Assembly (NCBI GenBank): GCA_046861655.1
Contig: JBHIAI010000002.1
Location: 41,873-105,872 of the forward strand
From: Fidelibacterota bacterium
GTDB taxonomy: Bacteria > Fidelibacterota > Marinisomatia > Marinisomatales > S15-B10
Reading direction: 5' to 3'
DNA: 64,000 bases
In this document: piece after piece, positions 1-64,000 of the stretch
Layout of the letters: the number at the start of each line of letters is the position of its first letter
How positions within the stretch are numbered: the stretch's first letter is position 1
Made by a program: the position numbers and the translations under genes
Notes under the pieces: model-generated
What the model was told of the DNA's origin: nothing
The model's input: only the letters and a program-made list of their open reading frames with translations
The model's database searches: none

Positions 1-387
1 GGTGCCACCCTTGAGGTAACGGGGACTCTGGATCAGACCACAGGGGATTTGGTGGCCGAAAGGATCAAGGTATTTCAGGTCGTCCTTACGGGTCAGGTGA
101 ATTCGGCCGTTGTAAACAATGAATTTGAACTCACCGATATCACCATTCTGGAGGGTAATGTTGACGTGAGCACCCTGTCCGGTATGGTCAGGTTGACGCC
201 AGATACTGAAGTGGAAGGGGAAGAAATTCCGGTTGGGGTCCGGGTGACGGTGACCGGAAATGTGGAACCCTCCACGGGTACGTTTGTGGCTTCCAGGATC
301 GTGGTGATCGTCACAGAAAGAGAGCTTATCGTGGACATGGAAGATAATCAGGGCCGGAAACGGGAGCTCGTCATCAGATTTCAATAG
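1..387 (+). CDS. 5'-truncated exported protein with DUF5666-like OB-fold repeats
   Basis: Frame 1 is open from base 1 (GATLEVTGTLDQTTGDLVAERIKV...). It has the repeated V.V.G.......F/LVA.RI pattern typical of DUF5666, and its stop overlaps the next start. Confidence 0.55.
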   Translation, partial: GATLEVTGTLDQTTGDLVAERIKVFQVVLTGQVNSAVVNNEFELTDITILEGNVDVSTLSGMVRLTPDTEVEGEEIPVGVRVTVTGNVEPSTGTFVASRIVVIVTERELIVDMEDNQGRKRELVIRFQ

Positions 388-3179
388 TGGAGATTTCCGT
401 GGGATCATTTTTCGCCAATGGGGTTGCCAGAAGGGCAGGATGGATCGCGGCGTTCGTGATTTTCAGGACTCTTGGGGCCTTTCAGGCCGGGGCTATCACT
501 CACTATCCTGTCCCTCAGCATACAGCCGATAGACCCCTGGAGATTAAGGCTACAGTTTCCATGGCGACAGAGGTGGACAGGATGGATCTCTTCTACCGCC
601 GGGCGGACGAAGATGGATTCATTGAGATAGAAATGGATGTCGTCCCCGACGGATGGCAGGGTCAAATCCCCCTCGGTTATCTGACGGAGGAGGGGATCGA
701 GTACTATATATCGGCCTCCCTGGAGGATGGTACTGTAGTGACGTTCCCTGCGCAGGATCCCGTGGGGAGTCCCCAAACAGTGAAGATTGTCATGCCTGAA
801 GCGTCTCAGCCGGAAATGGCGCGAAGAGAAACCATCGGTGAGGAAGCCATCCTCATTTTCAGTCCCGAGCCGGGATCCAGGGTGCCCACGGATGCCGTGC
901 TCGTTTCGGTATCCCTTTTCCATGTGGATTCGGTGGATGTTTCATCCGTACGGCTGGCAGTGGACGGTCAGGACGTGACGTCCCGGGCATCGGTTGGGAC
1001 TGACCTGGTTGTCTACGAACCCGTGTTGATGCCGCCGGGTTCTCACCGGGTACGTTTGACTGTGAAGACACTGGACGGTCGGGCCGTGGAGCCGAAATCG
1101 TGGTCATTCGACGTAACGGGCAAACTGGAGAAGGAAGTGGAGAGGGCTCTGACCTACGGGGGAAGGATCAACAGTGGGTATTCCCTGGATGCCATCGAGG
1201 GCCAGAGCCTGTCGATTGGGTTGACATCGGCTTCGGTGACCGGGAAGTGGCGGGGTTTAGACTTTAAGACCGATCTGAAGTTTACCACGGAGGAGGACCC
1301 CTTCAAGCAGCCCAGAAACCGGTACCAGTTCAAGGTGGATGCAGGACGGTATTTCAGTCTGAATCTGGGGGATTTCAACAGCAGGCTGTCGAGATTCACC
1401 CTGGATGGGAAGCGGGTCCGGGGTCTGGAGGCAAACCTGAAACTGGGTTGGGTGAATTTTCACCTGGTGAGAGGTGAGCTGGACCGTGTCATTCAGGGAC
1501 GCCTGGGGGTGAATCAATCCCTGTTTCTTGAGAGTGTTGAGGCGACACAGAATGAACAGGATTCCACGAAGACCGACATCATCTACCGGTTGAATCGAAA
1601 GGGCTTCACCTTTCGCAAGAACATCTCCGCCGCCCGGTTGAGCTTTGGAAAAGGGAGCCGGTTTCAACTGGGGTTTAACTGGCTTAAGGCCAAGGACGAC
1701 ATCGGTTCCGTTCAGCAGGCTCTCGATAAGGCTCTTATCGATGTGGACCGGGATTCTTCTGGTTCAATTCCCCTGGAGATCGCCGTAGGGCAGTACGAAT
1801 ACGGGGAATTGAGAAGTGAGATCGACAAGAGAGGAAACTACCGGCTGGTCCTGCCCGAAACAGATTGGGAGGGGGACGCTCCTCAGGATAATATCGTTCT
1901 GGGATCAGACATTCGCTTTTTCCTGGATCGAAAAAGGATAGGGTTTGAGGCCGGTTGGGCCTTCAGCATACTGAATAAGGACATCTGGGACGGTCCCTTC
2001 AGTCTCGCCGGCCTGGATACGCTCATGGACGATGAGCTGGATGGCAGAGCGGGCGATATTGACATCTCGGGTTTTCCTGATCCTTCCGAATATGAGGACA
2101 TTTTTGTTATCAATGAAAACATTGTGCCCCTTGTGCCCATAGACCCTGACTCCGCCCTGCTGGCGGATGATCCCCTGAAGGCGATCCTTAATATGCCTTC
2201 CCTCGCCTATTACCTTAAGGCTTCCGCCCGCTACCTTGGCAACCAGTTCAATTTCCAGTACATCAAGGTGGGGCCTGAATTCAATTCCCTGGGGAATCCC
2301 TACATTCAGGAGAATAACAGGGAATACTCCGTATCCGACCGGGTGGGGCTGTTTCGGAACAGATTCCTGGTACACGTAATCTACAAGCATCAAGACGATG
2401 ACATTCTGAGAACGGTGGAGAATGTGACCACCACCGAGACTTTCAGGACCAACCTGGGGCTCTACCCCGGGGGCGGCCTGCCCACCGTCACATTCAGTTT
2501 CCGCAATCAGGACAGGGATAACGGAAAAACCACGCTTGATACGGTGACTGTGGACACGGCAAACGGCAGAATCGACCTGGAGGACCTGCGGGACTTCACC
2601 CGGACTACCCACACCACCGTGGGCGTGAACCATCGCCTGGGGGCGTTGGGGATGGAGCACAATGTCTCGGTAAACTATGTTCAGCTTAAGCGTGCCGACC
2701 AGTATTACGAGGATGAGGACCGTCCCCTCCCACCCTTTTTCGAAGTGGTCGGCGGAGACAGTGTATTTGTCGATTCATCCTTCGTCTCTCCCAGTCTGAG
2801 TTCCCAGGTGACCAACGTAGCCCTGGTCACCGACTACCCCTTTGGCCTGAGAACCACCCTTACCGTGTCCATCAACAAAAGCACCTTCGGGGAAGAAGGT
2901 AGTGAGTTATACGATTACGGAGACCAGGACATCACGGGATTTACTCTTAAAGGGGACTATCGTATGTTGGACGGCCGCCTGGGACTTCGGGGTGGCGTGG
3001 AGATTACGAGTGGCTCGGGTATGGAGGAGTTTCGCCGTCTGGGGTTCGGAGCCGGATTCGGTTACAGAATCACCGATCTTCTCCGGTTCCGCTTTGACGG
3101 GAAACTCCGCTCCAAGAGCACCAACGGGGAGACAAAATCCAGCACCCTTCTTCGGGCCTCTTTGAATTATTCCTTCTAA
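387..3179 (+). CDS. Large outer-membrane beta-barrel protein with N-terminal Ig-like domains, function unknown
   Basis: 930 aa; signal-like N-terminus, beta-sandwich segments (LFYRR...IEYYISA), many amphipathic strands and a C-terminal ASLNYSF (BAM-type terminal Phe). Confidence 0.65.
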   Translation: MEISVGSFFANGVARRAGWIAAFVIFRTLGAFQAGAITHYPVPQHTADRPLEIKATVSMATEVDRMDLFYRRADEDGFIEIEMDVVPDGWQGQIPLGYLTEEGIEYYISASLEDGTVVTFPAQDPVGSPQTVKIVMPEASQPEMARRETIGEEAILIFSPEPGSRVPTDAVLVSVSLFHVDSVDVSSVRLAVDGQDVTSRASVGTDLVVYEPVLMPPGSHRVRLTVKTLDGRAVEPKSWSFDVTGKLEKEVERALTYGGRINSGYSLDAIEGQSLSIGLTSASVTGKWRGLDFKTDLKFTTEEDPFKQPRNRYQFKVDAGRYFSLNLGDFNSRLSRFTLDGKRVRGLEANLKLGWVNFHLVRGELDRVIQGRLGVNQSLFLESVEATQNEQDSTKTDIIYRLNRKGFTFRKNISAARLSFGKGSRFQLGFNWLKAKDDIGSVQQALDKALIDVDRDSSGSIPLEIAVGQYEYGELRSEIDKRGNYRLVLPETDWEGDAPQDNIVLGSDIRFFLDRKRIGFEAGWAFSILNKDIWDGPFSLAGLDTLMDDELDGRAGDIDISGFPDPSEYEDIFVINENIVPLVPIDPDSALLADDPLKAILNMPSLAYYLKASARYLGNQFNFQYIKVGPEFNSLGNPYIQENNREYSVSDRVGLFRNRFLVHVIYKHQDDDILRTVENVTTTETFRTNLGLYPGGGLPTVTFSFRNQDRDNGKTTLDTVTVDTANGRIDLEDLRDFTRTTHTTVGVNHRLGALGMEHNVSVNYVQLKRADQYYEDEDRPLPPFFEVVGGDSVFVDSSFVSPSLSSQVTNVALVTDYPFGLRTTLTVSINKSTFGEEGSELYDYGDQDITGFTLKGDYRMLDGRLGLRGGVEITSGSGMEEFRRLGFGAGFGYRITDLLRFRFDGKLRSKSTNGETKSSTLLRASLNYSF

Positions 3180-3405
3180 ACGTTAGACGTTCAACGTTAG
3201 GCGTCTTCCGCAGTACGGTCTACGCATTACGCCTGACGGCTCATTTCAAAATGATAATTGAAAATGGTAAATGCAGGAGTGAAGAAACCTGTGATATTGA
3301 ATGATTCTACATTTTGTACTTTCCATTTTGCATTCTTCATTGTTACGGTTCAGGTCCATCACGTCCTCAAATAATCCATAGTCAATTCTCTGTTTCTAAG
3401 CCGGC

Positions 3406-4338
3406 CTATCCCTCGAAAAGGAACAGGTCCGTATTGTCGCGGAAGGTGGAGTACAAAGCCTCCATGGAATCGATGACGAAGTAGCGATCCTGGATATCGC
3501 TGTAGTCAAACCGGGTAAGGACCACCTCCCCCACATCGAAGGGAAGGAACCTGGACCGGTTGGATTCGCCCGTGGCACAGGCGACCACGTTCATGACCTC
3601 ATCATACGACGAGATGATCCCTGACCCATAAATCTCATAATCAATGTTATTGGGGCTTTTCCGGATCTCATCGGTATGGTTCTGTTTTTTCATGACGCCG
3701 AATTCGTAGCTCCACCAGGCGAAATTTTGGAGGCGCTTCAGGTTGTGGGCAATCAGCTCGGGACCCATGCCCCGTTCATCGGTAATGAGTGCATAGCCCA
3801 GCTGGCCGATTTCCGCCAGAAAATCACCGTACTCCCTGTTGGTGAGAAAAGGAGAATGGCCCCGGATATCGTGAAAAATATCGGGTTCAGGCGTGTATTC
3901 GTCTGTGTTGCGAATGTCCTGTCCTGAGTATTTCTGCCGGAATCGCCCGGATTGACGAATGATGTCCGTAACGGGAAACTTCCGCTGACTGTTCAAGAGG
4001 AAGAAGAGATACTCATTGAGGAATCCGGCCACCGGTGTGAGCATCCAGCCGCTGGCCTGTTCCAGCACAGGAGTCAGGGTCTCGAAATTTGGCCATTCGT
4101 TCCTGGAGAGCCCCAGGGCTCTCAACCCCTGGAGGTATTCCTTCGATGCGTATTGATCAAGGGGATCCTCGAGACGATTGAACAGCCGTCGCCAGATCTC
4201 CCGTTCTTCATCACTGATAGCGCCGTAGTTCTGTTTTATGAGGTAGGGATCATTCTCCGTGAAAATCTTGATCCCTCCCACTGCGTGGGGTTTTACGTTC
4301 CTAAAAAGATGGTCGTATTTGGTGTGCACCTCCAGCAT
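3406..4338 (-). CDS. phhA: Biopterin-dependent aromatic amino acid hydroxylase (phenylalanine-4-hydroxylase-like)
   Basis: YTPEPDIFHDIRGHSPFL (two Fe-ligand His), WWSYEFG (Glu ligand), IYGSGIISS and YSDIQDRYFVIDS. Start placed at MLEVHT (4338); the ORF extends to 4359. Confidence 0.8.
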   Translation of the reverse strand: MLEVHTKYDHLFRNVKPHAVGGIKIFTENDPYLIKQNYGAISDEEREIWRRLFNRLEDPLDQYASKEYLQGLRALGLSRNEWPNFETLTPVLEQASGWMLTPVAGFLNEYLFFLLNSQRKFPVTDIIRQSGRFRQKYSGQDIRNTDEYTPEPDIFHDIRGHSPFLTNREYGDFLAEIGQLGYALITDERGMGPELIAHNLKRLQNFAWWSYEFGVMKKQNHTDEIRKSPNNIDYEIYGSGIISSYDEVMNVVACATGESNRSRFLPFDVGEVVLTRFDYSDIQDRYFVIDSMEALYSTFRDNTDLFLFEG

Positions 4339-4434
4339 GCACGGGAATTTACAACACAAATGATTTTTGTAAACCCCTTTATGGGGACCTTCCAGACGTC
4401 AGCTCCTGCCTCCGGCAGTGCAAAACCTTTTTTC

Positions 4435-4463
4435 TTGACATTTATTGGAAACGGGTTTACAAT
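4435..4463 (+). promoter_or_regulatory. sigma70-type promoter of the motor operon
   Basis: TTGACA (4435-4440), 17-bp spacer, TACAAT (4458-4463), about 55 bp upstream of the 4518 start. Confidence 0.75.
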
Positions 4464-4517
4464 TGTGGGAGCTCGATTGGTTTCCTAATCGTTTCGGGTT
4501 AAATCCGAGGTAATGGC

Positions 4518-5639
4518 GTGAATAAGTTTACTCAGTCTATCTGTACCTTTCTCGTAGTCTGCTCATTTGTCGCAACCGGGTATGCCGCTGACACGTACCG
4601 GATACAGGGGGTGATCCTCGACAGTGGTGGCGACAAGGTGGGCGGTGCACAGGTGGTTCTTTTAGACGCGGACGGTAACGAGGCAGACCAGACCTCCTCT
4701 TCAAAAGGCTTCCTGGGAAAAGGGAAGTTCGAGTTCGACGATCTCAATCCGGGCCGGTACACGGTGAAGGCGACGGCAGGGGAGGCAGGTTCGGCCTCCC
4801 TCGAAGTGGTGGTGGCCGAGGAAGACCGGGAAATTGAATTGACCCTGGCCCCTGTGGGGAAAGGTGAAGAAAACGGCGGTCAGGAAGAAGGTGAAAGAAT
4901 TCCCTCGGGGCGGGATGAATATGTCCTGAGCGAAATCAGTTTCGAACTGAAAAAACTAGGGGCTGAACTGGATCATCTTGGGAGCCAGATCAGGGATCTG
5001 CAAGCGAAGAGTGAGATGTGGACCAACCCCCTGTCCATCTACTCCAAGGAGATCATCCTGGAAAACGGCAGCACCGTTTTCGGGAAGGTCGTGTATCAAG
5101 ATGAAGATATTCTGAAAGTACAGACCCTGGTGGGAAATCTGGTTATCGACCGATCCCAGGTGGTTCGCATAGTGGAGAATGTTCAGGCGGAGGAAGAACC
5201 TGAATACGTTCCCGAGCAGATCCGGGAGACCTACAGTCCACCCCCCATGCCCAGGCTCGCCGAACCGAAGTACGTCGCCGTGACTCCTTCGGAGCGAATT
5301 CCCTCGGAGGTACGGGCGGCCAACGTGGTGCTGGTGGGTAACATTGCGGAGAATAAGGACAGGTCCGGAAACATCACCTTTCAGGGACAGCTCAAGAACC
5401 TTGGCGGCCGGCGGGCCGACTTTGTGAAGGTCAACTTTGTTTTCCGCAAGAACTGGAGCGGGGAGACCAAGACTCTCACCACCTTTGCCAAGGGATCTTA
5501 CCACACCTTTGATTCGGGCATTACCACCGACTCATCGTTGCTCCCCGGCGCCAGTGCCGCCTTCGAACTGGTGGTTCCTGCTGATTTTGGATCCTTCATC
5601 GGGTATTCCCCCACCATCGATTGGGAAGAGTACGAGTGA
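4518..5639 (+). CDS. Exported multidomain protein (carboxypeptidase-regulatory-like beta-sandwich, coiled coil, small SH3/Sm-like domain, C-terminal FxLYD-like Ig domain)
   Basis: Signal peptide ending GYA-A; IQGVILDSGG..VGGAQVVL...GKFEFDDLNPGRYTVKA; IILENGSTVFGKVV; FQGQLKNLGGRRADFVKVNFVF. Confidence 0.6.
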   Translation: MNKFTQSICTFLVVCSFVATGYAADTYRIQGVILDSGGDKVGGAQVVLLDADGNEADQTSSSKGFLGKGKFEFDDLNPGRYTVKATAGEAGSASLEVVVAEEDREIELTLAPVGKGEENGGQEEGERIPSGRDEYVLSEISFELKKLGAELDHLGSQIRDLQAKSEMWTNPLSIYSKEIILENGSTVFGKVVYQDEDILKVQTLVGNLVIDRSQVVRIVENVQAEEEPEYVPEQIRETYSPPPMPRLAEPKYVAVTPSERIPSEVRAANVVLVGNIAENKDRSGNITFQGQLKNLGGRRADFVKVNFVFRKNWSGETKTLTTFAKGSYHTFDSGITTDSSLLPGASAAFELVVPADFGSFIGYSPTIDWEEYE

Positions 5640-6535
5640 ACCGTCCGGTAGCGATTCCGTTGCTCTCAGGGGCTCTTCTTATTCTATGTACCTTGACCGG
5701 GGTACTAACGGGTCAGTCCTCGTCCGGATCTCCCGGGCCCTTGGGGGATGACATCTTCTTCCTGGACCTGGGCATCGTGATTGAACCGGGCACCGGCAAG
5801 GAAGAGGTTAACCGTCTGGTGAAGGCACCTCCGGAGAAGGTGAAATTCTTCCTGGACAAGGAACCCAGTGGTTCCGTCTACATGGCGTCAACCCGGGAGT
5901 TGCATGAGACGCTCGCCCGGATCAGCGACAGGATTGATGCCCTGGAGGAGTCCTTTCACCGGGAGATTACTGCTGTCCGGGTGGAGAATGGCGAGTTGCG
6001 GGAAATGGTGGCCGACCTCCTGGCCAGGGAACCCATTCTTCCCTCCCAACCTGCGGTGACCCCGGTTCCATCTTTGTCCACCCCACCCGTTTCCCGGGAG
6101 GAACAACCCGAACCGGAGGTGGAAGAAAAAGTCGTCGTTACCGCCCCTGCGGCGGACGGCTCTTTCAGCAAGATGAGATACATGAATGCCGTTTTCGCTT
6201 ACCAGAGGGAGGACTACCGGGTCGCCCTGGATCATTTTTCCCGGTTGTACCTGAAGGAGCAGGATCACACCACCAGAGGAAACGTGTTGTACTGGATTGC
6301 CGATTGCTACTATCAACTGGGAGATTACCGGAGAGCTCTCGACACCCTGGAGGAGATCAGATCCCTGGGCCGGTCGGACAAGCAGGATGACGCCCTGGTG
6401 TTGACCGGGCTGGCCTATCGCCAGATGGGTCGGGAAAACGAGGCCCTTGAGGCCTTTGATCATATCCTTCAGTACTATCCCGACAGCGAATACTTCAGGC
6501 TGGCCCGGATGGAGTTGCGGAAATCTCAGGAGTAG
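5636..6535 (+). CDS. CpoB/YbgF-like periplasmic coiled-coil + TPR protein
   Basis: Signal/TM segment, coiled coil (LARISDRIDALEE), Pro-rich linker, TPRs (NVLYWIADCYYQLGDY, DDALVLTGLAY, ILQYYPDSEY). The GTG start overlaps the upstream stop. Confidence 0.7.
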   Translation: MNRPVAIPLLSGALLILCTLTGVLTGQSSSGSPGPLGDDIFFLDLGIVIEPGTGKEEVNRLVKAPPEKVKFFLDKEPSGSVYMASTRELHETLARISDRIDALEESFHREITAVRVENGELREMVADLLAREPILPSQPAVTPVPSLSTPPVSREEQPEPEVEEKVVVTAPAADGSFSKMRYMNAVFAYQREDYRVALDHFSRLYLKEQDHTTRGNVLYWIADCYYQLGDYRRALDTLEEIRSLGRSDKQDDALVLTGLAYRQMGRENEALEAFDHILQYYPDSEYFRLARMELRKSQE

Positions 6536-6540
6536 TCCGT

Positions 6541-7908
6541 ATGGGTAAAACCCACAGATCCGGCGTGTTATTCCTGTTGATCTTGATGTCTGCGCCCCTG
6601 TTGGGCGTGACCCGGGTGGCGTTTACCCGTCCCGGACCCATGGTGAGAATTCCCATGACCCGCACCGTGCGGTCTCCCTATCTTTTCAGTGCAGGTTTCG
6701 GATCGGAGATTCACAATTTTTCCCCTTTCAATGTAGCCAAGGGTGTTTATTTCACCATGGACATATCCGAGAGATTCACCCTGGGATTCTCTTCAGGTCA
6801 GGGGGCGGACACCACCGCTCTGGAGAACATTCTGGAGTCCACCTATGCCCCCCCTGTTGAGTTCGGATTTCATTTCCAGCAGCGCGTTTACACCCGGGGA
6901 GACGTTTCTTTTAGTCTGGGCGTTCACGATGTGGTCTTTGAGAACGCAGATGACGGCTTAAGTCTCGACCCCAAGCAACTGTCTTTTTTCGGGATTATTG
7001 GTAGTGAGAAGTCCTTCGGTGATTATGATCTGCACACGTTTATGGGGTTTGGCACGGGAGGATTTGCCCAGACCCTCGCCACGGGTCAACCCGGAACCGC
7101 CGGGGAAGACACCGCCGGAACCCGGACCGGCGTATTCGCCGGGTTCTTGTTGAACACACCGTTCCTGCCCAAATGGGGTGGACTCGATTTTGTGGGTGAA
7201 TTCGACGGCTCAGGCATCAATGTGGGACTCCGCATCCCCCTTACCTCGGATTATCGCCTGAGTCTAGGATTCACCCACATAGAAAATTTGCCCGCTTTTT
7301 CCGAAGAACCTTATGGTCCCGATCACCCGGGTCTTGCGGTGGGGCTCGACATGTCGGTTCCGAGGGGACCGGTGGTCAGGGAGGTACCGGGTCTGCCCCG
7401 GCCCGGCGAGAGGGGCCCCGCCCCCGTTCCTGAAGCCGCCGTTCGTGACACAATCCTCTTGGCGGCCGATCTGGCAATGGCCAGACTCCGGGATTCTTTG
7501 CGGGTGGAAAAACACTACGTACGGAACCTGGCGACTCAGGTGGCCCGATTGGAGCAGAAAAGCCTCACCCTTGAAGATTCGGTGCGGGCGTTGAGGCTTG
7601 ATCGGGCGGTGAGTCAAAAGAACATCAACCTGGCCATGCAGCACCTGTCCCTTTCCCAGCGTTACGCCTTTGCGGGAGATTACCGGGCGGCTCTTCAGGA
7701 GGTGGAGACTGCCCTGGATTTGAACCCTAATCTGGCACTGGCTTACGCCCGGCGAGGGGCCATATACTATAAGTTGGGAGATATTCAACGGGCGACCATC
7801 AACTGGAATCTGGCTCTCCAGATGGATCCGGAATACGATGACGTGAGAAACATCTTGAAGGCTCTTCACGAGAACCGTTTGAAGGCCATCAGTTTCAACA
7901 AGGAGTAA
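6541..7908 (+). CDS. Predicted outer-membrane beta-barrel (YjbH-like) fused to coiled coil and C-terminal TPRs
   Basis: Signal peptide; beta-strand region (GVFAGFLL..., GEFDGSGINVGLRIPLTSDYRLSLGF); Pro linker; heptad coiled coil; TPR (ALDLNPNLALAYARRGAIYYKLG). Confidence 0.6.
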   Translation: MGKTHRSGVLFLLILMSAPLLGVTRVAFTRPGPMVRIPMTRTVRSPYLFSAGFGSEIHNFSPFNVAKGVYFTMDISERFTLGFSSGQGADTTALENILESTYAPPVEFGFHFQQRVYTRGDVSFSLGVHDVVFENADDGLSLDPKQLSFFGIIGSEKSFGDYDLHTFMGFGTGGFAQTLATGQPGTAGEDTAGTRTGVFAGFLLNTPFLPKWGGLDFVGEFDGSGINVGLRIPLTSDYRLSLGFTHIENLPAFSEEPYGPDHPGLAVGLDMSVPRGPVVREVPGLPRPGERGPAPVPEAAVRDTILLAADLAMARLRDSLRVEKHYVRNLATQVARLEQKSLTLEDSVRALRLDRAVSQKNINLAMQHLSLSQRYAFAGDYRAALQEVETALDLNPNLALAYARRGAIYYKLGDIQRATINWNLALQMDPEYDDVRNILKALHENRLKAISFNKE

Positions 7909-7916
7909 CGTTCCGT

Positions 7917-8702
7917 ATGGACATAGCCACGCTGGTAGGCATCGTGATCGGTTTAGGTGCTATTGGAGGGGGAATCTTCGTGGCCGCTGCTGCCGCCGGT
8001 GCGGGAGCTGAAGGATTCGTTTCCCTGCCGAGTTTCCTGATCGTGTTCGGAGGCATGGTGGCCTCAGTCTCGGTGGCCTTTCCCCTGCCGGAAGTAATGA
8101 AACTGGGGGCGGCCATGGGGGCGGTCTTCAAGGGAGGTTTGATCAGGCTGGGCGAGCTGGTGGATGATGCGGTGGAACTGGCAGGAGTGGCAAGGAAGGG
8201 TGCAGCCGAACTGGAAAAGGGTGTGGGAGACATCCGAAATCCTTTCTTCAGGGATGGCGTCCAGATGGTGGTGGACGGCTATTCCGAAGAGGAATTGGTT
8301 GAGATTCTGGAAACCCGTATCAGCTACCGGGAAGTCCGGGAACGGTCCCAGGCAAGTCTGTTTCAGACCATGGGGACCATGGCGCCAGCGTGGGGGATGA
8401 TTGGGACGCTCATCGGACTGGTTATCATGCTCATGGGATTCGGTGGAGGGGGAGGAACAGAAGCTCTCGGTTCAGGCATGTCCGCCGCCCTGATTACCAC
8501 CTTCTACGGAGCTGTGTTTGCCAATCTGTTCTTTCTCCCCATGGCGGCCAAGCTCAACTCGCGAATCGCTCACACCAGCACCATGCAGGCCATGCTGGTG
8601 GAGGCCGCCCGTTTGATTCATCAGAAAAAACACCCCCTTATCGTCCGGGAGAGACTCAACTCCTTCATTCCTCCCAAGGAATGGAAAAGGGAAGGGGAGT
8701 AA
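7917..8702 (+). CDS. motA: Stator A subunit, MotA/PomA family
   Basis: MDIATLVGIVIG; PSFLIVFGG; ARKGAAELE; NPFFRDGVQMVVDG; APAWGMIGTLIGLV; ALITTFYGAVFANLFFLPMAAKL. Confidence 0.93.
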   Translation: MDIATLVGIVIGLGAIGGGIFVAAAAAGAGAEGFVSLPSFLIVFGGMVASVSVAFPLPEVMKLGAAMGAVFKGGLIRLGELVDDAVELAGVARKGAAELEKGVGDIRNPFFRDGVQMVVDGYSEEELVEILETRISYREVRERSQASLFQTMGTMAPAWGMIGTLIGLVIMLMGFGGGGGTEALGSGMSAALITTFYGAVFANLFFLPMAAKLNSRIAHTSTMQAMLVEAARLIHQKKHPLIVRERLNSFIPPKEWKREGE

Positions 8703-8705
8703 CCT

Positions 8706-9458
8706 GTGCCGAGAAAGCCTCAACCTCCTCCTCCTGAACCGGGTCTCCCCAATTGGTTTGCCACTTTTGCCGATATGATGACGCTTCTCCTGGCCTTTTT
8801 CGTTCTTCTGGCCGCCATTTCCACCATCGATCCCGTCAAACTTCAGGCCATGGCCGATTCCATGAAAAAATCAGTGGGAAAGAAAATAGAGATGGAGGGA
8901 GCCATGAGCCTGGCCGATATCGAGAAGGCGGTTAAGGTGATGGTGTCGCAGGAACAGATGGAGGAAGCTGTGGAAGTGACCACCAGCACCAAGGGTGTCA
9001 CCATCGGCATTTCATCGGACATCAGTTTCGAATCGGGTTCAGCGGACCTGAAACCCGGGATCATGCCCATTCTGGAAAAGATTGTTCCCACGATCGAGAA
9101 TTCGTATTTCCAGGTGGCTGTTGAGGGCCATACTGACAACGTGCCCATTTCGGACAATATCCGGGTGCGGTTTCCCTCTAACTGGGAACTGTCCGGCGCC
9201 CGGGCGGCTTCGGTGGTCCGGGAATTGATCGATATGGGCGTAGAACCCACACGTCTGCAGTCGGTGGGATATGCCGAATACATTCCGAGGGATCGGCCCA
9301 CGGACAGGCTCATCACGGATGAGCTTATCCTCGAGCTGAATGCAACCCCCGATCTTCAGGCCCGTAATCGCCGGGTGGAGATCACCTTTCTGGCTCCCCG
9401 GGGGGGGCCGGTGGGTAGCCACAGGGAGGAGTCGGAGCCGGAGGAGGGGGGAGAGTAA
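8706..9458 (+). CDS. motB: Stator B subunit, MotB/PomB family with OmpA-like peptidoglycan-binding domain
   Basis: WFATFADMMTLLLAFFVLL (conserved Asp), plug helix, FESGSADL, VEGHTDN, NWELSGARA, NRRVEI. Confidence 0.93.
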   Translation: MPRKPQPPPPEPGLPNWFATFADMMTLLLAFFVLLAAISTIDPVKLQAMADSMKKSVGKKIEMEGAMSLADIEKAVKVMVSQEQMEEAVEVTTSTKGVTIGISSDISFESGSADLKPGIMPILEKIVPTIENSYFQVAVEGHTDNVPISDNIRVRFPSNWELSGARAASVVRELIDMGVEPTRLQSVGYAEYIPRDRPTDRLITDELILELNATPDLQARNRRVEITFLAPRGGPVGSHREESEPEEGGE

Positions 9459-9485
9459 GACCTGGAGCCTAAACAAGGAGAGGTC

Positions 9486-11063
9486 ATGAAACACAGGTTG
9501 AGGGGTATCCTTGGCGGGGGAGCCGTAGTTGCCGTTTTGGCTGTCCTCGCTGTGGGGCAGGAGTCCACGTTTCTGGCTCAGAAGCTCATGCTGGAAAACG
9601 ATTTAAGGAAGCGTATTACGGGAGCTCTTGAAAAAATCCTGGACGACCACCGTTACGTCCTGGATGTGACCGTGGATTTGAAGTTCACGCCCGCCGTTCG
9701 CGAGGAAGTGACATTCGCACCCGAGGAGGTCCCGGCCCAAGTAAAACCAGCTCTCAGAGAAAAGATGGGTGCTCGGGAACAACCAGAAGAGGTGGCGGGC
9801 CGGAAGAAGTCCCGGGTGACGGGACTTCCCATTCCGGGATTTGATTTTCAGGTGGAAGAGGAACCTGCGCCAGGGCTGGAGGAACCGTCTGCTGTTGAAA
9901 CCGAAAAGGAGGATGAATCCGTCCAGGAGGGACCGGCCAGAAAAGGGGCCAGAGTGATCCGCCAGTCCTATACGGACATCAGTACATCCATGCCGGTGAT
10001 CAGGAAGATGGAAATCAGCTGCATTCTCCCCGAGGGGTCCTCTCCTGAGCTCATCGAGAACGTTCGACAGATTATCATGGTGGCTTCCCATTTCGACCGG
10101 AGTCGCGGGGATGTCCTGAGTGTTATGACGGCGTCGTTCAAGGAGAGAAAGGACGAGAGGACGGCGGAGGCCATCATCTTAAGAAGTATTGCGGAAAAAA
10201 TTGATCAGCTTGAGGAGAGACAGGCGGAGACCGACGCTCAGGTAGTCGAGGACTGGCGCAGGGAGTTGGAACAGTGGAAACAGGAGGAATCCCGGCGCCA
10301 GGAGGAAGAACGGTCCGTCTGGCGAACCGAACTCGAAAGGCTGGAGAATGACCGCCTTCGTCGGGAATTTGAACGGGAAAAAAGAGCCATTCTGGAGCGT
10401 GATTCCCTGGAACTGGCAGCCTTAACTCAGGAAATCGATGAGTTAAGAGCCATGCTGACCACCGCCGATCTGACGCCTCAAGAGCAACAGACGGCTCAGG
10501 ATCAGGTGGCGATCAAGGAGAGGAAGCGGGCTCAGATCGACTCTGTGATTGATGAGAAACTGGCTTTTCTTGAGGAGACCCGCCAGGAAATGAGGGAACT
10601 GGACAGGGCAGGAGTGAGCAATCTCCCCATTTATCTGATGAGTGCTATTTCGCTTCTGGCCGTAGCTGCCCTGGCGGCGGTGATCATTTTCAACGGCCGG
10701 AGTCGTCCCCGTTATATGGTACCCCCTCCATGGCTCATGAGGCCGCCCAGCAAAAAAAAAGTGACTAAGGAGAAAAAAGAGGATGAGGACAAGGGCGAGG
10801 GACCCAAGGCGGCGCCGCCTCCCCCACCTCCGCCCACGCCCCCGGAACCGGAAGAAGATCCCAGTGTCCTCCAGTCAGAAATCAAATCTATGCGGCAGTC
10901 CATTGTGTCCATGAGCGTGGGACAGCCCGAGACGGCCACCGATATCGTTAAAGAGTGGTTGGAAGAAGAAGCGCCCGCACCTCCCGAGGAAGCGCCGGCG
11001 GCCGTAACTCCCCCTTCCCCCGAAGAAAAGGATGAGGGGAAAAAGAAAAAGAAGAAAAAGTAG
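9486..11063 (+). CDS. FliF-like ring protein (RBM3/beta-collar + coiled coil + TM + FliG-binding C-terminus)
   Basis: LENDLRKRITGALEKILDDHRYVLDVTVDLKF and IRKMEISCIL...IENVRQIIMVASHFDRSRGDVLSVMTASF resemble the two halves of FliF RBM3. TM LPIYLMSAISLLAVAALAAVIIF. Tail QPETATDIVKEWLEEE. Confidence 0.75.
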   Translation: MKHRLRGILGGGAVVAVLAVLAVGQESTFLAQKLMLENDLRKRITGALEKILDDHRYVLDVTVDLKFTPAVREEVTFAPEEVPAQVKPALREKMGAREQPEEVAGRKKSRVTGLPIPGFDFQVEEEPAPGLEEPSAVETEKEDESVQEGPARKGARVIRQSYTDISTSMPVIRKMEISCILPEGSSPELIENVRQIIMVASHFDRSRGDVLSVMTASFKERKDERTAEAIILRSIAEKIDQLEERQAETDAQVVEDWRRELEQWKQEESRRQEEERSVWRTELERLENDRLRREFEREKRAILERDSLELAALTQEIDELRAMLTTADLTPQEQQTAQDQVAIKERKRAQIDSVIDEKLAFLEETRQEMRELDRAGVSNLPIYLMSAISLLAVAALAAVIIFNGRSRPRYMVPPPWLMRPPSKKKVTKEKKEDEDKGEGPKAAPPPPPPPTPPEPEEDPSVLQSEIKSMRQSIVSMSVGQPETATDIVKEWLEEEAPAPPEEAPAAVTPPSPEEKDEGKKKKKKK

Positions 11064-11072
11064 AGTCAACGC

Positions 11073-12002
11073 ATGATTACCGATTACAATCGTTTGTCCG
11101 GCCTGGATAAGGTGGCCATCCTTTTCTCTGTACTGGGAGAAGGTCTGGCGGTGAAAGTTGTGAAGGGACTGGAAGAGGCGGACCTGCGGCGGATCCGGGC
11201 TCGCGTCCGTGAAATGGAGGCAGTGTCTACGTCGGTAAAGAAGAAGGTCGTGGACCAATTCTACCTGGCGTTCGTATCCAGGAAACTGGAGGATGAGACC
11301 GGCGGAGACACCAAACGGCCCTTTGCCTTCTTGGAAAACTTAGCCGACGAACAGCTGGGAGCCCTCCTGGAAGTGGAAGAACCGAGAATCATTGCCATGG
11401 CTCTGGCTCAGGTGCCTACCGACAGGCAGGTTTTTGTGATGGCCCGCCTGACACCGGAAACGAAGGGGCAGGTGCTTATGGAAATGGGCAACCTGGGGAA
11501 TGTTCCCCTGGAGGCCGTGGTCACTGTGGCTACGGATCTGGAGAAAAAATCCCACTTCCTTCCCCGTGGTGTGGACTTCTCCCGGGGAGGGGGTAAGAAC
11601 GTGGCTGATATTCTTGAGAAACTTTCCCCTGAGGAAGGAGAAAAGTTTCTGGAAGCCATCGCCCGGGAGTCTCCTGACCTGGCCAAAGAGATCAAGAGAT
11701 ATCACCTTACCTTCGACGACGTGTTCAGATTTCCCGACAGCCTCTTGAGGGACCTCATGAATTCGGTGGAGCTGGATACAGTGGCCTTGGCCATGAAGGG
11801 TCAATCCGAGGAGATTGTTGACCGGGTTATCAGTAACCTTCCCCAGAAGAAACAGGCCATGTACGAGCCGGTGGAACGAGCGGTTCCCAAAAGGGAGGTG
11901 GATAACGCCAGAAAAGCCATTGTGGATGCTGCCCGGCAGATGGAAAAGGACGGACGCATTAATCTGGAAGATATTCTGGGTGGCAGCGAAATGGTGGAAT
12001 AG
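11073..12002 (+). CDS. fliG: FliG-like rotor protein (shortened)
   Basis: LSGLDKVAILFSVLG (N domain), RPFAFL, EEPRIIAMAL (EHPQ position), GGGKNVADIL, PDLAKEIK..HLTFDD (MFxF position), VALAMKG, final helix IVDAARQMEKDGRI. Confidence 0.88.
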   Translation: MITDYNRLSGLDKVAILFSVLGEGLAVKVVKGLEEADLRRIRARVREMEAVSTSVKKKVVDQFYLAFVSRKLEDETGGDTKRPFAFLENLADEQLGALLEVEEPRIIAMALAQVPTDRQVFVMARLTPETKGQVLMEMGNLGNVPLEAVVTVATDLEKKSHFLPRGVDFSRGGGKNVADILEKLSPEEGEKFLEAIARESPDLAKEIKRYHLTFDDVFRFPDSLLRDLMNSVELDTVALAMKGQSEEIVDRVISNLPQKKQAMYEPVERAVPKREVDNARKAIVDAARQMEKDGRINLEDILGGSEMVE

Positions 12003-12842
12003 GTGTCTTTGTTCCGTCCTCGGTCAAGAAGCCTTCCCTGGGAAAGGACGGGAAGGCTTTTTCATATCTTTCCTGTGAGATTGGGAGCCCTGGGACTGAT
12101 GGCAGTGGTGTCCACGGGTGTCTCCGGAAAACCTTCCCCCGTTACTCCGGGGGGAGAGGCCGGTTGGGAACGATCCCTCGCAGCCTCGTTTTCCACCCAG
12201 GGCGGAAACACCAATCTGTCCAGTTACGCCCTGGCCTTTACGGTGGATTATACGGGGGATCTCCGTGTAGCAGGCGTGGATTTCAACGACAGTGAGTTCC
12301 ACGCGTTCGTCCGTCATAAACGGGGGAAACTGGACAGGTCTTTATATGAAGACGATGGGAGTGCGTCCTTGCTGTTTGACATCATGGCCCATGGCAAATT
12401 CTCCCCTTTTTTCCTTTCTTACTGGGCCTACGATTCCACCACGGGCCTCGATGAACGAATTCAGCTCGGAGCTGGAGGCAAGTACACCGTCGCCGGGGGA
12501 TTCTCCCTGAGCCTTGCCTATCTGTTTGAGGTGGAGGGCTATAAGGGTGAGTCCAGAACCCGGCAGTATCGATTGTCGTTTCGACCCAAGTACAAGAGGA
12601 CCTTCTCCAGCGGTGTGTCCCTTAACACCCTGGTATTCATCCAGCCCCTGGTCCTGGATCCCGGCAGATTTCTCATTGACAGCCATGTGAGTGTGACCGT
12701 TCCCACCCCGGTGAAGATACTGGCAGATGACAAGAAACTCGAGGTGACTCTGAGGTGGAGGGAACAATTCAACTCCCGTCCCCCCGGTTCGGTCCAGAAG
12801 CGGGACAGCGATCTTGACCTTGGCCTGATGATTTCGTTTTAG
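12003..12842 (+). CDS. DUF481-like outer-membrane beta-barrel protein
   Basis: S/T-x-GNT motif (FSTQGGNTN), GLDERIQLGAGGKY, FNSRPPGSVQKRD..L.LGLMISF with terminal Phe. The true start may be slightly downstream. Confidence 0.65.
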   Translation: MSLFRPRSRSLPWERTGRLFHIFPVRLGALGLMAVVSTGVSGKPSPVTPGGEAGWERSLAASFSTQGGNTNLSSYALAFTVDYTGDLRVAGVDFNDSEFHAFVRHKRGKLDRSLYEDDGSASLLFDIMAHGKFSPFFLSYWAYDSTTGLDERIQLGAGGKYTVAGGFSLSLAYLFEVEGYKGESRTRQYRLSFRPKYKRTFSSGVSLNTLVFIQPLVLDPGRFLIDSHVSVTVPTPVKILADDKKLEVTLRWREQFNSRPPGSVQKRDSDLDLGLMISF

Positions 12843-12860
12843 ATCACGGGGTAGAGTAGT

Positions 12861-14279
12861 ATGGAAAAGGAAATCCACGAGTTGAATCTGGAGGGAACCA
12901 CCTTCCGGACCATCATTGAACCGTTCAGAATCAAGTCTGTGGAACCCATCCGGATCACCACCCGGGATGAGAGGGAAACGATTCTTCAACAGGCCTTCTA
13001 CAATGTGTTTCTCATCCGGTCCAGGGACGTTATCATCGATCTTCTCACCGACAGCGGTACCAACGCCATGAGTTCGGACCAGTGGAGCGGAATAATGCGA
13101 GGCGATGAGACCTACGCCGGTAGTGAGAGCTATGGCCGTTTTGAGAATACGGTCAAGGATATCTTCGGATTCAAGCATGTCATTCCGACCCACCAGGGAA
13201 GAGCCGCCGAGAGGATTCTGTTTACGGTCATGTGCCGGCCGGGAGATGTGGTTCCCAACAACACCCACTTCGACACCACCCGGGCCAACGTAGAATTCCG
13301 GGGAGCGGTGGCGAAAGATCTCCCCATTGAAGAAGGGCGAGATCCCCAGAATCCCCATCCGTTCAAGGGGAACATGGACCTGGCAAAACTGGAGGCACTG
13401 ATCACCCGGGAGGGGAAGGAAAAGATTCCCCTTTGCATGGTGACGATCACCAACAACTCCGGGGGAGGCCAGCCGGTGTCCATGGAGAACCTACGGGCCA
13501 CGAAGACCCTGGTATCCCGGTATGGGATTCCCCTCTACCTGGACGCATGCCGGTTCGCTGAGAATGCTTATTTGATTAAGTTAAGGGAAAAAGGGTACGA
13601 GAATAAGCCGGTCAGGGAGATCGTGGCGGAAATGATGAGCTACGCCGACGGGTGCACCATGAGTGCCAAAAAGGACGGCCTGGCCAACATCGGAGGATTT
13701 CTCTGCACCAACGATGATCTTCTGGCCCGGCAGGAAAGGGACCTTCTGATTCTCACTGAAGGCTTTCCCACCTACGGGGGCATGGCGGGAAGGGACCTGG
13801 AGGCCATCGCCATCGGTCTGGAAGAGGCGATTCACGAAGATTATCTCATCTACCGGATTGCCGAAACCCAGTACTTGGGGAAACACCTGGAGGAAATAGG
13901 GTTTCCCATTGTGCAACCCCCGGGAGGTCACGCCGTATACGTGGATGCTAACGCCACGTTACCCCATATGGATCCTCTGGAATACCCCGGTCAGGCTCTG
14001 ACGGCTGAACTTTACCTTGCAGGGGGGATCAGGGCGGTGGAAATTGGGTCCGTCATGTTCGGGAAGGAAGACCCGGAGACGGGAAAGGAACAACCGGCGG
14101 CCATGGAGTTGGTTCGACTTGCCATTCCCCGGCGGGTGTACACGCAGAGTCATATCGATTATGTCATTGAGGTGTGCAAGAGAGTCTGGAAACGCCGGGA
14201 ATCTCTCAAAGGGTTTCGAATCACTGAACAGGCCCCGTTTCTTCGTCACTTTACCGCTAAGTTTGAACCCCTTGATTAG
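12861..14279 (+). CDS. tnaA: Tryptophanase (beta-eliminating lyase; tyrosine phenol-lyase not excluded)
   Basis: EPFRIKSVEPI, IDLLTDSGT, THQGRAAE, TITNNSGGGQPVS, MSAKKDG (PLP Lys), EGFPTYGG, RLAIPRRVYT, LRHFTA. Confidence 0.85.
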   Translation: MEKEIHELNLEGTTFRTIIEPFRIKSVEPIRITTRDERETILQQAFYNVFLIRSRDVIIDLLTDSGTNAMSSDQWSGIMRGDETYAGSESYGRFENTVKDIFGFKHVIPTHQGRAAERILFTVMCRPGDVVPNNTHFDTTRANVEFRGAVAKDLPIEEGRDPQNPHPFKGNMDLAKLEALITREGKEKIPLCMVTITNNSGGGQPVSMENLRATKTLVSRYGIPLYLDACRFAENAYLIKLREKGYENKPVREIVAEMMSYADGCTMSAKKDGLANIGGFLCTNDDLLARQERDLLILTEGFPTYGGMAGRDLEAIAIGLEEAIHEDYLIYRIAETQYLGKHLEEIGFPIVQPPGGHAVYVDANATLPHMDPLEYPGQALTAELYLAGGIRAVEIGSVMFGKEDPETGKEQPAAMELVRLAIPRRVYTQSHIDYVIEVCKRVWKRRESLKGFRITEQAPFLRHFTAKFEPLD

Positions 14280-14285
14280 CCGGCG

Positions 14286-15470
14286 ATGCCAGGTACCAGA
14301 AAAATCCATCATCTCCTGATCGCGGGTGCCTTGATTCTGACCGCGTGCACCGAGTCCCCGAGAAAGTTTCACGACCGGGCCTATGTTGCCGACACCCACA
14401 ATGATGTCCTTCTGCGGGTCATGAGGGGGGAGGACATTGCCGTGAGAACTTCATCGGGGCATTCCGACGTTCCGAGGTTGGAAGAGGGGGGCGTCGACAT
14501 GCAGGTGTTTTCGGTCTGGGTGGACCCGGCCACCTATGGGTCTGGCAGCTCTTTTCAAAGGGCGAACGAGATGATCGATTCTCTGGTCAGCCTTGCGGAA
14601 AGAATTCCCCAGCGGCTGGAGATTGCCCGCTCCTACGACGATCTGGAACGGCTCGAGCGGGAAGGAAAACTGGCGGCTGTCATTGGCGTTGAAGGGGGAC
14701 ACGCCATCGAAAACAGCCTGGAAAAGCTAAAGGTTCTTCACCAGCGGGGAATGCGCTATCTTACCGTCACCTGGAATAACTCCCTGGATTGGGCCAGCTC
14801 AGCCAAGGATGAGACAAAGGGAGATATGGGACCCTTCGCCGGACTCAATAAGTTCGGCAGGGAGGTGATCCGTTCCTGCAATGACCTGGGGGTGATGGTG
14901 GATGTGTCACACGCGGGGGAACAGACCTTCTGGGATATCATAGGGAGCACCACCCGTCCTGTTATCGCCTCCCACTCTTCCGTGTATGCCATCTGTCCCC
15001 ATTTTCGCAACCTCAAAGATGACCAGCTTCAGGCCATCAAGGATAACGGCGGTGTGGTGTTTGTTAATTTTTTCCCGGGTTATCTGGACAGCACCTTCGA
15101 AGGCCGGTACCTCCAGGTGGAAAAAGCCCATCAGGAGGAACTGGATTCCCTGGCGGGGATCTATTCACGGGACTCTGAGGATTTCTGGTATGGACGGATT
15201 CAGATCCTTCGGGATGATCTTTCCACCGTGGCACCCCCCGTGGACCTCCTCATCGATCACATTGACTATATCGCAAACTTGATCGGTGTTGACCATGTTG
15301 GACTGGGATCGGATTTTGATGGGGTCTCGGTCCTGCCCCGGGGAATGGAAGACGCCACCCGGGTTCCCCTGATTACGGAAAAACTCCTCCAACGGGGTTA
15401 CTCCAGGAGGGATGTAAGGAAGATCCTGGGGGAGAATTTCAAGCGTGTTTTCCGGGAGACCGTAGGGTGA
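14286..15470 (+). CDS. Membrane dipeptidase (peptidase M19), probable lipoprotein
   Basis: LTAC lipobox; DTHND, GVEGGH, VDVSH, ASHS, RNL.D, GLGSDFDG, KILGENF.RV. Confidence 0.9.
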   Translation: MPGTRKIHHLLIAGALILTACTESPRKFHDRAYVADTHNDVLLRVMRGEDIAVRTSSGHSDVPRLEEGGVDMQVFSVWVDPATYGSGSSFQRANEMIDSLVSLAERIPQRLEIARSYDDLERLEREGKLAAVIGVEGGHAIENSLEKLKVLHQRGMRYLTVTWNNSLDWASSAKDETKGDMGPFAGLNKFGREVIRSCNDLGVMVDVSHAGEQTFWDIIGSTTRPVIASHSSVYAICPHFRNLKDDQLQAIKDNGGVVFVNFFPGYLDSTFEGRYLQVEKAHQEELDSLAGIYSRDSEDFWYGRIQILRDDLSTVAPPVDLLIDHIDYIANLIGVDHVGLGSDFDGVSVLPRGMEDATRVPLITEKLLQRGYSRRDVRKILGENFKRVFRETVG

Positions 15471-15479
15471 TCCGGGGAG

Positions 15480-17087
15480 TTATTCTCTGATCTGATCTGG
15501 AAGGTCGGGATACTGGCCCGCATTCTTGCGGGGGCGAACCGTGTTCTGAGCCAAACCCCACGCGGTAGCATACACGAGTTGGGTCACCTTTACCAGCTTG
15601 GTGAGATCGATCTTGTCCGGTGTGTCTGTGGGCTGGTGGTAATCCTCGTGGATACCGGCAAAGAAGAAAATCGCCGGAATGTCCCGGCTGGAGAACTGGT
15701 AATGGTCGCTCCGGTAATAATAGCGATTGGGATCATCCAGGCTGTTGTAACGATAGTTTGGGTACAGTCCCTCTATCTTCGTGGCGGCAAATTCATTAAC
15801 GGCATGAAGATCGTGACTGATCATGTCCGAACCGATAACGTAGATAGAGTCGGGGGCGTTTCGTCCAACCATGTCGATGTTTAAGTCGGCGATGGTATTC
15901 TCCAGGGGAATGAGAGGATGATGGACGTAATACCGGGAGCCCAGCAACCCTTTTTCCTCGCCTGAGAGGGCCAGAAACAGGAGGCCCCTTCGGGGAGATT
16001 CAGGATTCAGGACTACAGCCTGGGCAATCTCCATCAACGCGGCGGTCCCCGAGCCATTGTCATCGGCGCCAGGCCAGATGGTTCCCTCGTCGTTCTTTCC
16101 CAGATGGTCATAATGGGCAGAGATGACCACCGTTTCGTGGGCAACCTGGGGATCGGTTCCGGGTGCGTAGGCCGCTACATTCCGGGCGATGACGCTTTCC
16201 TTGTGAACGTCCACATGGATGTGAATTCGGCGACTTTCCAGGGAAACGGAATTGGGTCTGCCCGTGTCCTCCAGGTCCAACTGGAGATCTGCCAGTGAAG
16301 TATTCATCCCGGCCAGGATGCGGTCAGCGGCGCGGGAATTGACAAAGAATACGGGAACGGGCTTTTCGGAAGACGGCAGTACCATGCTCTCCCGGGACAG
16401 CCACCGGGACCACCGCTTGAATTTTCTTGAGAATATCTCATCCTTCCTGGGGTCGGGTGCTATGAGGAGGGCTTCCGCCGCCTGGGCTTTGGCCTGTTTG
16501 ACTTTTTCCCTCACGTCTGAATAATGGGTGTTCTTGTTTCCTGGTTCTCCATCCATGATCAGGACCATCTTATGGGTGACGTCCACGGAGGCATAATCAT
16601 CGTAGTCGTATTCCTGTGCCGTAACACCATATCCCGCATAGACCACGGGTGCCTGGATTTCTATGGAGGTCATGAGACCTCGAGGGGAAACGAAAAAGTC
16701 CTCTCCGTACTGAAACTCCTCTCGAACCCATCCCTCGCCTTCTTCATACACCAGAGTCAGGGTGGGATCATCCCCCAGGGTGGTTTTCAGAAGCTCATAG
16801 GGATGAAAAAAGGAACCATCAGGGTTCAGGGAGGTGAGTTCCAGCCGGCGAAACTGGGCGGCGATGTATTCAGCCGCCACCTGAAGACCCCGTTGTCCTG
16901 TTCCCCGCCCTTCAGCGGCGTCGGATGCCAGGAATCCCAGATGGGCCTCGAGATCACTCTTAGTGATGGAGTTCATCCCCTGGGCGATGGCTCCGATGTC
17001 GAAAACGGGGGAAAAGTAGACCCCCGCCTGTCCGTAGAGCAAGCAGGTGAGGAAAGTGGCGTAGAGGATTCGAATTCGCAACGTCAA
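15480..17087 (-). CDS. M28 family aminopeptidase with PA domain
   Basis: LASDAAEGRGTG, SAHYDHLG, GADDNGSG, GEEKGLLGS, NIDMVGR, RSDHY, DYHQPTD. Confidence 0.9.
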   Translation of the reverse strand: MTLRIRILYATFLTCLLYGQAGVYFSPVFDIGAIAQGMNSITKSDLEAHLGFLASDAAEGRGTGQRGLQVAAEYIAAQFRRLELTSLNPDGSFFHPYELLKTTLGDDPTLTLVYEEGEGWVREEFQYGEDFFVSPRGLMTSIEIQAPVVYAGYGVTAQEYDYDDYASVDVTHKMVLIMDGEPGNKNTHYSDVREKVKQAKAQAAEALLIAPDPRKDEIFSRKFKRWSRWLSRESMVLPSSEKPVPVFFVNSRAADRILAGMNTSLADLQLDLEDTGRPNSVSLESRRIHIHVDVHKESVIARNVAAYAPGTDPQVAHETVVISAHYDHLGKNDEGTIWPGADDNGSGTAALMEIAQAVVLNPESPRRGLLFLALSGEEKGLLGSRYYVHHPLIPLENTIADLNIDMVGRNAPDSIYVIGSDMISHDLHAVNEFAATKIEGLYPNYRYNSLDDPNRYYYRSDHYQFSSRDIPAIFFFAGIHEDYHQPTDTPDKIDLTKLVKVTQLVYATAWGLAQNTVRPRKNAGQYPDLPDQIRE

Positions 17088-17174
17088 GAAAAGTTACGGT
17101 CGCAAGGGGTAGGAAAAAAGATTGAAGGTCAGACAAAACTTTGGCAACATTCCCTTGAAGCAAAGGAGGTTGGT

Positions 17175-17918
17175 ATGAGAGGACTGGAAGGGAAAGTGGT
17201 GATCGTTACGGGATCGGGACAGGGAATTGGCCGGGAGACGGCCCTCCGCTTTGCCGAAGAAGGGGCAAAGGTTGTGGTGGCGGAAGTCAATCCATCAACG
17301 GGCCAGCGAGTGGCCCGAGAGCTTTCCGGTTCGGGGGCGGAAGCTCTGTTTGTTCAGGTGGACATAGCCCACAGGGACAGTGTTCGACAGATGGTTGCCG
17401 CGGTGAACAAAAGGTTTGGGCGTATCGACGTTCTGGTGAACAATGCCGGTGTCATACAAGACAGGACCCTGAAGAATATGACCGGTGACGAATTCGACCG
17501 GGTGATCCGGGTAAACCTCAAGGGAACCTTCGTTTGCACTCAGGAAGTGGTGGAAGTGATGCGTGAACAAGGATCGGGCGTCGTGTTGAATGCCACATCC
17601 GTTGTGGCCCTGTACGGAAATTTCGGTCAGACCAACTATGTGGCCAGCAAGAGTGGCATCATAGGGATGACCAGGGTGTGGGCCCGGGAGTTGGGCAAGG
17701 ACGGCATCCGGGTGAACGCCGTGGCTCCCGGTTTTATCATGACGGACATGCTAAAGGACATCCCGAAGGATGTGTTGAACGAGAAGGTGGACAAGATCCC
17801 CTTAAGGCGGATGGGCCATCCTGAAGAGGTGGCGGCCGTCTACTGCTTCCTGGCCAGTGAGGATGCCGGCTACATCACCGGTGCCGTCTTAAGTGTAGAC
17901 GGCGGCGTGGTGGTGTAA
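17175..17918 (+). CDS. fabG: SDR: 3-oxoacyl-ACP / acetoacetyl-CoA reductase
   Basis: AAGGAGG RBS before ATG 17175; TGSGQGIG, NNAG, NFGQTNYVASKSG, NAVAPGFI.TDM. Confidence 0.8.
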   Translation: MRGLEGKVVIVTGSGQGIGRETALRFAEEGAKVVVAEVNPSTGQRVARELSGSGAEALFVQVDIAHRDSVRQMVAAVNKRFGRIDVLVNNAGVIQDRTLKNMTGDEFDRVIRVNLKGTFVCTQEVVEVMREQGSGVVLNATSVVALYGNFGQTNYVASKSGIIGMTRVWARELGKDGIRVNAVAPGFIMTDMLKDIPKDVLNEKVDKIPLRRMGHPEEVAAVYCFLASEDAGYITGAVLSVDGGVVV

Positions 17919-18060
17919 AACCGTCGGCAGCGGGCAGTGGCAGTTAACAGTAAGAGATGAGAATCCAGCTATCAGCCGTCACGCGTTAAGGCGCGACGAA
18001 TTACGCATTCCGTTCTCAATGATCACTTCTGAATAATCAATTCCCTGTGTTCTCTATGGG

Positions 18061-20781
18061 TCAAGTTTCCCTGATGGCGGCCTGGGCGGCGGCCAGCCGG
18101 GCAATGGGGATCCGAAAGGGAGAACAACTCACGTAGTCCAGTCCCACCCGGTGACAGAATTCGATGGAGTCGGGATCTCCCCCATGCTCACCGCAGATAC
18201 CCACTTTTAGGTCGTTTCGAGCGGACCGACCCTTCTTTACCCCGATCTCAACCAGCTGTCCCACACCGGTCTGGTCCAGGGACTGGAAGGGATCATCCGG
18301 CAAGATCTTGTGGGAGAGGTAATCAGGCAGGAAACCGCCGATATCATCCCGGGAAAAGCCGAATGTGGTCTGGGTGAGATCGTTGGTACCGAATGAGAAG
18401 AACTCGGCATCCCTGGCAATTTCATCGGCGGTGAGGGCGGCCCGGGGGACTTCAATCATGGTGCCCACCTGATAATCAAGAGTCACTCCTGTCTCATCCA
18501 TGACGCTTTGAGCCACCTTTCGGATAATGGATTCCTGGTTCTTAAACTCCTGGGCAGTACCCACCAGAGGGACCATGACTTCAGGGACCGCCTTCAGGTT
18601 ATCCCTGGAGAGCTCCACCGCTGCTTCGAAGATGGCCCTGGCCTGCATTTCGGTGATCTCAGGATAGGTGATCCCCAACCGGCAGCCGCGGTGCCCCAGC
18701 ATGGGATTGACTTCATGGAGAGACTCAATCCGGGCTCGCAGTTTATCTGTGTCGACCTTCAAATCCCGGGCCAGTTCGGAGATTTGCTCATCGGCGAGAC
18801 TGACGAATTCGTGCAGGGGAGGATCCAAGAGGCGGATGGTTACCGGAAATCCATCCATGGCCCTGAATAGGTCGACAAAATCCTGGCGTTGGTAGGGCAG
18901 TAATTTCATAACTGCCTTCCGGCGGTCTTCCTCTGTCTGGGCGATAATCATCTCTCTCATGGTTCTGATTCGCTCAGGGTCAAAGAACATATGCTCCGTG
19001 CGACAGAGGCCGATGCCCCCCGCTCCAAACATCCGGGCCTGTTCGGCATCTCGTATCGTGTCGGCATTCGCCCGGATGCCCAGGGTTCGGACCTCGTCCG
19101 CCAGGTCCATGAGTCTGGTAAAGTACTCGTTATTCAGGGGATCAGCGGGGATGAGCGGCAGTTGACCCTGGTAGACGTTGCCTTTCGTGCCGTTCAGGGT
19201 GATCCAGTCACCCTCGCGGAGGGTCTGTCCATTCACCCAGGCCGTCTTATTTTTCCGGTCAATACGGAGGGCTGAGCATCCCACGATGCAGCATTTTCCC
19301 CACCCTCTGGCCACCAGGGCGGCGTGACTTGTCATGCCCCCTCTTGCAGTGAGAATAGCCTGGGAAGCATGCATGCCGTGAACATCTTCAGGGGAGGTTT
19401 CATTCCGGACCAGGACCACCTTTTTCCCCTCTTGGGACCAGGCTTCGGCATCGTCGGCGGTGAAAACAATCTGTCCCACCGCACCCCCGGGTCCAGCCGG
19501 AAGGCCATGGGCCAGGGGTCCGGCGGTTTGTTCCTCCTTTGGATCAACCATGGGATGGAGGAGTTCATCCAGCTGGGTGGGTCTGACACGCATAAGGGCT
19601 TCCTCTTTGGTAATCAACCCCTCCTCCAACATCTCCACAGCCATACGGATGGCGGCCGCGCCGTTGCGCTTCCCCACCCGGGTCTGAAGCATCCACAATC
19701 TGCCGTCTTCTATGGTGAATTCAATGTCCTGCATGTCCCGGTAATGGGTGTCCAGCTTCTCCTGGATGGCATTGAGCTGGTCGTAAACCTCAGGCATGGC
19801 CTCCTCAAGGGAAGGGAGATCGTCGTTTTCTCCTGTTTTGCCCTGAATGTTTATGGGATTGGGAGTCCGGATACCGGCCACCACATCCTCTCCCTGCGCA
19901 TTGGGAAGCCATTCTCCATAGAACACCTTCTCCCCCGTTGCCGGATTCCGGGTAAAGGCCACTCCTGTGGCACTGGTGTCCCCGGTGTTTCCGAACACCA
20001 TGGCTTGAACATTCACGGCCGTCCCCATTTTGTCCGGAAGCCTTTCAATGCGCCTGTAGGCCACGGCCCGTTTTCCGTTCCAGGAGTGAAACACGGCACC
20101 GATGGCTCCCCATAACTGTTCGTGAGGATCGTCAGGGAACGGCTTCCCCAGGGTTTGTCTTATGGTTTCTTTGAAGGCTTCGGACAGTATCTTCCAGTCA
20201 TCGGCGTCCAATTCCGTGTCTAAACTGATCCCTTTTTCGTTTTTTCGTTCATCAATGAGGTCCTCGAGTCTCTCCCGGATCCCAACCTCGTTTGGTGATG
20301 CCTTTCCCCGTGGTGGTCCCTGCAACCCTCCCTTTTCCATCACCACATCAGAATACATCATGATCAGGCGCCGGTAGGCATCGTAGGCAAACCTGGGATT
20401 CCCGGTTCTCTCGATCAGCGCGGAAAGGGTTGTGGCCGTAAGTCCCACGTTCAGGACGGTTTCCATCATCCCTGGCATGGAGACGGCCGCCCCTGACCGT
20501 ACCGAGACCAGAAGGGGATTCTTAGGGTCCCCAAACTGTTGCCCCATGATGGTTTCCACCTTGAGAAGGTTTGCTTTCACCTCTAGACTAAGTTCGTCCG
20601 GATAGTGCCTCTCGTGTTCATAAAAGTAGGTACACACCTCGGTAGTGATGGTAAAACCGGGGGGAACCGGGATTCCCAGATTGGTCATTTCGGCGATGTT
20701 GGCACCCTTTCCGCCAAGGAGATCCCTCATCTCAGCACTGCCGTCAGCCTTTCCGTCACCAAAAAAGAAAACGTGTTTCAT
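18061..20781 (-). CDS. ppdK: Pyruvate, phosphate dikinase
   Basis: LGGKGANIAEM, VSVRSGA, NAQGEDVVAGIRTP, GGMTSHAA, GLCRTEHMF, FGTNDLTQ, GICGEHGGDP. Confidence 0.97.
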   Translation of the reverse strand: MKHVFFFGDGKADGSAEMRDLLGGKGANIAEMTNLGIPVPPGFTITTEVCTYFYEHERHYPDELSLEVKANLLKVETIMGQQFGDPKNPLLVSVRSGAAVSMPGMMETVLNVGLTATTLSALIERTGNPRFAYDAYRRLIMMYSDVVMEKGGLQGPPRGKASPNEVGIRERLEDLIDERKNEKGISLDTELDADDWKILSEAFKETIRQTLGKPFPDDPHEQLWGAIGAVFHSWNGKRAVAYRRIERLPDKMGTAVNVQAMVFGNTGDTSATGVAFTRNPATGEKVFYGEWLPNAQGEDVVAGIRTPNPINIQGKTGENDDLPSLEEAMPEVYDQLNAIQEKLDTHYRDMQDIEFTIEDGRLWMLQTRVGKRNGAAAIRMAVEMLEEGLITKEEALMRVRPTQLDELLHPMVDPKEEQTAGPLAHGLPAGPGGAVGQIVFTADDAEAWSQEGKKVVLVRNETSPEDVHGMHASQAILTARGGMTSHAALVARGWGKCCIVGCSALRIDRKNKTAWVNGQTLREGDWITLNGTKGNVYQGQLPLIPADPLNNEYFTRLMDLADEVRTLGIRANADTIRDAEQARMFGAGGIGLCRTEHMFFDPERIRTMREMIIAQTEEDRRKAVMKLLPYQRQDFVDLFRAMDGFPVTIRLLDPPLHEFVSLADEQISELARDLKVDTDKLRARIESLHEVNPMLGHRGCRLGITYPEITEMQARAIFEAAVELSRDNLKAVPEVMVPLVGTAQEFKNQESIIRKVAQSVMDETGVTLDYQVGTMIEVPRAALTADEIARDAEFFSFGTNDLTQTTFGFSRDDIGGFLPDYLSHKILPDDPFQSLDQTGVGQLVEIGVKKGRSARNDLKVGICGEHGGDPDSIEFCHRVGLDYVSCSPFRIPIARLAAAQAAIRET

Positions 20782-20887
20782 AGTGTCAGTCTCCTCAAAA
20801 CAGACCTCAATTTAGAGACGTCTACCAGCACATTCAAACCGTATTTGGGTTGATTTTATGACGGGGGCAGGGTACCATTGAAAAGTC

Positions 20888-20912
20888 TAGGAGTGCAGGC
20901 CCTGCACTCCTA
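20888..20912. repeat. Perfect 12-bp-arm inverted repeat in the divergent ppdK/acetoacetate-CoA ligase intergenic region
   Basis: TAGGAGTGCAGG-C-CCTGCACTCCTA. Confidence 0.7.
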
Positions 20913-20927
20913 AGCCGGGAGAAAGCC

Positions 20928-22880
20928 ATGTCAGAAATCTTGTGGACACCGTCACGGGAACAGGTGGTCCGTACCCAGATGGACGCGTTCCGTCGTTTTG
21001 TCAACAAGACGTACGACCGTGACTTGAAAGACTATTTTGATCTGTATGAGTGGTCGGTATCGGAAATCCCGGATTTCTGGGCCGCGGTGTGGGAATTCAT
21101 GGACATCATTCATTCCAGGTCCTACCGCCAGGTGGTGGATGATCCCTCCAGGATGCCCGGTGCCCGGTGGTTTTCCGGTTCCCGGCTGAACTTTGCCGAA
21201 AACCTGCTTCGTTACCGCGACGACAGACCCGCACTGGTGTTTCAGGGTGAAGGGCAACCCGTACGGACCCTCACGTACGCAGACCTCTACCGGGAGGTGG
21301 CCAGACTGGCCCGGGCCCTCCGGGAAGAAGGGATATCCGAGGGGGACCGGGTGGCCGGTTTCATGCCTAATATGCCAGAAACGGTTGTGGGACTCTTGGC
21401 CACAGCCTCATTGGGCGCTGTTTGGAGTTCATCCTCCCCCGATTTTGGGATCCAGGGCGTTCTAGACCGGTTCATGCAGATTGAACCCAGGGTCCTCCTT
21501 TCGGCAAATGGGTACTTTTACAACGGGAAGGTCTTCGATTCCCTTTCGAAACTTGAAGGCATCCTCCATGAACTTTCCAGTGTTCAGAAGGTGATTGTGG
21601 TACCCTATACCGAGCCTGAGCCCGACATTTCCGGAATTTCCAGGTCTATCATGTACGAAGAGTTTGTGGGATCGGCGGATTCCCCCGATCTCGTGTTTGA
21701 GCAGCTTCGGTTTGATCATCCCCTGACCATCATGTATTCCTCCGGAACGACGGGTCTGCCCAAGTCCATGGTTCACGGTGCCGGCGGTACACTCCTTCAA
21801 CATCTCAAGGAGCTGAGATTGCACACGGATCTGACTCGTGAAGATACCATCTTTTACTTCACCACATGCGGATGGATGATGTGGAACTGGCTCATCAGTT
21901 CGCTGGCCGTGGGCGCTACCATTGTCCTGTATGATGGATCGCCCTTTTACCCGGACCCGGGTGCCCTATGGCGTATGGCCCAGGATCTGAGAATCACGGT
22001 TTTTGGTACCAGCGCCAAGTTCATCGGCGCCTCCCGCGCTGCCGGGTCAAAACCGAAAAAGGAGTTTAACCTGAACCGGTTGAGAGCCATCCTGTCTACA
22101 GGGTCCCCCCTGGTCGAAGAAGGTTTTGACTATGTCTACAGGGATATCAAAGAGGACGTTCTTCTGGCCTCCATTTCTGGCGGGACCGATATCGTTTCCT
22201 GCTTTGCCCTGGGCAATCCCACCCTACCGGTCTACAGGGGAGAGTTGCAGTGCCGGGGCCTGGGCATGAAGGTGGCTTCTTTTGATGACAAAGGCAGGTC
22301 CCACGTTAGCAGAAAAGGGGAGCTGGTCTGCGAGGCCCCTTTTCCCTCCATGCCCGTATATTTCTGGAACGATCCGGACGGGTCGAAATACCAGCATGCG
22401 TACTTCGATGTCTATCCCGGGGTATGGAGTCATGGGGACTACATCACCATCAACGATCACGGCGGTGTCAGGATTCTTGGCCGAAGCGACGCCACCCTGA
22501 ATCCGGGAGGGGTTCGCATAGGAACGGCTGAGATCTACCGGGTTGTTGAGATGCTGCCGGAGGTGGAAGACAGCCTGGTGGTGGGCCAGGAATGGGACGG
22601 AGATGAGCGGGTTATTCTATTCCTCAGACTGTCCGGTGGGCATCAACTGACCGACGATTTGATCCACAAGGTCAGGTCGAACATCCGTGAACAGTGTTCC
22701 CCCAGGCATGTGCCGGCCAAGGTACTGTCCATAGAAGATATTCCCTACACCATAAATGGAAAGAAAGTCGAGATCGCGGTGAAAAAGATCATCGATGGGG
22801 ACGAGGCCCTGAACCGGGATGCCCTGGCCAACCCGGACTCCCTGGATCTGTATAAGGATATCCCCGAGCTAAACAGTTAG
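20928..22880 (+). CDS. Acetoacetate--CoA ligase
   Basis: LNFAENLL, WSSSSPDFG, MYSSGTTGLPK, YFTTCGWMMWNW, SISGGTD, GRSDATLNPGGVRIGT, SPRHVP, GKKVE. Confidence 0.93.
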   Translation: MSEILWTPSREQVVRTQMDAFRRFVNKTYDRDLKDYFDLYEWSVSEIPDFWAAVWEFMDIIHSRSYRQVVDDPSRMPGARWFSGSRLNFAENLLRYRDDRPALVFQGEGQPVRTLTYADLYREVARLARALREEGISEGDRVAGFMPNMPETVVGLLATASLGAVWSSSSPDFGIQGVLDRFMQIEPRVLLSANGYFYNGKVFDSLSKLEGILHELSSVQKVIVVPYTEPEPDISGISRSIMYEEFVGSADSPDLVFEQLRFDHPLTIMYSSGTTGLPKSMVHGAGGTLLQHLKELRLHTDLTREDTIFYFTTCGWMMWNWLISSLAVGATIVLYDGSPFYPDPGALWRMAQDLRITVFGTSAKFIGASRAAGSKPKKEFNLNRLRAILSTGSPLVEEGFDYVYRDIKEDVLLASISGGTDIVSCFALGNPTLPVYRGELQCRGLGMKVASFDDKGRSHVSRKGELVCEAPFPSMPVYFWNDPDGSKYQHAYFDVYPGVWSHGDYITINDHGGVRILGRSDATLNPGGVRIGTAEIYRVVEMLPEVEDSLVVGQEWDGDERVILFLRLSGGHQLTDDLIHKVRSNIREQCSPRHVPAKVLSIEDIPYTINGKKVEIAVKKIIDGDEALNRDALANPDSLDLYKDIPELNS

Positions 22881-23446
22881 TCGCGATCCAACCACTTCCA
22901 GCCATAGGGGAGCAGAACGGACGCCAGGCCGATCTTGACGATATCGCCCGGGATAAAGGGAAGGAGTCCCACGGCAAAGACGTCCAGGGAGCGGGTGTAC
23001 AGACCCAACCAGGCCAGCCCCGCGGCGAAGATGGTCAGATTCCCCAGGACCATGGCCAGGACTGTGGTTCCCGGTTTTCTATCCCAGCCACGTTCAGCCA
23101 GAAATCCCGTGAGGTAAGCACCTCCGACAAAACCGACCAGGTATCCCCCCGTAGGTCCCAAAAGATGGGCCAGTCCGGATGCTCCGCCAGCGAAAAAAGG
23201 AAGTCCCACAGCTCCCTGCCCCAGGTAGGCCAAAACGCTGAACGTCCCCCGTACGCGGCCCAGCATGGCTCCGGCAAGAAGAACCCCAAAAGTTTGACCC
23301 GTGATGGGAACGGGGGTGTAGGGGAGGGGAATCCGGATCTGTGACAGAAGGGCGATGAACAGGGATCCCCCTGCCACAAGAGTGACATCATAGATCCGTG
23401 CCTGACTCCTCAAGGAAGGTCGAAGAACGTCAGCGTACGTCATCAC
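22877..23446 (-). CDS. bioY: Biotin transporter BioY
   Basis: PVPITGQTFGVLLAG, GLPFFAG, GPTGGYLVGF, PFIPGDIVK. Confidence 0.92.
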   Translation of the reverse strand: MMTYADVLRPSLRSQARIYDVTLVAGGSLFIALLSQIRIPLPYTPVPITGQTFGVLLAGAMLGRVRGTFSVLAYLGQGAVGLPFFAGGASGLAHLLGPTGGYLVGFVGGAYLTGFLAERGWDRKPGTTVLAMVLGNLTIFAAGLAWLGLYTRSLDVFAVGLLPFIPGDIVKIGLASVLLPYGWKWLDRD

Positions 23447-23461
23447 GAATGTTATCCTCTC

Positions 23462-25000
23462 CTAATGTCTGAAACAGCGTGTGCTGGTGAAAACCATGGC
23501 GATTCCATGTTCATTGCAGGCCTGGATCACCTCCTGGTCCCGGACGGATCCACCCGGCTGGATGACGGCCCGAATGCCGGTGGTGGCTATGCGGTCGATG
23601 CTGTCGCGGAAAGGGAAAAATGCGTCGGAGGCCAGAACCGTGTCCCCGATCCGGTTCCCCGATTTCCTCACAGCGATGTCCACGGCGTCAATGCGGGATA
23701 CCTGGCCCGAGCCGATCCCAACGGTGGTATGATTTTTCGCCGTCAAGATGGCGTTTGATTTCACGTATGTAAGGACTTTCCAGGCAAACAGCATGTCGTC
23801 GATCTGTTCGTCCCCCGGCTTCGCCTCGGTTACTGAATTCAAGTGTTCACGTGTCACGGTGTTCACGTTTTTTTCCTGCAGCAAGAGGCCTCCGGCCACC
23901 TGTCTGAATTCCAGTCCTGCTCGTGAACCTGTGATCTCACCTACTTCCAGAACCCTCAGATTCTTTTTCTTGCCAAAGATTTCCCGTGCTTCCGGTTCAT
24001 AGCCGGGGGCGAGGACAATCTCGATGAAGATTTTCCTGAGGTACTCAGCGATCTCCCGGGTGCATAGGCGGTTCAGCGCCACGATGCCTCCAAAGGCAGA
24101 CAGGGAATCGGCCTCGAAGGCCCGTATGAAACAGTCGGTAATATCGCGACCAGAGGCGGCACCGCAGGGATTGGCATGCTTTACCACCACACAGGCAGGC
24201 TCTGAGAACTCCTGGACGCAGGCCAGGGCACCATCGGCATCCATAATGTTGTTATAGGACAGCTTTTTCCCCTGATGGATTCTTGCCTTCAGAATGGAGG
24301 GATCCTTGAACTGAGGATCCGCGTAGGCGGATGCCTGCTGGTGCGGGTTCTCCCCGTACCGTAGGTGGGAATGTCTGTCGAAGGTGAGCGTCAGGGAGTC
24401 CCCCATAGGGGTGTCATGGAGATAGTTGTGGATGAGAGTATCGTAGCGGGCCGTATGACCGAAGGCCTTAGCCGACAGCCGCTTCCGGGTCGAATAGGTG
24501 AGGCCCCCCTCTTTATTCAATTCCTCAACCAGGAGGGGATAGTCCGCGGGATCCACTACCACACCAACCCATCCCACGTTCTTGGCGGCGCTCCGGATCA
24601 TGGCCGGTCCACCGATATCGATGTCTTCGAGGACCTCGTCCAGGGGAATGTCGTCTCTTAGTATGGTCCTGTCAAAGGGGTAGAGGTTACATACCACGAG
24701 GTCGATCCAGGGTATGCCCTGTTCTTGGGCAGAAGATTCGTGGCTATCCCGGAGTCCGAGGATGCCTCCGTGGATATTGGGGTGGAGGGTCTTTACCCGG
24801 CCGTCCATGATTTCCGGTGAGCCGGTGACCTCCGACACTCCGGTAGTGGGGATTCCGGCTTCTGTTAGTACTTTGGCCGTTCCCCCGGTTGAGATGATAC
24901 GGACGCCCAAGCGGGTCAGCTCTTCTGCGAGTCCGACAATCCCCGACTTGTTGAAAACGGAGATTAAGGCACGTCGGATGGGAATAATCTCTTCGTTCAT
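23462..25000 (-). CDS. purH: Bifunctional AICAR transformylase/IMP cyclohydrolase
   Basis: RALISV, STGGT, GRVKTLHP, IDIGGP, LRYGENPHQ, KHANPCG, ASDAFFPF. Start set at MNEE (25000) because the ORF extension reads through a repeat. Confidence 0.95.
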   Translation of the reverse strand: MNEEIIPIRRALISVFNKSGIVGLAEELTRLGVRIISTGGTAKVLTEAGIPTTGVSEVTGSPEIMDGRVKTLHPNIHGGILGLRDSHESSAQEQGIPWIDLVVCNLYPFDRTILRDDIPLDEVLEDIDIGGPAMIRSAAKNVGWVGVVVDPADYPLLVEELNKEGGLTYSTRKRLSAKAFGHTARYDTLIHNYLHDTPMGDSLTLTFDRHSHLRYGENPHQQASAYADPQFKDPSILKARIHQGKKLSYNNIMDADGALACVQEFSEPACVVVKHANPCGAASGRDITDCFIRAFEADSLSAFGGIVALNRLCTREIAEYLRKIFIEIVLAPGYEPEAREIFGKKKNLRVLEVGEITGSRAGLEFRQVAGGLLLQEKNVNTVTREHLNSVTEAKPGDEQIDDMLFAWKVLTYVKSNAILTAKNHTTVGIGSGQVSRIDAVDIAVRKSGNRIGDTVLASDAFFPFRDSIDRIATTGIRAVIQPGGSVRDQEVIQACNEHGIAMVFTSTRCFRH

Positions 25001-25022
25001 AACGGTGCTATGATCCTCACTC

Positions 25023-25103
25023 CTGTCCCCCTGAGCTTGACGAAGGGTGACCACGCCAAAACCCACCTTTCCTGTCATGCTTCGTCAAGCTCAGCATGAC
25101 AGG
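25023..25103. repeat. Pair of inverted REP-like palindromic elements between purN and purH
   Basis: CTGAGCTTGACGAAG (25031-25045) is inverted as CTTCGTCAAGCTCAG (25080-25094). The second copy lies in the hairpin CCTGTCATGC...GCATGACAGG. Confidence 0.75.
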
Positions 25104-25130
25104 GGGTTCACCGGAGTTCACTGTTTGTGG

Positions 25131-25730
25131 TTATGCATGAATCTGGGGGAGCTTTCCTTTCTGAATGAGTTCGATGGCCTCGATGAAGGCCTTTCCCTCC
25201 AGAGCCTGGACCTTCTGTTTAAGCGATTCCGGAGTATCGTCTTTTTCCACCCGACACTGTTTTTGTACAACGATGGGTCCGGCGTCAACGTCTTCAGTCA
25301 CGAAATGAATGGTGCATCCCGTTTCTTTCACACCTGCTTTCAGCACTTCCTCGTGAACGTTCATGTCCATACCGCCCGCGAAGGCCGGCAACAGCGAAGG
25401 GTGGACGTTCATGACCCGGTTGCGCCACTGAAGACAAAACCAGGCCGAAAGGATACGCATGAATCCGATGAGGAGTACGAGCTGTACACCCCGTTCTTTG
25501 AATTCCCGGGAAACTTCGGAATCGAATTCTTCCCTCGATTTGTTTTTGTGGCTGATAAAAAGAGCATCGATGCCATGATCGCGGGCCCGTTGAAGGATGA
25601 AAGCTTTCTTCCGGTTACTGATGACCACTTCCACGGAGGCGTTAAGCTGTCCATGGTTGATGGCATCGAGAATAGCCTGTAGGTCTGTCCCTTTGGTTGA
25701 GCCAAGGATTCCGAGTTTGATCGTTTTCAT
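25131..25730 (-). CDS. purN: Phosphoribosylglycinamide formyltransferase
   Basis: GSTKGTDLQAI, GFMRIL, NVHPSLLP, GCTIHFV, DAGPI. Confidence 0.95.
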   Translation of the reverse strand: MKTIKLGILGSTKGTDLQAILDAINHGQLNASVEVVISNRKKAFILQRARDHGIDALFISHKNKSREEFDSEVSREFKERGVQLVLLIGFMRILSAWFCLQWRNRVMNVHPSLLPAFAGGMDMNVHEEVLKAGVKETGCTIHFVTEDVDAGPIVVQKQCRVEKDDTPESLKQKVQALEGKAFIEAIELIQKGKLPQIHA

Positions 25731-25792
25731 GCCTGCCGACCCCCGGTTTTTCTGTATTGGCTGTCGTTATGAATATTCAAATCCTCCGGAGT

Positions 25793-27154
25793 TCATAACA
25801 ACCCAATCGTCTTCCGGTAGCACATGCAATTGGCGTTGTCGTTCTTGTGGTCGATGAAGGAAATCTTCTCTATGTTACGATACGCTTTTTCCCGGGCCTC
25901 TTCCAGGGAACGATCTCCCGCCACCACATGCAATACCCTGCCACCGTAGGTGACCAGACCCTTTCCCGGATTCTCATCCACCCCTGCGTAGTAGATGGCC
26001 ATGCCCCGCTCGATCCTGTCCAGTCCCTCAATCCTGTGTCCCCTGCCGTACCGTCCGGGATAGCCCTTGTTCCAACCTCTGGAGGCCCGGGAACGACCCT
26101 CCATGGCGATGACATCCACGTAGTACTGATCGTTCCAGACCTGTTTTATGGTGTCCAGCAACCCATCGCAGACAGCCATGCTGATTTCAAACAGATCGGT
26201 ACTCAGTTTCCGGGCGAGAACCTCCCATTCGGGATCACCGTGCCTGACGTTGATTTCAAACACCTCCAGATTGTCATAAGGATCCAGATTCAATCCCCAG
26301 TACAGAACCCCTTTGTACTTCCATCCCAGCTCATTGTACACCGCGTTCACCGTGGGATTGACGATTTCCTTGATGATTCTGTTCACCAGCCAGGGACTGA
26401 CCAATCTGTGGGGGCAGTAGCATCCCGTTCCCCCAGTGTTCAAGTTGCCGCCGAACCGCTCGATGGTTTCTTTGTCATCGGGATCGAAAGCCGCCTTATA
26501 ATCCTGGGCGAACATTCTAAGAGGCATGACACGCTCTCCGTCCAGGTAGGCGAAGAAGGAGATTTCCGTGCCGTACTTCCTTTCTTCAACAACAACCCGA
26601 TTTCCTGAATCCCCAAAGGCTCTTTCCACCATGATCCTGGTTATGGCAGCTTCCGCATCGGATACGTCATCGCACACGATGGCCCCCTTTCCCGCTGCCA
26701 GGCCGTTAGCTTTGACCACAACCTGATAGCCGATATTGCGGACGTACTCGGTTGCTTTTTGTGGATCGTCAAACACGGCATACTCGGGTTTGGGAACACC
26801 GATTTTCACCAGGAGATCATCGGTAAAGGCCCGGTCGCTCTCCAGCCTGACGTATTCCTTTTTAGGGCCTACGGTCTTTATTCCCCTTTCGGCCAGGATA
26901 TCGATGAGCCCCTGTTCCAGGGGAGTCTCAGAGCCCACGTCCACCAGGTCCACCTTGTTCTTGAGACAAAAGTCTGTGATTTCGCCAAAATCTGTGACGG
27001 GGACCAGCTCAATGAGTCCCCGTTTGCCTTTGGGGGTGTAAAGGACGCCCGGGTTCCCCGGCGCGAAGTACACTTTGTCTACGTGTTGACTTTCCCCGTA
27101 GGTGTCACACAGACAGTGGTCCCTGCCGCCGGAGCCGTAAACCAGCACCTTCAT
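25793..27154 (-). CDS. purD: Phosphoribosylamine--glycine ligase (divergent)
   Basis: KVLVYGSGGRDH, APGNPG, KANGLAAGKG, QDYK, NTGGTG, EINVRHGDPE, GYPG, TYGGRVL. Confidence 0.92.
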   Translation of the reverse strand: MKVLVYGSGGRDHCLCDTYGESQHVDKVYFAPGNPGVLYTPKGKRGLIELVPVTDFGEITDFCLKNKVDLVDVGSETPLEQGLIDILAERGIKTVGPKKEYVRLESDRAFTDDLLVKIGVPKPEYAVFDDPQKATEYVRNIGYQVVVKANGLAAGKGAIVCDDVSDAEAAITRIMVERAFGDSGNRVVVEERKYGTEISFFAYLDGERVMPLRMFAQDYKAAFDPDDKETIERFGGNLNTGGTGCYCPHRLVSPWLVNRIIKEIVNPTVNAVYNELGWKYKGVLYWGLNLDPYDNLEVFEINVRHGDPEWEVLARKLSTDLFEISMAVCDGLLDTIKQVWNDQYYVDVIAMEGRSRASRGWNKGYPGRYGRGHRIEGLDRIERGMAIYYAGVDENPGKGLVTYGGRVLHVVAGDRSLEEAREKAYRNIEKISFIDHKNDNANCMCYRKTIGLL

Positions 27155-27197
27155 TTTTTCACCACCGGGACACGGAGACACTGATCATGACTTATAG

Positions 27198-27575
27198 TCA
27201 TAACACCCTTCTGACAATACCGTCCTTCAGCGCCGGCTCATGGAAGTTAAGCAAAAGTCCAACTCGTATTTGTTTTAGCTTCATATAGGTCAATAGCTGG
27301 GCCTCGTGAACAGGCAAGACTGTTTGCACGGCTTTCAATTCAACAATTACTTTATCTTCAACGATCACGTCAATTCTATAGCCTATATCCAATGCGATGT
27401 TCTTGTATTTCACTGGGAGAATTATCTGTCGTGCGAATCTTAGTCTCCTTAGATCGAGTTCGTGACAAAAGCACTCCTCATATGCAGATTCCAGTAATCC
27501 CGGTCCCTGCGCCCTATGAACTTCGATTGCGGCGGAGATTATCTGCTCTGTTAGTTCTTCTTCAATGAGTCTCAC
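27198..27575 (-). CDS. GxxExxY protein (PD-(D/E)xK-like)
   Basis: GPGLLESAYEEC, RIDVIVEDKVIVELKAV, HEAQLLTY.K, GLLLNF; visibly more AT-rich than its neighbours. Confidence 0.9.
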   Translation of the reverse strand: MRLIEEELTEQIISAAIEVHRAQGPGLLESAYEECFCHELDLRRLRFARQIILPVKYKNIALDIGYRIDVIVEDKVIVELKAVQTVLPVHEAQLLTYMKLKQIRVGLLLNFHEPALKDGIVRRVL

Positions 27576-27603
27576 TTTCTCCGTGTCTCAGTGTCTTTGT
27601 GGT

Positions 27604-29079
27604 TCAGGTGTTATTCCGTTCCCGGTTTCTCTTTTCTTCCATCTCCACCATTTTCGCCTCGTCCACGTCCCCGGTGACGTACCATCCGTCCAGGCAGGCC
27701 ATGCAGGGCCGGTCGATGTCGTGTTTCCCCTTTCGGGTGACGGCTTCTTGGAGGTCCTCCAGCGTCTGGTACAGCAGTTTGTCGGCACCGATGTGGGCCT
27801 GAATCTCATCTTCCGACATTCGGTGAGCGATCAATTCCGACCGAGTGGGCATATCCACTCCGTAGAAACATGGGTTTCTGATCGGTGGACACGTGGAGGC
27901 AAAGTAGATTTCCGTGGCGCCGAATTCCCTGACCATTTTGACAATCTCCTTGCTGGTATTGCCTCGGACGATACTGTCATCCACGATGAGGACGGTCTTG
28001 TCTTTGATTTCTGTCTCCTGGGGGACGAGTTTGTACCGCACGGACCGTTTACGTTCCTCCTGGCCAGGCATGATGAAAGTGCGTCCGATGAAAGGATTCT
28101 TGTACAGTCCCTCGGAATACCGAACCCCCAGTTCGTTGGCGAAGGAAAGGGCCGCCGTATTGGCGGTGGACGGGGCGGGAATGACGATATCGGGGAGAAC
28201 CCCGGGAAACCTCTCCTTCCACTTGCGAGCCAGGTTTTGTCCCATGCGGAGGCGGGCCCGGTAGACACTCACATCGTTCATCATGGTATCGGGCCGGGCG
28301 AAATAAACGTATTCGAACACGCACGGGGTGAACTGTGCCTCAGCCAGGATGCGGCTGTGGTAGGATCCGTCCTCGCTGATGAATACCACTTGTCCGGGTG
28401 CCACGTGCCCTCTTATCTTGAAACCGAGGGCATAGAACATGGTGGTTTCGGAAGCGAAAATGAAGTCGATGGTGCCGTCGGGATTCTCCCTTTCCCCCCG
28501 GGCGAGGGGTCGGATGCCGTGGGGATCCCTGAAGACCACCATCCCCTTGCCGATGATCATGGCGACGGTGGAATAGGATCCGCTTGTTTCGTTGAAGACG
28601 GTCTTGGTAGCCCGGCAGACGTGCTCGAAGAAATCACCTCCGTCGTCACTGGAGGCCGAATCATCGAGGGCGTGAGCAAACAGATGCATCACGGCCTCCG
28701 TGTCACTGGTGGAATTCACGTAGCGCTGGTGCTCCTGGGCAAGCTTCACCACCAGATCGCCATGATTGACTATGTTTCCGTTGTGGGCCATGGCGATCCC
28801 GTAAGGAACGCCGGTCCAGAATGGTTGGGCTTCCTCCATGCTGAACCCCCCTGACGTAGGATACCGAGTATGGCCCACGCCCACCGTTCCCTGCAGCCGG
28901 AGCATATTGGCCTCATCAAAGATATCCCGGACGAGCCCCACACCCTTTTTGGAGTGAAATCGCGTGTCGTACGTCATAATACCGGCGGCATCCTGGCCCC
29001 TGTGCTGAAGATGAATAAGGCTCTCGTACAATTCAGCGGCCACGGGCCGGTGGGAAATAATGCCGACGACGCCGCACAT
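27604..29079 (-). CDS. purF: Amidophosphoribosyltransferase
   Basis: N-terminal MCG, LQHRGQDAAG, GHTRYPT, HNGN, CVFEYVYFARPD, VDDSIVRGNT, YGVDMP. Confidence 0.96.
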   Translation of the reverse strand: MCGVVGIISHRPVAAELYESLIHLQHRGQDAAGIMTYDTRFHSKKGVGLVRDIFDEANMLRLQGTVGVGHTRYPTSGGFSMEEAQPFWTGVPYGIAMAHNGNIVNHGDLVVKLAQEHQRYVNSTSDTEAVMHLFAHALDDSASSDDGGDFFEHVCRATKTVFNETSGSYSTVAMIIGKGMVVFRDPHGIRPLARGERENPDGTIDFIFASETTMFYALGFKIRGHVAPGQVVFISEDGSYHSRILAEAQFTPCVFEYVYFARPDTMMNDVSVYRARLRMGQNLARKWKERFPGVLPDIVIPAPSTANTAALSFANELGVRYSEGLYKNPFIGRTFIMPGQEERKRSVRYKLVPQETEIKDKTVLIVDDSIVRGNTSKEIVKMVREFGATEIYFASTCPPIRNPCFYGVDMPTRSELIAHRMSEDEIQAHIGADKLLYQTLEDLQEAVTRKGKHDIDRPCMACLDGWYVTGDVDEAKMVEMEEKRNRERNNT

Positions 29080-29080
29080 G

Positions 29081-30448
29081 TTAGAGTGCGTCCACCACTT
29101 TGGACGCCAGGCCGGTATAAGTCTCGGGGGTGAGGGACAGTAGCATTCGTTTGTCTTCTTCGGGCAGGTCGAGATCTTCAATGAAGGCCGTCATGCTTTC
29201 CCGGGATACCGTTTTGCCCCGGGTAAGAGACCTTAGTCGTTCGTACGGATCGTCCTCGCCCCGTTTCCTCAGGATGGTCTGAACGGCTTCGGCCAGGATC
29301 TCCCAGTGGCTGTTGAGTTCCCGGCGTATCTGGTCTTCATCCGCCTCCACTGTTTCCAGGCCTTTGAGGATGTTTTTCACGGCCAGGAGGGAGTGGGCAA
29401 TGGCCACCCCCTGATTCCGGATTACGGTGCTGCCGGAAAGATCCCGCTGTAACCGGGAAACGGGCAGCGTCTGAGCCAGGTGGGAGCAGTAGGCTACGGC
29501 GAGTCCCGCGTTGCCTTCGGCGTTTTCAAAATGGATGGGGTTCACCTTGTGGGGCATGGTGGAAGATCCCACCTCTCCTTCCCGGGGCTTGAGCCGGAAA
29601 GTTCCCCGGCTGATGTACAACCACAGGTCCCGGGACAGGTCGATCAGAATGGTGTTGACCCGGGTCATCATATGGCAGCTTTCCGCCAGGGAATCGTGGG
29701 TCGAAATCTGGGTGGTGAAAAGGGTGGGTTCCAGATTAAGGGAAGAGACGAAGCGCCGGGTGAATCGGAACCAGTGTACGCGGGGATAGCCTGCGGTATG
29801 GGCACTCCAGGTACCCGAGGCTCCCGACAGTTTTCCTTCGAGAGTGTGGGAACTCAGTTGACCCAGTTGTCGGTCCAGGCGGTGGTGAAACACGGCAAAT
29901 TCCTTTCCCAGCGAAGTAGGGGTGGCGGGCTGACCGTGGGTAAGGGCCAGGATTGACAGGTCTTTGTACCGGCGGGCGAGGGCCTTCAGCCGGTCGTGCA
30001 GTCGTTCCAGATGGGGGATATAGACTTTAGAAAGGGCCTCCTGCCACATCAGACCGTAGGCCAGATTGTTGATGTCTTCGGAAGTGAGAGCGTAATGTAT
30101 CCAGGGTCCGTATTTGCCCAATTCCAAGCGTGTAAGCTTTCTCCGGAGAAAGTATTCCACCGCTTTGACGTCGTGGCCGATCCGGTCTTCTGTTTTCTTG
30201 ATGGCCTGAAAGTCCCCCGGGGAGAATTCCAGGAACAGGGATCGAAGGCGTTTCCGTTCCCCTGACTGTAGAGGTGGCAGTTCAGCGATCCCTTTCTCCT
30301 CCGTGAGGGCAATCAGGTATTCAATCTCAACCCGCACCCGGGTGCGGTTCAGGGCAAATTCCGAGACGTACGGAATGAGTTCCTCGAGTTCCTTCCTGTA
30401 CCGATCGTCCAGGGGGGATATGTTGTACTTTTCAACCACGGAGGTCAC
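29081..30448 (-). CDS. purB: Adenylosuccinate lyase
   Basis: ISPLDDRY, HDVKAVEY, TSEDINN, THGQPATPT, GSSTMPHKVNPI.FEN, SRLQRDLS. Confidence 0.95.
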   Translation of the reverse strand: MTSVVEKYNISPLDDRYRKELEELIPYVSEFALNRTRVRVEIEYLIALTEEKGIAELPPLQSGERKRLRSLFLEFSPGDFQAIKKTEDRIGHDVKAVEYFLRRKLTRLELGKYGPWIHYALTSEDINNLAYGLMWQEALSKVYIPHLERLHDRLKALARRYKDLSILALTHGQPATPTSLGKEFAVFHHRLDRQLGQLSSHTLEGKLSGASGTWSAHTAGYPRVHWFRFTRRFVSSLNLEPTLFTTQISTHDSLAESCHMMTRVNTILIDLSRDLWLYISRGTFRLKPREGEVGSSTMPHKVNPIHFENAEGNAGLAVAYCSHLAQTLPVSRLQRDLSGSTVIRNQGVAIAHSLLAVKNILKGLETVEADEDQIRRELNSHWEILAEAVQTILRKRGEDDPYERLRSLTRGKTVSRESMTAFIEDLDLPEEDKRMLLSLTPETYTGLASKVVDAL

Positions 30449-30550
30449 AGAGGTTGCCTACTGTTTGGATGAATAAGGTTTTCGACCCCAGCATGCAGAG
30501 AGGTTTTGGTGAACCACGTGATATTCTTGGGTTATTCCTTCTGACGAATA

Positions 30551-30958
30551 CTAATTCTCTGTGTCCTCTGCAGCTAAAGAAAGGATCCGTTTCACGGCCA
30601 GGGCACAGTTCCCCGGATCCAGGATGGTGAGAACCGGAGTTTCGCTGGGCATCTGAAGGGTTGATTGGATGTTGACCATCATATCCACCCGGTCTCGGAA
30701 CGGAGGACAGGCAAGGGTGGGGAAAGAAGCATTGGCTGCCACGAATCCCGACAGGGCGTTGGAGCGGCCGGCGATGGTGACGTAGACCAGGGATTTTTCC
30801 GTCTCGTATGACTGGAGGATTTCCATAAGTTTTTTGGGTTGTTTGTGGGCGGAGGCTACATGTGTATCATTGGGGATACCGTATGAGTCCAGTTTCTCGG
30901 TGATCTTTTGGGCGTGGGCCTCGTCTGACGACGAGCCAAGAATAAGAACAGCCTTCAT
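30551..30958 (-). CDS. purE: AIR carboxylase PurE (class II-like)
   Basis: ILGSSSD, VASAHK, IAGRSNALSGFV, STLQMPS. Confidence 0.88.
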   Translation of the reverse strand: MKAVLILGSSSDEAHAQKITEKLDSYGIPNDTHVASAHKQPKKLMEILQSYETEKSLVYVTIAGRSNALSGFVAANASFPTLACPPFRDRVDMMVNIQSTLQMPSETPVLTILDPGNCALAVKRILSLAAEDTEN

Positions 30959-30979
30959 TGCATGGTCAGGGTTCTTACA

Positions 30980-31006
30980 TCCCCCCGACCCCCTTCAAAG
31001 GGGGAC
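30980..31006. repeat. Short GC-rich REP-like hairpin between purC and purE
   Basis: TCCCCCCGACCCCCTTCAAAGGGGGAC. Confidence 0.45.
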
Positions 31007-31052
31007 GTATGGCGCGGGTTGTAAGAAACAATTTGACTTCTCATACCGGCAT

Positions 31053-32030
31053 TCAACCCGAGGACAGGTACGATGAAAGGTTTTTTTCGATGCGTTCGGT
31101 AATCGGAAAACCCCGGTCCGGGAAGGAAAATGGTCTTCCCGTAATCATTTCGTACAGTTGAATATAGCGTCTCGACAGCTCAATCACGAGGTCTTCCGGC
31201 GGTTCGGGCAGGGTTTTGTCCCGGTATGGATCGCAGTGGTCCACGAACCAGAGGCGAAGAAACTCCTTATCGATATTCTCCGGTTCCTCCCCCCTGGAGA
31301 ATCTTGCCTCATAGGAATCGGCCAGCCAGTACCGGCTGGAATCGGGGGTGTGAATCTCATCCACCAACAGGATGTTCCCGTCCGGATCCTTGCCGAATTC
31401 GTACTTGGTGTCCACCAGAATAAGATCGTGGTTTCTCGCAGTCCTCTGACCGAAGTCAAAAAGAGCCATAGCAGCGTCACTGGCCAGGGACCAATCCGCT
31501 TCCTCCATGAGTCCCTCCTTCAGGATCTCCCGGGGCGACACGGGCCGGTCGTGGTGGAGAGCCTTGGTGGTGGGAGTGAGAAGAGGCTGCCTGAGTTTCT
31601 CATTTTTCCGGAGACCTTCAGGGAGAGCGTTGCCACAATAGGTACGGGCCCCCCTCTCATAGTGGGTCCACAGAGAGGTGTTCGTGGTGCCCGTGATGTA
31701 GCCTCGAACCACGAATTCAACGGGGAATACTTCGCACGTCCTCGCTACGGTAACATTGGGATCGGGAACATCCAGAACGTGATTGCCGATGATGTCCCTG
31801 GTTCGCTCGAACCACCATACGCTGGTCTCGTTGAGAACCTGTCCTTTGAAGGGGATAGCAGCCAGGATTCGATCGAAAGCGCTCTGTCTGTCCGTGGTGA
31901 TGAGAAACAGGGTGTCTCCGGACCCGTACCGGTCCCTTACCTTGCCTGAGTGTTTCGTCCCCAGGGGGAAATCGGTCTGTGTCAAGCAATTATCGAGATT
32001 GTCCTTGATGATCGTGCGGACCTGATCCAT
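31053..32030 (-). CDS. purC: SAICAR synthetase
   Basis: GKVRDRY, TTDRQSAFD, IPFKGQVLN, VEFVVRGY.TG, TPTTKA, LVDTKYEFG, DEIHTPDSSRYW, DKEFLR. Confidence 0.95.
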   Translation of the reverse strand: MDQVRTIIKDNLDNCLTQTDFPLGTKHSGKVRDRYGSGDTLFLITTDRQSAFDRILAAIPFKGQVLNETSVWWFERTRDIIGNHVLDVPDPNVTVARTCEVFPVEFVVRGYITGTTNTSLWTHYERGARTYCGNALPEGLRKNEKLRQPLLTPTTKALHHDRPVSPREILKEGLMEEADWSLASDAAMALFDFGQRTARNHDLILVDTKYEFGKDPDGNILLVDEIHTPDSSRYWLADSYEARFSRGEEPENIDKEFLRLWFVDHCDPYRDKTLPEPPEDLVIELSRRYIQLYEMITGRPFSFPDRGFPITERIEKNLSSYLSSG

Positions 32031-32033
32031 CGT

Positions 32034-33290
32034 CTAACCGTAGCGATAGCAAAGGTGTGAGAAAGGGTTGAAAAGAATATGGGTGTCCAGGACGCGTCGC
32101 AATACTTCATCGGGATTGCCGGTCTGTGGAGTAAGAGTCCAGAGGACTCCCTTGTTGATAGCATGGATGCCGTTCATGTGAAACCGGTGCCTTAGCGTTT
32201 CCAGCTTTTGCCGACCCACAAAGTCGTCCCGGTAGCGAACCAGGAGAGAGACGGAACCGGGCTTCCCGGTGAACGTGACGACCCTTTCCTTGTTGGAATT
32301 GAGCAGCTCCCCCGTGTCTTCTATCTGCTTAAGAAGCCCGTTCCTGGGACCGCCCTTCATCTCAATTTCCCAGTGAGTCTGCCGGAAAACAGTGACAGGG
32401 ATGTTCAGCTGGCTGAGGGCAGTCTCCACCGAGACGGCCTCGTGATCCGTAATGATAAGGTCCACCAGAAGTTCCCGGGCGTTGTCACGGGGTTCATAGG
32501 GAGCCAGCGAGAATCTCGGAGGCCGAAAGGCAAGACTCTTGGGTGGTATTCTTCTATCGTCTCTGATACTGCCTCTCATGGAGGAAAAGATGACATCTCC
32601 CTGGAACGTCCGTTCAGGATGAGGCATTATGGCGAGGACGTTACCTCCGGGGTTGCAGACTCCCGCAAGATTGTCAGCGGAGCCGTTTGGATTGACGGGG
32701 AATTCCGGAGTCACGGACCCGGTAGAATCACAATAACGGAAAACTGTTTGTCCGTTTTCTCTGAGTTCTTTCAGGAGTTCTTCAGATACCATGAATCTCC
32801 CCTCGGCATGGGCGACGGGAACGGGGAAATGGTCTCCGGGTTTCAAATTCCTGGTGAAGGCGCACCGGCGGCTGGGAACGGAAAGTTGGATATTGACCCA
32901 GGCGTTGTAGTAACCGGTGCCGAGAACATGACCCTCCTTAACCCGGCGGTTTGAGGCCAGGGCCAACCCCGGAGCGTAGTTGTTCAGTCCGGGGACCAGG
33001 CCCCCTTCCACCAGCACCTGGGCGCCGTTGCAAATGCCCAGGACCGGTTTCCCTTTCTCGCTTTCCTCCCGAATAACTGCCATGAGGGGATCCAGGGCGG
33101 CGATGATCCCGGCCCGGGACCGGTCCTCATAGGCGAACCCGCCGATGATGATATACCCATGGCATGTTCGAAGCTTCCGGGGAGGTTCGTTCCAGAAGAA
33201 TTCCACGGGCTCCATTCCTGCCCGTTTGACGGCCATAATGGATTCCCGCTCGCAGTTACTGCCCGGGAACTGGATGATGGCGATACGCAT
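32034..33290 (-). CDS. purQ: FGAM synthase glutaminase PurQ with C-terminal tandem PurS-like extension
   Basis: FPGSNC, GGFAYED, GICNGAQ, AHAEGRF, NPNGS, MPHPER, followed by about 170 extra aa. Confidence 0.88.
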   Translation of the reverse strand: MRIAIIQFPGSNCERESIMAVKRAGMEPVEFFWNEPPRKLRTCHGYIIIGGFAYEDRSRAGIIAALDPLMAVIREESEKGKPVLGICNGAQVLVEGGLVPGLNNYAPGLALASNRRVKEGHVLGTGYYNAWVNIQLSVPSRRCAFTRNLKPGDHFPVPVAHAEGRFMVSEELLKELRENGQTVFRYCDSTGSVTPEFPVNPNGSADNLAGVCNPGGNVLAIMPHPERTFQGDVIFSSMRGSIRDDRRIPPKSLAFRPPRFSLAPYEPRDNARELLVDLIITDHEAVSVETALSQLNIPVTVFRQTHWEIEMKGGPRNGLLKQIEDTGELLNSNKERVVTFTGKPGSVSLLVRYRDDFVGRQKLETLRHRFHMNGIHAINKGVLWTLTPQTGNPDEVLRRVLDTHILFNPFSHLCYRYG

Positions 33291-34345
33291 CAGAGTAATT
33301 TAATCTCCCCGTTTCCCTCCACCACTCCCCCGATTTCATGAACCTGAAACGTTCGAAACTGCTCAATCACCCGGGTGATCTTTCTGATCCCCTCCGCCGG
33401 AGCGATGATGACCAGGCCGATACCCATATTGAAGGTGCGAAACATCTCCCGGAGGTCCACGTTTCCCAGCTTCCTCATCACGTCAAATACGGCAGGCCGC
33501 GACCAGTTTTCGGTGTGGATCTCAGCCCCACATCCGGGAGGAAGAATACGGGGAATGTTTTCCAGCAGCCCCCCACCCGTGATGTGAGCCATGCCCTTGA
33601 GCGGAAGACCGGCGTCCACCAGGGCCAGGACGGGTCTGGTATAGTTGAGGTGAGGTTCCAGAAGTGTTTCGCCCACCGTGGACGTCAAGCCCGGACAGTG
33701 GGAATTCACGTCAAACCTCCCCCGTTCGAAGAAAATCTTTCGGGCCAGGGAGTAGCCATTGGTATGAAGACCGCTGGAGGCCAGACCCAGGAGGGCATCA
33801 CCGGGCTGGATGTTCTGCCCTCCAAGGACGAGGTTTTTCTCCACCACTCCGGTGATCACGCCCACCAGGTCGTGTTCCCCCGGACGGTAGGTGCCGGGCA
33901 TTTCAGCCGTTTCTCCTCCCACCAGGGATACCCCTGCATCCCGGCAGGCCTGGGCCATTCCTGTGACTATGGCTTCGACCACATCCGGGTCCAGCCGGTC
34001 GCTGGCGATGTAGTCCATCAGAATCAGCGGTTTCGCCCCGAGTACAACAATATCGTTGCAGGTGGCACTGACCAGGTCGATCCCAAGGGTATCGTAGCGG
34101 TTCATCATCCTGGCCACGATCATTTTGGTCCCGACCCCGTCAATGCTCTGGACAAGGACCGGATGGCGGTATCCCCGGGTCAGTTCCTTCAGATCGACCA
34201 TGGCTCCGAAAGATCCTATGTCGGTGAGCACGGCCGGACCGAAGGTCTCCCTTGCCATTCCGGCAATACGGCTGATGGCCACATTTGAGGCATCGATGTC
34301 CACCCCGGACGACCTGTAGTCTGTTTTCTTTGGAGGAGGTGTCAT
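33290..34345 (-). CDS. purM: AIR synthetase
   Basis: YRSSGVDI, DGVGTK, GGETAEMP, SSGLHTNGYSL, AHITGGG, TFNMGIG. Start set at MTPP. Confidence 0.95.
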   Translation of the reverse strand: MTPPPKKTDYRSSGVDIDASNVAISRIAGMARETFGPAVLTDIGSFGAMVDLKELTRGYRHPVLVQSIDGVGTKMIVARMMNRYDTLGIDLVSATCNDIVVLGAKPLILMDYIASDRLDPDVVEAIVTGMAQACRDAGVSLVGGETAEMPGTYRPGEHDLVGVITGVVEKNLVLGGQNIQPGDALLGLASSGLHTNGYSLARKIFFERGRFDVNSHCPGLTSTVGETLLEPHLNYTRPVLALVDAGLPLKGMAHITGGGLLENIPRILPPGCGAEIHTENWSRPAVFDVMRKLGNVDLREMFRTFNMGIGLVIIAPAEGIRKITRVIEQFRTFQVHEIGGVVEGNGEIKLL

Positions 34346-36699
34346 TCCAGTTTTTGCCTCAACCCCTCCAGCCACGCGTTTCTGGCCCGGGATGCGGACA
34401 GGTGAATGGATTCATTCATGGAAAGGACTGAGTCGGAGGTGGTTCGGCCGATCTTCAGGAGGGAAACACCGTAGTGGTTGAAGATTTCATTCAGGGAGTC
34501 CTGATCTTCGGTGTTGACCTCAAGGATAAATCCCCCCGTTTCCCCGAAGAGCATCCGGTCCTCCTGGATATTCCCGGGGATGTCCACCCGGCACCCTATG
34601 ACATCCGGCGGCAGCACGAGAGCCAGAAGGGTCATTTCCGCCAGGGCCACGGCTATACCTCCTTCGGAGATGTCGTGACAGGAGAGCAACAACCCTTCGG
34701 AGGCGGCATCGGTGACGGCATAGATCTGTTGTTGTGCTTCGTGAAGATCAGGTTTAGGAACCCGGGCGCCCAGGGTGCCGTGAAGGGAATAGTAGACACT
34801 GCCCCCACATTCGTCTTTTCGCTCGCCCACGAGAAAGAGAAGGGAATCCACTTTCTTGAACCCGGCCGTAACGGTCCGGGAGACATCCGTCAGCTTTCCC
34901 AGGCAGCTGACGATAGGACTGGGAGGAATAGGACCCTGTTTGGATTCGTTGTAGAATGATACGTTTCCTGCGATGACGGGAACAGGGTGCCCGGGGAATT
35001 CTTTTAGATGAATGCCTTTGCAGGCATGGGCCACTCCCCGCACGGACTCTGCGAAGTCCCACATTTGATGTTCCTTTTCCGGATTGCCGAAGCACAGACA
35101 GTCTGTGACTGCCTGGGGGGTAGCGCCCACCGCTGCCACGTTACGCATGGATTCCACAACGGCATTCACCGCTCCCCAGAAAGGGTCAATCTTGCAGTAC
35201 CGGGGATTGTGATCCACCGACAGGGCAATTCCCACTGGGTGAATCTCCTCCGGGTAGGAATCATCGGCGAAGGGTTGCAGGACGCCGGCATCGGCCAGGC
35301 CGGCCTCCACGACCGTCCGGCCCTGGACCTGTTTATCGTAGGTTTCAAACACAGGTGAGCGGGAAGCTACATTTTCATGGGCCAGGAGGGCCAGAAGGGT
35401 ACCATCATAGTCGTCCGGTTCGGGAATATGGGGTTCTTTCCACCCGTCCCTTCTGGGAGTGAACGGACGGTCGTACAGAAATCCTTCCGTCACCTGTCTC
35501 GCCGGAGCATCCACGATGAGGGTCCCGTTGGAACGAACCCGGTACTGACCGTTGCCGGTCACCTTCCCTACCACCTGGGCTCTTGCTCCCCTGGAAACCG
35601 TGGGAAGATCGTAGGTCTCATTGTAGTGATGAAGAATCATGGGGGTGATCTCGGGGGGACTGACCCACATGAACCGTTCCTGGGTTTCAGAACACAGGAC
35701 CACTGACGGATGGAGGGCATTCATGTCCACCGGGACATCGTCCAGACACACCTCAGCTCCGTACCCCCCGTTGTGGGCCAATTCCACACTAGCACAGGCG
35801 ATGCCACCGGCTCCCAGATCTTTCAATCCCACCCGGGAAAAGAGTCCCCTTTCCTTGAGAAGAGCGAAAAGGTCGTAGGTCGATTTCAGAAGGTGCCTTT
35901 CCAGGAAGGCGTTCGGTTCCTGAACGGCCCCCTTCTTGGCCTGTTTTTCCTCTTCGTTGAGTTCGAGGGAGGCAAAGCTCGCCCCGCCGAAGCCGCTGTT
36001 GTCGGTGGGCTTGCCCACCAGAATCAGGTCGTACCCATCCGCGTTGACGGGCGCCCTGGACCGGATAATCTCATCCTCCCGTACGATGCCCAGAGTGACC
36101 ACGGTCACCAGGCAATTCTCGTTATAGCCTTCATCAAAGTAAAGGTCTCCACCGATATTCGGAACGCCGATGGGGTTGCCATAACCGGCGATGCCGGATA
36201 CGACCCCGTCATGGATCCACCGGGTTTTGGGGGAATTGATATTTCCAAACCTTAGACCGTCTGCGACGGCTATGACCGTGGCACCCATACAGGCAACGTC
36301 GCGGACGTTGCCCCCGATGCCCGTTGCCGCCCCTTCGTAAGGAACGATCTGGGAAGGGTGGTTGTGAGATTCATGACTCATGGCAATGCCGTAGCGAATC
36401 CCATCGGTGTCCTCGGCTATGGCCACAATACCGGCGTCTTCTTTGGGGCCGAGAATGACCGTGGGTCCTTCCGAGACCAGTTGTCTTAAGTGAGATCTGC
36501 TGCTCTTGTAAGAAGAGTGCTCCGAACCCTGAATGGACCACAGGACACATTCGGTCAGGGAAGGAGGCCTGCCCAGAATCTCGTTCTGAATCTTGAGAAC
36601 CTCTTGCACGGTTAACGGGAGTCTGTTCCGCCGCAAAGTGATCTGAATCTCATCATCGCTGAGGGATGAAAAATCTATGGTCTCACCGGTGAAAGGCAT
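34342..36699 (-). CDS. purL: FGAM synthase small PurL
   Basis: SEHSSYKSS, ESHNHPS, GAATGIGG, DLGAGG, SETQERF, FGNPE, GNVSFYN, HDISEGG. Confidence 0.95.
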   Translation of the reverse strand: MPFTGETIDFSSLSDDEIQITLRRNRLPLTVQEVLKIQNEILGRPPSLTECVLWSIQGSEHSSYKSSRSHLRQLVSEGPTVILGPKEDAGIVAIAEDTDGIRYGIAMSHESHNHPSQIVPYEGAATGIGGNVRDVACMGATVIAVADGLRFGNINSPKTRWIHDGVVSGIAGYGNPIGVPNIGGDLYFDEGYNENCLVTVVTLGIVREDEIIRSRAPVNADGYDLILVGKPTDNSGFGGASFASLELNEEEKQAKKGAVQEPNAFLERHLLKSTYDLFALLKERGLFSRVGLKDLGAGGIACASVELAHNGGYGAEVCLDDVPVDMNALHPSVVLCSETQERFMWVSPPEITPMILHHYNETYDLPTVSRGARAQVVGKVTGNGQYRVRSNGTLIVDAPARQVTEGFLYDRPFTPRRDGWKEPHIPEPDDYDGTLLALLAHENVASRSPVFETYDKQVQGRTVVEAGLADAGVLQPFADDSYPEEIHPVGIALSVDHNPRYCKIDPFWGAVNAVVESMRNVAAVGATPQAVTDCLCFGNPEKEHQMWDFAESVRGVAHACKGIHLKEFPGHPVPVIAGNVSFYNESKQGPIPPSPIVSCLGKLTDVSRTVTAGFKKVDSLLFLVGERKDECGGSVYYSLHGTLGARVPKPDLHEAQQQIYAVTDAASEGLLLSCHDISEGGIAVALAEMTLLALVLPPDVIGCRVDIPGNIQEDRMLFGETGGFILEVNTEDQDSLNEIFNHYGVSLLKIGRTTSDSVLSMNESIHLSASRARNAWLEGLRQKLE

Positions 36700-36704
36700 G
36701 GGAA

Positions 36705-38012
36705 CTAGCGGAGGATGGTCAGGTTGCGTTCGGGTCCCAGGGAGATGATGGTGACCGGGCAGACGATTTCTTGTTCAATAAACCGGATGTAGCGTTTCAT
36801 CGGTGCGGGGAGGATGTCATACCCGTCCCGGCAGTATCCCCTGATGTCTTCCTTTGTCATGTCTTGCCACCCCTCAAGATCGGCGTACACGGGTATGGCT
36901 TTTCTCATCTGCCCCAGGCTCGCAGGCATCTCGGAAACAGTGTGGCCATCGATTCTGTAGGCTGTGCAAATTCTGAGGCTGGAGAATCCGCACAGGACAT
37001 CCATCTTGGTGAGGGCCACCTCGGTGAGGCCGTTGAGACGTACAGCCTGGCGAAGCTGGACCAGGTCAAGACAGCCGATTCGTCTGGGTCTTCCTGTGGT
37101 GGTTCCGAATTCCTGTCCTCTTTCGCGGATAGCTGCAGCTTCACTATCCTCAAGCTCGGTGGGGAAGGGGCTGGTGCCAACGCGGGTTACGTAGGCTTTG
37201 GCCACGCCGATGATCCGGGCGGCATTTCCATAACCCACTCCCGATCCTGCGTGTATCTGTCCGGCGAGAGTGGTGGAACTTGTGGTATGAGGGTACAGCC
37301 CATGGTCTATGTCCAGGGACACCCCCTGGGCCCCTTCCATCAAGAAGGACTTTCCCGACCGGTAGGCCCTGTACAGTTCCAGCTCCGTATCGACAATGTA
37401 CGGCTTCAGTCTGTCTCCATAGTCCAGGCAATCCTTCTGGATTTCCCGGAGGGTGAGGTCGAATTCTCGCTGGAAAACGCTCCGGATGATGCGGGTGTTG
37501 AATGCATAGGATTTTTCCAGTTTTTCACGGAGAATGGCGGGTTCCAGGAGATCCCCCATACGAATTCCATGCCTGTACATTTTGTCGGCGTAGACCGGGG
37601 CAATCCCCCGCAGGGTGCTCCCGGCTGCCAGATCTCCTTGAAAGCCGGTGAGACACTCATCCATAACGATGTGATAGGGCAGAATCACATGGGCCCGTTC
37701 GCTGACCTTCAGTTTGGGCTGGATGCCCCGTTCTTTTAGATGACTCATTTCTTCCAGCAGAACCCTGGGGTTCACCACCACCCCCGTCCCGATCACAGAG
37801 ATGGGTCTGGAATAGAGGACACCGGAAGGGATGAGGTGCAGTTTGTACACCTCCCCGTCTGCGGTGACCGTATGGCCGGCGTTGTTTCCTCCTTGAAACC
37901 GGACCACATAATCCCGGTCGTAGGCGAAGAAATCGGTAATCTTGCCCTTTCCTTCGTCACCCCACTGGGCCCCAACCACCACTGTCAGTTGCGCTTCCTT
38001 TTGGCCGGTCAT
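36705..38012 (-). CDS. purA: Adenylosuccinate synthetase
   Basis: QWGDEGKGK, FQGGNNAGHT, LHLIPSG, EGAQG, YVTRVG, EFGTTTGRPRR, TKMDVL. Confidence 0.97.
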   Translation of the reverse strand: MTGQKEAQLTVVVGAQWGDEGKGKITDFFAYDRDYVVRFQGGNNAGHTVTADGEVYKLHLIPSGVLYSRPISVIGTGVVVNPRVLLEEMSHLKERGIQPKLKVSERAHVILPYHIVMDECLTGFQGDLAAGSTLRGIAPVYADKMYRHGIRMGDLLEPAILREKLEKSYAFNTRIIRSVFQREFDLTLREIQKDCLDYGDRLKPYIVDTELELYRAYRSGKSFLMEGAQGVSLDIDHGLYPHTTSSTTLAGQIHAGSGVGYGNAARIIGVAKAYVTRVGTSPFPTELEDSEAAAIRERGQEFGTTTGRPRRIGCLDLVQLRQAVRLNGLTEVALTKMDVLCGFSSLRICTAYRIDGHTVSEMPASLGQMRKAIPVYADLEGWQDMTKEDIRGYCRDGYDILPAPMKRYIRFIEQEIVCPVTIISLGPERNLTILR

Positions 38013-38343
38013 GCTTGGTCAGTGTACTCCGGGGGTGCTGGAACAGGAAAGCCGGTGACGAGGTCCCAGGTGGCTAGACCGGGATACCGGCATCGCTCCC
38101 GCGATGGAAAGAGGGGCTGTCCGAAAACGGGCAAGGCCCATGACGAAAAACCGTCAGTCGTGGCACGATATGACTTGTGTCTCTGCCGTTCTTGGAGGGT
38201 TTGAAACAATGAAGTTTACACCGAGTTCGGCAAAAGTGAAATGCGAAAAAACAGAGCCTGCGTTCTGAGGATGGAGAAGCGGTTAGCACGGACCCCCGGC
38301 TTGAGTCCGGAGTTTACGACTCAAGAGAGAGGGACGAGAATCT

Positions 38344-39858
38344 TCACTGGGCCCAGGGGGGAAGGGACACAGGATCGATATCAAAGATACCCAGGCCCAC
38401 CGTGAACACGGTGGCTGTGATAATGGCAACGCCGATGAAATTGAGGACAATCCCCGTCTTAACCATCTCGGCCACCCGGAGCCGTTGAGTCCCAAATACG
38501 ATAGCGTTGGGGGGTGTGGCTACGGGCAGCATGAATGCACAGGAGGCGGAAAGGGTAACAGGAAGCATGAGGAGAAGGGGATTCACGTGGATGGCCAAGC
38601 CCAGGGAAGCGATGATGGGTAGGATCACCTGAGCTGTGGCTGTATTTGACGTGAGTTCCGTAAGGAACGTGACCAGGAGGCAGGCCAGGGCAACAATGAA
38701 AAGGGGAGTCAAGACTCCCGCCCATTCCAGCTGATCCCCCAGCCACCGGGAAAGTCCTGTCCTCATGAATCCTTCCGCCAGGGCAAATCCCCCGCCGAAC
38801 AGCAAAACGATGTTCCACGGCAGCCCAACCGCAGTTTTCCAGTTCAGGACGGTAGTCTCCGGCCGATTCTTGCTGGGGATAAGAAAAAGAATGAGGGCCA
38901 TGGCGATGGCCACCGTGCCGTCGTCAACGAACCCGGGTACTGCCAACAGGGACGACCATCCCCGGATAACCGTGCCTCCAACGTTCAGATCACTCCGGGT
39001 TAACCACATGAGGGCCAGAAGAACAAAGTCGGCCAGGACGACTTTCTCCTCATAGGACATGGGCCCCAGCTTCTCACATTCGTCCTTGAACACGTCTGTC
39101 TTGATGGTAAGGGGTGTTTTCCGGAAGAAACGCAAGGTCAGGTATCCCCAGGCGATAGCGATAAGAACGATGGACGGAGGGAGGGCGAAGACAAACCATT
39201 GGGAAAAGGAAATCTGCGGCGCCTGGGGAAAGTGGGTGGCAAACATTTTCACGAAGGCCAGGTTGGGTGGAGTTCCCACCAGGGTAGCGATCCCTCCGAT
39301 GGAGGAGGAATAGGCCACAGCCAGAAGGAGACCCGCGGTAAACCGGGAGACCGTTTTCCTGTCCAGAGTGTCCTCCAGCTTCATAATGACAGCCAGGGCG
39401 ATGGGGATCATCATCATGGTGGTGGCGGTGTTGGAGATCCACATGGAGAGAAACCAGGTGGCGATCATGAAGCCCAGGACGATGAGGGTGGCACTGGATC
39501 CCGTCCGGGTGAGAATGGCCAGGGAGATCCGTTTGTGAAGATTCCACCGTTGCATGGCCAGGGCCACCATGAATCCCCCAACGAAGAGGAAAATGATATG
39601 GTTTACGTAGACGGGAGCCACATCTCTGCCGCTCATGATACCGGCGAGGGGAAACATCACTACGGGCAGCAGAGCGGTCATCCCCAGGGGAATCACCTCG
39701 GTGATCCACCAGACAGCCATCCAGGCCGCCACAGCGGCCATGTAGGTTACCTGCCGGTTTGAGGGATCCAGGTCAACAACAAGGATGAACAGTAGAAAAA
39801 GGAGGGGACCGGCGACCAGAGCGGAAGGGCGGTGTCTGAAGGATCGACGGGCAATCAC
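38344..39858 (-). CDS. SLC13/DASS sodium:dicarboxylate-type symporter
   Basis: WWITEVIP, SMWISNTAT, IGG.ATLVGTPPN, TELTSNTAT, AFMLPVATPPNAIVF. Confidence 0.92.
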   Translation of the reverse strand: MIARRSFRHRPSALVAGPLLFLLFILVVDLDPSNRQVTYMAAVAAWMAVWWITEVIPLGMTALLPVVMFPLAGIMSGRDVAPVYVNHIIFLFVGGFMVALAMQRWNLHKRISLAILTRTGSSATLIVLGFMIATWFLSMWISNTATTMMMIPIALAVIMKLEDTLDRKTVSRFTAGLLLAVAYSSSIGGIATLVGTPPNLAFVKMFATHFPQAPQISFSQWFVFALPPSIVLIAIAWGYLTLRFFRKTPLTIKTDVFKDECEKLGPMSYEEKVVLADFVLLALMWLTRSDLNVGGTVIRGWSSLLAVPGFVDDGTVAIAMALILFLIPSKNRPETTVLNWKTAVGLPWNIVLLFGGGFALAEGFMRTGLSRWLGDQLEWAGVLTPLFIVALACLLVTFLTELTSNTATAQVILPIIASLGLAIHVNPLLLMLPVTLSASCAFMLPVATPPNAIVFGTQRLRVAEMVKTGIVLNFIGVAIITATVFTVGLGIFDIDPVSLPPWAQ

Positions 39859-41117
39859 TATCGGGCATTGAGCATTATCCTGACAGAGTCGAGACTCCCG
39901 TCGTTGTCTGCCGGGTCAAGGTTGAGAATGTGGCACATGAGCTCGTACAGATGGATGTTCTGAAAGGAGTCTACCACCAGGCCATCCTGGAAAGCGGGTC
40001 CGCTGGCAATGAACGTGGCATGCATGGATCTCAACCGGTTGTCATAACCATGGGTCCCTCCCTCATAGGGATCGGGATGGGACTCTGGGTAAGCGCGGTA
40101 CGAAATAGACCACCCTTCGTCCGCCACGCAGACAAGAGGCGTGATCCTCCGGTGATTCCGGTAATGAAATCGTTCCGGGATTTCCTCCTTCCGGTATACG
40201 GCCATACTGGGATGGGCCTCATTGAGCCGGGCGTAGACGGCCTCCTCCATACCTGGGTTGGGACGGATCATGGCTACGGGGGACCAGTCCACCACCAGGA
40301 CATCTTCGAGATTGATATAATCATCCAGGAAGATGACCCGGTCTGGACTCGTGGCGGTCATACCGTGATCTGATGTCACTATCATGTTCATATCATCCAG
40401 GGAATCCCTTGCCCTCAGGGTGTCCAGCAACATCCCGATGGCGGCATCCAGCTCATGGATGACCGAGTCCATACGGGGATCCTCAGGACCCACTCGGTGT
40501 CCCCAGGAGTCCGCATCGCTGAAGTACAGGGTGATGAAATCGGGACGTTCGTCGTTGGGGAGGTCAAGCCAGCGGATGACCTGTTGAATCCTCTGGGCGT
40601 TGGGAACGGATCCGTCGTAGGCATACCAGTAGGTGGGCCGGATCCCGGAGATTTCCGCTTCCGACGCGGGCCAGAAAAAAGTGGCCGCTGTCTCCCCTTG
40701 CCTCTCGGCTGTCACCCAGATGGGTTCCCCCTCATACCACCGGCTTTCCTTCACCGATTCGCTTCCCTGTCCGATCCTGTACCAGGCATCGAAAACCTCA
40801 TCGTACATCGTATTGGACACAATGCCGTGGTTTTCGGGGTAAAGGCCGGTCACGATGGTGATGTGGTTAGGGAATGTCTTGGAAGGAAACACGGGGATCA
40901 TCGACTCCGCTTTCACGCCGTGGTCCACCAGATAATCCATGTTTGGGGTTTCCGTCCTGTCCATGTAGTCCCACCGGAAGCCGTCCATGGATATCAAAAC
41001 CAGGGGGGATACAGGAGGGACCGTTTCCAGCGTCCCACAGGACCCGAGAGTCAATCCACCGATGAGAATAAAAGTGAAGAAACAGGGAAAACGGAAGGGG
41101 TGTTTCGGAATCATCAT
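39858..41117 (-). CDS. Ectonucleotide pyrophosphatase/phosphodiesterase family lipoprotein
   Basis: LISMDGFRWDY, PSKTFPNH..IVTGLYPENHGI, TSDHGM, GTHGYDN; LGSC lipobox. Start approximate. Confidence 0.9.
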   Translation of the reverse strand: MMIPKHPFRFPCFFTFILIGGLTLGSCGTLETVPPVSPLVLISMDGFRWDYMDRTETPNMDYLVDHGVKAESMIPVFPSKTFPNHITIVTGLYPENHGIVSNTMYDEVFDAWYRIGQGSESVKESRWYEGEPIWVTAERQGETAATFFWPASEAEISGIRPTYWYAYDGSVPNAQRIQQVIRWLDLPNDERPDFITLYFSDADSWGHRVGPEDPRMDSVIHELDAAIGMLLDTLRARDSLDDMNMIVTSDHGMTATSPDRVIFLDDYINLEDVLVVDWSPVAMIRPNPGMEEAVYARLNEAHPSMAVYRKEEIPERFHYRNHRRITPLVCVADEGWSISYRAYPESHPDPYEGGTHGYDNRLRSMHATFIASGPAFQDGLVVDSFQNIHLYELMCHILNLDPADNDGSLDSVRIMLNAR

Positions 41118-41386
41118 ATCTTCTACAGACCACAATCTGGAGTCTTCGTCATGAAACGAAGGATCATCCCGGGTCCCAGAAGGAACCCACTGTGTGCATC
41201 CTTCGCCATGACCAGGCCAATCATGGATGGCTCCGCAGGTACTAGATGTCCGGGGAAGATTTCATGAAGAATAGAGCTCTCGAGTGGAGATGTTTTCTGT
41301 AGATACTGAACTCCTGGCGGAGTAGTCTCATGGGCGAAAGGCAATCTACAGCGCCCCCCGCCAGGGAATCAAGCAATAAGGATCGA

Positions 41387-42388
41387 CTACGGAGTGTAGA
41401 CTTCCCCGTCGGGGTAATGAACCGGGAAACGGTCCATCAGGATAGGGTTGTACGTCAGAGCCGGAAGCTCTCTGCCCAGGTAGGGACCTCCGACGGCTCT
41501 TCCAGTGAGGATATCCCATTGGGATCCGGTCTGGATATCCGAGATCAAAAACCCCTGTTTGGGATCGAATTCAGCGGTAAAGACCAGGGACTCTCCTTCG
41601 ATGGTCCGTCCCCAGGCTGTGGCAGTGCGCTGGGCTTTGTGAAAGGCTACCACAATGGGTTCGCCCCCGAACGTATCGTTGATGATGGGCGTCCTTTCCA
41701 GGGTATCAAAGGGATAAAGTTTGGCCTGATTGAGGCGGGATACCACCAGTCCGATCTGTTCCGCCCGGTAAAAACCCCGGTAGGTTCCCATGAAGCCCGT
41801 CCGGCCCAGACCCGGAAGGACGGTGGTCTGCGGATAGGTTTTCCTCCATTCCCTCCAGCTGGTGACGGTGGAAGGAATGAAGGTCAATTTGGTGCCCTTA
41901 TGGGGGCCGGTCTTTGCTTCCCCGGTCACATGGACCCATTGGGACTGGGTTTGGTGGTCGTAGAATACGAAGGAGCGGTGGTACAGTCTTCCCGAATGCC
42001 CGAACGTCAGTTCTGTGTTCCCCACTCGGCGGTCATACACGATGGCCGTCTGGCAAAGGGGTCACCAGCTGACGGCAATGGGAATCCCGCCCAACGTGTC
42101 ATTCCCGAGTTCATGAATCCCCATGGTACGTATGGGATAGGCCTTGGCCTCTCCACCGATGACCACTCCGATGACCGGGTCCCGGTCGTGAACGTAGCCC
42201 TTTTTCTCCGCCATGTCCGCCGCGACGAATTCAGGATGATCGAACACGGGAAAGGCGTCCCGGGGAACCACCTGGATTCCGATCTGTTCGGCTTCGTCCG
42301 GTGCCTTCCTTTTCAGCCGGTCCAGTAATCCCTGGGTCCAGCTTAAGGATGCAGAAGAGACTACGATGACAAGAATCAGGGTTTTCAT
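41387..42388 (-). CDS. DUF3179-family (seleno)protein read through an in-frame UGA (UPLC motif)
   Basis: ORFs 42062-42439 and 41387-42040 are in one frame joined by ...AVSW-TGA-PLCQTAIVYDR. Family motifs AKAYP, FGHSGRLY, YDHQTQSQW..TGEA, T.W.EW...YP.T. Confidence 0.8.
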
Positions 42389-42473
42389 GGGTATGAATCT
42401 TAAAGAAAACCGGGGAGGTTGTTCCAGGGAATTCGGCACACCTGTCGTAGAGGCTACACTTTTTGTCTGGGGC

Positions 42474-43730
42474 TCATTGCTGGCGGTAGATATGGACGGC
42501 GTAGGGACCGAAGGAGTCCAGGAAGGTCCCCTCTTCCACCCATACCTCCCGGTCTTCCCCCAGGACCTCGAAGGATCCGGCCCTGGTCTCGGAGAGAGTG
42601 AAGGTTACCTGGATAGGAGTCTCCCCCCTCTCCCTCACCGCCAGAATCACCGTCTTGCCCTCGAGTTTCCGGGTCAGGACGCGTACCTCCTGGGAGGAGC
42701 CATCCACCTGCTCGGAAGATTCCCCGGGGGCAAGGGCGTGGGCAAGGCTTTTTACCGTCTGGGCCGTGGAACGGATGTAGCGATCCCAGGTAGGGTCGTC
42801 AAAAGGGATGGTTCCCCCAAGCCTGGAGCCGGGGAAGTAGAAGATGCCTGAGGCCCCATGAGCCAGAGCCTGAAACGTCATGAACCGGGTCTCCAGGCTG
42901 TCAGGTCTTCGGGAATCTGCCAGGGGCTCTTTTTCTCCCAGGTCTCCCCGCTGGTAACCCTGCTGGATCATCCACACGGGCGTATCCGGGGTACCCCAGG
43001 ACCGCCCCACATCCACATACCATCCAAAGTCTTCCAGGTCACTTCTGGTAATGAACCCCGGCCAGGGAAGTCCCATCCCCACGGGGTAGAAATCGAAACT
43101 GACAATGTCTGCGATCCGGGCATAGTCCGTCATGTCAGGCCAGTCCGGCGTGTCCCAGAGGTCGTCCAGCGGTGCGAAATTGATCCAGATCAGGGGACGG
43201 CTGGGATGTTGACGGATGGCGGTGGCTATCCGACCCATCAGGGAAAGGCCGATACCATGCCATACCGGTTCGTCAACCATCCAGCCCAGGAAGTGGGGCG
43301 AATCGTCCACGGCGTCTGTGGTGGCGGCAAACAGATCCTCCAAATCCGTGTCGGTTTTCTCTGCCAGGGCGGTATCCGTGGGTGCGCCGACGAAATAGTA
43401 GATGCCCAATCGGTCGCACTCCCGCCTGAGCTCGTGGATATCGGGTTGATTGGTGACAGTGCGGCCGGGCCGCACGTACTCGTAGTAGGCCACCAGGGCA
43501 TCCAGACCGTATTCACGGACGTCTTCAAAGGGATTACGTCCGGTGGGGAAGGAAATATCCGGCCAGAAGTAGATTCCCGTGGGGATCAGGGGTTTTTCGT
43601 CAACAAAAAGCACCCCGTTTTCGGTGTGAACATTCTTGGGATGCCCCCGGTCCTCCGGGACCTGACAGCCTGCAGCCAGAAGAGCGGCCAGGACGATCTG
43701 GATGGCCTGGGAGCGACTCTTAACCGTCAC
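42474..43730 (-). CDS. Lipoprotein with glycoside-hydrolase-like TIM barrel
   Basis: LAAGC lipobox; LFVDEKPLIPTGIY, FLGWMVDEP, DIVSFDFYP, PVWMIQQ, ALAHGASGIFYF. Confidence 0.6.
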   Translation of the reverse strand: MTVKSRSQAIQIVLAALLAAGCQVPEDRGHPKNVHTENGVLFVDEKPLIPTGIYFWPDISFPTGRNPFEDVREYGLDALVAYYEYVRPGRTVTNQPDIHELRRECDRLGIYYFVGAPTDTALAEKTDTDLEDLFAATTDAVDDSPHFLGWMVDEPVWHGIGLSLMGRIATAIRQHPSRPLIWINFAPLDDLWDTPDWPDMTDYARIADIVSFDFYPVGMGLPWPGFITRSDLEDFGWYVDVGRSWGTPDTPVWMIQQGYQRGDLGEKEPLADSRRPDSLETRFMTFQALAHGASGIFYFPGSRLGGTIPFDDPTWDRYIRSTAQTVKSLAHALAPGESSEQVDGSSQEVRVLTRKLEGKTVILAVRERGETPIQVTFTLSETRAGSFEVLGEDREVWVEEGTFLDSFGPYAVHIYRQQ

Positions 43731-44217
43731 GGCCTGGGGAAGCGGGGGCCCTTCCGGTCATGGCCAGAACGATGGAAGTGTTTTCTTTGAAACAGGTGTG
43801 CTGGCGCCGGATTGTGAAGACGAAGTGGATCATGGCCCCCATGTAGACCCCTCCGTGGACCCAGGGGGGAATGCTTCCCGTATCTGCGGCACCACCCAGG
43901 ATAAAGACGGTCATCACAAGCAGCATATTGAGCAGGGTGGCGGGATACACCCTTCGTTTGATGGCCAGAGCTCTCTGGTGATATTCGGGCTTGGCCCTAC
44001 CCTCGTGAACGTAATCTTTGATACTGCCCCCGGTGGCCACGAAGAAAAATATGACCAAAACCTCTGTGAGCAAATAGACGATGACCGTGATGAAGCTGAA
44101 GGCGAAATGGTCGATACCCAGGGGGTCAAGGCCAGCGTATCCCTGAATTCCTGCCACGAACAGAGCCAGGAAGGAACCCCCCGTCAGAACATATATGATG
44201 ATCATGAAGACGTACAT
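43720..44217 (-). CDS. Hypothetical 4-TM membrane protein
   Basis: Four hydrophobic segments; tightly coupled to ychF and the downstream gene. Confidence 0.6.
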   Translation of the reverse strand: MYVFMIIIYVLTGGSFLALFVAGIQGYAGLDPLGIDHFAFSFITVIVYLLTEVLVIFFFVATGGSIKDYVHEGRAKPEYHQRALAIKRRVYPATLLNMLLVMTVFILGGAADTGSIPPWVHGGVYMGAMIHFVFTIRRQHTCFKENTSIVLAMTGRAPASPGRDG

Positions 44218-44226
44218 ATCCCGCGT

Positions 44227-45333
44227 TCACGGTGTACGGAAATGGAACGTCACCACATCGCCGTCTTGGATGATGGTCTCCTTTCCGTGCGAATGGATCA
44301 GTCCCCGGTCCCGGAGGTCGGAAACGGAACCGTGGGTGAAAAGGTCTTCTGACGTATAGACCTCTGCCTTGATAAACCCCCTTTCGAAGTCGGAGTGGAT
44401 CACGCCCGCAGCCTGGGCAGCCGGGGTCCCGCGTTTCACGGTCCAGGCTTGGACATGATCGGATTCGGTGGTGAAAAAAGTGATCAGATTCAGTAGGTCA
44501 TAGGTTTTCTGGACCAGACGTTCCAATCCGCTGGTTTCCAGTCCCCATTCGTCCATGAAGAATTTCCGCTCTTCATCTGTATCCAGGAAGGTCAGTTCCT
44601 GTTCCAGGGTGGCGCTCAAGATGAGAACGCGTTCGTCTCTTTCTTCCGCCCACTCCACAAGAGTGAGGGTCTCGGGTTTGAGGCGGTGAGAGGTGGCGTC
44701 CTCTTCATTCTCATTGCCCACATAAAGTACGGGCTTGGCGGAGATGAGAAAGAGGTTTTCCATAAGGGACGCCTCGTTCTCGTGAACTGGGGCGTTTCTT
44801 GCGGGAACACCGTCGTTGAGATTCTCTACCAACCGGTCGAGAAGTTGTTTCTCCCGGACCGCCTCTTTGTCACTCATGCTGATCTTCTTGGAGATTCTTT
44901 CCAGACGACGGGTGACGGTCTCCAGGTCTTTCAGAATGATTTCCGTTTCCACAATGCCGATATCCCTAACAGGGTCCAGGCGAGGTGAGATATGACTGAC
45001 CTGTTCGTTGGTGAAGCATCGAACCACGTGAATCACAGCATCCACCTGCCGGATCTGGGCCAGGAATTGATTGCCCAGCCCCTCTCCCCGGTGAGAGCCC
45101 TCAATGAGACCTGCGATATCCACTACCCGTAAGGAGGCCGGAATCACCTTTTTGGGTTTGAGAATCCTGGACATTTCCGTGAGCCGTGCGTCAGGGACGG
45201 GGACCACTCCCACGTTGGGCTCCACGGTGGTGAACGGGTAGGCTCCTATGGGGATCTGCATGTGGGTCAGAGCGGAAAAAAGGGTGGATTTGCCCACGTT
45301 GGGCAGGCCGACAACACCGCTCTGTAGGGGCAT
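44227..45333 (-). CDS. ychF: Redox-regulated ATPase YchF
   Basis: GLPNVGKSTLF, YPFTTVEPN, DIAGL, GEGLGNQFL, AGVIHSDFERGFIKAE, QDGDVV.F.F. Confidence 0.95.
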   Translation of the reverse strand: MPLQSGVVGLPNVGKSTLFSALTHMQIPIGAYPFTTVEPNVGVVPVPDARLTEMSRILKPKKVIPASLRVVDIAGLIEGSHRGEGLGNQFLAQIRQVDAVIHVVRCFTNEQVSHISPRLDPVRDIGIVETEIILKDLETVTRRLERISKKISMSDKEAVREKQLLDRLVENLNDGVPARNAPVHENEASLMENLFLISAKPVLYVGNENEEDATSHRLKPETLTLVEWAEERDERVLILSATLEQELTFLDTDEERKFFMDEWGLETSGLERLVQKTYDLLNLITFFTTESDHVQAWTVKRGTPAAQAAGVIHSDFERGFIKAEVYTSEDLFTHGSVSDLRDRGLIHSHGKETIIQDGDVVTFHFRTP

Positions 45334-45487
45334 GGCAAGAAGAAATTAGCCCTTTCGCAGGGTGTTTCCATACGGGTTTTCTTCACCCCGAGCAATTCCT
45401 GAGACTCAAGGGTTTTTGACGGTCGGTTAACTCTTTGAGTCTGGTCGATTTTGAAATAAATTGTTCGGAAAAGAAAGGAGTAGGGGC

Positions 45488-46273
45488 ATGAATGAATGGG
45501 TGTTGATCCTGGGGTGCTCCACGGGGCATGGGGGTGCCACCTCGAAGAAACTGGCAGAAAAAGGGTACGGAGTGATCGGTTTTCACTTGGACAGGGGAGA
45601 GATCAAGCGGCAGGCCGAGGAATTTTCGGAAGAACTGAGTGGTCTGAATGACGGCCGGACTCACTTTTTCAACATCAACGCCGCCTCAGTGGAGGTGATG
45701 GATGAGTACATCCCGAAGATTAAGAAAATCACGGGGGGACAGGCATTGAAGCTTCTCCTTCATTCCATTGCCTTCGGGACCACCACCAATTTCTTTGGAG
45801 AAAAACGGGTGACCCAGAGACAGATGGACATGACCGTCCATGTCATGGGTACCTCTTTGCTTTACTGGGTTCAGAAGTTGATGGATGCCGGGCTTCTGGT
45901 CCGAGGATCCCGCATCCTGGGCCTCACATCCGAAGGGAATGCCCTGGCCATGGATGGATACGGGCCGGTGAGTGTGGCGAAGGTGGCTTTGGAGAGCGTA
46001 ACCCGACAGATCGGATGGGAGTTGGGCAAGGAAGGCATAACCGCCAATTGCATTCAGGCCGGGGTGACACCCACCCGGGCTCTGACCAAAATCAGCGATC
46101 AATGGGAAGAATGGGTGGAGAAGACAAAAATCAGGAATCCCATGGGACGTACCACTCAACCCGAGGACGTGGCCAATGTGGTATACCTCATGCTTCAACC
46201 TGAGGCCGATTTTATCAATTGCTCCATCGTTCACACAGACGGGGGTGAACACCGTTCGGGTCTGATTCTTTAG
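45488..46273 (+). CDS. SDR, enoyl-ACP reductase (FabL/FabI-like)
   Basis: ILGCSTGHG, LLHSIAFG, LTSEG, YGPVSVAK.ALE, N.IQAGVT.T.AL, RNPMGR.T.PEDVAN. Confidence 0.75.
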   Translation: MNEWVLILGCSTGHGGATSKKLAEKGYGVIGFHLDRGEIKRQAEEFSEELSGLNDGRTHFFNINAASVEVMDEYIPKIKKITGGQALKLLLHSIAFGTTTNFFGEKRVTQRQMDMTVHVMGTSLLYWVQKLMDAGLLVRGSRILGLTSEGNALAMDGYGPVSVAKVALESVTRQIGWELGKEGITANCIQAGVTPTRALTKISDQWEEWVEKTKIRNPMGRTTQPEDVANVVYLMLQPEADFINCSIVHTDGGEHRSGLIL

Positions 46274-46315
46274 AATCCCGCCCCTCCCTCTTTTCTCGTT
46301 TTCCATTCAGGCGAA

Positions 46316-46333
46316 CTGTCAATTGTGTGACAG
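46316..46333. promoter_or_regulatory. Palindromic operator candidate CTGTCA-N6-TGACAG
   Basis: Perfect 6-bp arms with Crp/Fnr-like spacing, about 70 bp upstream of 46405. Confidence 0.45.
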
Positions 46334-46404
46334 ATTAAGGGGTTGCCATCCTCTTAGCTTCTGTCTGCTGCTCAGACTGCTAATGTAAGCTTAAGGAGGA
46401 TTCT

Positions 46405-47556
46405 ATGAAGACCCCTATCATGACCCTAAAACGTGGGTGGAGATCCCACCGCAGGATCAGCCTCATTGCCTGGGTTGCTGTTCTGGCCATGGGGTGTGCC
46501 GGAGTTGGGCACAGCCAGGCCGGGGCCCAGCCCTCATCCAAGTCCCCGCCCCAGCCCAAGGGAGAGGTCCCGGTGGTGGGGCTTCATGCCTACACCGGGG
46601 CCCACGCCAGGTTCGAAACTCCCCCCGATCGTCTGGGAGGTCCGTTGAGGGTTAAGGTAACCCAGAGCGAAGGGAGTACCCGGTGGGTATTACCGGGGCC
46701 CCGCTTCCTGGATCCAGCCGTATTCGGAACGCCCGATTATCCGGTGGGATTTGACAAGGCACCGTTTCCCCTCCTGGGGATTCCTCTGGATTTGAGAAAG
46801 AGACGGGACGGAAAGTTCACCTTCGTTGACCATGCTACCCCGTTCAGTAACTGGCGGGAAGTGGGCGTAGGTAGTATCGATATGGAGGTGGTTGATGCCA
46901 CGGCTATCGACGGTGCCCGAACGAAGGACGAGGTCCATTTTGAAGCCACCTTCGAAAGTCCCGACCAGAAACATACGTACAGGGTGACGGCAGAAAAGGC
47001 CATCCCTCATGGCATGGCCTACCCCTTCTTCGGAGGGGTGGTGACCAACCACCTGCTGCACGGAGTCACCGGAATCGGGACCCGGCTGATGCCCACGGAG
47101 TTCACCTACGTGGCGTTCTGGGCCATTGGCAACATCTACCGGGACGGGGAACTGGTGAACGAGAACCATATGGTTCATGTGATGGTGACGGAGATTGTCC
47201 GGGGAGAGGGATACGCCCTCCAATTTGACGGGGGCGTGGGAGATCCCCCTACCGGGCAGACACTCCATCTGATGGTTCCACCGTTCAAGCCCTCTCCTGA
47301 AGGACTGCAACCATCCCCCGTGAAAAGCGGTTTCATCCCTTTCCCTTTTGTCCAGAAGCACATGATGGAAGCCATGAAAAAGGCCCAGCAACTTCCAACC
47401 GGACAGCGTGAGGAGCGCCTGACCACTCTTGAGGAAGTGAAAAGCCTCATGGGTCGCACCAAAGAGCATGTGATGGAAGCCATGGAAGCGGGAAAGATGG
47501 ATGGGCAGCCGTTCTTTCACGTGATGTTTGGCAATATTGAGGTAGAAACCTTATAG
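46405..47556 (+). CDS. Hypothetical exported lipoprotein, His/Met-rich
   Basis: AGGAGG RBS; RR-containing leader and LAMGC lipobox; GGVVTNHLLHGVTGIGT, HMVHVM, LHLM, FFHVMF. Confidence 0.7.
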   Translation: MKTPIMTLKRGWRSHRRISLIAWVAVLAMGCAGVGHSQAGAQPSSKSPPQPKGEVPVVGLHAYTGAHARFETPPDRLGGPLRVKVTQSEGSTRWVLPGPRFLDPAVFGTPDYPVGFDKAPFPLLGIPLDLRKRRDGKFTFVDHATPFSNWREVGVGSIDMEVVDATAIDGARTKDEVHFEATFESPDQKHTYRVTAEKAIPHGMAYPFFGGVVTNHLLHGVTGIGTRLMPTEFTYVAFWAIGNIYRDGELVNENHMVHVMVTEIVRGEGYALQFDGGVGDPPTGQTLHLMVPPFKPSPEGLQPSPVKSGFIPFPFVQKHMMEAMKKAQQLPTGQREERLTTLEEVKSLMGRTKEHVMEAMEAGKMDGQPFFHVMFGNIEVETL

Positions 47557-47591
47557 ATGACCCTGGCCAGGGTCCTGGGGGGCCCTGGCCT

Positions 47592-48839
47592 TTGGTATTG
47601 CAGGCCTTTGAAACCGTGTCCAGAATCCCTCTTGTTCTTAGTTTGTTCGCCCTTCAGACGGTTTCGGGGCTGACAGGACCCGAAATCGCCTCCCCCTCGC
47701 CCGAGGGAAAAACAACCGTTGTGCTCGTGGGTATCCAGTTCCAGCCCGAGAGAATCGGGTTGGAGGTCGGGGATACCCTCGAGTTTGTCAATAAGGACAG
47801 GTTCGAGCACAACGTCTACATCGTCCGTACAGCGAACCCTAATGTGGTTCTGGTTCCCGCCGAGCCGGTGCCGGCGGGAGGATCGGTCCAGATGGTTGTG
47901 ACTGAGAAAGGGCTGTATACCGTCTATTGTACCATCCACGGGGGCATGACCGCCCGCCTATCCACAACGGGAACGTTTGAACTGACGGAGGCGGAAAAAA
48001 GGGAAGCGGGAAAACTCGCCCCATCACTGCCCCCCATCGTGAAAACAGGGGAGAAACTCTTCTGGGGAGAGGCCCAATGTTACCGGTGCCACTCCATTGG
48101 AGACCTGGGGGAGGCCATCCGGGGTCCGAATCTTCGGGATATTGGCTTCCGGTCCCGGTTTCAGGCCAAGGAGGCGGGGGTGGCCTCAGGAACGGAGTAT
48201 CTGGTCCAGGCCATCCTGAGCCCTGAGAGCTATGTCGTCCCCGGATACAGCCGCGACATGCCGAAGGTTTACGAGCCTCCCATGGGCCTGAGGGAAGAGC
48301 CTATCAAGGCGGTCATCGCTTATCTTCAGAGCCAGGGGGGCAAGGTAGATACCTGGGCCGTGGACATAGATAGACGCCAACTGCAGGTCCAGCCCGTCTT
48401 CAATCCCTTTCAATCGGGAGACCCCAAAAGAGGGGGGGCCGCCTTCAAGGAGGTGGGGTGCGCCAACTGTCATGCAGTGGGGTCCGAAAGGGGTGGAGTA
48501 GGACCGGAACTCACGGCCATCGGAGCCTACAGGAACTGGCAATGGTTGGCGGAATCCATCCTGGATCCCGATGCTGAAATCGGGCAGGAGTGGACCGGGG
48601 CGACGGTCTACCCCTACTGGGGAGAGACCGTTTCCGGCATGTTGAGAGCCAATACCGACAGTGTAGTGACGCTGATGATTACCGCCGACGAATTTGAAAC
48701 CATTCCCAGGGATGAAATTGAACGGGTCCAGATCAGCGAAACCTCCAGTATGCCCCGAAACTACGGCGACATTCTCTCCTTCCGGCAAATCGCCGATATT
48801 GTGGTCTATTTGGAGAGCCTTAAAGGGGAGGGGAAGTAA
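47592..48839 (+). CDS. Cupredoxin-diheme cytochrome c fusion protein
   Basis: Type-1 Cu motif HNV...YCTIHGGM; heme motifs CYRCH and CANCH, each followed by GP.L and a distal MP. Confidence 0.8.
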   Translation: MVLQAFETVSRIPLVLSLFALQTVSGLTGPEIASPSPEGKTTVVLVGIQFQPERIGLEVGDTLEFVNKDRFEHNVYIVRTANPNVVLVPAEPVPAGGSVQMVVTEKGLYTVYCTIHGGMTARLSTTGTFELTEAEKREAGKLAPSLPPIVKTGEKLFWGEAQCYRCHSIGDLGEAIRGPNLRDIGFRSRFQAKEAGVASGTEYLVQAILSPESYVVPGYSRDMPKVYEPPMGLREEPIKAVIAYLQSQGGKVDTWAVDIDRRQLQVQPVFNPFQSGDPKRGGAAFKEVGCANCHAVGSERGGVGPELTAIGAYRNWQWLAESILDPDAEIGQEWTGATVYPYWGETVSGMLRANTDSVVTLMITADEFETIPRDEIERVQISETSSMPRNYGDILSFRQIADIVVYLESLKGEGK

Positions 48840-48849
48840 GAGGCCTGGG

Positions 48850-49230
48850 CTACGACCCGGTTTCGATCTCCAGTCGTTCCAGGCTTCGCCTTTTCTTCAG
48901 TAGCTCCACCATTTCATAGGTCTCCTTGGTGGGCCACATATCAAAGGAGGTCTGGGCCTCCTTCAACGCGAAGTCATACCACCCCTTCCTGGAATAGGCG
49001 ATGGCCAGGTTGTAGTGGGCCTTCATGAGGACGCTCAATTCTTCCCTTGTGAGCTCGTTCGGGTCGGTTGGGTGAAGGCGGATGGATTCCCGGTATTCGA
49101 GGATGGCATCATCAATCAGTCCCTTCTGGTAGTACCAGTTGCCGAGTTTCAGATGACGTTGCGGATTGTCCTGGCAGGAAAAAACCAGCAGGGACAGTGT
49201 TACCAGGGAAAGGAGCGTAGGCAGCCTCAT
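48850..49230 (-). CDS. Small TPR lipoprotein
   Basis: LVFSC lipobox; HLKLGNWYYQKG, AHYNLAIAYSRKG. Confidence 0.75.
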   Translation of the reverse strand: MRLPTLLSLVTLSLLVFSCQDNPQRHLKLGNWYYQKGLIDDAILEYRESIRLHPTDPNELTREELSVLMKAHYNLAIAYSRKGWYDFALKEAQTSFDMWPTKETYEMVELLKKRRSLERLEIETGS

Positions 49231-49357
49231 AGTTGAAAATCCCGCCCGTCCCGAACTGCTTTTATCGGGGACGGTTTGTGTCGGGAATGAACCCCATTAT
49301 TAAAATATAGCCAGGGAGGGATGAAAATGCACACACAATTTCCCGGACGCCTCGTGG

Positions 49358-50638
49358 TCACGGGATGGACTCAGGGGGTGGAAGCTCCCGCCGGACAATC
49401 CGGGGCTCCCGGGTGAAAAAGGAAAGGGAAATAATTCCCAGGACCAAAAAGACTCCGATACCTTTCAGGACCGTGGGAACGCCCACCAGGGGAATCAGGA
49501 TACCGCTCAAGATGATGAAGAGAAGGACGAACGGTGCTGTGAGGCTGTCCACAAGGGCGAAGTAGATTTTCTTGTCCCTTTTGCCGGCGAATTCGTAGAT
49601 GAGGCTCATGGCGGATGTCCAGAATCCTCCCTGGGCCATGCCCAGAAAAACGAAAATCAGGTACGTCTGGGTAAGTGTTTCGGCCCTGATGGCGGTAACC
49701 AGGGCCAGGAAATAGAGGGTGAAGACCATAACCAGGGCCCTCTTATGCCCGAATCTGTCCCCGATTTGACCGGTGACATAACTCCACAGCCCCCCTACGA
49801 TAACCGTGATGGCGGTGAAGATCCCGGCTTCGCTCATATGAAACTGGAGTTTATCATAGCTGTAGGCGGCATAGAGGGGAATGGCGGGGTAGTTGGCGGC
49901 CAGGAGGATGCGGCTGGTGATATAGCGCCGGAAGTTGGTTTCCGAAGCCACGAGGCCACGAATCTCTTTCATAAACCGGCGGAAAGTTTTCGTCTCGGAC
50001 CGGCGGACCGTGGTGGTAGTCCGGTAGGGAATAAACAAGAGGGAGGCCACGAGGATACAACCGGCATAAATCAGGAAGCCGTAGCCAAAGTTGGCGGGAA
50101 ATTCAATGGGGCTGGCCAGCAGATTCTTCACGGTGAGGCCTCCTACGGAGCCTGCCAGGAAGTTGAAGGCGAAGGAGATGCCAAAGAACGATCCCCTCTT
50201 ATCGGGACGGTGTGCCGTCTCCAGAAAGTCGGCCCAGATGGGGAACACGATCCCCAGCCCCAGGGTGAACAGAAGATAGCAGACGTAGTAGATGGTCCAG
50301 GCGGACGGTCCGGTGGGTTTCAGGAACGTGAAGATAAAACCGGCAAGGAACACGGCGGGGATGGGGAGACCGTGGACAGCCACCACGGCGAATTTCAGGT
50401 TGCGGATATTCTGTCCCAAAAAGGCAGTGATGATTTGAGGGGTGGCGGCGGAAATGACAAAGACTCCTGCCACGGAAGCGATCACAACGTCCGGGGCACC
50501 CAGGCCTTTCAGGAAGAGGGGAATGACGGCGTAGGTGGAATGAAAGGCCATCCCAAACCCCCAGAACATTTCGTGGACGGAATTGAGGATCAGGTTTCTC
50601 CTGTGGTCCGTTCGCGTGAGATACACTTCCCTGCTCAT
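49358..50638 (-). CDS. MFS transporter
   Basis: About 12 TM; GQIGDRFGHKR motif A; RGSFFG. The ATG overlaps the upstream stop. Confidence 0.85.
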   Translation of the reverse strand: MSREVYLTRTDHRRNLILNSVHEMFWGFGMAFHSTYAVIPLFLKGLGAPDVVIASVAGVFVISAATPQIITAFLGQNIRNLKFAVVAVHGLPIPAVFLAGFIFTFLKPTGPSAWTIYYVCYLLFTLGLGIVFPIWADFLETAHRPDKRGSFFGISFAFNFLAGSVGGLTVKNLLASPIEFPANFGYGFLIYAGCILVASLLFIPYRTTTTVRRSETKTFRRFMKEIRGLVASETNFRRYITSRILLAANYPAIPLYAAYSYDKLQFHMSEAGIFTAITVIVGGLWSYVTGQIGDRFGHKRALVMVFTLYFLALVTAIRAETLTQTYLIFVFLGMAQGGFWTSAMSLIYEFAGKRDKKIYFALVDSLTAPFVLLFIILSGILIPLVGVPTVLKGIGVFLVLGIISLSFFTREPRIVRRELPPPESIP

Positions 50639-51573
50639 GGACCCCTTTTCATGTTGGTTCTGGAAAGATACACGGATGCCCCTAACAGGAGCAGGCCTCC
50701 CACCATCTGGGCCGGTTCCAGTATTCTGCCCCGAACCCCCCAATCGATGATGACCGCCGACAGGGGCCAGAAGAGTTCATAGATGGTGGCATGAGTGGCC
50801 GGGACGTTCTTCAGGCCGTAGTAGTAGATGAATAGGGCCAGCGTTCCCGTTGAGAACACGATGGCGATGATAAGGAGCCATTGGTGGCCGGCGAGAGCCA
50901 GGACATGGGGCCGGCTGGGTGTGGCGAAAAAGACCAGGGCGGCCACGCCGGTGGTTACCCACAACCGGAGGCCGGTCAGGGCAAAAAAGGGCAGGCGGTT
51001 GAGGGCATGCTTCCCCAGGACGGTGGAACTCCCCCAGCTGAAGGCGGCCAGGAGGGCCAGCAGGGCAGCCACCAGGGTGGGATTGTCCCAATCGGTCATG
51101 GGATTCATCCCGAAAGTGACCAGGTATCCGCCCACGATGGCTGTCCCCGCCACGAAAAGGTACTGACGGCTCAGACGTTCCTTCAGTATGATGGCCGCAA
51201 GGGTGATGGCAAAAAGGGGCTGAAATTTCTGGAGAAGAACCACAACAGACAGTTCAATGTAGTGTATGTGAAACAGAGCGGCGGTGTAGGATGCGGTGCC
51301 CAGGATACCCCCGAACACGGCCACCCAGCCCACGGAAATCCAGGTGCGCTCCCCTAGATTTTCAAGGGTTTTCCTCCAGCGCAACAGGACGGGAAGAAAC
51401 AAGATGCCTCCCATGGCATGTTCCAGGAGGATGACCATAAGGGAAAACGACAACAGTGTGGAGAAGGAGGCGAAGGGCTTGTCGGGAAGACTCTGGCGGA
51501 GAAAACCGTCGAAACTCCACAGAACTGCAGCAAACATAACAGCCAACGGGGGAAGGTATTTCCATACTTTCAC
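50635..51573 (-). CDS. EamA/DMT family transporter
   Basis: LLQKFQPLFAITLAAIILKERL; two-repeat 10-TM architecture. Confidence 0.88.
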   Translation of the reverse strand: MKVWKYLPPLAVMFAAVLWSFDGFLRQSLPDKPFASFSTLLSFSLMVILLEHAMGGILFLPVLLRWRKTLENLGERTWISVGWVAVFGGILGTASYTAALFHIHYIELSVVVLLQKFQPLFAITLAAIILKERLSRQYLFVAGTAIVGGYLVTFGMNPMTDWDNPTLVAALLALLAAFSWGSSTVLGKHALNRLPFFALTGLRLWVTTGVAALVFFATPSRPHVLALAGHQWLLIIAIVFSTGTLALFIYYYGLKNVPATHATIYELFWPLSAVIIDWGVRGRILEPAQMVGGLLLLGASVYLSRTNMKRGP

Positions 51574-51630
51574 GGGGGTGAATTTACTATATTTTGACTA
51601 GGAGTGTAGGATTCGAATCTCCCACCTATT

Positions 51631-52074
51631 ATGCCGGTCGTTTATGAAATCCCGCCGAAGAAGACTCCCAGGTCCGACGACGAGTACCTGGAGCAGATGA
51701 CCAAGGCCATCTTCCAGGCCGGGTTCAGTTGGGCGGTCATACGGAACAAATGGGACGATTTCAGGAAAGCTTTCGATGGGTTTGACATAGAAAAAGTGGC
51801 CGGATACTCCCTGGCGGACCTGGGAAGGCTGGCCAGTGATCCATCCATCGTTCGAAACCGGCAGAAGATCGCGGCCACGGTGGAAAATGCAAGAGTGATG
51901 AAACAACTTGTTGAAGACTTCGGCTCCTTCAAGACCTATCTTGACTCCCTCAAGGGGGACTACTACCACAAGGCGGATGTGCTCACCAGAACCTTTCACC
52001 ATCTTGGCAGAACGGGTGTTTTCGTGTTCCTCTACTGTGTGAACGAAGAGGTTCCCCGTTGGGAGGATCGGTAG
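51631..52074 (+). CDS. tag: DNA-3-methyladenine glycosylase I-like (short form)
   Basis: FQAGFSW..I..K...FRKAFDGFD..KVA, IVRNRQKI.A.V.NA; lacks the N-terminal Cys/His Zn segment. Confidence 0.75.
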   Translation: MPVVYEIPPKKTPRSDDEYLEQMTKAIFQAGFSWAVIRNKWDDFRKAFDGFDIEKVAGYSLADLGRLASDPSIVRNRQKIAATVENARVMKQLVEDFGSFKTYLDSLKGDYYHKADVLTRTFHHLGRTGVFVFLYCVNEEVPRWEDR

Positions 52075-53231
52075 AGACGGTGGACAAAGGAAGACCCGTG
52101 TTTGACCGGCAGGAGTACCTTCGGTACAGCCGGCACTTTACCCTCCCCGGGATCGGGATGGACGGTCAGGCAAAACTCAAACGGGTATCGGTCCTGGTGG
52201 TGGGAGCGGGTGGACTGGGAAGTCCCGCATCTTTTTACCTTGTGGCTGCCGGGGTGGGTCGCCTGGGTCTGGTTGATTTCGACCGGGTGGAACTGTCGAA
52301 TCTCCAGCGTCAGATCCTCTACGGGTCCTCAGACGTTGGGGATCCCAAGCTGGGTGCCGCGAAAAGGCGACTGGCGGACTTAAACCCGAATGTCGATATC
52401 ACGCTCTACCCGGAACCGTTGAACTCCAGGAACGCCATGGATATTGTCCGGGACTATGATCTGGTGATTGACGGCACGGACAACTTTCCCACCCGGTACC
52501 TCGTGAATGACGTGTGCGTATTTCAGGGAAAGCCCAATGTCTACGGTTCCATCTTCAGGTTTGACGGCCAGGTGTCCTTCTTTGATGCTTCCCGGGGTCC
52601 GTGCTACCGATGCCTCTACCCCGATCCTCCCCCTCCCGGTCTGATTCCATCCTGTGCAGAGGGAGGTGTTCTGGGAGTATTGCCGGGCATCGTCGGCAGT
52701 ATTCAGGCGACGGAGGCCATTAAGTGGATCACCGGCGCCGGGGACACTCTCACGGGGCGGCTCTTGCTGTTCGATGCCCTCTCCATGACCTTCCAGGAAG
52801 TGAATCTGCGGAAAGACCCGGACTGTGTGGTATGCGGGAAGAATCCTACCGTCACTGAGCCCATCGATTATGAAGGGTTCTGCGGGGTATCAGGAACGGC
52901 CGAAACGATCCCTGTGCCGGAGATTTCCGTAACCGAAGTGAACGAAAAGATTCAAAACGGAGACCGCCTGGTTCTCCTGGACATCCGGGAGCCGTGGGAG
53001 TGGCAGATTGTCCATCTTGATGAGGCCCTTTTTATCCCCATGGAAGAAGTCCCTTCCCGTCTGGAGGAGCTGGATCCCTCTCAGGAAATTGTGGTCTACT
53101 GCCACACCGGTCAACGGTCGGCCCGGGTGACGGAGTACCTCATCAACCAGGGTTATGCCATGGCAAAGAATATGGCCGGCGGGATCACAGCCTGGACCCT
53201 TGAGATTGATCCGGCCCTGGTTTCGTACTGA
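52059..53231 (+). CDS. moeB: MoeB/ThiF adenylyltransferase with C-terminal rhodanese (MoeZ-type)
   Basis: RYSRH, GAGGLG, SNLQRQ, DNFPTRY, CYRC, SCAEGGVLG, CVVC, YCHTGQRS. The start may be GTG 52080. Confidence 0.9.
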   Translation: MGGSVETVDKGRPVFDRQEYLRYSRHFTLPGIGMDGQAKLKRVSVLVVGAGGLGSPASFYLVAAGVGRLGLVDFDRVELSNLQRQILYGSSDVGDPKLGAAKRRLADLNPNVDITLYPEPLNSRNAMDIVRDYDLVIDGTDNFPTRYLVNDVCVFQGKPNVYGSIFRFDGQVSFFDASRGPCYRCLYPDPPPPGLIPSCAEGGVLGVLPGIVGSIQATEAIKWITGAGDTLTGRLLLFDALSMTFQEVNLRKDPDCVVCGKNPTVTEPIDYEGFCGVSGTAETIPVPEISVTEVNEKIQNGDRLVLLDIREPWEWQIVHLDEALFIPMEEVPSRLEELDPSQEIVVYCHTGQRSARVTEYLINQGYAMAKNMAGGITAWTLEIDPALVSY

Positions 53232-53282
53232 CCTAAGATCATCCTACCTCGGGCGACGACCGGGGAGGGAAGAAACGAGGGC

Positions 53283-54533
53283 CTACGCCTCCGGTACCGG
53301 ATACAGGTTCCGCTCCCCTTCGCTCTTTGCCACCACCACCGTTCCCACACTGTCACTGAAGACGTTCACCATGGTCCGGTACATATCCAGGGGCCGGTCC
53401 ACCGCCAGCATGGTGCCGACGATGAGGGCTACCTGGGCGTTGTCACCCAGGCCCACGGCATTCAGGACAACAAAGATCATTACGAGTCCCGCGGAGGGTA
53501 CGGCGGCGGCACCCACAGAAGCAAGAAAGGCCGTAAGGACGATGGTCACCTGGTGGCTCAGCTCAAGGGGAAAACCCAGGGCCTGGGCGATAAAGATGAC
53601 GCCTGCACACTCGTACAAGGCGGTCCCGTCCATGTTGATGGTGGCCCCAAGGGGCAGGACGAAGCTGGTGGTGCGGTTCGACACGCCCACATTGTTTTCC
53701 ACGCAGTCCATGGTCACCGGGAGAGTGGCGCCGGAAGAACTTGTGGAAAAGGCTGTGGCCATGGCGGAGGCCATGGCCTGAAAGTGCTTCCGGGGGCTCT
53801 CTCTGGCGAAGATAACGAGCAGGAGAGGAAGGACCACAGCCAGGTGGAGTGTGAGGCCTGAGACGATGGTGACCATGTACAGTCCCACGGCCCTGAAGAG
53901 GTCGAACCCAGCCGTCGCCACAGCTTTGGAGATCAGACCGAACACGCCGATGGGGGCCAGCTTGATGATGCCGTGTGTGAGTTTCATCACGGCCCGGAAG
54001 GTGTAGTCAAAAAAGTTCAGGAGAAAGTCATGAGGTTTTCCTGAGAGCCTTGTGATGGCAAAGCCGAAGACGATGGAGAAGAAGATAACCCCCAGGATAT
54101 CCCCTTCCGCCGCTGCCCTCACCGGGTTGGTTGGGATCATGCGGATCAGAATGGTGGCCAGGGAGTCCGGACGTTGAAGCTGGGAGGGATCGAAGGATTG
54201 GCCTGTCCCGACGATATCGACGCCCCGTCCCGGTTGGATCAGATTGGTGAGACTTAGCCCGACGAGGATGGCAATCATGGAGCTGAGGAAATAGTAGCCC
54301 AGGGTTTTGGCTCCCATCCGCCCAAGGGTCTTGCTGTCACCCAGACCGGCGACGCCCGTGATAATGGAGGCAACGATGAGGGGAACGATGATCATTTTCA
54401 AAAGGCGTATGAAAATGGTGCCCAGGGGGGCGGCGACGAGGGCCTTTTCACCCAGAACCGTGGCGAAGAGGGCGCCCAGGATCATGGCGATGAAGATCTG
54501 CCAGTGGAGTTTCATTTTCATGACGCTGCCCAT
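53283..54533 (-). CDS. Dicarboxylate/amino acid:cation symporter (GltP/GltT family)
   Basis: FIRLLKMIIVPL, AFSTSSSGATLP, PLGATINMDGTALY, ASVGAAAVP, DMYRTMVNV. Confidence 0.92.
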   Translation of the reverse strand: MGSVMKMKLHWQIFIAMILGALFATVLGEKALVAAPLGTIFIRLLKMIIVPLIVASIITGVAGLGDSKTLGRMGAKTLGYYFLSSMIAILVGLSLTNLIQPGRGVDIVGTGQSFDPSQLQRPDSLATILIRMIPTNPVRAAAEGDILGVIFFSIVFGFAITRLSGKPHDFLLNFFDYTFRAVMKLTHGIIKLAPIGVFGLISKAVATAGFDLFRAVGLYMVTIVSGLTLHLAVVLPLLLVIFARESPRKHFQAMASAMATAFSTSSSGATLPVTMDCVENNVGVSNRTTSFVLPLGATINMDGTALYECAGVIFIAQALGFPLELSHQVTIVLTAFLASVGAAAVPSAGLVMIFVVLNAVGLGDNAQVALIVGTMLAVDRPLDMYRTMVNVFSDSVGTVVVAKSEGERNLYPVPEA

Positions 54534-54657
54534 ATCACCGCAGGGGGAAATGAACTCCCGGGCGGGGTCGTCTCATGGCTGTTAGCATCTGTCGATGGAT
54601 GGGGATGAAATTGAAATCTAACAGAAATCTGGGCGGGGGGCAATGAGTAAAGTCCGA

Positions 54658-54775
54658 CAGTTCCCTCGTGCCCGGTGGCGTTCAGCCACTCCTCCGGCTG
54701 AGCTTTGACCCGAACCTGTGGATCCGCTCCAGAGTCCCGGGCGGGTCACGGAACGCTGGATTCTCGAGGAATGTT
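54658..54775. ncRNA. Candidate structured RNA (long imperfect rod with central bulge)
   Basis: Nested pairings TTCC.TCG/CGAGGAA, GCGTTC/GAACGC and TGACCCG/CGGGTCA, with side hairpin CAGCC/GGCTG. Confidence 0.3.
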
Positions 54776-54783
54776 GCGGGGGA

Positions 54784-55200
54784 CTATGGGACGCTGAACA
54801 GGACGTGGTCCACGGCGAATCCACCGCCCCCCGAAAGTAACAGGGCGACGCAGGCACCAAGAAGGATGAAATCGAGTTCCCAGCCGGTGCGTTCCTGTTC
54901 AGCAAAGGACACTTTCAACATTTTCTTTTTCGAAACGATGGCGCCCACCATGATGATGCCCAACCCCACAGCCGAAACCCGCGTAAGAAACCCGGCCATC
55001 ACGGCGGCCCCTCCCAGCGGTTCGACCACAGAAAGGAACTTCATGAGGGAAAGCATCTGGGCCGGCATCTGTTCTGACGGTTCCATCTTCCACATGGCCC
55101 ATTTCATCCTGCCGTGAACCAGGAAGATGATGCCGACGCCAACACGGAGGGCCAAAAGGCCCCCATCACGGGATTCGATTATGTTCAGTAGCAGTTCCAT
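54784..55200 (-). CDS. DoxX family membrane protein
   Basis: LALRVGVGIIFLVHG..K, E.LGG....GFLTR, GWELD, GGGGFAVD. Confidence 0.85.
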   Translation of the reverse strand: MELLLNIIESRDGGLLALRVGVGIIFLVHGRMKWAMWKMEPSEQMPAQMLSLMKFLSVVEPLGGAAVMAGFLTRVSAVGLGIIMVGAIVSKKKMLKVSFAEQERTGWELDFILLGACVALLLSGGGGFAVDHVLFSVP

Positions 55201-55275
55201 AGCTGTCTCACGGTTGCTGATTCCCACCATCCGAATGCGCCCGCCGGGCCGCATTCGGTACCACGATGTGATCCG

Positions 55276-55575
55276 TCAGCGCCGTACGGTTTTCTGTTTG
55301 AGATGAGCACCTTCGAACTGGGGGATGAACCTGTTCAGGACGTCAAGGTTCACGGAGACAAACACGTGCAATCCCTGTTTCCGGGTGGTGATGAGATCGG
55401 CGTTTTCCAGTATCCTGTAGTGGTGGGACATGGCGGGCTTACTGATGTCGAACTCCCGATCGAAATCACCACAGCTCAGTTCTTCCGTTTCGAGGAGCAG
55501 GCGGATAATCCGGTAGCGCGTAGGATCGCCCAGAGCCTTGAAGACCTTCACTGCCTGTTTCTGGAAGGAATCCAT
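55276..55575 (-). CDS. ArsR/SmtB family repressor
   Basis: FKALGDPTRYRI, ELSCGD, SKPAMSHHYRIL..A.LI...KQG. Confidence 0.9.
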   Translation of the reverse strand: MDSFQKQAVKVFKALGDPTRYRIIRLLLETEELSCGDFDREFDISKPAMSHHYRILENADLITTRKQGLHVFVSVNLDVLNRFIPQFEGAHLKQKTVRR

Positions 55576-55577
55576 GG

Positions 55578-55612
55578 TAATTAAGTAATTCTATAATTAG
55601 TTAAGTACTTAA
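55578..55612. promoter_or_regulatory. Probable ArsR operator region
   Basis: AT-rich segment directly upstream of arsR with the perfect palindrome TTAAGTACTTAA (55601-55612). Confidence 0.5.
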
Positions 55613-55706
55613 ATATAACCCAAAAGGCCCGTGGGTGCAACCCTTTTGTACCGTCTTGGGCCAACGTGAGGCCAAACCCATGCGGAGGTGATTGCCCATG
55701 GACGAT

Positions 55707-55743
55707 GAGATCGCCACGGTCGCTTCGCTCCCTCGCGATGACA
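55707..55743. repeat. REP-like dispersed palindromic repeat
   Basis: GAGATCGCCACGGTCGCTTCGCTCCCTCGCGATGACA resembles the widespread GAGATTGCCAC...GCTTCGC..CTCGCAATGAC element (recognised from memory). Confidence 0.55.
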
Positions 55744-55767
55744 CCACGGAACAAGCACGGTTCTTTC

Positions 55768-55814
55768 TTGAAACAGTGGCGGGAAATCCGTACATTCCGA
55801 CCGACCGGTCAGTC
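55768..55814 (+). promoter_or_regulatory. sigma70 promoter with adjacent TetR-type operator
   Basis: TTGAAA-17 bp-TACATT (55768-55796), then the palindrome GACCGACC/GGTCAGTC (55799-55814, 1 mismatch) before tetR. Confidence 0.65.
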
Positions 55815-55832
55815 AGGTCTTGGGTATGGACC

Positions 55833-56417
55833 ATGTCCGATAAACGAGCATCCATCATCAATGCGGCCATCCGGGTTTTCGCCCACAAGGGACTGGAAAA
55901 AGGGAAAATCGCCGACGTAGCGAAAGAAGCGGGAATCGGAAAGGGAACGGTATACGAATACTTCACAAGCAAAGAGGACATCTTCTCAGCTATCGAGATG
56001 TCTGTTATGGGTGAAATGATGGATCAATTTGACAGGCTGATGGGGGAATCCCTGAGACCGAGAGAGAGAATTCAGCGGATCATGGAAAAAGGGACCGACG
56101 CTATCTTTGACATGGGCGACGCAGTGTTGATCATCACCGAACTGTGGGCCCAAGGGGCCCGGGGACACTGGCATGGATTGGAAGAATCATCCCTGGCCAA
56201 GATGTACGATCGGTTCCGGGACAGGATAAAAACGGTTCTTCGTGAGGGGATCTCCCGGGGAGAATTCAGACAGATGAACGTGGACGGGGTGGCCACATTG
56301 ATCCTGGCCTTCATGGATGGACTGGTATGGCAGTTCACCCTGATGAAAGATGAAAAGCGGTTTTCTCAGGTCAAGACCGAAGCGATTCGATCGTTCATGA
56401 AAGGCATTACCCGATGA
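55833..56417 (+). CDS. TetR/AcrR family regulator
   Basis: IINAAIRVFAHKG....IADVAKEAGIGKGTVYEYFTSKEDI. Confidence 0.92.
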   Translation: MSDKRASIINAAIRVFAHKGLEKGKIADVAKEAGIGKGTVYEYFTSKEDIFSAIEMSVMGEMMDQFDRLMGESLRPRERIQRIMEKGTDAIFDMGDAVLIITELWAQGARGHWHGLEESSLAKMYDRFRDRIKTVLREGISRGEFRQMNVDGVATLILAFMDGLVWQFTLMKDEKRFSQVKTEAIRSFMKGITR

Positions 56418-57190
56418 GACAACACAAACCGCTCCTGTTCGCCCTCGGCGTGTGGATTCTACTCCCTGGAGCGTCTCCACGACAGTCGGCGAAAGACCTT
56501 CCTACCGGAGACGACATCGTTGCCCGTGTGAACGAGATCATGTCCCCCGTCAGTAGCAAGGCAGTGGCAACCCAGACTATCCAAACGTCCTCGGGAGACT
56601 CCCGGACCTTTGAATTCGAGATGTTCTCCGCCAACCGGGGAGAAAAGACGCTCATCCGCTACGTGAAACCCGCCAGGATCCGGGGACAGGCCTTCCTGAT
56701 GCTGAATCACGCGGACGACATCTGGGCGTTTTTCCCCCGGACACAGCGGGTCCGGAAACTGGCGTCCCATGCCAAAAAACAGAAGGTACAGGGGAGCGAT
56801 TTCACCTATGAGGACATCGGTTCCGGCGAGGCCTGGATCCGGCAGTTCAAAGCCAGTAATCTGGGCGAGACAGACTACCAGGACCAACCCTGCTGGAAGA
56901 TCGAGCTCAAGGGGTTACCCAACCAAGATGCTTCCTACGAGAAGATCGTGATGTGGGTGAGGAAAAAAGACCACTTTCCGCTTTACCTGGAGTACTACGA
57001 ACCCGGAACCACTCTTCGGAAGACCTTGATTATGGAGGATATCCAGGTCATCGAAAACATTCCCACAGCCCGGAGAATGGTCATGCGGAATCGTCTGGAT
57101 CATACGGAAACGATCCTGTCTCTGGTTTCCGTGACCTACTCGTGGGAACCTCCTCCCGGTTTCTTCTCCGAGAGGAATCTCAAAAGGTGA
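56414..57190 (+). CDS. Outer-membrane lipoprotein-sorting (LolA-like) periplasmic protein
   Basis: Signal peptide; P.RIRGQAFL, DDIWAFFP..QRVRKL, GSDFTYED, FSERNL. Confidence 0.85.
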   Translation: MRQHKPLLFALGVWILLPGASPRQSAKDLPTGDDIVARVNEIMSPVSSKAVATQTIQTSSGDSRTFEFEMFSANRGEKTLIRYVKPARIRGQAFLMLNHADDIWAFFPRTQRVRKLASHAKKQKVQGSDFTYEDIGSGEAWIRQFKASNLGETDYQDQPCWKIELKGLPNQDASYEKIVMWVRKKDHFPLYLEYYEPGTTLRKTLIMEDIQVIENIPTARRMVMRNRLDHTETILSLVSVTYSWEPPPGFFSERNLKR

Positions 57191-58362
57191 TCCCTGGCAT
57201 CAAAGCCCCGGCCTTCACGGTTCTCATCCTTTGTGGATTCCTGTTCGCCCAGCCCCGATTCTCCGGTTACTTTGAGTCCGAATTGGACCAGGTGCGTTCC
57301 CGGGGGACCGACTATGTCTTCGGGTACACCAAGATTCGCCTGGATCTTGAGGCCCGGCCCGTTGAAAAAGCTGTTCTCCGGGCTAATGTCAACGTACAAC
57401 GCTTCCATGGACAGGAAAGGTGGGACTTGTTCGACTTTCTTCCCCGACGGATCACCGATCCTCTCATTGCGGATGGGTTGACTGACTTTCCCTTTGAACT
57501 CCCGGACACCCTGTATCTGGACAACGTCTACCTGAAAGTATCTTTCCCGGCCTATGATCTCACTCTGGGGAAGCAGCAGCTCTCCCTGGGGACAGGGTAT
57601 GCCTGGAACCCTCTGGATATCTTCAACCGCAAGGAGCTATTGGATCCCAGCTACGAACAGACGGGCGTGGAGGCTGTCCGTATGGAGGTACCTCTGGCCA
57701 GGCGTTTGCTAGTGGACCTCATCGTGGCACCCCAGGGAACCTGGGACCAATGGACTCGACTGATCCGGGCCAAGGTCGGTGTGGGGAGATTCGATCTTAC
57801 CGCCACGGCCGGTTCGTTCCAGTGGATCCGCACCGGTCTTGATCCAGCAACCTACCGGAACTCACCCCTGGTCCGGAATCGAACCCTGGTGGGTTGGGCT
57901 GCCGTGGGGGAATGGCTGAACTGGGGAATCTGGACGGAGGGAGGGTGGAATACCATGGAGGAAGACGACCCATTCCTGGAGGTCCTTTTGGGGGTCGATC
58001 ATACCTTTGATTTCTCCACCTATCTGCTGATGGAGGCCTATCACAGCGGCAGTGCCGTTTCCCGGAAGGACCGTCTTCAACTGGACGATTACCTCAGTTA
58101 TTTCGTGGGCCAGACCCACAGCCTGATGCGGGATTATCTTTTTCTGTACGTCCGTCATCCCTTTACCGATCTTCTCACCGCCGGGCTATTCGGCATTGCC
58201 AACCTGAACGATGACAGTACCGTTTTTAGTCCTCTGCTGGAATACAGCCTCCTGGAGAATGTGATAGTGAGTCTCCTGGCAAGCGGGTCCCGGGGGGATA
58301 AGGATTCCGAATTCGGCCTTCAGGATTGGGGCCTGCGCCTGAGGGTACGAGCTTACTATTGA
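57187..58362 (+). CDS. Outer-membrane beta-barrel protein of a LolA-like/MMPL cassette
   Basis: GTG overlaps the upstream stop; LTLGKQQLSLGTGYAWNPLDIFN, GVEAVR, SEFG; terminal RVRAYY. Confidence 0.7.
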   Translation: MIPGIKAPAFTVLILCGFLFAQPRFSGYFESELDQVRSRGTDYVFGYTKIRLDLEARPVEKAVLRANVNVQRFHGQERWDLFDFLPRRITDPLIADGLTDFPFELPDTLYLDNVYLKVSFPAYDLTLGKQQLSLGTGYAWNPLDIFNRKELLDPSYEQTGVEAVRMEVPLARRLLVDLIVAPQGTWDQWTRLIRAKVGVGRFDLTATAGSFQWIRTGLDPATYRNSPLVRNRTLVGWAAVGEWLNWGIWTEGGWNTMEEDDPFLEVLLGVDHTFDFSTYLLMEAYHSGSAVSRKDRLQLDDYLSYFVGQTHSLMRDYLFLYVRHPFTDLLTAGLFGIANLNDDSTVFSPLLEYSLLENVIVSLLASGSRGDKDSEFGLQDWGLRLRVRAYY

Positions 58363-58498
58363 CGAAGTGGCAAATGGCCAGAGAATAAGATACAGAGATG
58401 GAGAATTGGAGAAATCGATTGGTTGAATTCGTAATGCCTGATTCGAAGCTCCTAACCCCTAACTCCCAACTCCTGGCACATAACCCATAACATTCACC

Positions 58499-59167
58499 AT
58501 GAGCACCTACGTCCTCATGCGAATCCTCGAGTCTGTGCCCAGCCGGTACGACGCGGGTATCCGTCTTCTTACGCTGGGCAAACTGAATAAGGCCTACACC
58601 AGCCTTGTGTCCCATATCCACGAGGGAGACCGCGTGCTCGATATAGGGTGTGGCACAGGAGCTTTGACCCTGCTGGCCGCGAAACAGGGGGCGAAAGTGA
58701 AAGGGATAGATACCAATAGCGGAATGCTTGAGATTGCCCAAAACCGGGTTGCTGAGCTGAAATTGAAGGATCGGGTGGAACTGGCGGAGATGGGAGTCGC
58801 CGAGTTGAGCGAGGAACCCTCCCGGTTTTATGATGCCGTGGTGAGTGGACTGTGCTTTTCCGAACTCAGTGAAGACGAACGTCGTTATGCTCTAAAGGAA
58901 ATAAGAGAAACTCTGAAGGCCGGCGGCTTGTTGATGATCGCTGACGAGGTCGTGCCGGCCACCCGGTGGAAGAGATTCCTGAACGCCTTTTTGAGAACGC
59001 CTCTGGTGCTGATTGCGTACGTGGTCAGCCAGTCCGTCACCCATCCGGTGAAAAACCTCCTGGAGATTGTCACGGACTCAGGCTTCCACCTGAAGTCGGT
59101 CCACCTGTCACACCTCGGCAATTTTCTGGAACTGGTGGCCGAGAACACGCCGGGTCCCCAGGGATGA
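58499..59167 (+). CDS. Class I SAM methyltransferase, corrinoid protein-associated (CpaM-like)
   Basis: MSTYVLMRILES.PSRYD.GI..LTLG, VLDIGCGTG, GID, FSELS..E, GG...IADE; overlaps the HgcAB-like start. Confidence 0.75.
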   Translation: MSTYVLMRILESVPSRYDAGIRLLTLGKLNKAYTSLVSHIHEGDRVLDIGCGTGALTLLAAKQGAKVKGIDTNSGMLEIAQNRVAELKLKDRVELAEMGVAELSEEPSRFYDAVVSGLCFSELSEDERRYALKEIRETLKAGGLLMIADEVVPATRWKRFLNAFLRTPLVLIAYVVSQSVTHPVKNLLEIVTDSGFHLKSVHLSHLGNFLELVAENTPGPQG

Positions 59168-60333
59168 ATCCCCTGACCTATTTCTTGGTCAACGTCGGGG
59201 AGACACTCCTCCGCATGCTGCCCATCCGCAGCCGAACCGGCGTAATCAGAGTAGGAAATCCCGGGAGGGATTCCCCGGTTTTGGTGACCGGAAACTATCA
59301 CCTCACCGTTCAGCGTGTCCGTAAGGCCCTGGAGGGATTGGACGCATTTCTTCTTGTTGCCAATGCCAGAGGTGTCAACGTTTGGTGCGCCGCCACGGGA
59401 GGATTGTTCACCCATCACGACGTCATCTCTGTTCTCAAAACCAGTGGGATCGAAAACCTGGTGGGCCACAGGGAAGTCATCTTGCCCCAGCTGGCCGCAA
59501 CCGGCATTGAGCGGAAGTTGATTCGCCGAAAGACAGGCTGGAAACCGGTCTGGGGTCCGGTAGAAGCCAGGGATATTCCCGCTTTCTTGATGGACCGGAC
59601 TGGATTAACAGGCGAGATAGGGCAGGTTGCGTTCCCTCTCCTTCGTCGCATGGAAATGGCGGTGGCCTGGGCATTTCCCATTTCTGCCGTTCTGGGGATA
59701 CTCTTCGCAATATTCTGGCAGCAGGGGATCCTGCCGGCGGTGGGACTCACCTGGAGTCTTTCCATCCTGATTTTTCTGTCATTCCCGCTGTACAGCCGGT
59801 GGTTGAACCCCAGAACCTCACGGGTGGGATTTGTCTTGTTTGATTTTGGCCGGGGGGGGATACAGCTGGTCATAGGGGTCCTCCTTCTGGTGGGTCTGGC
59901 CGGGGTGGGTTTTCTGACGGGTCAGTTAAGCTGGGGATTCATGGGACGTTGGGGACTTATGTCACTGGGTGTGGACGTGCTCTTGAGCATGGATCTCATG
60001 GGGAGCACGCCTGTCTATAAGAGCGGCTTGCACAAAGACAGGTGGCTTGAAGTAGGTCTGGATGAAGAGAAATGCCGGGGAGCGGGATTCTGTGAGCAGG
60101 TCTGCCCTCGGAATTGCTACGAGGTGGATCAGGTCCGGCACAAGGCCGCCCGCCCCCGGGCAGACCTGTGTGTGCAGTGCGGTGCCTGCATCGTGCAGTG
60201 TCCCTTTGACGCCCTCTATTTCGAAACGCCTGATGGGAGTGTTATTCCACCCGCGACCATCCGGCAATTCAAGCTGAACCTGCTGGGAAAGCGGAGGGTG
60301 AACATTCGGGGAGATGGGACCCATGAGAGATAA
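59164..60333 (+). CDS. Fused HgcAB-like protein: CdhE/CFeSP corrinoid-binding domain + TM bundle + 2[4Fe-4S] ferredoxin
   Basis: GNP...SPVLVTGNY.LT, GVNVWCAATGG, ILPQLAATG, WGPV.A.DIP; 4-5 TMs; CRGAGFCEQVCP and CVQCGACIVQCP. Confidence 0.85.
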   Translation: MNPLTYFLVNVGETLLRMLPIRSRTGVIRVGNPGRDSPVLVTGNYHLTVQRVRKALEGLDAFLLVANARGVNVWCAATGGLFTHHDVISVLKTSGIENLVGHREVILPQLAATGIERKLIRRKTGWKPVWGPVEARDIPAFLMDRTGLTGEIGQVAFPLLRRMEMAVAWAFPISAVLGILFAIFWQQGILPAVGLTWSLSILIFLSFPLYSRWLNPRTSRVGFVLFDFGRGGIQLVIGVLLLVGLAGVGFLTGQLSWGFMGRWGLMSLGVDVLLSMDLMGSTPVYKSGLHKDRWLEVGLDEEKCRGAGFCEQVCPRNCYEVDQVRHKAARPRADLCVQCGACIVQCPFDALYFETPDGSVIPPATIRQFKLNLLGKRRVNIRGDGTHER

Positions 60334-63073
60334 ACTTCTCGTGAAACTCGCACATTGGGCTGTCTTTAGGACTGTCCGTGTTCTGGGTATAGTGATGGTC
60401 CTGACCGTGGTGTTCGGAGGACTGGCCAGCCGGATCCAGATCTCTCCCAAGTGGTCGGATATGTTGCCAGCCGGGGATAAACGGACGCTGGAGTTTGACC
60501 GTATTCTGGATGAATTCGTCTCCGCCTCCAGCATCGTGATCGTGGTGCAGGGGGAAGAGGACCGCATCAAAGCCTTCGCCGACGCCCTGGCGCCCAGGCT
60601 CCTGAAGGCTCTCCCCATTCCTCCCGGAGGGAGTCCCCACGGGACCGGAAAAGAATCGGAGAACCGGGTGTTCATCCGTAGGGTGGACTACAAGCAGGAA
60701 GTGGACTTCCTCCGACAGCACGGCTTGATGATCATGCCCCAGGAAGACCTGGAAAACGTAAACACCATCTTTGACGATCCGAACCTGATTCCGTTTCTAA
60801 CCCATCTAAACGATAGTTTTGAGAAGGAGTATATCCAGGGGAAGGAAGCTCTGAGTACCCGGGAGAAGGAGGACCGGGCCTACGGATTCCTGCAGGGAAT
60901 TGAAAACTGGCTGCGCTTGATGGAATCCTACCTATCTGGAAGCCAGGTATCTTCCTCGGCCATGGAGACAACCGTTCAGGAATTCTTGCTGGGAGAACCG
61001 TACTTCATCTCGTACGACCGCGAGGCCCTTATCATGAATGCGATCCCGAATTTCAGCATGATGGACACCGATTTGATGATCCAGGGGACGGAGGCCGTTC
61101 AGGCCGTGGTGGATGAAACCCTTAAGGAGTTTCCCCATGTTCGTGCAGGACTCACAGGTGCTATTCCCCTTGGGCATGACGAGATGGTCTACGGGATGGA
61201 AGGACTCCAGGTTACGTCCACTCTGGCCCTTGTGGCCATTGTGATTCTACTCATAATGGCCTTCCGGATGTGGATGGCCCCTCTTCTTGCAGGGCTTAAT
61301 CTGGTGGTGGGACTGATCTGGGCGGCCGGAGTGGCCTCACTGTTCGTTCCCGTTCTGAACATCATGACTGCCATGTTCGTGGTGGTTCTTCTGGGCCTGG
61401 GGATCGATTTCTCCATCCACATCATCGCAAGCTTCAGCGAAATGCGGGCACTGGGTCTCCCAGTGGATCAGGCAATGCGTGAGGGACTCCTCAAGTCGGG
61501 CAAGGGGGTGATGACGGGTGCCGTGACCACCGCTTGCGCCTTTTTCGCCCTCCTCATCGGAGATTCCCGGGCGATGAGCGAGATGGGACTGGTCACCGGT
61601 CTGGGCCTTCTGGGGGTGGGAGCTTCCACCTTCGCCCTGCTCCCCGCTCTCCTGGTTGTCCGGGAAAGGGTGAAAGAGCGGCTCGGCGGGAAGGACCGGG
61701 CCGGGGAACCTGAGGTGCGGGATATCTCCTTTGCCTTCCTGGGGAGAACCGCCAGGACTCTCCAGAACCGGTTCATCCTAGCTTCGGTTGGAGCCGGTGT
61801 GGTGTCCGCGTTCCTTATCTGGTCGGCTTCCCGGATCACCTTCGACTACAATTACATGAATATCGAGCCCAAAGGGATTCCCAGCGTCACCCTCCAGGAT
61901 ACGGTTCTGGACAAGTTTGATCTCAGCATGGACTTTGCCTACCTGATTGCTGAAAGCGTGGACGAATCGCGTAGACTGTCCAAGGCGGCGAAACGATACG
62001 GTTCTGTTGCCCTGGTGGAGGACATTTCCCTGTACCTCCCTTCCTCCGAAGAGCAACTCCGGAAGCGTCCTCTCATTGAGGACATCCGCCGGAGGATGTC
62101 CCGGTCATCCGTTCTACCCCTTCGAGGACATCAGGACCTGCCGTATCTGAAAACGGAACTGGACAGGCTGAAAATGAACATCATGGAATTGCAGGATCTT
62201 GCCTTTCTGGGGGGTCAGGACAAGGTGTTCCGTCAGTGCGCCGACCTTGTGGGGGACTCTGATAGCGTCCCCGAAAGCACCGTTTTCGGCCGTCTGGATG
62301 TTTACCTCTCAGGTGCAAAAGATCCGTTGATGGGGTTGGAGAGGTTTCAGAACGATTTCGGTGATGCGTTCCGGACGCAGGTGATAGACCTGGCCAATCC
62401 CGAGACCGTTGAACTGGACAGCCTGCCTCCCTCCATCATGGGGCGGTATGCCAACCGGGAACGCGATCTATTCCTGGTCACCGTCCTTCCGGGGGACAAC
62501 ATCTGGCAGGATGCCCGGTTCCTGAAGCGTTTTACTGAGGATCTGTCTGGCATCAGTCCCCGGGCTACAGGCTTCCCCCCTGTGTTCAGGGCCCTCGTGG
62601 AGATCATCGGAAGGGATGGACGCAACGCCGCCATACTGACCCTGTTTGTGGTTTTTGCTCTGCTATGGATAGATTACCGACATCCGGGTCATGCCCTCAT
62701 GGCCATGACCCCTCTGGCGGCTGGACTGGTGTGGATGGTAGGAATCATGAGTCTGGCCGGGAAGCAGCTGGACGTGGTAAACATCATGGGGATTCCTTTG
62801 ATTCTGGGGATCGGAGTGGATGATGGGGTCCACATCGTTCATCGCTGGAGGCGGGAAGGGAAAGGGTCCGCCCGGATCGTCTTTGCGAGTACAGGAAAAG
62901 CCATCTTTTTGACTTCTCTGACCACCATGATGGCTTTTGGATCTCTCATCTTTTCGGTATGGCGAGGATACGGAAGCCTCGGTCTCGCCCTCTTTATTGG
63001 TGTGGGTGCGTGTTTTCTGACCACGGTGGTCATTCTGCCTGCCCTCATTGGATGGTTGGAGAAAAAGGGGTAA
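60323..63073 (+). CDS. MMPL/RND family lipid transporter (HpnN-like)
   Basis: Two repeats with GLGIDFSIH and GIGVDDGVH; TGAVTTACAF and TSLTTMMAFGSL; large periplasmic loops. Confidence 0.88.
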   Translation: MRDKLLVKLAHWAVFRTVRVLGIVMVLTVVFGGLASRIQISPKWSDMLPAGDKRTLEFDRILDEFVSASSIVIVVQGEEDRIKAFADALAPRLLKALPIPPGGSPHGTGKESENRVFIRRVDYKQEVDFLRQHGLMIMPQEDLENVNTIFDDPNLIPFLTHLNDSFEKEYIQGKEALSTREKEDRAYGFLQGIENWLRLMESYLSGSQVSSSAMETTVQEFLLGEPYFISYDREALIMNAIPNFSMMDTDLMIQGTEAVQAVVDETLKEFPHVRAGLTGAIPLGHDEMVYGMEGLQVTSTLALVAIVILLIMAFRMWMAPLLAGLNLVVGLIWAAGVASLFVPVLNIMTAMFVVVLLGLGIDFSIHIIASFSEMRALGLPVDQAMREGLLKSGKGVMTGAVTTACAFFALLIGDSRAMSEMGLVTGLGLLGVGASTFALLPALLVVRERVKERLGGKDRAGEPEVRDISFAFLGRTARTLQNRFILASVGAGVVSAFLIWSASRITFDYNYMNIEPKGIPSVTLQDTVLDKFDLSMDFAYLIAESVDESRRLSKAAKRYGSVALVEDISLYLPSSEEQLRKRPLIEDIRRRMSRSSVLPLRGHQDLPYLKTELDRLKMNIMELQDLAFLGGQDKVFRQCADLVGDSDSVPESTVFGRLDVYLSGAKDPLMGLERFQNDFGDAFRTQVIDLANPETVELDSLPPSIMGRYANRERDLFLVTVLPGDNIWQDARFLKRFTEDLSGISPRATGFPPVFRALVEIIGRDGRNAAILTLFVVFALLWIDYRHPGHALMAMTPLAAGLVWMVGIMSLAGKQLDVVNIMGIPLILGIGVDDGVHIVHRWRREGKGSARIVFASTGKAIFLTSLTTMMAFGSLIFSVWRGYGSLGLALFIGVGACFLTTVVILPALIGWLEKKG

Positions 63074-63121
63074 GGATATTCGGTTGCAGTTTTCCCGCGG
63101 CCGTTAGTATCATTGACCCCT

Positions 63122-64000
63122 ATGGGGGGCACTAAGAAGCACATCATCCTTTTTTCCCTGGTCCTGTGGGCGTTCTTCTGGTATTCGTGCACCCGGGTTG
63201 CCGTTCCGGCCCATCGAGTTGCTTCAGGCAAGAACGGGGTGGTGGTTTCGTCGCACCCTCTGGCCTCGGAGATTGGCCTGAAGGTTCTAAGAAACGGAGG
63301 CAACGCCGTGGACGCGGCTGTGGCCACGGGACTGGCCCTGGGGGTAGTGGATCAATTCAACTCCGGACTGGGAGGAGGAGGCTTCATGGTCATCCGGATG
63401 GGGGATGGCGCCATCTATACCGTAGACGGCCGGGAAATGGCCCCCATGGCGGCTCACCGTGATATGTTTTTGAGGGATGGGGAGTACCGGCCCCATCTGA
63501 GTCGTCGTGGACCCCTTGCCGTGGGGGTACCAGGGCTTCTGGCACTCTACGGACTGGCCCTGGAGCTGGCAGGAACCCGCCCCCTGGCGGAATTGATCGA
63601 ACCGTCCATCACGGTAGCCAGGGAGGGGTTTGCGCTGGATAGCTATTATGTGTCCCGGTATACGGATGTGGCAGATGAATTGCGGAAAGATCCGGCCTCT
63701 TCCCTCATCTATTTCCGGTCCGACGGCTCCCTCCTTAGAGAGGGAAACATTCTCAGGCAACCCGACCTGGCGGACACATACCGGCGGATTGCCGAGGAGG
63801 GGGTGGACTATTTCTACCGGGGCGAGTTCGCCCGGGAGCTGGCTGCTTTCATGGCTTCGGTGGGAGGCCTTATCACTGAAGAGGATATGGCGCGGTACCA
63901 GGCGGTGGTAAGAGACCCCGTGGTGGGACGTTACAACGATGTGACCGTGATGGGCATGGGCCCGCCAAGCTCCGGAGGCGTTCACGTGATTGAGATCCTC
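63122..64000 (+). CDS. ggt: Gamma-glutamyltransferase (3'-truncated by window end)
   Basis: Read manually: MGGTKKHIIL...GVVVSSHPLASEIGLKVLRNGGNAVDAAVA...SGLGGGGF...DGREMAP...GVPG...PPSSGG. Confidence 0.92.
   Translation, partial: MGGTKKHIILFSLVLWAFFWYSCTRVAVPAHRVASGKNGVVVSSHPLASEIGLKVLRNGGNAVDAAVATGLALGVVDQFNSGLGGGGFMVIRMGDGAIYTVDGREMAPMAAHRDMFLRDGEYRPHLSRRGPLAVGVPGLLALYGLALELAGTRPLAELIEPSITVAREGFALDSYYVSRYTDVADELRKDPASSLIYFRSDGSLLREGNILRQPDLADTYRRIAEEGVDYFYRGEFARELAAFMASVGGLITEEDMARYQAVVRDPVVGRYNDVTVMGMGPPSSGGVHVIEIL

Follow-up and report, generated by a model that had tools for sequence, protein, structure and literature searches.

Eight co-oriented genes on the + strand, between positions 4518 and 12842 of the 64,000-nucleotide stretch of DNA that was analysed (the window), lie behind one strong promoter in the ORF reading. 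This sigma-70-type promoter (TTGACA-17-TACAAT, 4435..4463, + strand) matches the consensus at 11 of 12 positions and is the top of 9 promoter-like sites between 3300 and 15600, where shuffles average 5.1. The intergenic spacings from the first gene to the eighth are -19 (an overlap), 5, 8, 3, 27, 9 and 0 bp. ORF coordinates, promoter score and Pfam matches thus confirm the arrangement described in the first-pass annotation, eight co-oriented genes following this promoter. The co-oriented run extends past gene 8 into genes for a beta-eliminating lyase (12861-14279, gap 18) and an M19 dipeptidase (14286-15470, gap 6). The source genome (Fidelibacterota/Marinimicrobia) comprises 2.06 Mb in 198 contigs and is 92.8% complete. 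Values of dN/dS range from 0.035 to 0.21 over all eight genes, showing that all of them are under purifying selection.

The motA-type stator A subunit (261 aa, 7917..8702, + strand; MotA_ExbB 3.9e-28) has flagellar MotA (9lu9, 1.8e-40; 6ysf/8ucs) and PomA as its closest solved relatives, and its dN/dS of 0.035 marks the lower end of the range. Position 112 is R or K in 20/20 sequences of the split system, where FliF-like protein and FliG are encoded separately as in this window, and D120 is retained in the same 20/20; the gap of 8 residues from R112 to D120 equals the R90/E98 spacing of E. coli given in PMC12505986. The motB-type stator B subunit (250 aa, 8706..9458, + strand; MotB_plug 2.5e-18, OmpA 3.7e-14) consists of a TM segment with Asp23, a plug and an OmpA-like peptidoglycan-binding domain, and D23 is invariant in MotB of both split (21/21) and fused (12/12) systems. 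The FliG-like rotor protein (309 aa, 11073..12002, + strand) matches FliG_N (2.3e-16), FliG_M (3.6e-14) and FliG_C (1.8e-25), and aligns to T. maritima FliG (1lkv) at 1.1e-21. Its residues K242, K259, K260, E265, E268 and K273 are invariant in 21/21 split-system sequences, while the FliM-binding motif region reads EEPR, vs EHPQ in T. maritima FliG. Against the NCBI fliG equivalog it scores 115, below the cut-off of 226.7; every module protein scores below the NCBI equivalog cut-offs for fliG, fliF and motA, and function is therefore not transferable by family membership.

Between motB and fliG lies the gene for a FliF-like rotor ring protein (525 aa, 9486..11063, + strand; YscJ_FliF_C 1.5e-6), in which the YscJ_FliF_C match (29.1 bits vs a cut-off of 23.8) covers residues 48-218 only and the YscJ_FliF N-domain is absent by Pfam. 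An N-terminal signal or anchor is followed by a single, split ring-building domain of RBM3 type (25-220), whose disordered insert bears an invariant LPIPGF motif, then by predicted periplasmic helices (224-325 and 331-374, ~150 residues) and a predicted TM segment (380-403); the C-terminal part holds a Pro-rich linker, a FliG-binding-type tail (459-494) and an invariant poly-Lys end. When the model was searched against the PDB with Foldseek, 18/18 matches at E<=1e-3 were FliF RBM3/S-ring structures, and the single PDB match of the profile was Vibrio FliF, aligned over RBM3 and the last 27 residues. The protein is thereby shown to retain the RBM3 fold as its sole ring domain, with RBM1 and RBM2 absent; in flagellar FliF, these two domains hold the export gate. 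It counts against a rotary reading that a wide ring on 150-residue stalks through the peptidoglycan layer is hard to square with free rotation.

The first three genes encode envelope proteins. Gene 1 (373 aa, 4518..5639, + strand; Pfam CarboxypepD_reg / Ig-like, 4.2e-10) specifies an exported protein with a signal peptide, an Ig-like (CarboxypepD_reg) domain, a coiled coil and a small beta domain, after which come a conserved Pro-rich linker and, at the C-terminus, a highly conserved beta domain. Mean column identity is 65% (alignment A6), dN/dS is 0.11, and the gene is found in 15/18 related loci, the remaining 3 being cut upstream. Gene 2 (304 aa, 5621..6535, + strand), whose real start may lie slightly downstream of the 19-bp overlap, encodes an N-terminal anchor or signal, a coiled coil, a Pro-rich linker and a CpoB/YbgF- and BamD-like TPR domain. 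The TPR part of its original description is upheld by matches to Pfam TPR families, while the label "CpoB-like" goes back to a sub-cut-off match (tol_pal_ybgF, 46.4 bits, cut-off 90.1). Its sole paralogue in the genome, on contig C183, directly follows PBP2 transpeptidase and RodA. Gene 3 (455 aa, 6541..7908, + strand; Pfam TPR and AF2 model) is predicted to encode a signal peptide, a ~14-strand outer-membrane-type beta-barrel (~49-272), an 82-residue helix (297-378) and a C-terminal TPR region (381-454). The model, with a mean pLDDT of 62.3 and low confidence in the barrel part (pLDDT 55-70), fits the earlier proposal of a barrel, coiled coil and TPR protein; Foldseek relates the barrel to the outer-membrane barrels OmpG, FapF and KdgM (TMt 0.70), and the TPR part shares homology with the TPR lipoprotein that fused-type systems encode. 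Gene 8 (279 aa, 12003..12842, + strand; DUF481 1.8e-5, 25.3 bits vs a cut-off of 21.1), with a dN/dS of 0.21, encodes a DUF481-type outer-membrane barrel. Such a gene follows FliG in only 3/18 related loci and is therefore not a core part of the module but a lineage-specific accessory or mere neighbour.

Seven flagellar and chemotaxis families (FHIPEP/FlhA, Flagellin_N, Flg_bb_rod, FliP, FliMN_C, YscJ_FliF and MCPsignal) gave 0 matches each in the whole 92.8%-complete genome, in a search whose positive controls gave matches, and FliG_C exceeded its cut-off in the module fliG only. In the window, Pfam detected no flagellar or chemotaxis family among the 12 ORFs scanned, and none was found in 30 of the 38 ORFs of at least 110 aa beyond 15.4 kb. 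The claim that the 64 kb hold no other flagellar genes thus agrees with the window ORFs scanned, and for FlhA, FliM/N, rod/hook and flagellin it extends to the whole genome. FlhA exceeds its cut-off in 0/12 genomes of the same family and in 80/401 genomes of the phylum.

Genes 1-7 are found in order in 15/18 related loci, the other 3 being interrupted by contig ends, and gene order and content are kept across classes of the phylum. Orthologues of the FliF-like protein occur in 254/401 phylum genomes (a count that takes in weak matches from distant classes, with E between 1e-5 and 1e-20, 5 such genomes having been checked) and in 138/190 high-quality genomes; for the barrel-TPR protein the counts are 265/401 (E<=1e-20) and 138/190, and the family-by-family tallies of the two are nearly equal. 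Among the orthologues listed there is 1 in-frame stop, a TAG in one orthologue. Judged on the 18 related loci and 401 phylum genomes, the 7-gene block is conserved phylum-wide. The FlhA-bearing relatives G190, G203, G228 and G178 each have a canonical FliG, which scores 134-144 bits and shares 21-24% identity with module FliG, and a flagellar MotB, plus module FliG beside the FliF-like protein and a separate MotB. Canonical FliG and MotAB adjoin FlhA in flagellated relatives, separate from the module, and in G190 all seven module genes are present, flanked by the same genes. G234 (86% complete) is a contrary case: FlhA is present and the only FliG found is module-type. The block was first described as self-contained and not part of a flagellum, and its presence in some relatives that also have a complete flagellar set apart from it agrees with this; judging from sequence, the module is a paralogous system, not a flagellar leftover.

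In a FliG tree built by a quick search on a sample skewed towards the 150 best hits of the query, 75 canonical rows, including four Fidelibacterota flagellar FliG, split with a support of 99 from the module (25 rows, 98) together with natural RBM3-FliG fusions (34 rows, 95). Module sequences likewise form their own clade (support 100/99) in a MotA tree of 35 rows without named outside references. Both proteins therefore fall outside the flagellar clades sampled; both trees are unrooted and cannot set direction, so that they give no support to "repurposed", a word that presupposes flagellar ancestry. With no flagellar set in the genome, a block conserved in relatives, and FliG and MotA outside the flagellar clades sampled, the non-flagellar reading of the first-pass annotation stands.

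The nearest relatives of module FliG are natural FliF(RBM3)-FliG fusions from other phyla, in which the RBM3-TM part and FliG form one protein, whose gene adjoins those for a TPR lipoprotein, MotA and MotB. These non-flagellar fusions are without the YscJ_FliF N-domain. Where 1.6 kb or more of sequence follows the fused gene, MotA and MotB are present (25/25 loci), and all five genes occur in 20/42 fused-type loci; the unit has the order barrel-TPR-rotor-MotA-MotB, among housekeeping genes, and its barrel protein shows a weak, sub-threshold resemblance to FlgO (E 0.009). We take the fusions as Rosetta-stone support for a putative FliF-like/FliG partnership. In the fused-type clade sampled, MotA R112 is replaced by A, S or other residues and D120 by S, and FliG has C in place of K242 and K in place of E265; with these interface charges not kept, the electrostatic model in its present form fails for the family at large.

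A motor core encoded with its own envelope proteins, and no flagellum, across the Marinimicrobia points to an undescribed rotary machine; no description of one was found in the literature searched. We suggest, with a probability of roughly 0.6, that the genes together specify a cell-envelope rotor-stator machine, self-contained and non-flagellar, which would probably be ion-driven and unidirectional, with an outer-membrane-anchored periplasmic scaffold. MotA5B2-type stator units would be tied to peptidoglycan through MotB's OmpA-like domain, pass ions via the invariant MotB aspartate and rotate a cytoplasmic FliG ring, which a membrane ring of single RBM3-type FliF-like domains would hold via the conserved C-terminal tail. 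Type III export gate, rod, hook, filament and FliM/FliN switch are all absent, so that the rotor would probably turn in one direction only, free of chemotaxis control. In Fidelibacterota, a ~150-residue periplasmic helical stalk may carry the RBM3 ring at its end, and the products of genes 1-3 may assemble an outer-membrane-anchored periplasmic structure around this ring, as a stator scaffold or as the receiver of mechanical output. TPR proteins scaffold the stators of elaborate flagellar motors, and we consider the TPR and barrel proteins equally likely to be a stator scaffold or an output element. Ring formation, rotation, its direction and its output are what we infer from these components, and torque might be passed to an outer-membrane partner; we can only guess that the output is a surface or outer-membrane process, e.g. 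movement on particles or envelope maintenance.

It is possible, though doubtful, that the block is instead a non-rotary force transducer, a static or conformationally cycling FliF-like/FliG platform with MotAB as its PMF-driven energiser, acting in outer-membrane tethering, peptidoglycan-OM coordination or division like Tol-Pal with CpoB or ExbBD-TonB. The resemblance of gene 2 to YbgF/CpoB (46 bits, below cut-off), the position of its sole paralogue directly after PBP2 and RodA, the long periplasmic helix of the FliF-like protein, which recalls TolA/TonB-type spans, and the outer-membrane barrel and TPR proteins in the operon all fit such a function. However, the stator, with its plug and OmpA domain, belongs to the MotAB type instead of the TolQR/ExbBD type, MotA and FliG of the split system keep their rotor-facing charges without exception, RBM3 is a fold that builds rings, and Pfam finds no TolA-, TolB- or Pal-like gene in the block.

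RBM rings scaffold secretion systems (T3SS, sporulation rings), and an RBM ring, TPR proteins and an outer-membrane barrel could in principle form a trans-envelope conduit for polymer or protein export, energised or gated by MotAB/FliG. We regard this as unlikely: neither the conserved block nor the fused-type loci contain a synthase, glycosyltransferase, ATPase or substrate gene, and although synthase-dependent exopolysaccharide exporters share the TPR plus barrel layout and FapF and PelBC are among the top Foldseek matches of the gene 3 barrel, the domain order of gene 3 is opposite to the PgaA/BcsC/PelB type and the barrel model is of low confidence. It is very improbable that the genes belong to a real flagellum, either one whose other parts are encoded in the ~7% of the genome that is unassembled, or one that uses them as an alternative rotor/stator set. 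The assembly is indeed fragmented and incomplete, and one could point to the phylum members with FlhA, but seven independent families are missing from the genome, the same-family genomes show no FlhA over cut-off, flagellated relatives keep their canonical FliG and MotAB apart, adjoining FlhA, and the FliF-like protein is without RBM1/RBM2. Flagellar loss is frequent. Rotor proteins without filament proteins occur in 11% of non-motile species according to a survey (PMC12199754), but the idea of a decaying, functionless relic of a lost flagellum, the least credible of all, is already contradicted by selection on all eight genes and synteny across phylum classes, and is opposed by coexistence with intact flagella, dedicated non-flagellar partners and a deep separate clade.

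The rotor-stator machine that we favour shares with the flagellar motor core a MotAB-type stator that has a plug, an ion-binding Asp and an OmpA-like anchor, the N, M and C domains of FliG, including a charged torque helix, and an RBM3 fold and FliG-binding C-terminal tail in the FliF-like protein. It differs in that the export gate, ATPase complex, rod, hook, filament, FliM/FliN and chemotaxis genes are absent here, and in that its proteins stay below equivalog cut-offs and form separate clades; compared with flagellar FliF, the FliF-like protein lacks RBM1/RBM2, carries its disordered insert at the beta-collar site and gains the ~150-residue periplasmic helix. Covalent linkage of FliF and FliG is compatible with ring formation, as reported for engineered Vibrio/Salmonella fusions (PDB 8z4d/8z4g; PMC10941966). 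Natural full-length flagellar FliF-FliG fusions also exist (P0061, P0120), and module FliG is nearest to natural RBM3-TM-FliG fusions, whereas in this window the two genes are separate.

The stator scaffolds of elaborate motors include MotX/MotY/FlgO/P/T of the Vibrio T/H-ring, Campylobacter PflA/PflB and FlcA of the spirochaete collar. There, as here, periplasmic TPR-type and OM-associated proteins are encoded with MotAB-type stators, which they are thought to position, and gene 2 weakly resembles FlcA (sub-threshold, 21.7 bits); however, no match exceeds any cut-off and the rotor here is without an axial structure. Tol-Pal/CpoB and ExbBD-TonB also combine a PMF-driven 5:2-type motor with periplasm-spanning and outer-membrane proteins, and gene 2 has the coiled coil plus TPR layout of the former, but the module has a MotAB-type stator, a FliG/FliF rotor and no TolA-, TolB-, Pal- or TonB-like gene. 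Zorya (ZorAB) is a further case of MotAB-like proteins outside the flagellum, and module MotB matches ZorB models; ZorA, ZorC and ZorD have no match in the module, MotA matches no PADLOC model, and the module occupies a conserved chromosomal position across the phylum, not a defence island. FliG and FliF are absent from GldLM of Bacteroidota and AglRQS-Glt of Myxococcus; GldL/GldM models find no match among the module proteins, and the GltE model scores 21 bits (cut-off 225). Glt comprises the TPR lipoprotein GltE and outer-membrane barrels, and what the module would have in common with both systems is a non-flagellar, ion-driven force exerted across the periplasm on outer-membrane or surface components.

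The module opens a run of eight plus-strand open reading frames with intergenic spacings of -19 to 27 bp, which Pfam assigns to an Ig-like/CarboxypepD_reg exported protein (gene 1, 4518-5639), two TPR proteins (gene 2, 5621-6535, and gene 3, 6541-7908), a motA-type gene (7917-8702; MotA_ExbB, 3.9e-28), a motB-type gene (8706-9458; MotB_plug, 2.5e-18, and OmpA, 3.7e-14), a FliF-like gene (9486-11063; YscJ_FliF_C only, 1.5e-6, residues 48-218), a FliG gene with N, M and C domains (11073-12002) and a DUF481 gene (12003-12842). TTGACA-17-TACAAT lies 5' of the eight frames at 4435-4463; it agrees with the consensus at 11 of 12 positions and is the best promoter-like site within 3300-15600. A beta-eliminating lyase and then an M19 dipeptidase extend the co-oriented run 3' (12861-15470, +; gaps of 18 and 6 bp), and the remaining window is housekeeping, e.g. 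purine synthesis and pyruvate phosphate dikinase, as judged from 30 of the 38 larger frames past 15.4 kb. Upstream of the module are a divergent biopterin-dependent aromatic amino-acid hydroxylase (3406-4359, -) and a 930-residue protein (387-3179, +) with only a sub-threshold match to the Big_7 Ig domain; the latter is kept in the closest relative (77% identity in locus L003). The lyase keeps its position adjoining the module in 11 of 18 related loci, and the hydroxylase does so in L003, L008 and genome G190.

The 18 related loci, to which the window proteins were compared by tblastn, all belong to Fidelibacterota (= Marinimicrobia, SAR406). The order of genes 1-7 is identical in 15 of them, and the other three are short contigs cut upstream, on which the downstream module genes stand in order; identities are 70-94% for MotA, 60-86% for FliG and 41-80% for the FliF-like protein. 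The conserved block anticipated in the first-pass annotation is thus borne out for seven genes. The DUF481 barrel, which had been counted as an eighth, directly follows FliG in only 3/18 loci and is for this reason not core; in most loci the lyase directly follows FliG. Across a phylum-wide sample, the FliF-like protein was matched in 254/401 genomes (138/190 of those of high quality) and in 94/114 genera, weak matches in distant classes being less certain. The tallies per family are nearly identical for the barrel-TPR protein encoded by gene 3 (265/401, 138/190 and 95/114 at E<=1e-20), and both proteins gave no match in the 37 genomes of one genus with ~1-Mb genomes. Five genomes with a weak FliF-like match all have a FliG-type gene, confirmed in two to adjoin that match. 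As DNA, the stretch itself occurs in three runs from a single study with the label hydrothermal vent metagenome, and one of these runs may be its source; no RNA run containing it is listed.

The MotAB pair carries the plug, ion-binding Asp, OmpA-like domain and charged rotor-facing loop of a MotAB-type stator. MotB D23 is invariant; MotA position 112 is Arg in 18 and Lys in 2 of 20 sequences, and D120 is present in 20/20. The loop with these two MotA residues can be aligned to solved flagellar MotA, and they have the same 8-residue spacing as R90/E98 of E. coli, to which we infer that they correspond; the FliG partners of R90/E98 are named in the available sections of two papers (PMC12505986, PMC7564593). 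In FliG, with torque-helix positions set by alignment to T. maritima FliG (1lkv), K242, K259/K260, E265/E268 and K273 are invariant in 21/21 module FliGs. At the position of T. maritima EHPQ the protein reads EEPR, which fits the absence of FliM. We also considered that the module might be a non-rotary energiser of the Tol type: gene 2 is similar to YbgF/CpoB and BamD, below cut-off (YbgF 46.4 vs 90.1, CpoB 20.4 vs 383), while the TolQ/TolR/TolA/TolB/Pal set was not found in the module and its stator is MotAB-type. We regard this explanation as unlikely.

The anatomy of the FliF-like protein was taken from an alignment of 16 orthologues and a structure model (mean pLDDT 67.9). After an N-terminal hydrophobic segment comes an invariant Gln, preceded at -1 by a small residue in 16/16, a possible signal-peptidase site. 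The single ring-building domain is split by a disordered insert of ~80 residues with an invariant LPIPGF motif; helices 224-325 and 331-374 then lead to a transmembrane helix (380-403), after which a proline-rich linker precedes two conserved helices (459-494) and an invariant poly-lysine end. At 11022-11060 of the window, an invariant Gly and 5-10 Lys close the cytoplasmic part in every one of the 16 aligned orthologues. Foldseek gave 18 matches at E<=1e-3, each of them a FliF RBM3/S-ring structure, and the only solved structure matched by the family profile is Vibrio FliF (E 0.0013), with an alignment that covers RBM3 (270-454). The conserved tail aligns, in a collinear but weak manner, to the last 27 residues of Vibrio FliF (552-578 of 580); a tail-only query of 51 residues gave no meaningful match to solved structures. 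The C-terminal end of FliF binds the N-domain of FliG. The fold of the modelled monomer suggests that the protein may be an RBM3 ring-former. In locus L033 (genome G183, family f4), the FliF-like protein has 617 residues (586-625 across f4) vs 525 in the window, and MotB has 293 vs 250; periplasmic stalk and MotB linker may lengthen together.

Of the envelope partners, gene 3 has a model (mean pLDDT 62.3) with a barrel of ~14 strands, the blocks of which are mostly at 55-70, then a helix of 82 residues and a TPR domain; outer-membrane barrels matched by its barrel include OmpG, FapF and KdgM (TMt up to 0.70). Because the invariant LPIPGF in a disordered loop resembles a TPR ligand, we predicted the complex of FliF-like residues 25-235 with the helix/TPR part of gene 3 (300-455); the score was 0.01, the mark being 0.32. 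In gene 1, an Ig-like domain and a coiled coil are combined with a C-terminal beta domain that is very conserved. Gene 2 has only one paralogue in the module's own genome (E 1.8e-18; contig C183, L086:1994-2818, +), directly 3' of a PBP2-type transpeptidase and RodA; this position hints at a role of the TPR family alongside cell-wall synthesis. TPR proteins hold stators in elaborate flagellar motors. We speculate that the TPR and barrel proteins of the module would do likewise or else receive the output.

The genome that the window comes from (2.06 Mb in 198 contigs, 92.8% complete, 0.9% contamination) was searched for flagellar and MCP families, every one of which gave matches in control genomes. 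For the type III export gate, FHIPEP (FlhA) and FliP gave 0 matches, with control genomes positive 4/14. The FliF-like protein has only YscJ_FliF_C/RBM3; RBM1 and RBM2, which surround the export gate in flagella, are absent. We find it improbable that the module is an export conduit. A hidden flagellum is less credible again, since FliMN_C (the C-ring switch proteins FliM/FliN), Flg_bb_rod (the rod/hook N-terminal motif), Flagellin_N, the YscJ_FliF N-domain and MCP signalling domains all gave 0 matches; the statement of the first-pass annotation that no flagellar gene set stands beside the module, made for 64 kb, extends to this genome for the families searched. The FliG_C search returned the module FliG and one sub-threshold match in a 511-residue frame. 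The same genome, with neither flagellar genes nor a second FliG, has another MotA (271 aa) and plug+OmpA MotB (237 aa) pair on contig C192 (L084:3263-5582, -), 34% and 31% identical to the module's MotA and MotB; it is followed by a 199-aa DUF4352/Ig-like protein and located between dtd/dnaE and an arginine-deiminase-like gene. Similar extra pairs are found in relatives (G190 C8, G203 C180, G228 C109).

FlhA scored above its cut-off in 80/401 genomes of the phylum; therefore, some Fidelibacterota are flagellated. Of five flagellated genomes examined, four have both a canonical FliG (337-367 aa, FliG_C 134-144 bits), which shares a contig with FlhA in 3/4, and a module-type FliG (61-74 bits) that adjoins a FliF-like gene; the two are 21-24% identical within the same genomes. 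The motB genes of these four are likewise of two kinds, a flagellar one near flhA and, separate from it, that of the module, and G190 holds the full seven-gene module with flanking genes as in the window. The fifth genome, G234 (86% complete), has the module-type FliG only. Judging from these gene sets, we consider that the module is neither the leftover of a flagellum nor the flagellar motor itself. With dN/dS against the closest relative of 0.035 (MotA) to 0.21 (gene 2 and DUF481), at dS of about 0.7-1.1, a decaying relic can be set aside almost entirely.

The module FliG passes the Pfam gathering cut-offs (FliG_N 60.7 vs 25, FliG_M 53.2 vs 25, FliG_C 89.7 vs 23.3 bits) and falls below that of the fliG equivalog TIGR00207 (115.4 vs 226.7 bits); the FliF-like protein likewise scores below fliF TIGR00206 (27.8 vs 129.75). 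Among NCBIfam models, MotA stays under the flagellar MotA/PomA/MotP equivalogs (highest MotP, 185.4 vs 394) and comes nearest a cut-off with PRK09109 (146.9 vs 237). An unrooted FliG tree of 134 rows (IQ-TREE quick search, site-heterogeneous model), sampled from the query's best 150 of 5049 matches and with its canonical part biased to best hits, has a branch of 99% SH-aLRT separating 75 canonical FliGs from 59 others. Among the 75 are the four Fidelibacterota flagellar FliGs, together with two full-length proteins that are true FliF-FliG fusions; the 59 consist of 25 rows of module type (98) and 34 long proteins (95). Since the sample is limited to those best 150 matches and the tree is unrooted, "sister to flagellar FliG" is not established. 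In an unrooted MotA tree of 35 rows (careful search), module MotAs form one clade (100/99), flagellar and other MotAs of the phylum a second (96/92) and fused-type MotAs a third. This tree has no named outside references; the matches listed in a homologue search with MotA, at least 120, were all orthologues of 70% identity or more. Module FliG and MotA thus fall apart from the sampled flagellar clades, in agreement with the non-flagellar motor first proposed for this stretch.

The long proteins nearest the module FliG begin with a signal/anchor and an RBM3-like domain, which has an LPGLP insert and contains RGD in its last strand; a transmembrane helix and FliG follow, and there is no YscJ_FliF N-domain. 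Profile-profile comparison of their RBM part with the split FliF-like family gave a match (96.6%, 52 columns). A metagenome scan with a 5-sequence alignment gave 42 loci, so that the context described here is that of one sub-clade. The fused gene is present in 36/42 and is adjoined by MotA and a plug+OmpA MotB in 25/25 loci having at least 1.6 kb downstream, the other 11 ending within 1.2 kb of it. Upstream are a TPR lipoprotein homologous to the gene 3 TPR (34/42) and, further upstream, a protein with an outer-membrane-barrel-type C-terminus (31/42); all five genes occur in 20/42, flanked by housekeeping genes. Homology of this barrel protein to gene 3 or gene 1 was rejected (hhalign probability <1% for both, from alignment A7 of the barrel protein), so the two types of barrel are analogous at most. 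Atlas clusters of such fused proteins bear mostly the labels Pseudomonadota, Balneolota, Bdellovibrionota, Elusimicrobiota, Bacteroidota and Thermodesulfobacteriota, a lead and not a range, as few members have records. In the fused sub-clade the MotB Asp is kept in 12/12 and the canonical MotA/FliG charges are replaced: in loci L037-L077, MotA R112 becomes A, S or other and D120 becomes S, and FliG K242 becomes C, K260 L and E265 K. Replacement on both sides could be interface co-variation. At L077:12453-14279, MoxR AAA+ and DUF58 genes (a Bat-type operon) come after MotB, and fusA stands in place of the upstream barrel gene. Within Fidelibacterota, genome G051 of another order has a FliG_C match (G051:C8:34256-34549) in a 534-aa open frame, besides a 307-aa FliG-type gene; this frame may encode a fused-type protein.

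Strong purifying selection, phylum-wide co-encoding, and fusion or adjacency in other phyla lead us to read the genes as a non-flagellar rotor-stator pair. The simplest account is that this pair works, with MotAB, an RBM3 ring protein with a FliG-binding-type tail, and a FliG whose stator-facing helix is intact; by all sequence criteria it would do so without export apparatus or axial structure. As FliM/N and chemotaxis genes are absent, rotation would be one-way. A bolder reading, to which we give a probability of about 0.35, is that the window has the split-gene form of a family of export-less rotary motors that is widespread and undescribed, each composed of an RBM3 ring, FliG, dedicated MotAB and a TPR protein with an outer-membrane barrel. 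Its FliF-like and FliG genes would be separate throughout Fidelibacterota and one fused protein in the clusters of other phyla, its FliG lineage would be sister to all sampled flagellar FliGs and not nested in them, and it would drive an unseen envelope or surface function.

FliG and the MS-ring protein are regarded as flagellum-specific, the MotAB/FliG interface is the textbook torque generator, and Fidelibacterota are among the most abundant deep-ocean phyla. If our reading of an export-less motor family is true, the family would either represent an ancient use of the rotor-stator pair that arose independently or survive as a relative of the pre-flagellar rotor, with an output, such as movement on particles, so far seen by nobody. 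For bacterial cell biology, a motor of this kind would be a new envelope machine, and it would give a testable object on how flagellar motor and secretion system came together. It would also alter the reading of "motility protein A" and "FliG" annotations in non-flagellated genomes; among the matches listed, MotA homologues are annotated publicly as "motility protein A" or "chemotaxis protein MotA".

We found no description of the module in the searched literature, which covers few subscription journals. In their available sections, a 2025 stator survey places all plug+OmpA MotAB in one flagellar clade (PMC12505986), a motility survey of 2025 records rotor proteins in the absence of filaments and raises the question of what they do (PMC12199754), Fidelibacter multiformis is described as non-motile with such genes unmentioned (PMC11652737), and a Leptospira transcriptome paper includes, but does not study, a paralogue named "FliG C-terminal domain-containing" (PMC13066512). 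An anti-phage defence role such as that of Zorya was rejected with PADLOC, which gave only ZorB-type matches, to MotB, and none for the other seven proteins. As for Agl-Glt and GldLM, the one NCBIfam match among the module proteins was to GltE, at 21.4 vs 225. The flagellum differs in its export gate, axial parts and FliM/FliN, which have no match in the module's own genome, and in an MS-ring protein with RBM1-RBM2-RBM3 where the FliF-like protein has RBM3 only; the MotAB-type stator is common to both.

Follow-up and report, generated by a model that had tools for sequence, protein, structure and literature searches.

The flagellar base-ring protein FliF carries an N-terminal transmembrane helix, RBM1/RBM2 domains that house the export gate, an RBM3 domain with a beta-collar, and a C-terminal transmembrane helix followed by a linker and a FliG-binding tail. 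Its gene lies directly upstream of fliG, the FliF C-terminus has been solved in complex with the FliG N-domain, and the charges at the interface of FliG with MotA serve rotation in the flagellum. To our knowledge, the core formed by FliG on FliF and the MotA5B2 or PomA5B2 stators is known only as part of a flagellum. SpoIIIAG of the Firmicutes sporulation channel and SctJ/YscJ of injectisomes have ring-building motifs and assemble into large rings despite lacking part of the FliF domain set, and we know of no FliG-binding tail or stator partner in either. GldLM/PorLM, TolQRA-Pal-CpoB and ExbBD-TonB are 5:2 ion motors that energise outer-membrane processes; none, as far as we know, has a FliG/FliF rotor ring, the periplasmic link being the stator B subunit or TolA/TonB.

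Here we analysed a 64,000-nucleotide stretch of Fidelibacterota DNA (the window), in which homologs of all four flagellar torque-core proteins are encoded side by side with their channel and torque residues kept. In contrast to the flagellar genes, they are co-transcribed with three envelope proteins not known from flagella, and the system lacks FliM/FliN, the export apparatus, rod, hook and filament. The operon probably encodes an undescribed, non-flagellar, ion-driven machine. Its FliF homolog, FliF', is a cut-down relative of FliF, and we give a probability of roughly 0.5 to the reading that it forms the rotor ring of an ion-driven envelope machine that is independent of flagella and encoded by the seven genes.

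The seven genes encode, in order, a periplasmic protein (g3), a TPR protein (g4), an outer-membrane barrel-TPR protein (g5), MotA', MotB', FliF' and FliG' (Table 1). Neighboring genes are separated by 3-27 bp, apart from one 19-bp overlap between g3 and g4. Among nine promoter-like sites (compared to 4.3 +/- 2.0 in shuffles), the best lies directly ahead of the operon. An upstream gene at 387-3179 (g1) was considered as part of the operon and set aside, being cut off from it by the minus-strand hydroxylase gene and kept only in the nearest relative. The 178-aa plus-strand ORF at 3952-4488, which belongs to no family, overlaps that same hydroxylase gene and is probably spurious. At the other end, 5 of 80 related loci include g10, which is peripheral because it is limited to the operons of near relatives.

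Table 1. Features of the locus, numbered from the first nucleotide of the window.
Feature	Positions	Strand	Basis or size
Divergent gene, Biopterin_H hydroxylase	3406-4359	-	upstream of operon
Sigma-70-like promoter, TTGACA, 17 nt, TACAAT, 11/12	4435-4463	+	158-bp gap between divergent minus-strand gene and g3
g3, secreted 373-aa protein	4518-5639	+	PF13620 E 4.2e-10
g4, secreted 304-aa protein, coiled coil and C-terminal TPR, CpoB/YbgF-like architecture	5621-6535	+	TPR families
g5, predicted outer-membrane beta-barrel (~40-275), periplasmic helix (304-377), C-terminal TPR	6541-7908	+	AF2 model, pLDDT 59
MotA', stator subunit, PomA/MotP-like	7917-8702	+	PF01618 E 3.9e-28
MotB', stator subunit, plug and OmpA-like peptidoglycan-binding domain	8706-9458	+	PF13677 E 2.5e-18; PF00691 E 3.7e-14
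FliF' (the finding)	9486-11063	+	525 aa
FliF' 1-24, probable Sec-type signal peptide, ending directly before conserved Gln25	9486-9557	+	72/77 orthologs
FliF' 25-77, RBM3 first half (helix, two strands)	9558-9716	+	Pfam, model, structure alignment
FliF' 78-156, low-complexity insert, probably disordered, at the FliF beta-collar position	9717-9953	+	pLDDT, dN/dS, length
FliF' 113-121, conserved GLPIPGFDF in insert, candidate docking peptide	9822-9848	+	six of nine residues invariant
FliF' 157-220, RBM3 second half (two strands, helix, strand; ELIENVRQ and RGD motifs)	9954-10145	+	Pfam, conservation, model
FliF' 227-374, E/R-rich helical spacer; 284-326 and 331-375 modelled as antiparallel hairpin	10164-10607	+	model, hydropathy, spacer lengths
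FliF' 380-403, single transmembrane helix of the mature protein	10623-10694	+	model, hydropathy
FliF' 404-455, cytoplasmic linker: conserved PPPW (413-416), Lys run, Pro run	10695-10850	+	conservation
FliF' 456-497, FliF-type C-terminal helices, presumed FliG'-binding tail	10851-10976	+	helices 459-495 in model; dN/dS 0.02
FliF' 519-525, poly-Lys C-terminus, kept in family	11040-11060	+	conservation
FliG', N, M and C domains	11073-12002	+	309 aa; PF01706/PF14842/PF14841
g10, DUF481 outer-membrane barrel	12003-12842	+	PF04338 E 1.8e-5; 0-bp gap after FliG'

The FliF' reading frame, which opens with an ATG, is real and holds every element that the initial annotation had listed: a signal-like N-terminus, an RBM3 domain split by an insert, a helical region of ~150 aa, a transmembrane helix, a Pro/Lys-rich linker and a FliF-type tail. 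The RBM3 fold in two halves, which that annotation had read from the letters, was recovered by profile and structure comparison. PF08345 (YscJ_FliF_C) aligned over its full length (profile positions 1-147 of 147) to residues 48-218 with 29.1 bits (E 1.5e-6; cut-off 23.8), all 18 Foldseek matches at E <= 0.001 were RBM3/S-ring chains of FliF (E 3.2e-7 to 3.3e-5), and VIA-align superposed FliF' on Vibrio FliF 255-452 (Z 14.0, rmsd 1.8 A over 101 residues) and on Salmonella FliF 228-438 (Z 13.6). Across the FliF structures compared (Salmonella and Vibrio; PDB 6sd1, 6scn, 8z5v and 8z4d), Z ranged from 12 to 14 at 17-24% identity. Neither SpoIIIAG nor SctJ was among the Foldseek and VIA matches listed for FliF', the leading ones all being FliF, an absence that does not exclude either; the gene context here is motAB-fliG, not spoIIIA, and Pfam assigns the FliF C-terminal family only.

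In contrast to FliF, FliF' has no RBM1/RBM2 and hence no export-gate housing. PF01514, which covers these domains, gave no match in FliF' at E <= 0.01 and none anywhere in the genome, and the mature protein starts where RBM3 does (residues 23-219 of the model align with Salmonella FliF 228-438), so that RBM3 is, as first proposed, the only ring-building domain. FliF also begins with a transmembrane helix, where FliF' probably has a cleaved signal peptide. Kyte-Doolittle windows exceed 1.6 at residues 4-31, and the uncharged stretch is 8-20 residues long in 77 orthologs (median 14); Gln occupies position +1 in 72 of 77 orthologs and the residue before it is G, A or S in an equal number. By these heuristics, a cleaved Sec signal probably fits the N-terminus better than a membrane anchor does.

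The initial annotation had also assigned FliF' a beta-collar, which found no support as stated. At the position of the FliF collar lies a Pro/Glu-rich insert with no secondary structure in the monomer model (pLDDT 31-46). It evolves faster than the rest of the protein (dN/dS 0.34 compared to 0.04 in RBM3) and varies from 48 to 134 residues across 87 orthologs. From the model, the insert looks disordered rather than collar-like. Within it, P115, I116, P117, G118, F119 and F121 of the GLPIPGFDF motif are invariant in 26 sequences, and P117 is nearly invariant (>= 90%) among 13 sequences that include distant relatives.

Between RBM3 and the transmembrane helix, FliF' has ~150 helical residues that FliF lacks; it also differs from FliF in its poly-Lys C-terminus. 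This region had been annotated as a coiled-coil stalk of ~150 aa that keeps the ring at a great distance from the inner membrane and could serve as a drive shaft. The E/R/K-rich helical region exists (46% charged residues) and is modelled as helices at 227-326 and 331-374 (block pLDDT 84-97 over 231-370), but its heptad periodicity is only modest: the 3.5-residue power observed over residues 227-374 was reached by 47 of 2,000 shuffles, and a hydrophobic a/d core is nearly missing from residues 264-298. Residues ~284-375 of the AF2 model match the antiparallel hairpins of ING4, CHMP4B, the LSD1 tower and LipC (Z 9.4-10.7, rmsd 2.6-3.3 A over 78-91 residues), so the reach of the region is probably well below the ~22 nm of a fully extended helix. 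Spacer lengths have a median of 163 aa and a range of 46-194 (87 orthologs), with just 46 residues from RBM3 to the transmembrane helix in one family of the phylum and 131-194 in others. The drive-shaft part of the claim was thus not borne out by either the modelled hairpin or the short spacer. A fully extended ~22-nm stalk, with the RBM3 ring under the outer membrane and the protein itself as drive shaft, is unlikely even though 148 helical residues are modelled at high confidence, spacer length barely varies within the order (162-166 aa among the orthologs shown) and the same operon encodes an outer-membrane protein. Besides the hairpin, the missing heptad core and the 46-residue spacer, it would have to accommodate a ~25-nm ring crossing the peptidoglycan, and the operon has no P-ring-like or lytic partner.

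As in FliF, a C-terminal transmembrane helix, a linker and a FliG-binding-type tail follow, and the gene stands directly upstream of that for FliG'. The helix is probably oriented N-out, C-in, judged from an Arg/Lys cluster after it, and shows zero non-synonymous changes relative to an 80%-identical ortholog. The FliF-type tail described initially does resemble the Vibrio FliF C-terminus: residues 467-493 align with 552-578 of the Vibrio FliF chain, a match that is colinear with the RBM3 match and non-significant alone (domain i-E 41). The same annotation had proposed that this tail docks on the FliG N-domain. A predicted complex of FliG' 1-95 with FliF' 452-500 scored 0.49 compared to 0.00 for the best of three controls, with at least 88% of contacts agreeing between runs and a partner pLDDT of at least 67, which hints at such docking. 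Of 157 solved complexes, 116 had reached the mark that it passed, as had 2 of 215 mismatched pairs, and scores of 0.60 or below included only 18 of the 157 solved complexes plus both passing mismatches; these counts are approximate here, since the alignments were our own. Because a similar FliF-FliG complex has already been solved, the pass may reflect likeness to it.

We next compared the torque-generating parts, with FliG' aligned to solved FliG structures. Of its charged residues, K242 is kept in 77/77 orthologs, K259 and K260 in 76/77, E265 in 92%, and E268 and R274 in 95%; we take them to occupy the positions of E. coli K264, R281, D288/D289 and R297. In MotA', which scored 185 and 155 bits against the MotP and PomA NCBIfam models, under their cut-offs, R93, K94, E100, P157 and P208 are kept in 75/75 orthologs. 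The channel residue Asp23 of MotB' is present in all 76 orthologs having a residue at the position. The FliM-binding motif of FliG' has, to judge from its sequence, decayed: the equivalent of EHPQR is E-x-P-R, with conservation of 34% at position 103, 68% at P104 and 74% at R105. Neither FliF' nor FliG' approached the NCBIfam equivalog cut-offs (27.8 bits compared to 129.75 for TIGR00206 and 115.4 compared to 226.7 for TIGR00207, respectively), so their function need not be conserved. Searched at E <= 0.001, proteins of 542-2000 aa included no fused relative of FliG', which is weak evidence; separately, one Atlas cluster of FliG proteins has PF08345 in 22% of its members.

The three upstream genes point to the envelope. 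The g3 protein has an N-terminal CarboxypepD_reg/transthyretin-like domain, a short coiled coil and a very conserved C-terminal domain without an assigned fold. It had no sequence relative in the PDB, its nearest Atlas clusters are all from Fidelibacterota, and identity over 62 orthologs is 52-80%. The most divergent member of the operon is g4, present in two copies in 5 of 10 distant operons. In g5, the C-terminal TPR domain is near-invariant, and the best Foldseek matches are the outer-membrane barrels OmpT, FapF, a type 9 translocon chain (6h3i), OmpG and NanC (E 1e-5 to 1e-3).

Such a set resembles GldLM/PorLM, TolQRA-Pal-CpoB and ExbBD-TonB in that an inner-membrane ion motor would be coupled across the periplasm to outer-membrane and TPR proteins. 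The same parts might accordingly work without continuous rotation, FliF' and FliG' forming a platform that passes force or a conformational signal from MotA'B' to the proteins of the outer envelope, as in TolQRA-Pal-CpoB or ExbBD-TonB. The coiled coil and TPR of g4 are laid out as in CpoB/YbgF (best NCBIfam match TIGR02795, tol_pal_ybgF, with 46.4 bits, under the 90.1 cut-off), the g5 model joins a barrel in the outer membrane to a periplasmic TPR, and the operon encodes no axial or propeller part. We nonetheless regard this arrangement as doubtful. MotA'B' belong to the PomA/MotP type of flagellar stator and include the plug of MotB, unlike TolQ/ExbB; the charges of the FliG' torque helix and the matching MotA' charges are almost invariant; and two further MotA_ExbB-family loci in the genome could serve Tol and Ton.

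A related proposal, that the motor energises type IX-like secretion or gliding in place of GldLM/PorLM, is disfavoured and in our judgment quite improbable. The genome does encode 31 ORFs with a T9SS C-terminal sorting domain (CTD) above the cut-off, and GldM was matched neither in it nor in any of 201 phylum genomes; the same searches (TIGR03517, PF12081) matched in no control genome either and are hence uninformative on absence. Likewise, the neighbors of the g5 barrel include the 6h3i chain, but the barrel match is generic. CTD proteins occur in 201/201 genomes, including families short of FliF' (f3, 18/18; f12, 3/3; f13, 2/2; f26, 20/20). Because they are also found in families without FliF', the CTD cargo is independent of the operon.

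To place the locus in the phylum, we compared 80 related loci. All seven genes were found in order in 56 and MotA-MotB-FliF'-FliG' in 70; the 24 incomplete loci comprised 20 cut by a contig end and four without a detectable g4. The same seven-gene order was present in 10 of 10 genomes from nine other families of the phylum. Matches to FliF' were found in 258 of 401 Fidelibacterota genomes, 139 of 190 high-quality genomes and 95 of 114 genera. The operon is rare or missing in some families (f3, 0/37; f12, 0/8; f13, 0/10; f26, 5/33) and is therefore dispensable. In f17 the matches (E 1e-7 to 1e-20) were as weak as those of the distant relatives P0187, P0206 and P0216. The phylum scan and the relatives gave no evidence of the FliF' family outside Fidelibacterota. 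One of the related loci, on a 2.9-kb contig, is labelled SAR86, and another 'FCB group'. FliF' is under strong purifying selection, with a dN/dS of 0.10 overall, 0.04 in RBM3 and 0.02 in the tail.

These data also bear on whether the operon is a decaying remnant of flagellar genes or an accessory ring of a true flagellum, as its four core proteins, all flagellar homologs, and the presence of flagellated members in the phylum (FlhA above the cut-off in 49 of 201 genomes) could suggest. In the source genome (92.8% complete) there were no matches to FlhA, rod proteins, the FliM/N C-domain or flagellin; none of 13 family genomes, the source genome included, had a FliP match, and CheW was found in 1 of the 13 but not in the source genome. 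The prediction that the system lacks an export gate thus agrees with the absence of FlhA from the genome, of FliP from the family and of RBM1/2 from the protein. In all five flagellated relatives tested, a canonical FliF (104-129 bits) adjoins a canonical FliG (134-144 bits), and the same five genomes also carry the FliF'/FliG' pair (24-40 and 61-74 bits). Because the pair stands beside canonical FliF and FliG in 5/5 cases, it is a paralogous system and not a remnant. Distribution is independent as well: the operon occurs in families in which FlhA was not found (f4, 0/9; f17, 0/10) and in f5, whose single FlhA match (1/26) is below the cut-off and has stops, whereas FliF' is missing from f13 and nearly so from f30 (1/9) though these are flagellated (FlhA in 2/2 and 5/5). 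With intact frames under strong purifying selection and a synteny that spans the phylum and takes in three non-flagellar genes, we reject both the remnant and the accessory ring, to which we assign almost no likelihood.

No paper on this operon or on such a FliF was found in openly available full-text articles, nor does it come up in the accessible parts of PMC11652737, PMC12505986, PMC5596340 and PMC13277936. According to PMC11652737, the phylum's one cultured member, Fidelibacter multiformis, is non-motile, which may count against the rotor reading.

If FliF' is nevertheless a rotor subunit, the machine could operate as follows. The protein would be exported by the Sec pathway, its signal probably cleaved, and anchored in the inner membrane by its one C-terminal transmembrane helix, with the helical spacer bearing the single RBM3 domain in the periplasm. 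By homology to the FliF S-ring, which is our ground for proposing both ring formation and rotation, RBM3 would be expected to build a large ring with an empty centre, there being no RBM1/2, export gate or rod. Each cytoplasmic tail would dock one FliG', giving a putatively stable FliG' ring without FliM/FliN. PomAB-like MotA'5B'2 stators, fixed to peptidoglycan through MotB', would push the charged FliG' helix and so turn the ring; rotation would be one-way because there is no FliM/FliN and no chemotaxis input. The output may pass from the ring to the envelope protein g5, the CpoB-like g4 and the periplasmic g3, perhaps through ~30 flexible loops that each carry the conserved GLPIPGFDF. In its most specific form, which we advance tentatively and at somewhat less than even odds, the gate-less, rod-less RBM3 ring is spun one way via FliG', the GLPIPGFDF loops grip the TPR domain of g5 or g4, and the resulting force moves or remodels the outer membrane.

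Here purifying selection has kept a rotor and stator core that comes with three envelope proteins but lacks export, axial and switch parts. Most of the Fidelibacterota (SAR406) genera sampled carry it, and where a true flagellum exists the two occur side by side. The finding points to an undescribed role in the envelope of a major group of ocean heterotrophs, and it bears on the origin of the flagellar motor, as a rotor and stator do not need a type III export apparatus to function. If the ring rotates, the flagellar engine would have a second use, and structural and biophysical studies would gain a natural minimal rotor. Should the rotary reading be true, a very abundant group of dark-ocean bacteria would convert ion-motive force into work at the outer membrane, and the operon could represent the type of engine from which the flagellum was assembled.

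The FliF' gene is the sixth of seven closely packed plus-strand genes, with gaps of 3–27 bp and one 19-bp overlap. Based on Pfam, the protein contains a single family, PF08345 (YscJ_FliF_C), which matched residues 48–218 over its full profile (E = 1.5e-6, 29.1 bits, cut-off 23.8); PF01514, the family covering the ring-building domains RBM1 and RBM2, was not found in this search. The NCBIfam FliF equivalog aligned residues 32–233 with its positions 240–449 of 555 and scored 27.8 bits (cut-off 129.75). Using an AlphaFold2 model built from 26 homologs (mean pLDDT 69.8), all 18 Foldseek matches in the PDB at E ≤ 0.001 were FliF RBM3/S-ring chains. In VIA-align, the model superposed on Vibrio FliF 255–452 (Z = 14.0, r.m.s.d. 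1.8 Å, 101 residues, 24% identity), and its residues 23–219 aligned with Salmonella FliF 228–438 (Z = 13.6), so that mature FliF' is predicted to start where RBM3 starts. The initial annotation's account of the sequence is borne out: RBM3 only, split by an insert, then a helical region, a transmembrane (TM) helix and a FliF-type tail.

Coordinates of the operon genes, the segments of FliF' and neighbouring genes
Feature	Position	Strand	Description
g3	4518–5639	+	secreted protein, CarboxypepD_reg domain
g4	5621–6535	+	coiled coil and TPR; top NCBIfam match tol_pal_ybgF, under its cut-off
g5	6541–7908	+	C-terminal TPR
MotA'	7917–8702	+	PomA/MotP-like
MotB'	8706–9458	+	plug and OmpA domain
FliF'	9486–11063	+	ATG start, 525 residues
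FliG'	11073–12002	+	N, M and C domains
FliF' model	up to residue 48		helix (AlphaFold2)
FliF' model	residues 58–67, 71–77		strands (AlphaFold2)
FliF' model	residues 78–156		unstructured, pLDDT 31–46 (AlphaFold2)
FliF' GLPIPGFDF	residues 113–121		conserved island in insert
FliF' model	residues 157–164, 170–182, 187–200, 210–216		strand, strand, helix, strand (AlphaFold2)
FliF' model	residues 227–326, 331–374		helices, pLDDT mostly >90 (AlphaFold2)
FliF' model	residues 380–403		hydrophobic helix (AlphaFold2)
FliF' PPPW	residues 413–416 (10722–10733)		just inside the membrane
FliF' model	residues 459–495		helices (AlphaFold2)
FliF' poly-Lys	residues 519–525 (11040–11060)		C-terminus
Ig-like	387–3179	+	930 aa, weak bacterial Ig-like match
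Hydroxylase	3406–4359	-	biopterin-dependent aromatic amino-acid hydroxylase, E 1e-24
Lyase	12861–14279	+	beta-eliminating lyase
Purine run	23462–38012	-	purH, purD, purB, purC, purQ/purL/purM types, purA
Cupredoxin	47592–48839	+	415 aa, plastocyanin/azurin-like domain joined to cytochrome c domains

FliF' has two hydrophobic segments (residues 4–31 and 375–406). In the first, the uncharged stretch is short (median 14 residues over 77 orthologs); position −1 is Gly, Ala or Ser in 72 of the 77 and position +1 is Gln in 72 as well, a pattern that by this heuristic matches a cleaved Sec signal. After the second come Arg and Lys residues, then the FliG-type tail, an arrangement that indicates an N-out, C-in orientation. 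Whereas canonical FliF is a two-anchor protein, mature FliF' would hang on a single C-terminal anchor. The PPPW motif and the poly-Lys C-terminus are conserved through the family, and neither is known to have a counterpart in canonical FliF. The poly-Lys end might tether the tail, with FliG' bound, to the anionic surface of the membrane.

The insert occupies the site of the beta-collar in FliF. The collar proposed initially was not recovered: the insert is rich in Pro, Glu and Lys, is anywhere between 48 and 134 residues long in 87 orthologs, changes more quickly than the flanking sequence (dN/dS 0.34 versus 0.04 for the RBM3 halves) and has no structure in the model, which is of a monomer and would miss collar strands forming only in a ring. 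Its one sharply conserved island, GLPIPGFDF, has six invariant residues in 26 sequences, and its IPG core keeps the Pro almost without exception (at least 90%) in a set of 13 sequences reaching out to the most distant relatives. To judge from conservation and the model, the insert resembles a flexible tether that carries a short docking peptide, rather than a collar.

The spacer between RBM3 and the TM helix had been described as a coiled-coil stalk, and it is indeed helical, with 46% charged residues. Its heptad character was less evident: 3.5-residue hydrophobic periodicity over residues 227–374 was modest (matched by 47 of 2,000 shuffles), and residues 264–298 almost lack an a/d core. In the model, residues 284–375 superpose on antiparallel helical hairpins (VIA-align), including the ING4 dimerisation domain (Z = 10.7, r.m.s.d. 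2.8 Å, 89 residues) and the CHMP4B hairpin, LSD1 tower and LipC hairpin (Z = 9.4–9.9); Z values of ~9–11 are common among helical matches, and these describe model shape only. Such a hairpin would cut the reach of the spacer well under the ~22 nm that 148 residues would span as one extended helix (our arithmetic). Spacer length is 162–166 residues in the orthologs compared from the order (median 163 across 87 orthologs), 131–194 in other families and only 46 in one. The modelled hairpin, the sparse a/d core and this short spacer all speak against the extended drive shaft first proposed, which we consider quite unlikely. The short variant (locus L091, G001:C50, 8336–9547) is a 404-aa frame in an otherwise complete operon.

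Among the co-encoded proteins, g5 was modelled (pLDDT 59) as a barrel of ~14 strands, a long helix (304–377) and a TPR, and Foldseek ranked outer-membrane barrels highest against it (OmpT, FapF, a chain of type 9 translocon entry 6h3i, OmpG and NanC). The gap between the divergent hydroxylase gene and the operon contains the region's best promoter-like site (11 of 12 consensus bases). A 178-aa plus-strand ORF at 3952–4488 has no family, overlaps the hydroxylase ORF and is probably not a gene. Further upstream, the Ig-like protein ends in Phe, as do many outer-membrane barrels; its gene is kept beside the operon in no relative but the nearest (L007), and a minus-strand gene separates the two. 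On the 3' side, a DUF481 barrel gene abuts FliG' with no gap and is kept in near relatives only. The lyase gene comes after the operon here and sits immediately behind FliG' in many related loci, a conserved order with no evident functional link. The window also holds the purine-biosynthesis run and the cupredoxin–cytochrome c gene.

Homologs of FliF' came from organisms named Fidelibacterota, Candidatus Marinimicrobia or Neomarinimicrobiota. All seven genes occur in order at 56 of 80 related loci, and MotA-MotB-FliF'-FliG' at 70; contig ends truncate 20 of the 24 incomplete loci, and the remaining four lack a detectable g4. Ten genomes representing nine further families of the phylum all show the same order (10 of 10); five of these ten distant operons (L091–L094 and L096) have two tandem g4-like coiled-coil/TPR genes, giving an eight-gene version. 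FliF' is the fastest-evolving member in these distant genomes (97–287 bits, versus 219–498 for g5, g3, FliG' and MotA'). Against an 80%-identical ortholog, its dN/dS was 0.10 overall and 0.02 in the tail, at a dS of ~1, near saturation. Of 401 genomes sampled from the phylum, 258 were matched by a FliF' profile; the count was 139 of 190 among high-quality genomes and 95 of 114 by genus, with no match in the small-genome family f3 (0/37), f12 (0/8) or f13 (0/10).

Motor residues are retained. MotA' R93, K94, E100, P157 and P208 are kept in all of 75–77 orthologs, the MotB' channel Asp23 in 76 of 76, and FliG' K242, K259/K260, E265, E268 and R274 at 92–100% over 75–77 orthologs. By alignment to solved FliG structures, the FliG' positions correspond to E. 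coli K264, R281, D288/D289 and R297. Where Thermotoga FliG has its EHPQ motif, the aligned stretch of FliG' is E-E-P-R, 34–74% conserved after the first Glu, and this apparent decay of the FliM-binding motif fits a lack of FliM. Docking of FliG' 1–95 with FliF' 452–500 scored 0.49 versus 0.00 for the best control; because a FliF C-terminus/FliG N-domain complex is already solved, this weak support may signal likeness to that complex more than binding.

The genome containing the window comprises 2.06 Mb in 198 contigs and is 92.8% complete. Profile searches of it were negative for FlhA, rod, FliM/N C-domain and flagellin; PF08345 matched once, and FliG_C had one genuine match. A further FliG_C match (L002, G000:C93:2549-5722, 511-aa frame; 22.5 bits, below cut-off) is weak and might represent an MgtE-type protein, a kind with a FliG-related N-domain. 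Within the window's family, FliP was found in none of 13 genomes and CheW in one, a different genome. Part of the phylum nonetheless appears flagellated, some genomes carrying FlhA and canonical FliF-FliG: among 201 genomes that are at least 85% complete, 49 have an FlhA match above cut-off. In all five FlhA-bearing genomes tested (G134, G178, G190, G203 and G228), canonical FliF (104–129 bits, PF08345) adjoins canonical FliG (134–144 bits), and the FliF'/FliG' pair (24–40 and 61–74 bits) lies at a separate place. Each has one FliF'-profile match, so the profile does not pick up canonical FliF. Operon and FlhA presence also vary independently between families. These results make the operon a paralogous system and leave a flagellar remnant or accessory the least probable alternative, at very long odds.

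Sorting-domain searches bear on whether the operon energises T9SS or gliding. G000, the window's genome, has 31 ORFs with a T9SS C-terminal sorting domain above cut-off, on many contigs (for example, C57, C41 and C138), but such cargo occurs in all 201 sampled genomes of the phylum, including families without FliF', making this role improbable. A GldM-type motor protein was undetected in a search without a positive control, which is uninformative. A Tol/Ton-like device that transmits force without rotating is unlikely but ranks first among the alternatives, ahead of the drive shaft, the T9SS or gliding energiser and the remnant.

No description of the operon was found in the full-text literature searched, and the parts consulted of a MotAB phylogeny paper (PMC12505986) do not treat it. 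Cultured Fidelibacter multiformis is described as non-motile (PMC11652737). The analysis establishes the architecture of the system, its conservation, its paralogy and the retention of torque residues. We favor, at a probability of about 0.5, a one-way rotor ring driven by MotA'B', inferring its assembly, rotation, partner and purpose. MotA'B' units anchored to peptidoglycan would turn a FliG' ring carried on the tails of the FliF' ring, and the periplasmic RBM3 ring, its centre empty, would act on co-encoded outer-envelope proteins, the best candidate link being attachment of the GLPIPGFDF loops either to g4 or to the TPR of g5, which is near-invariant.
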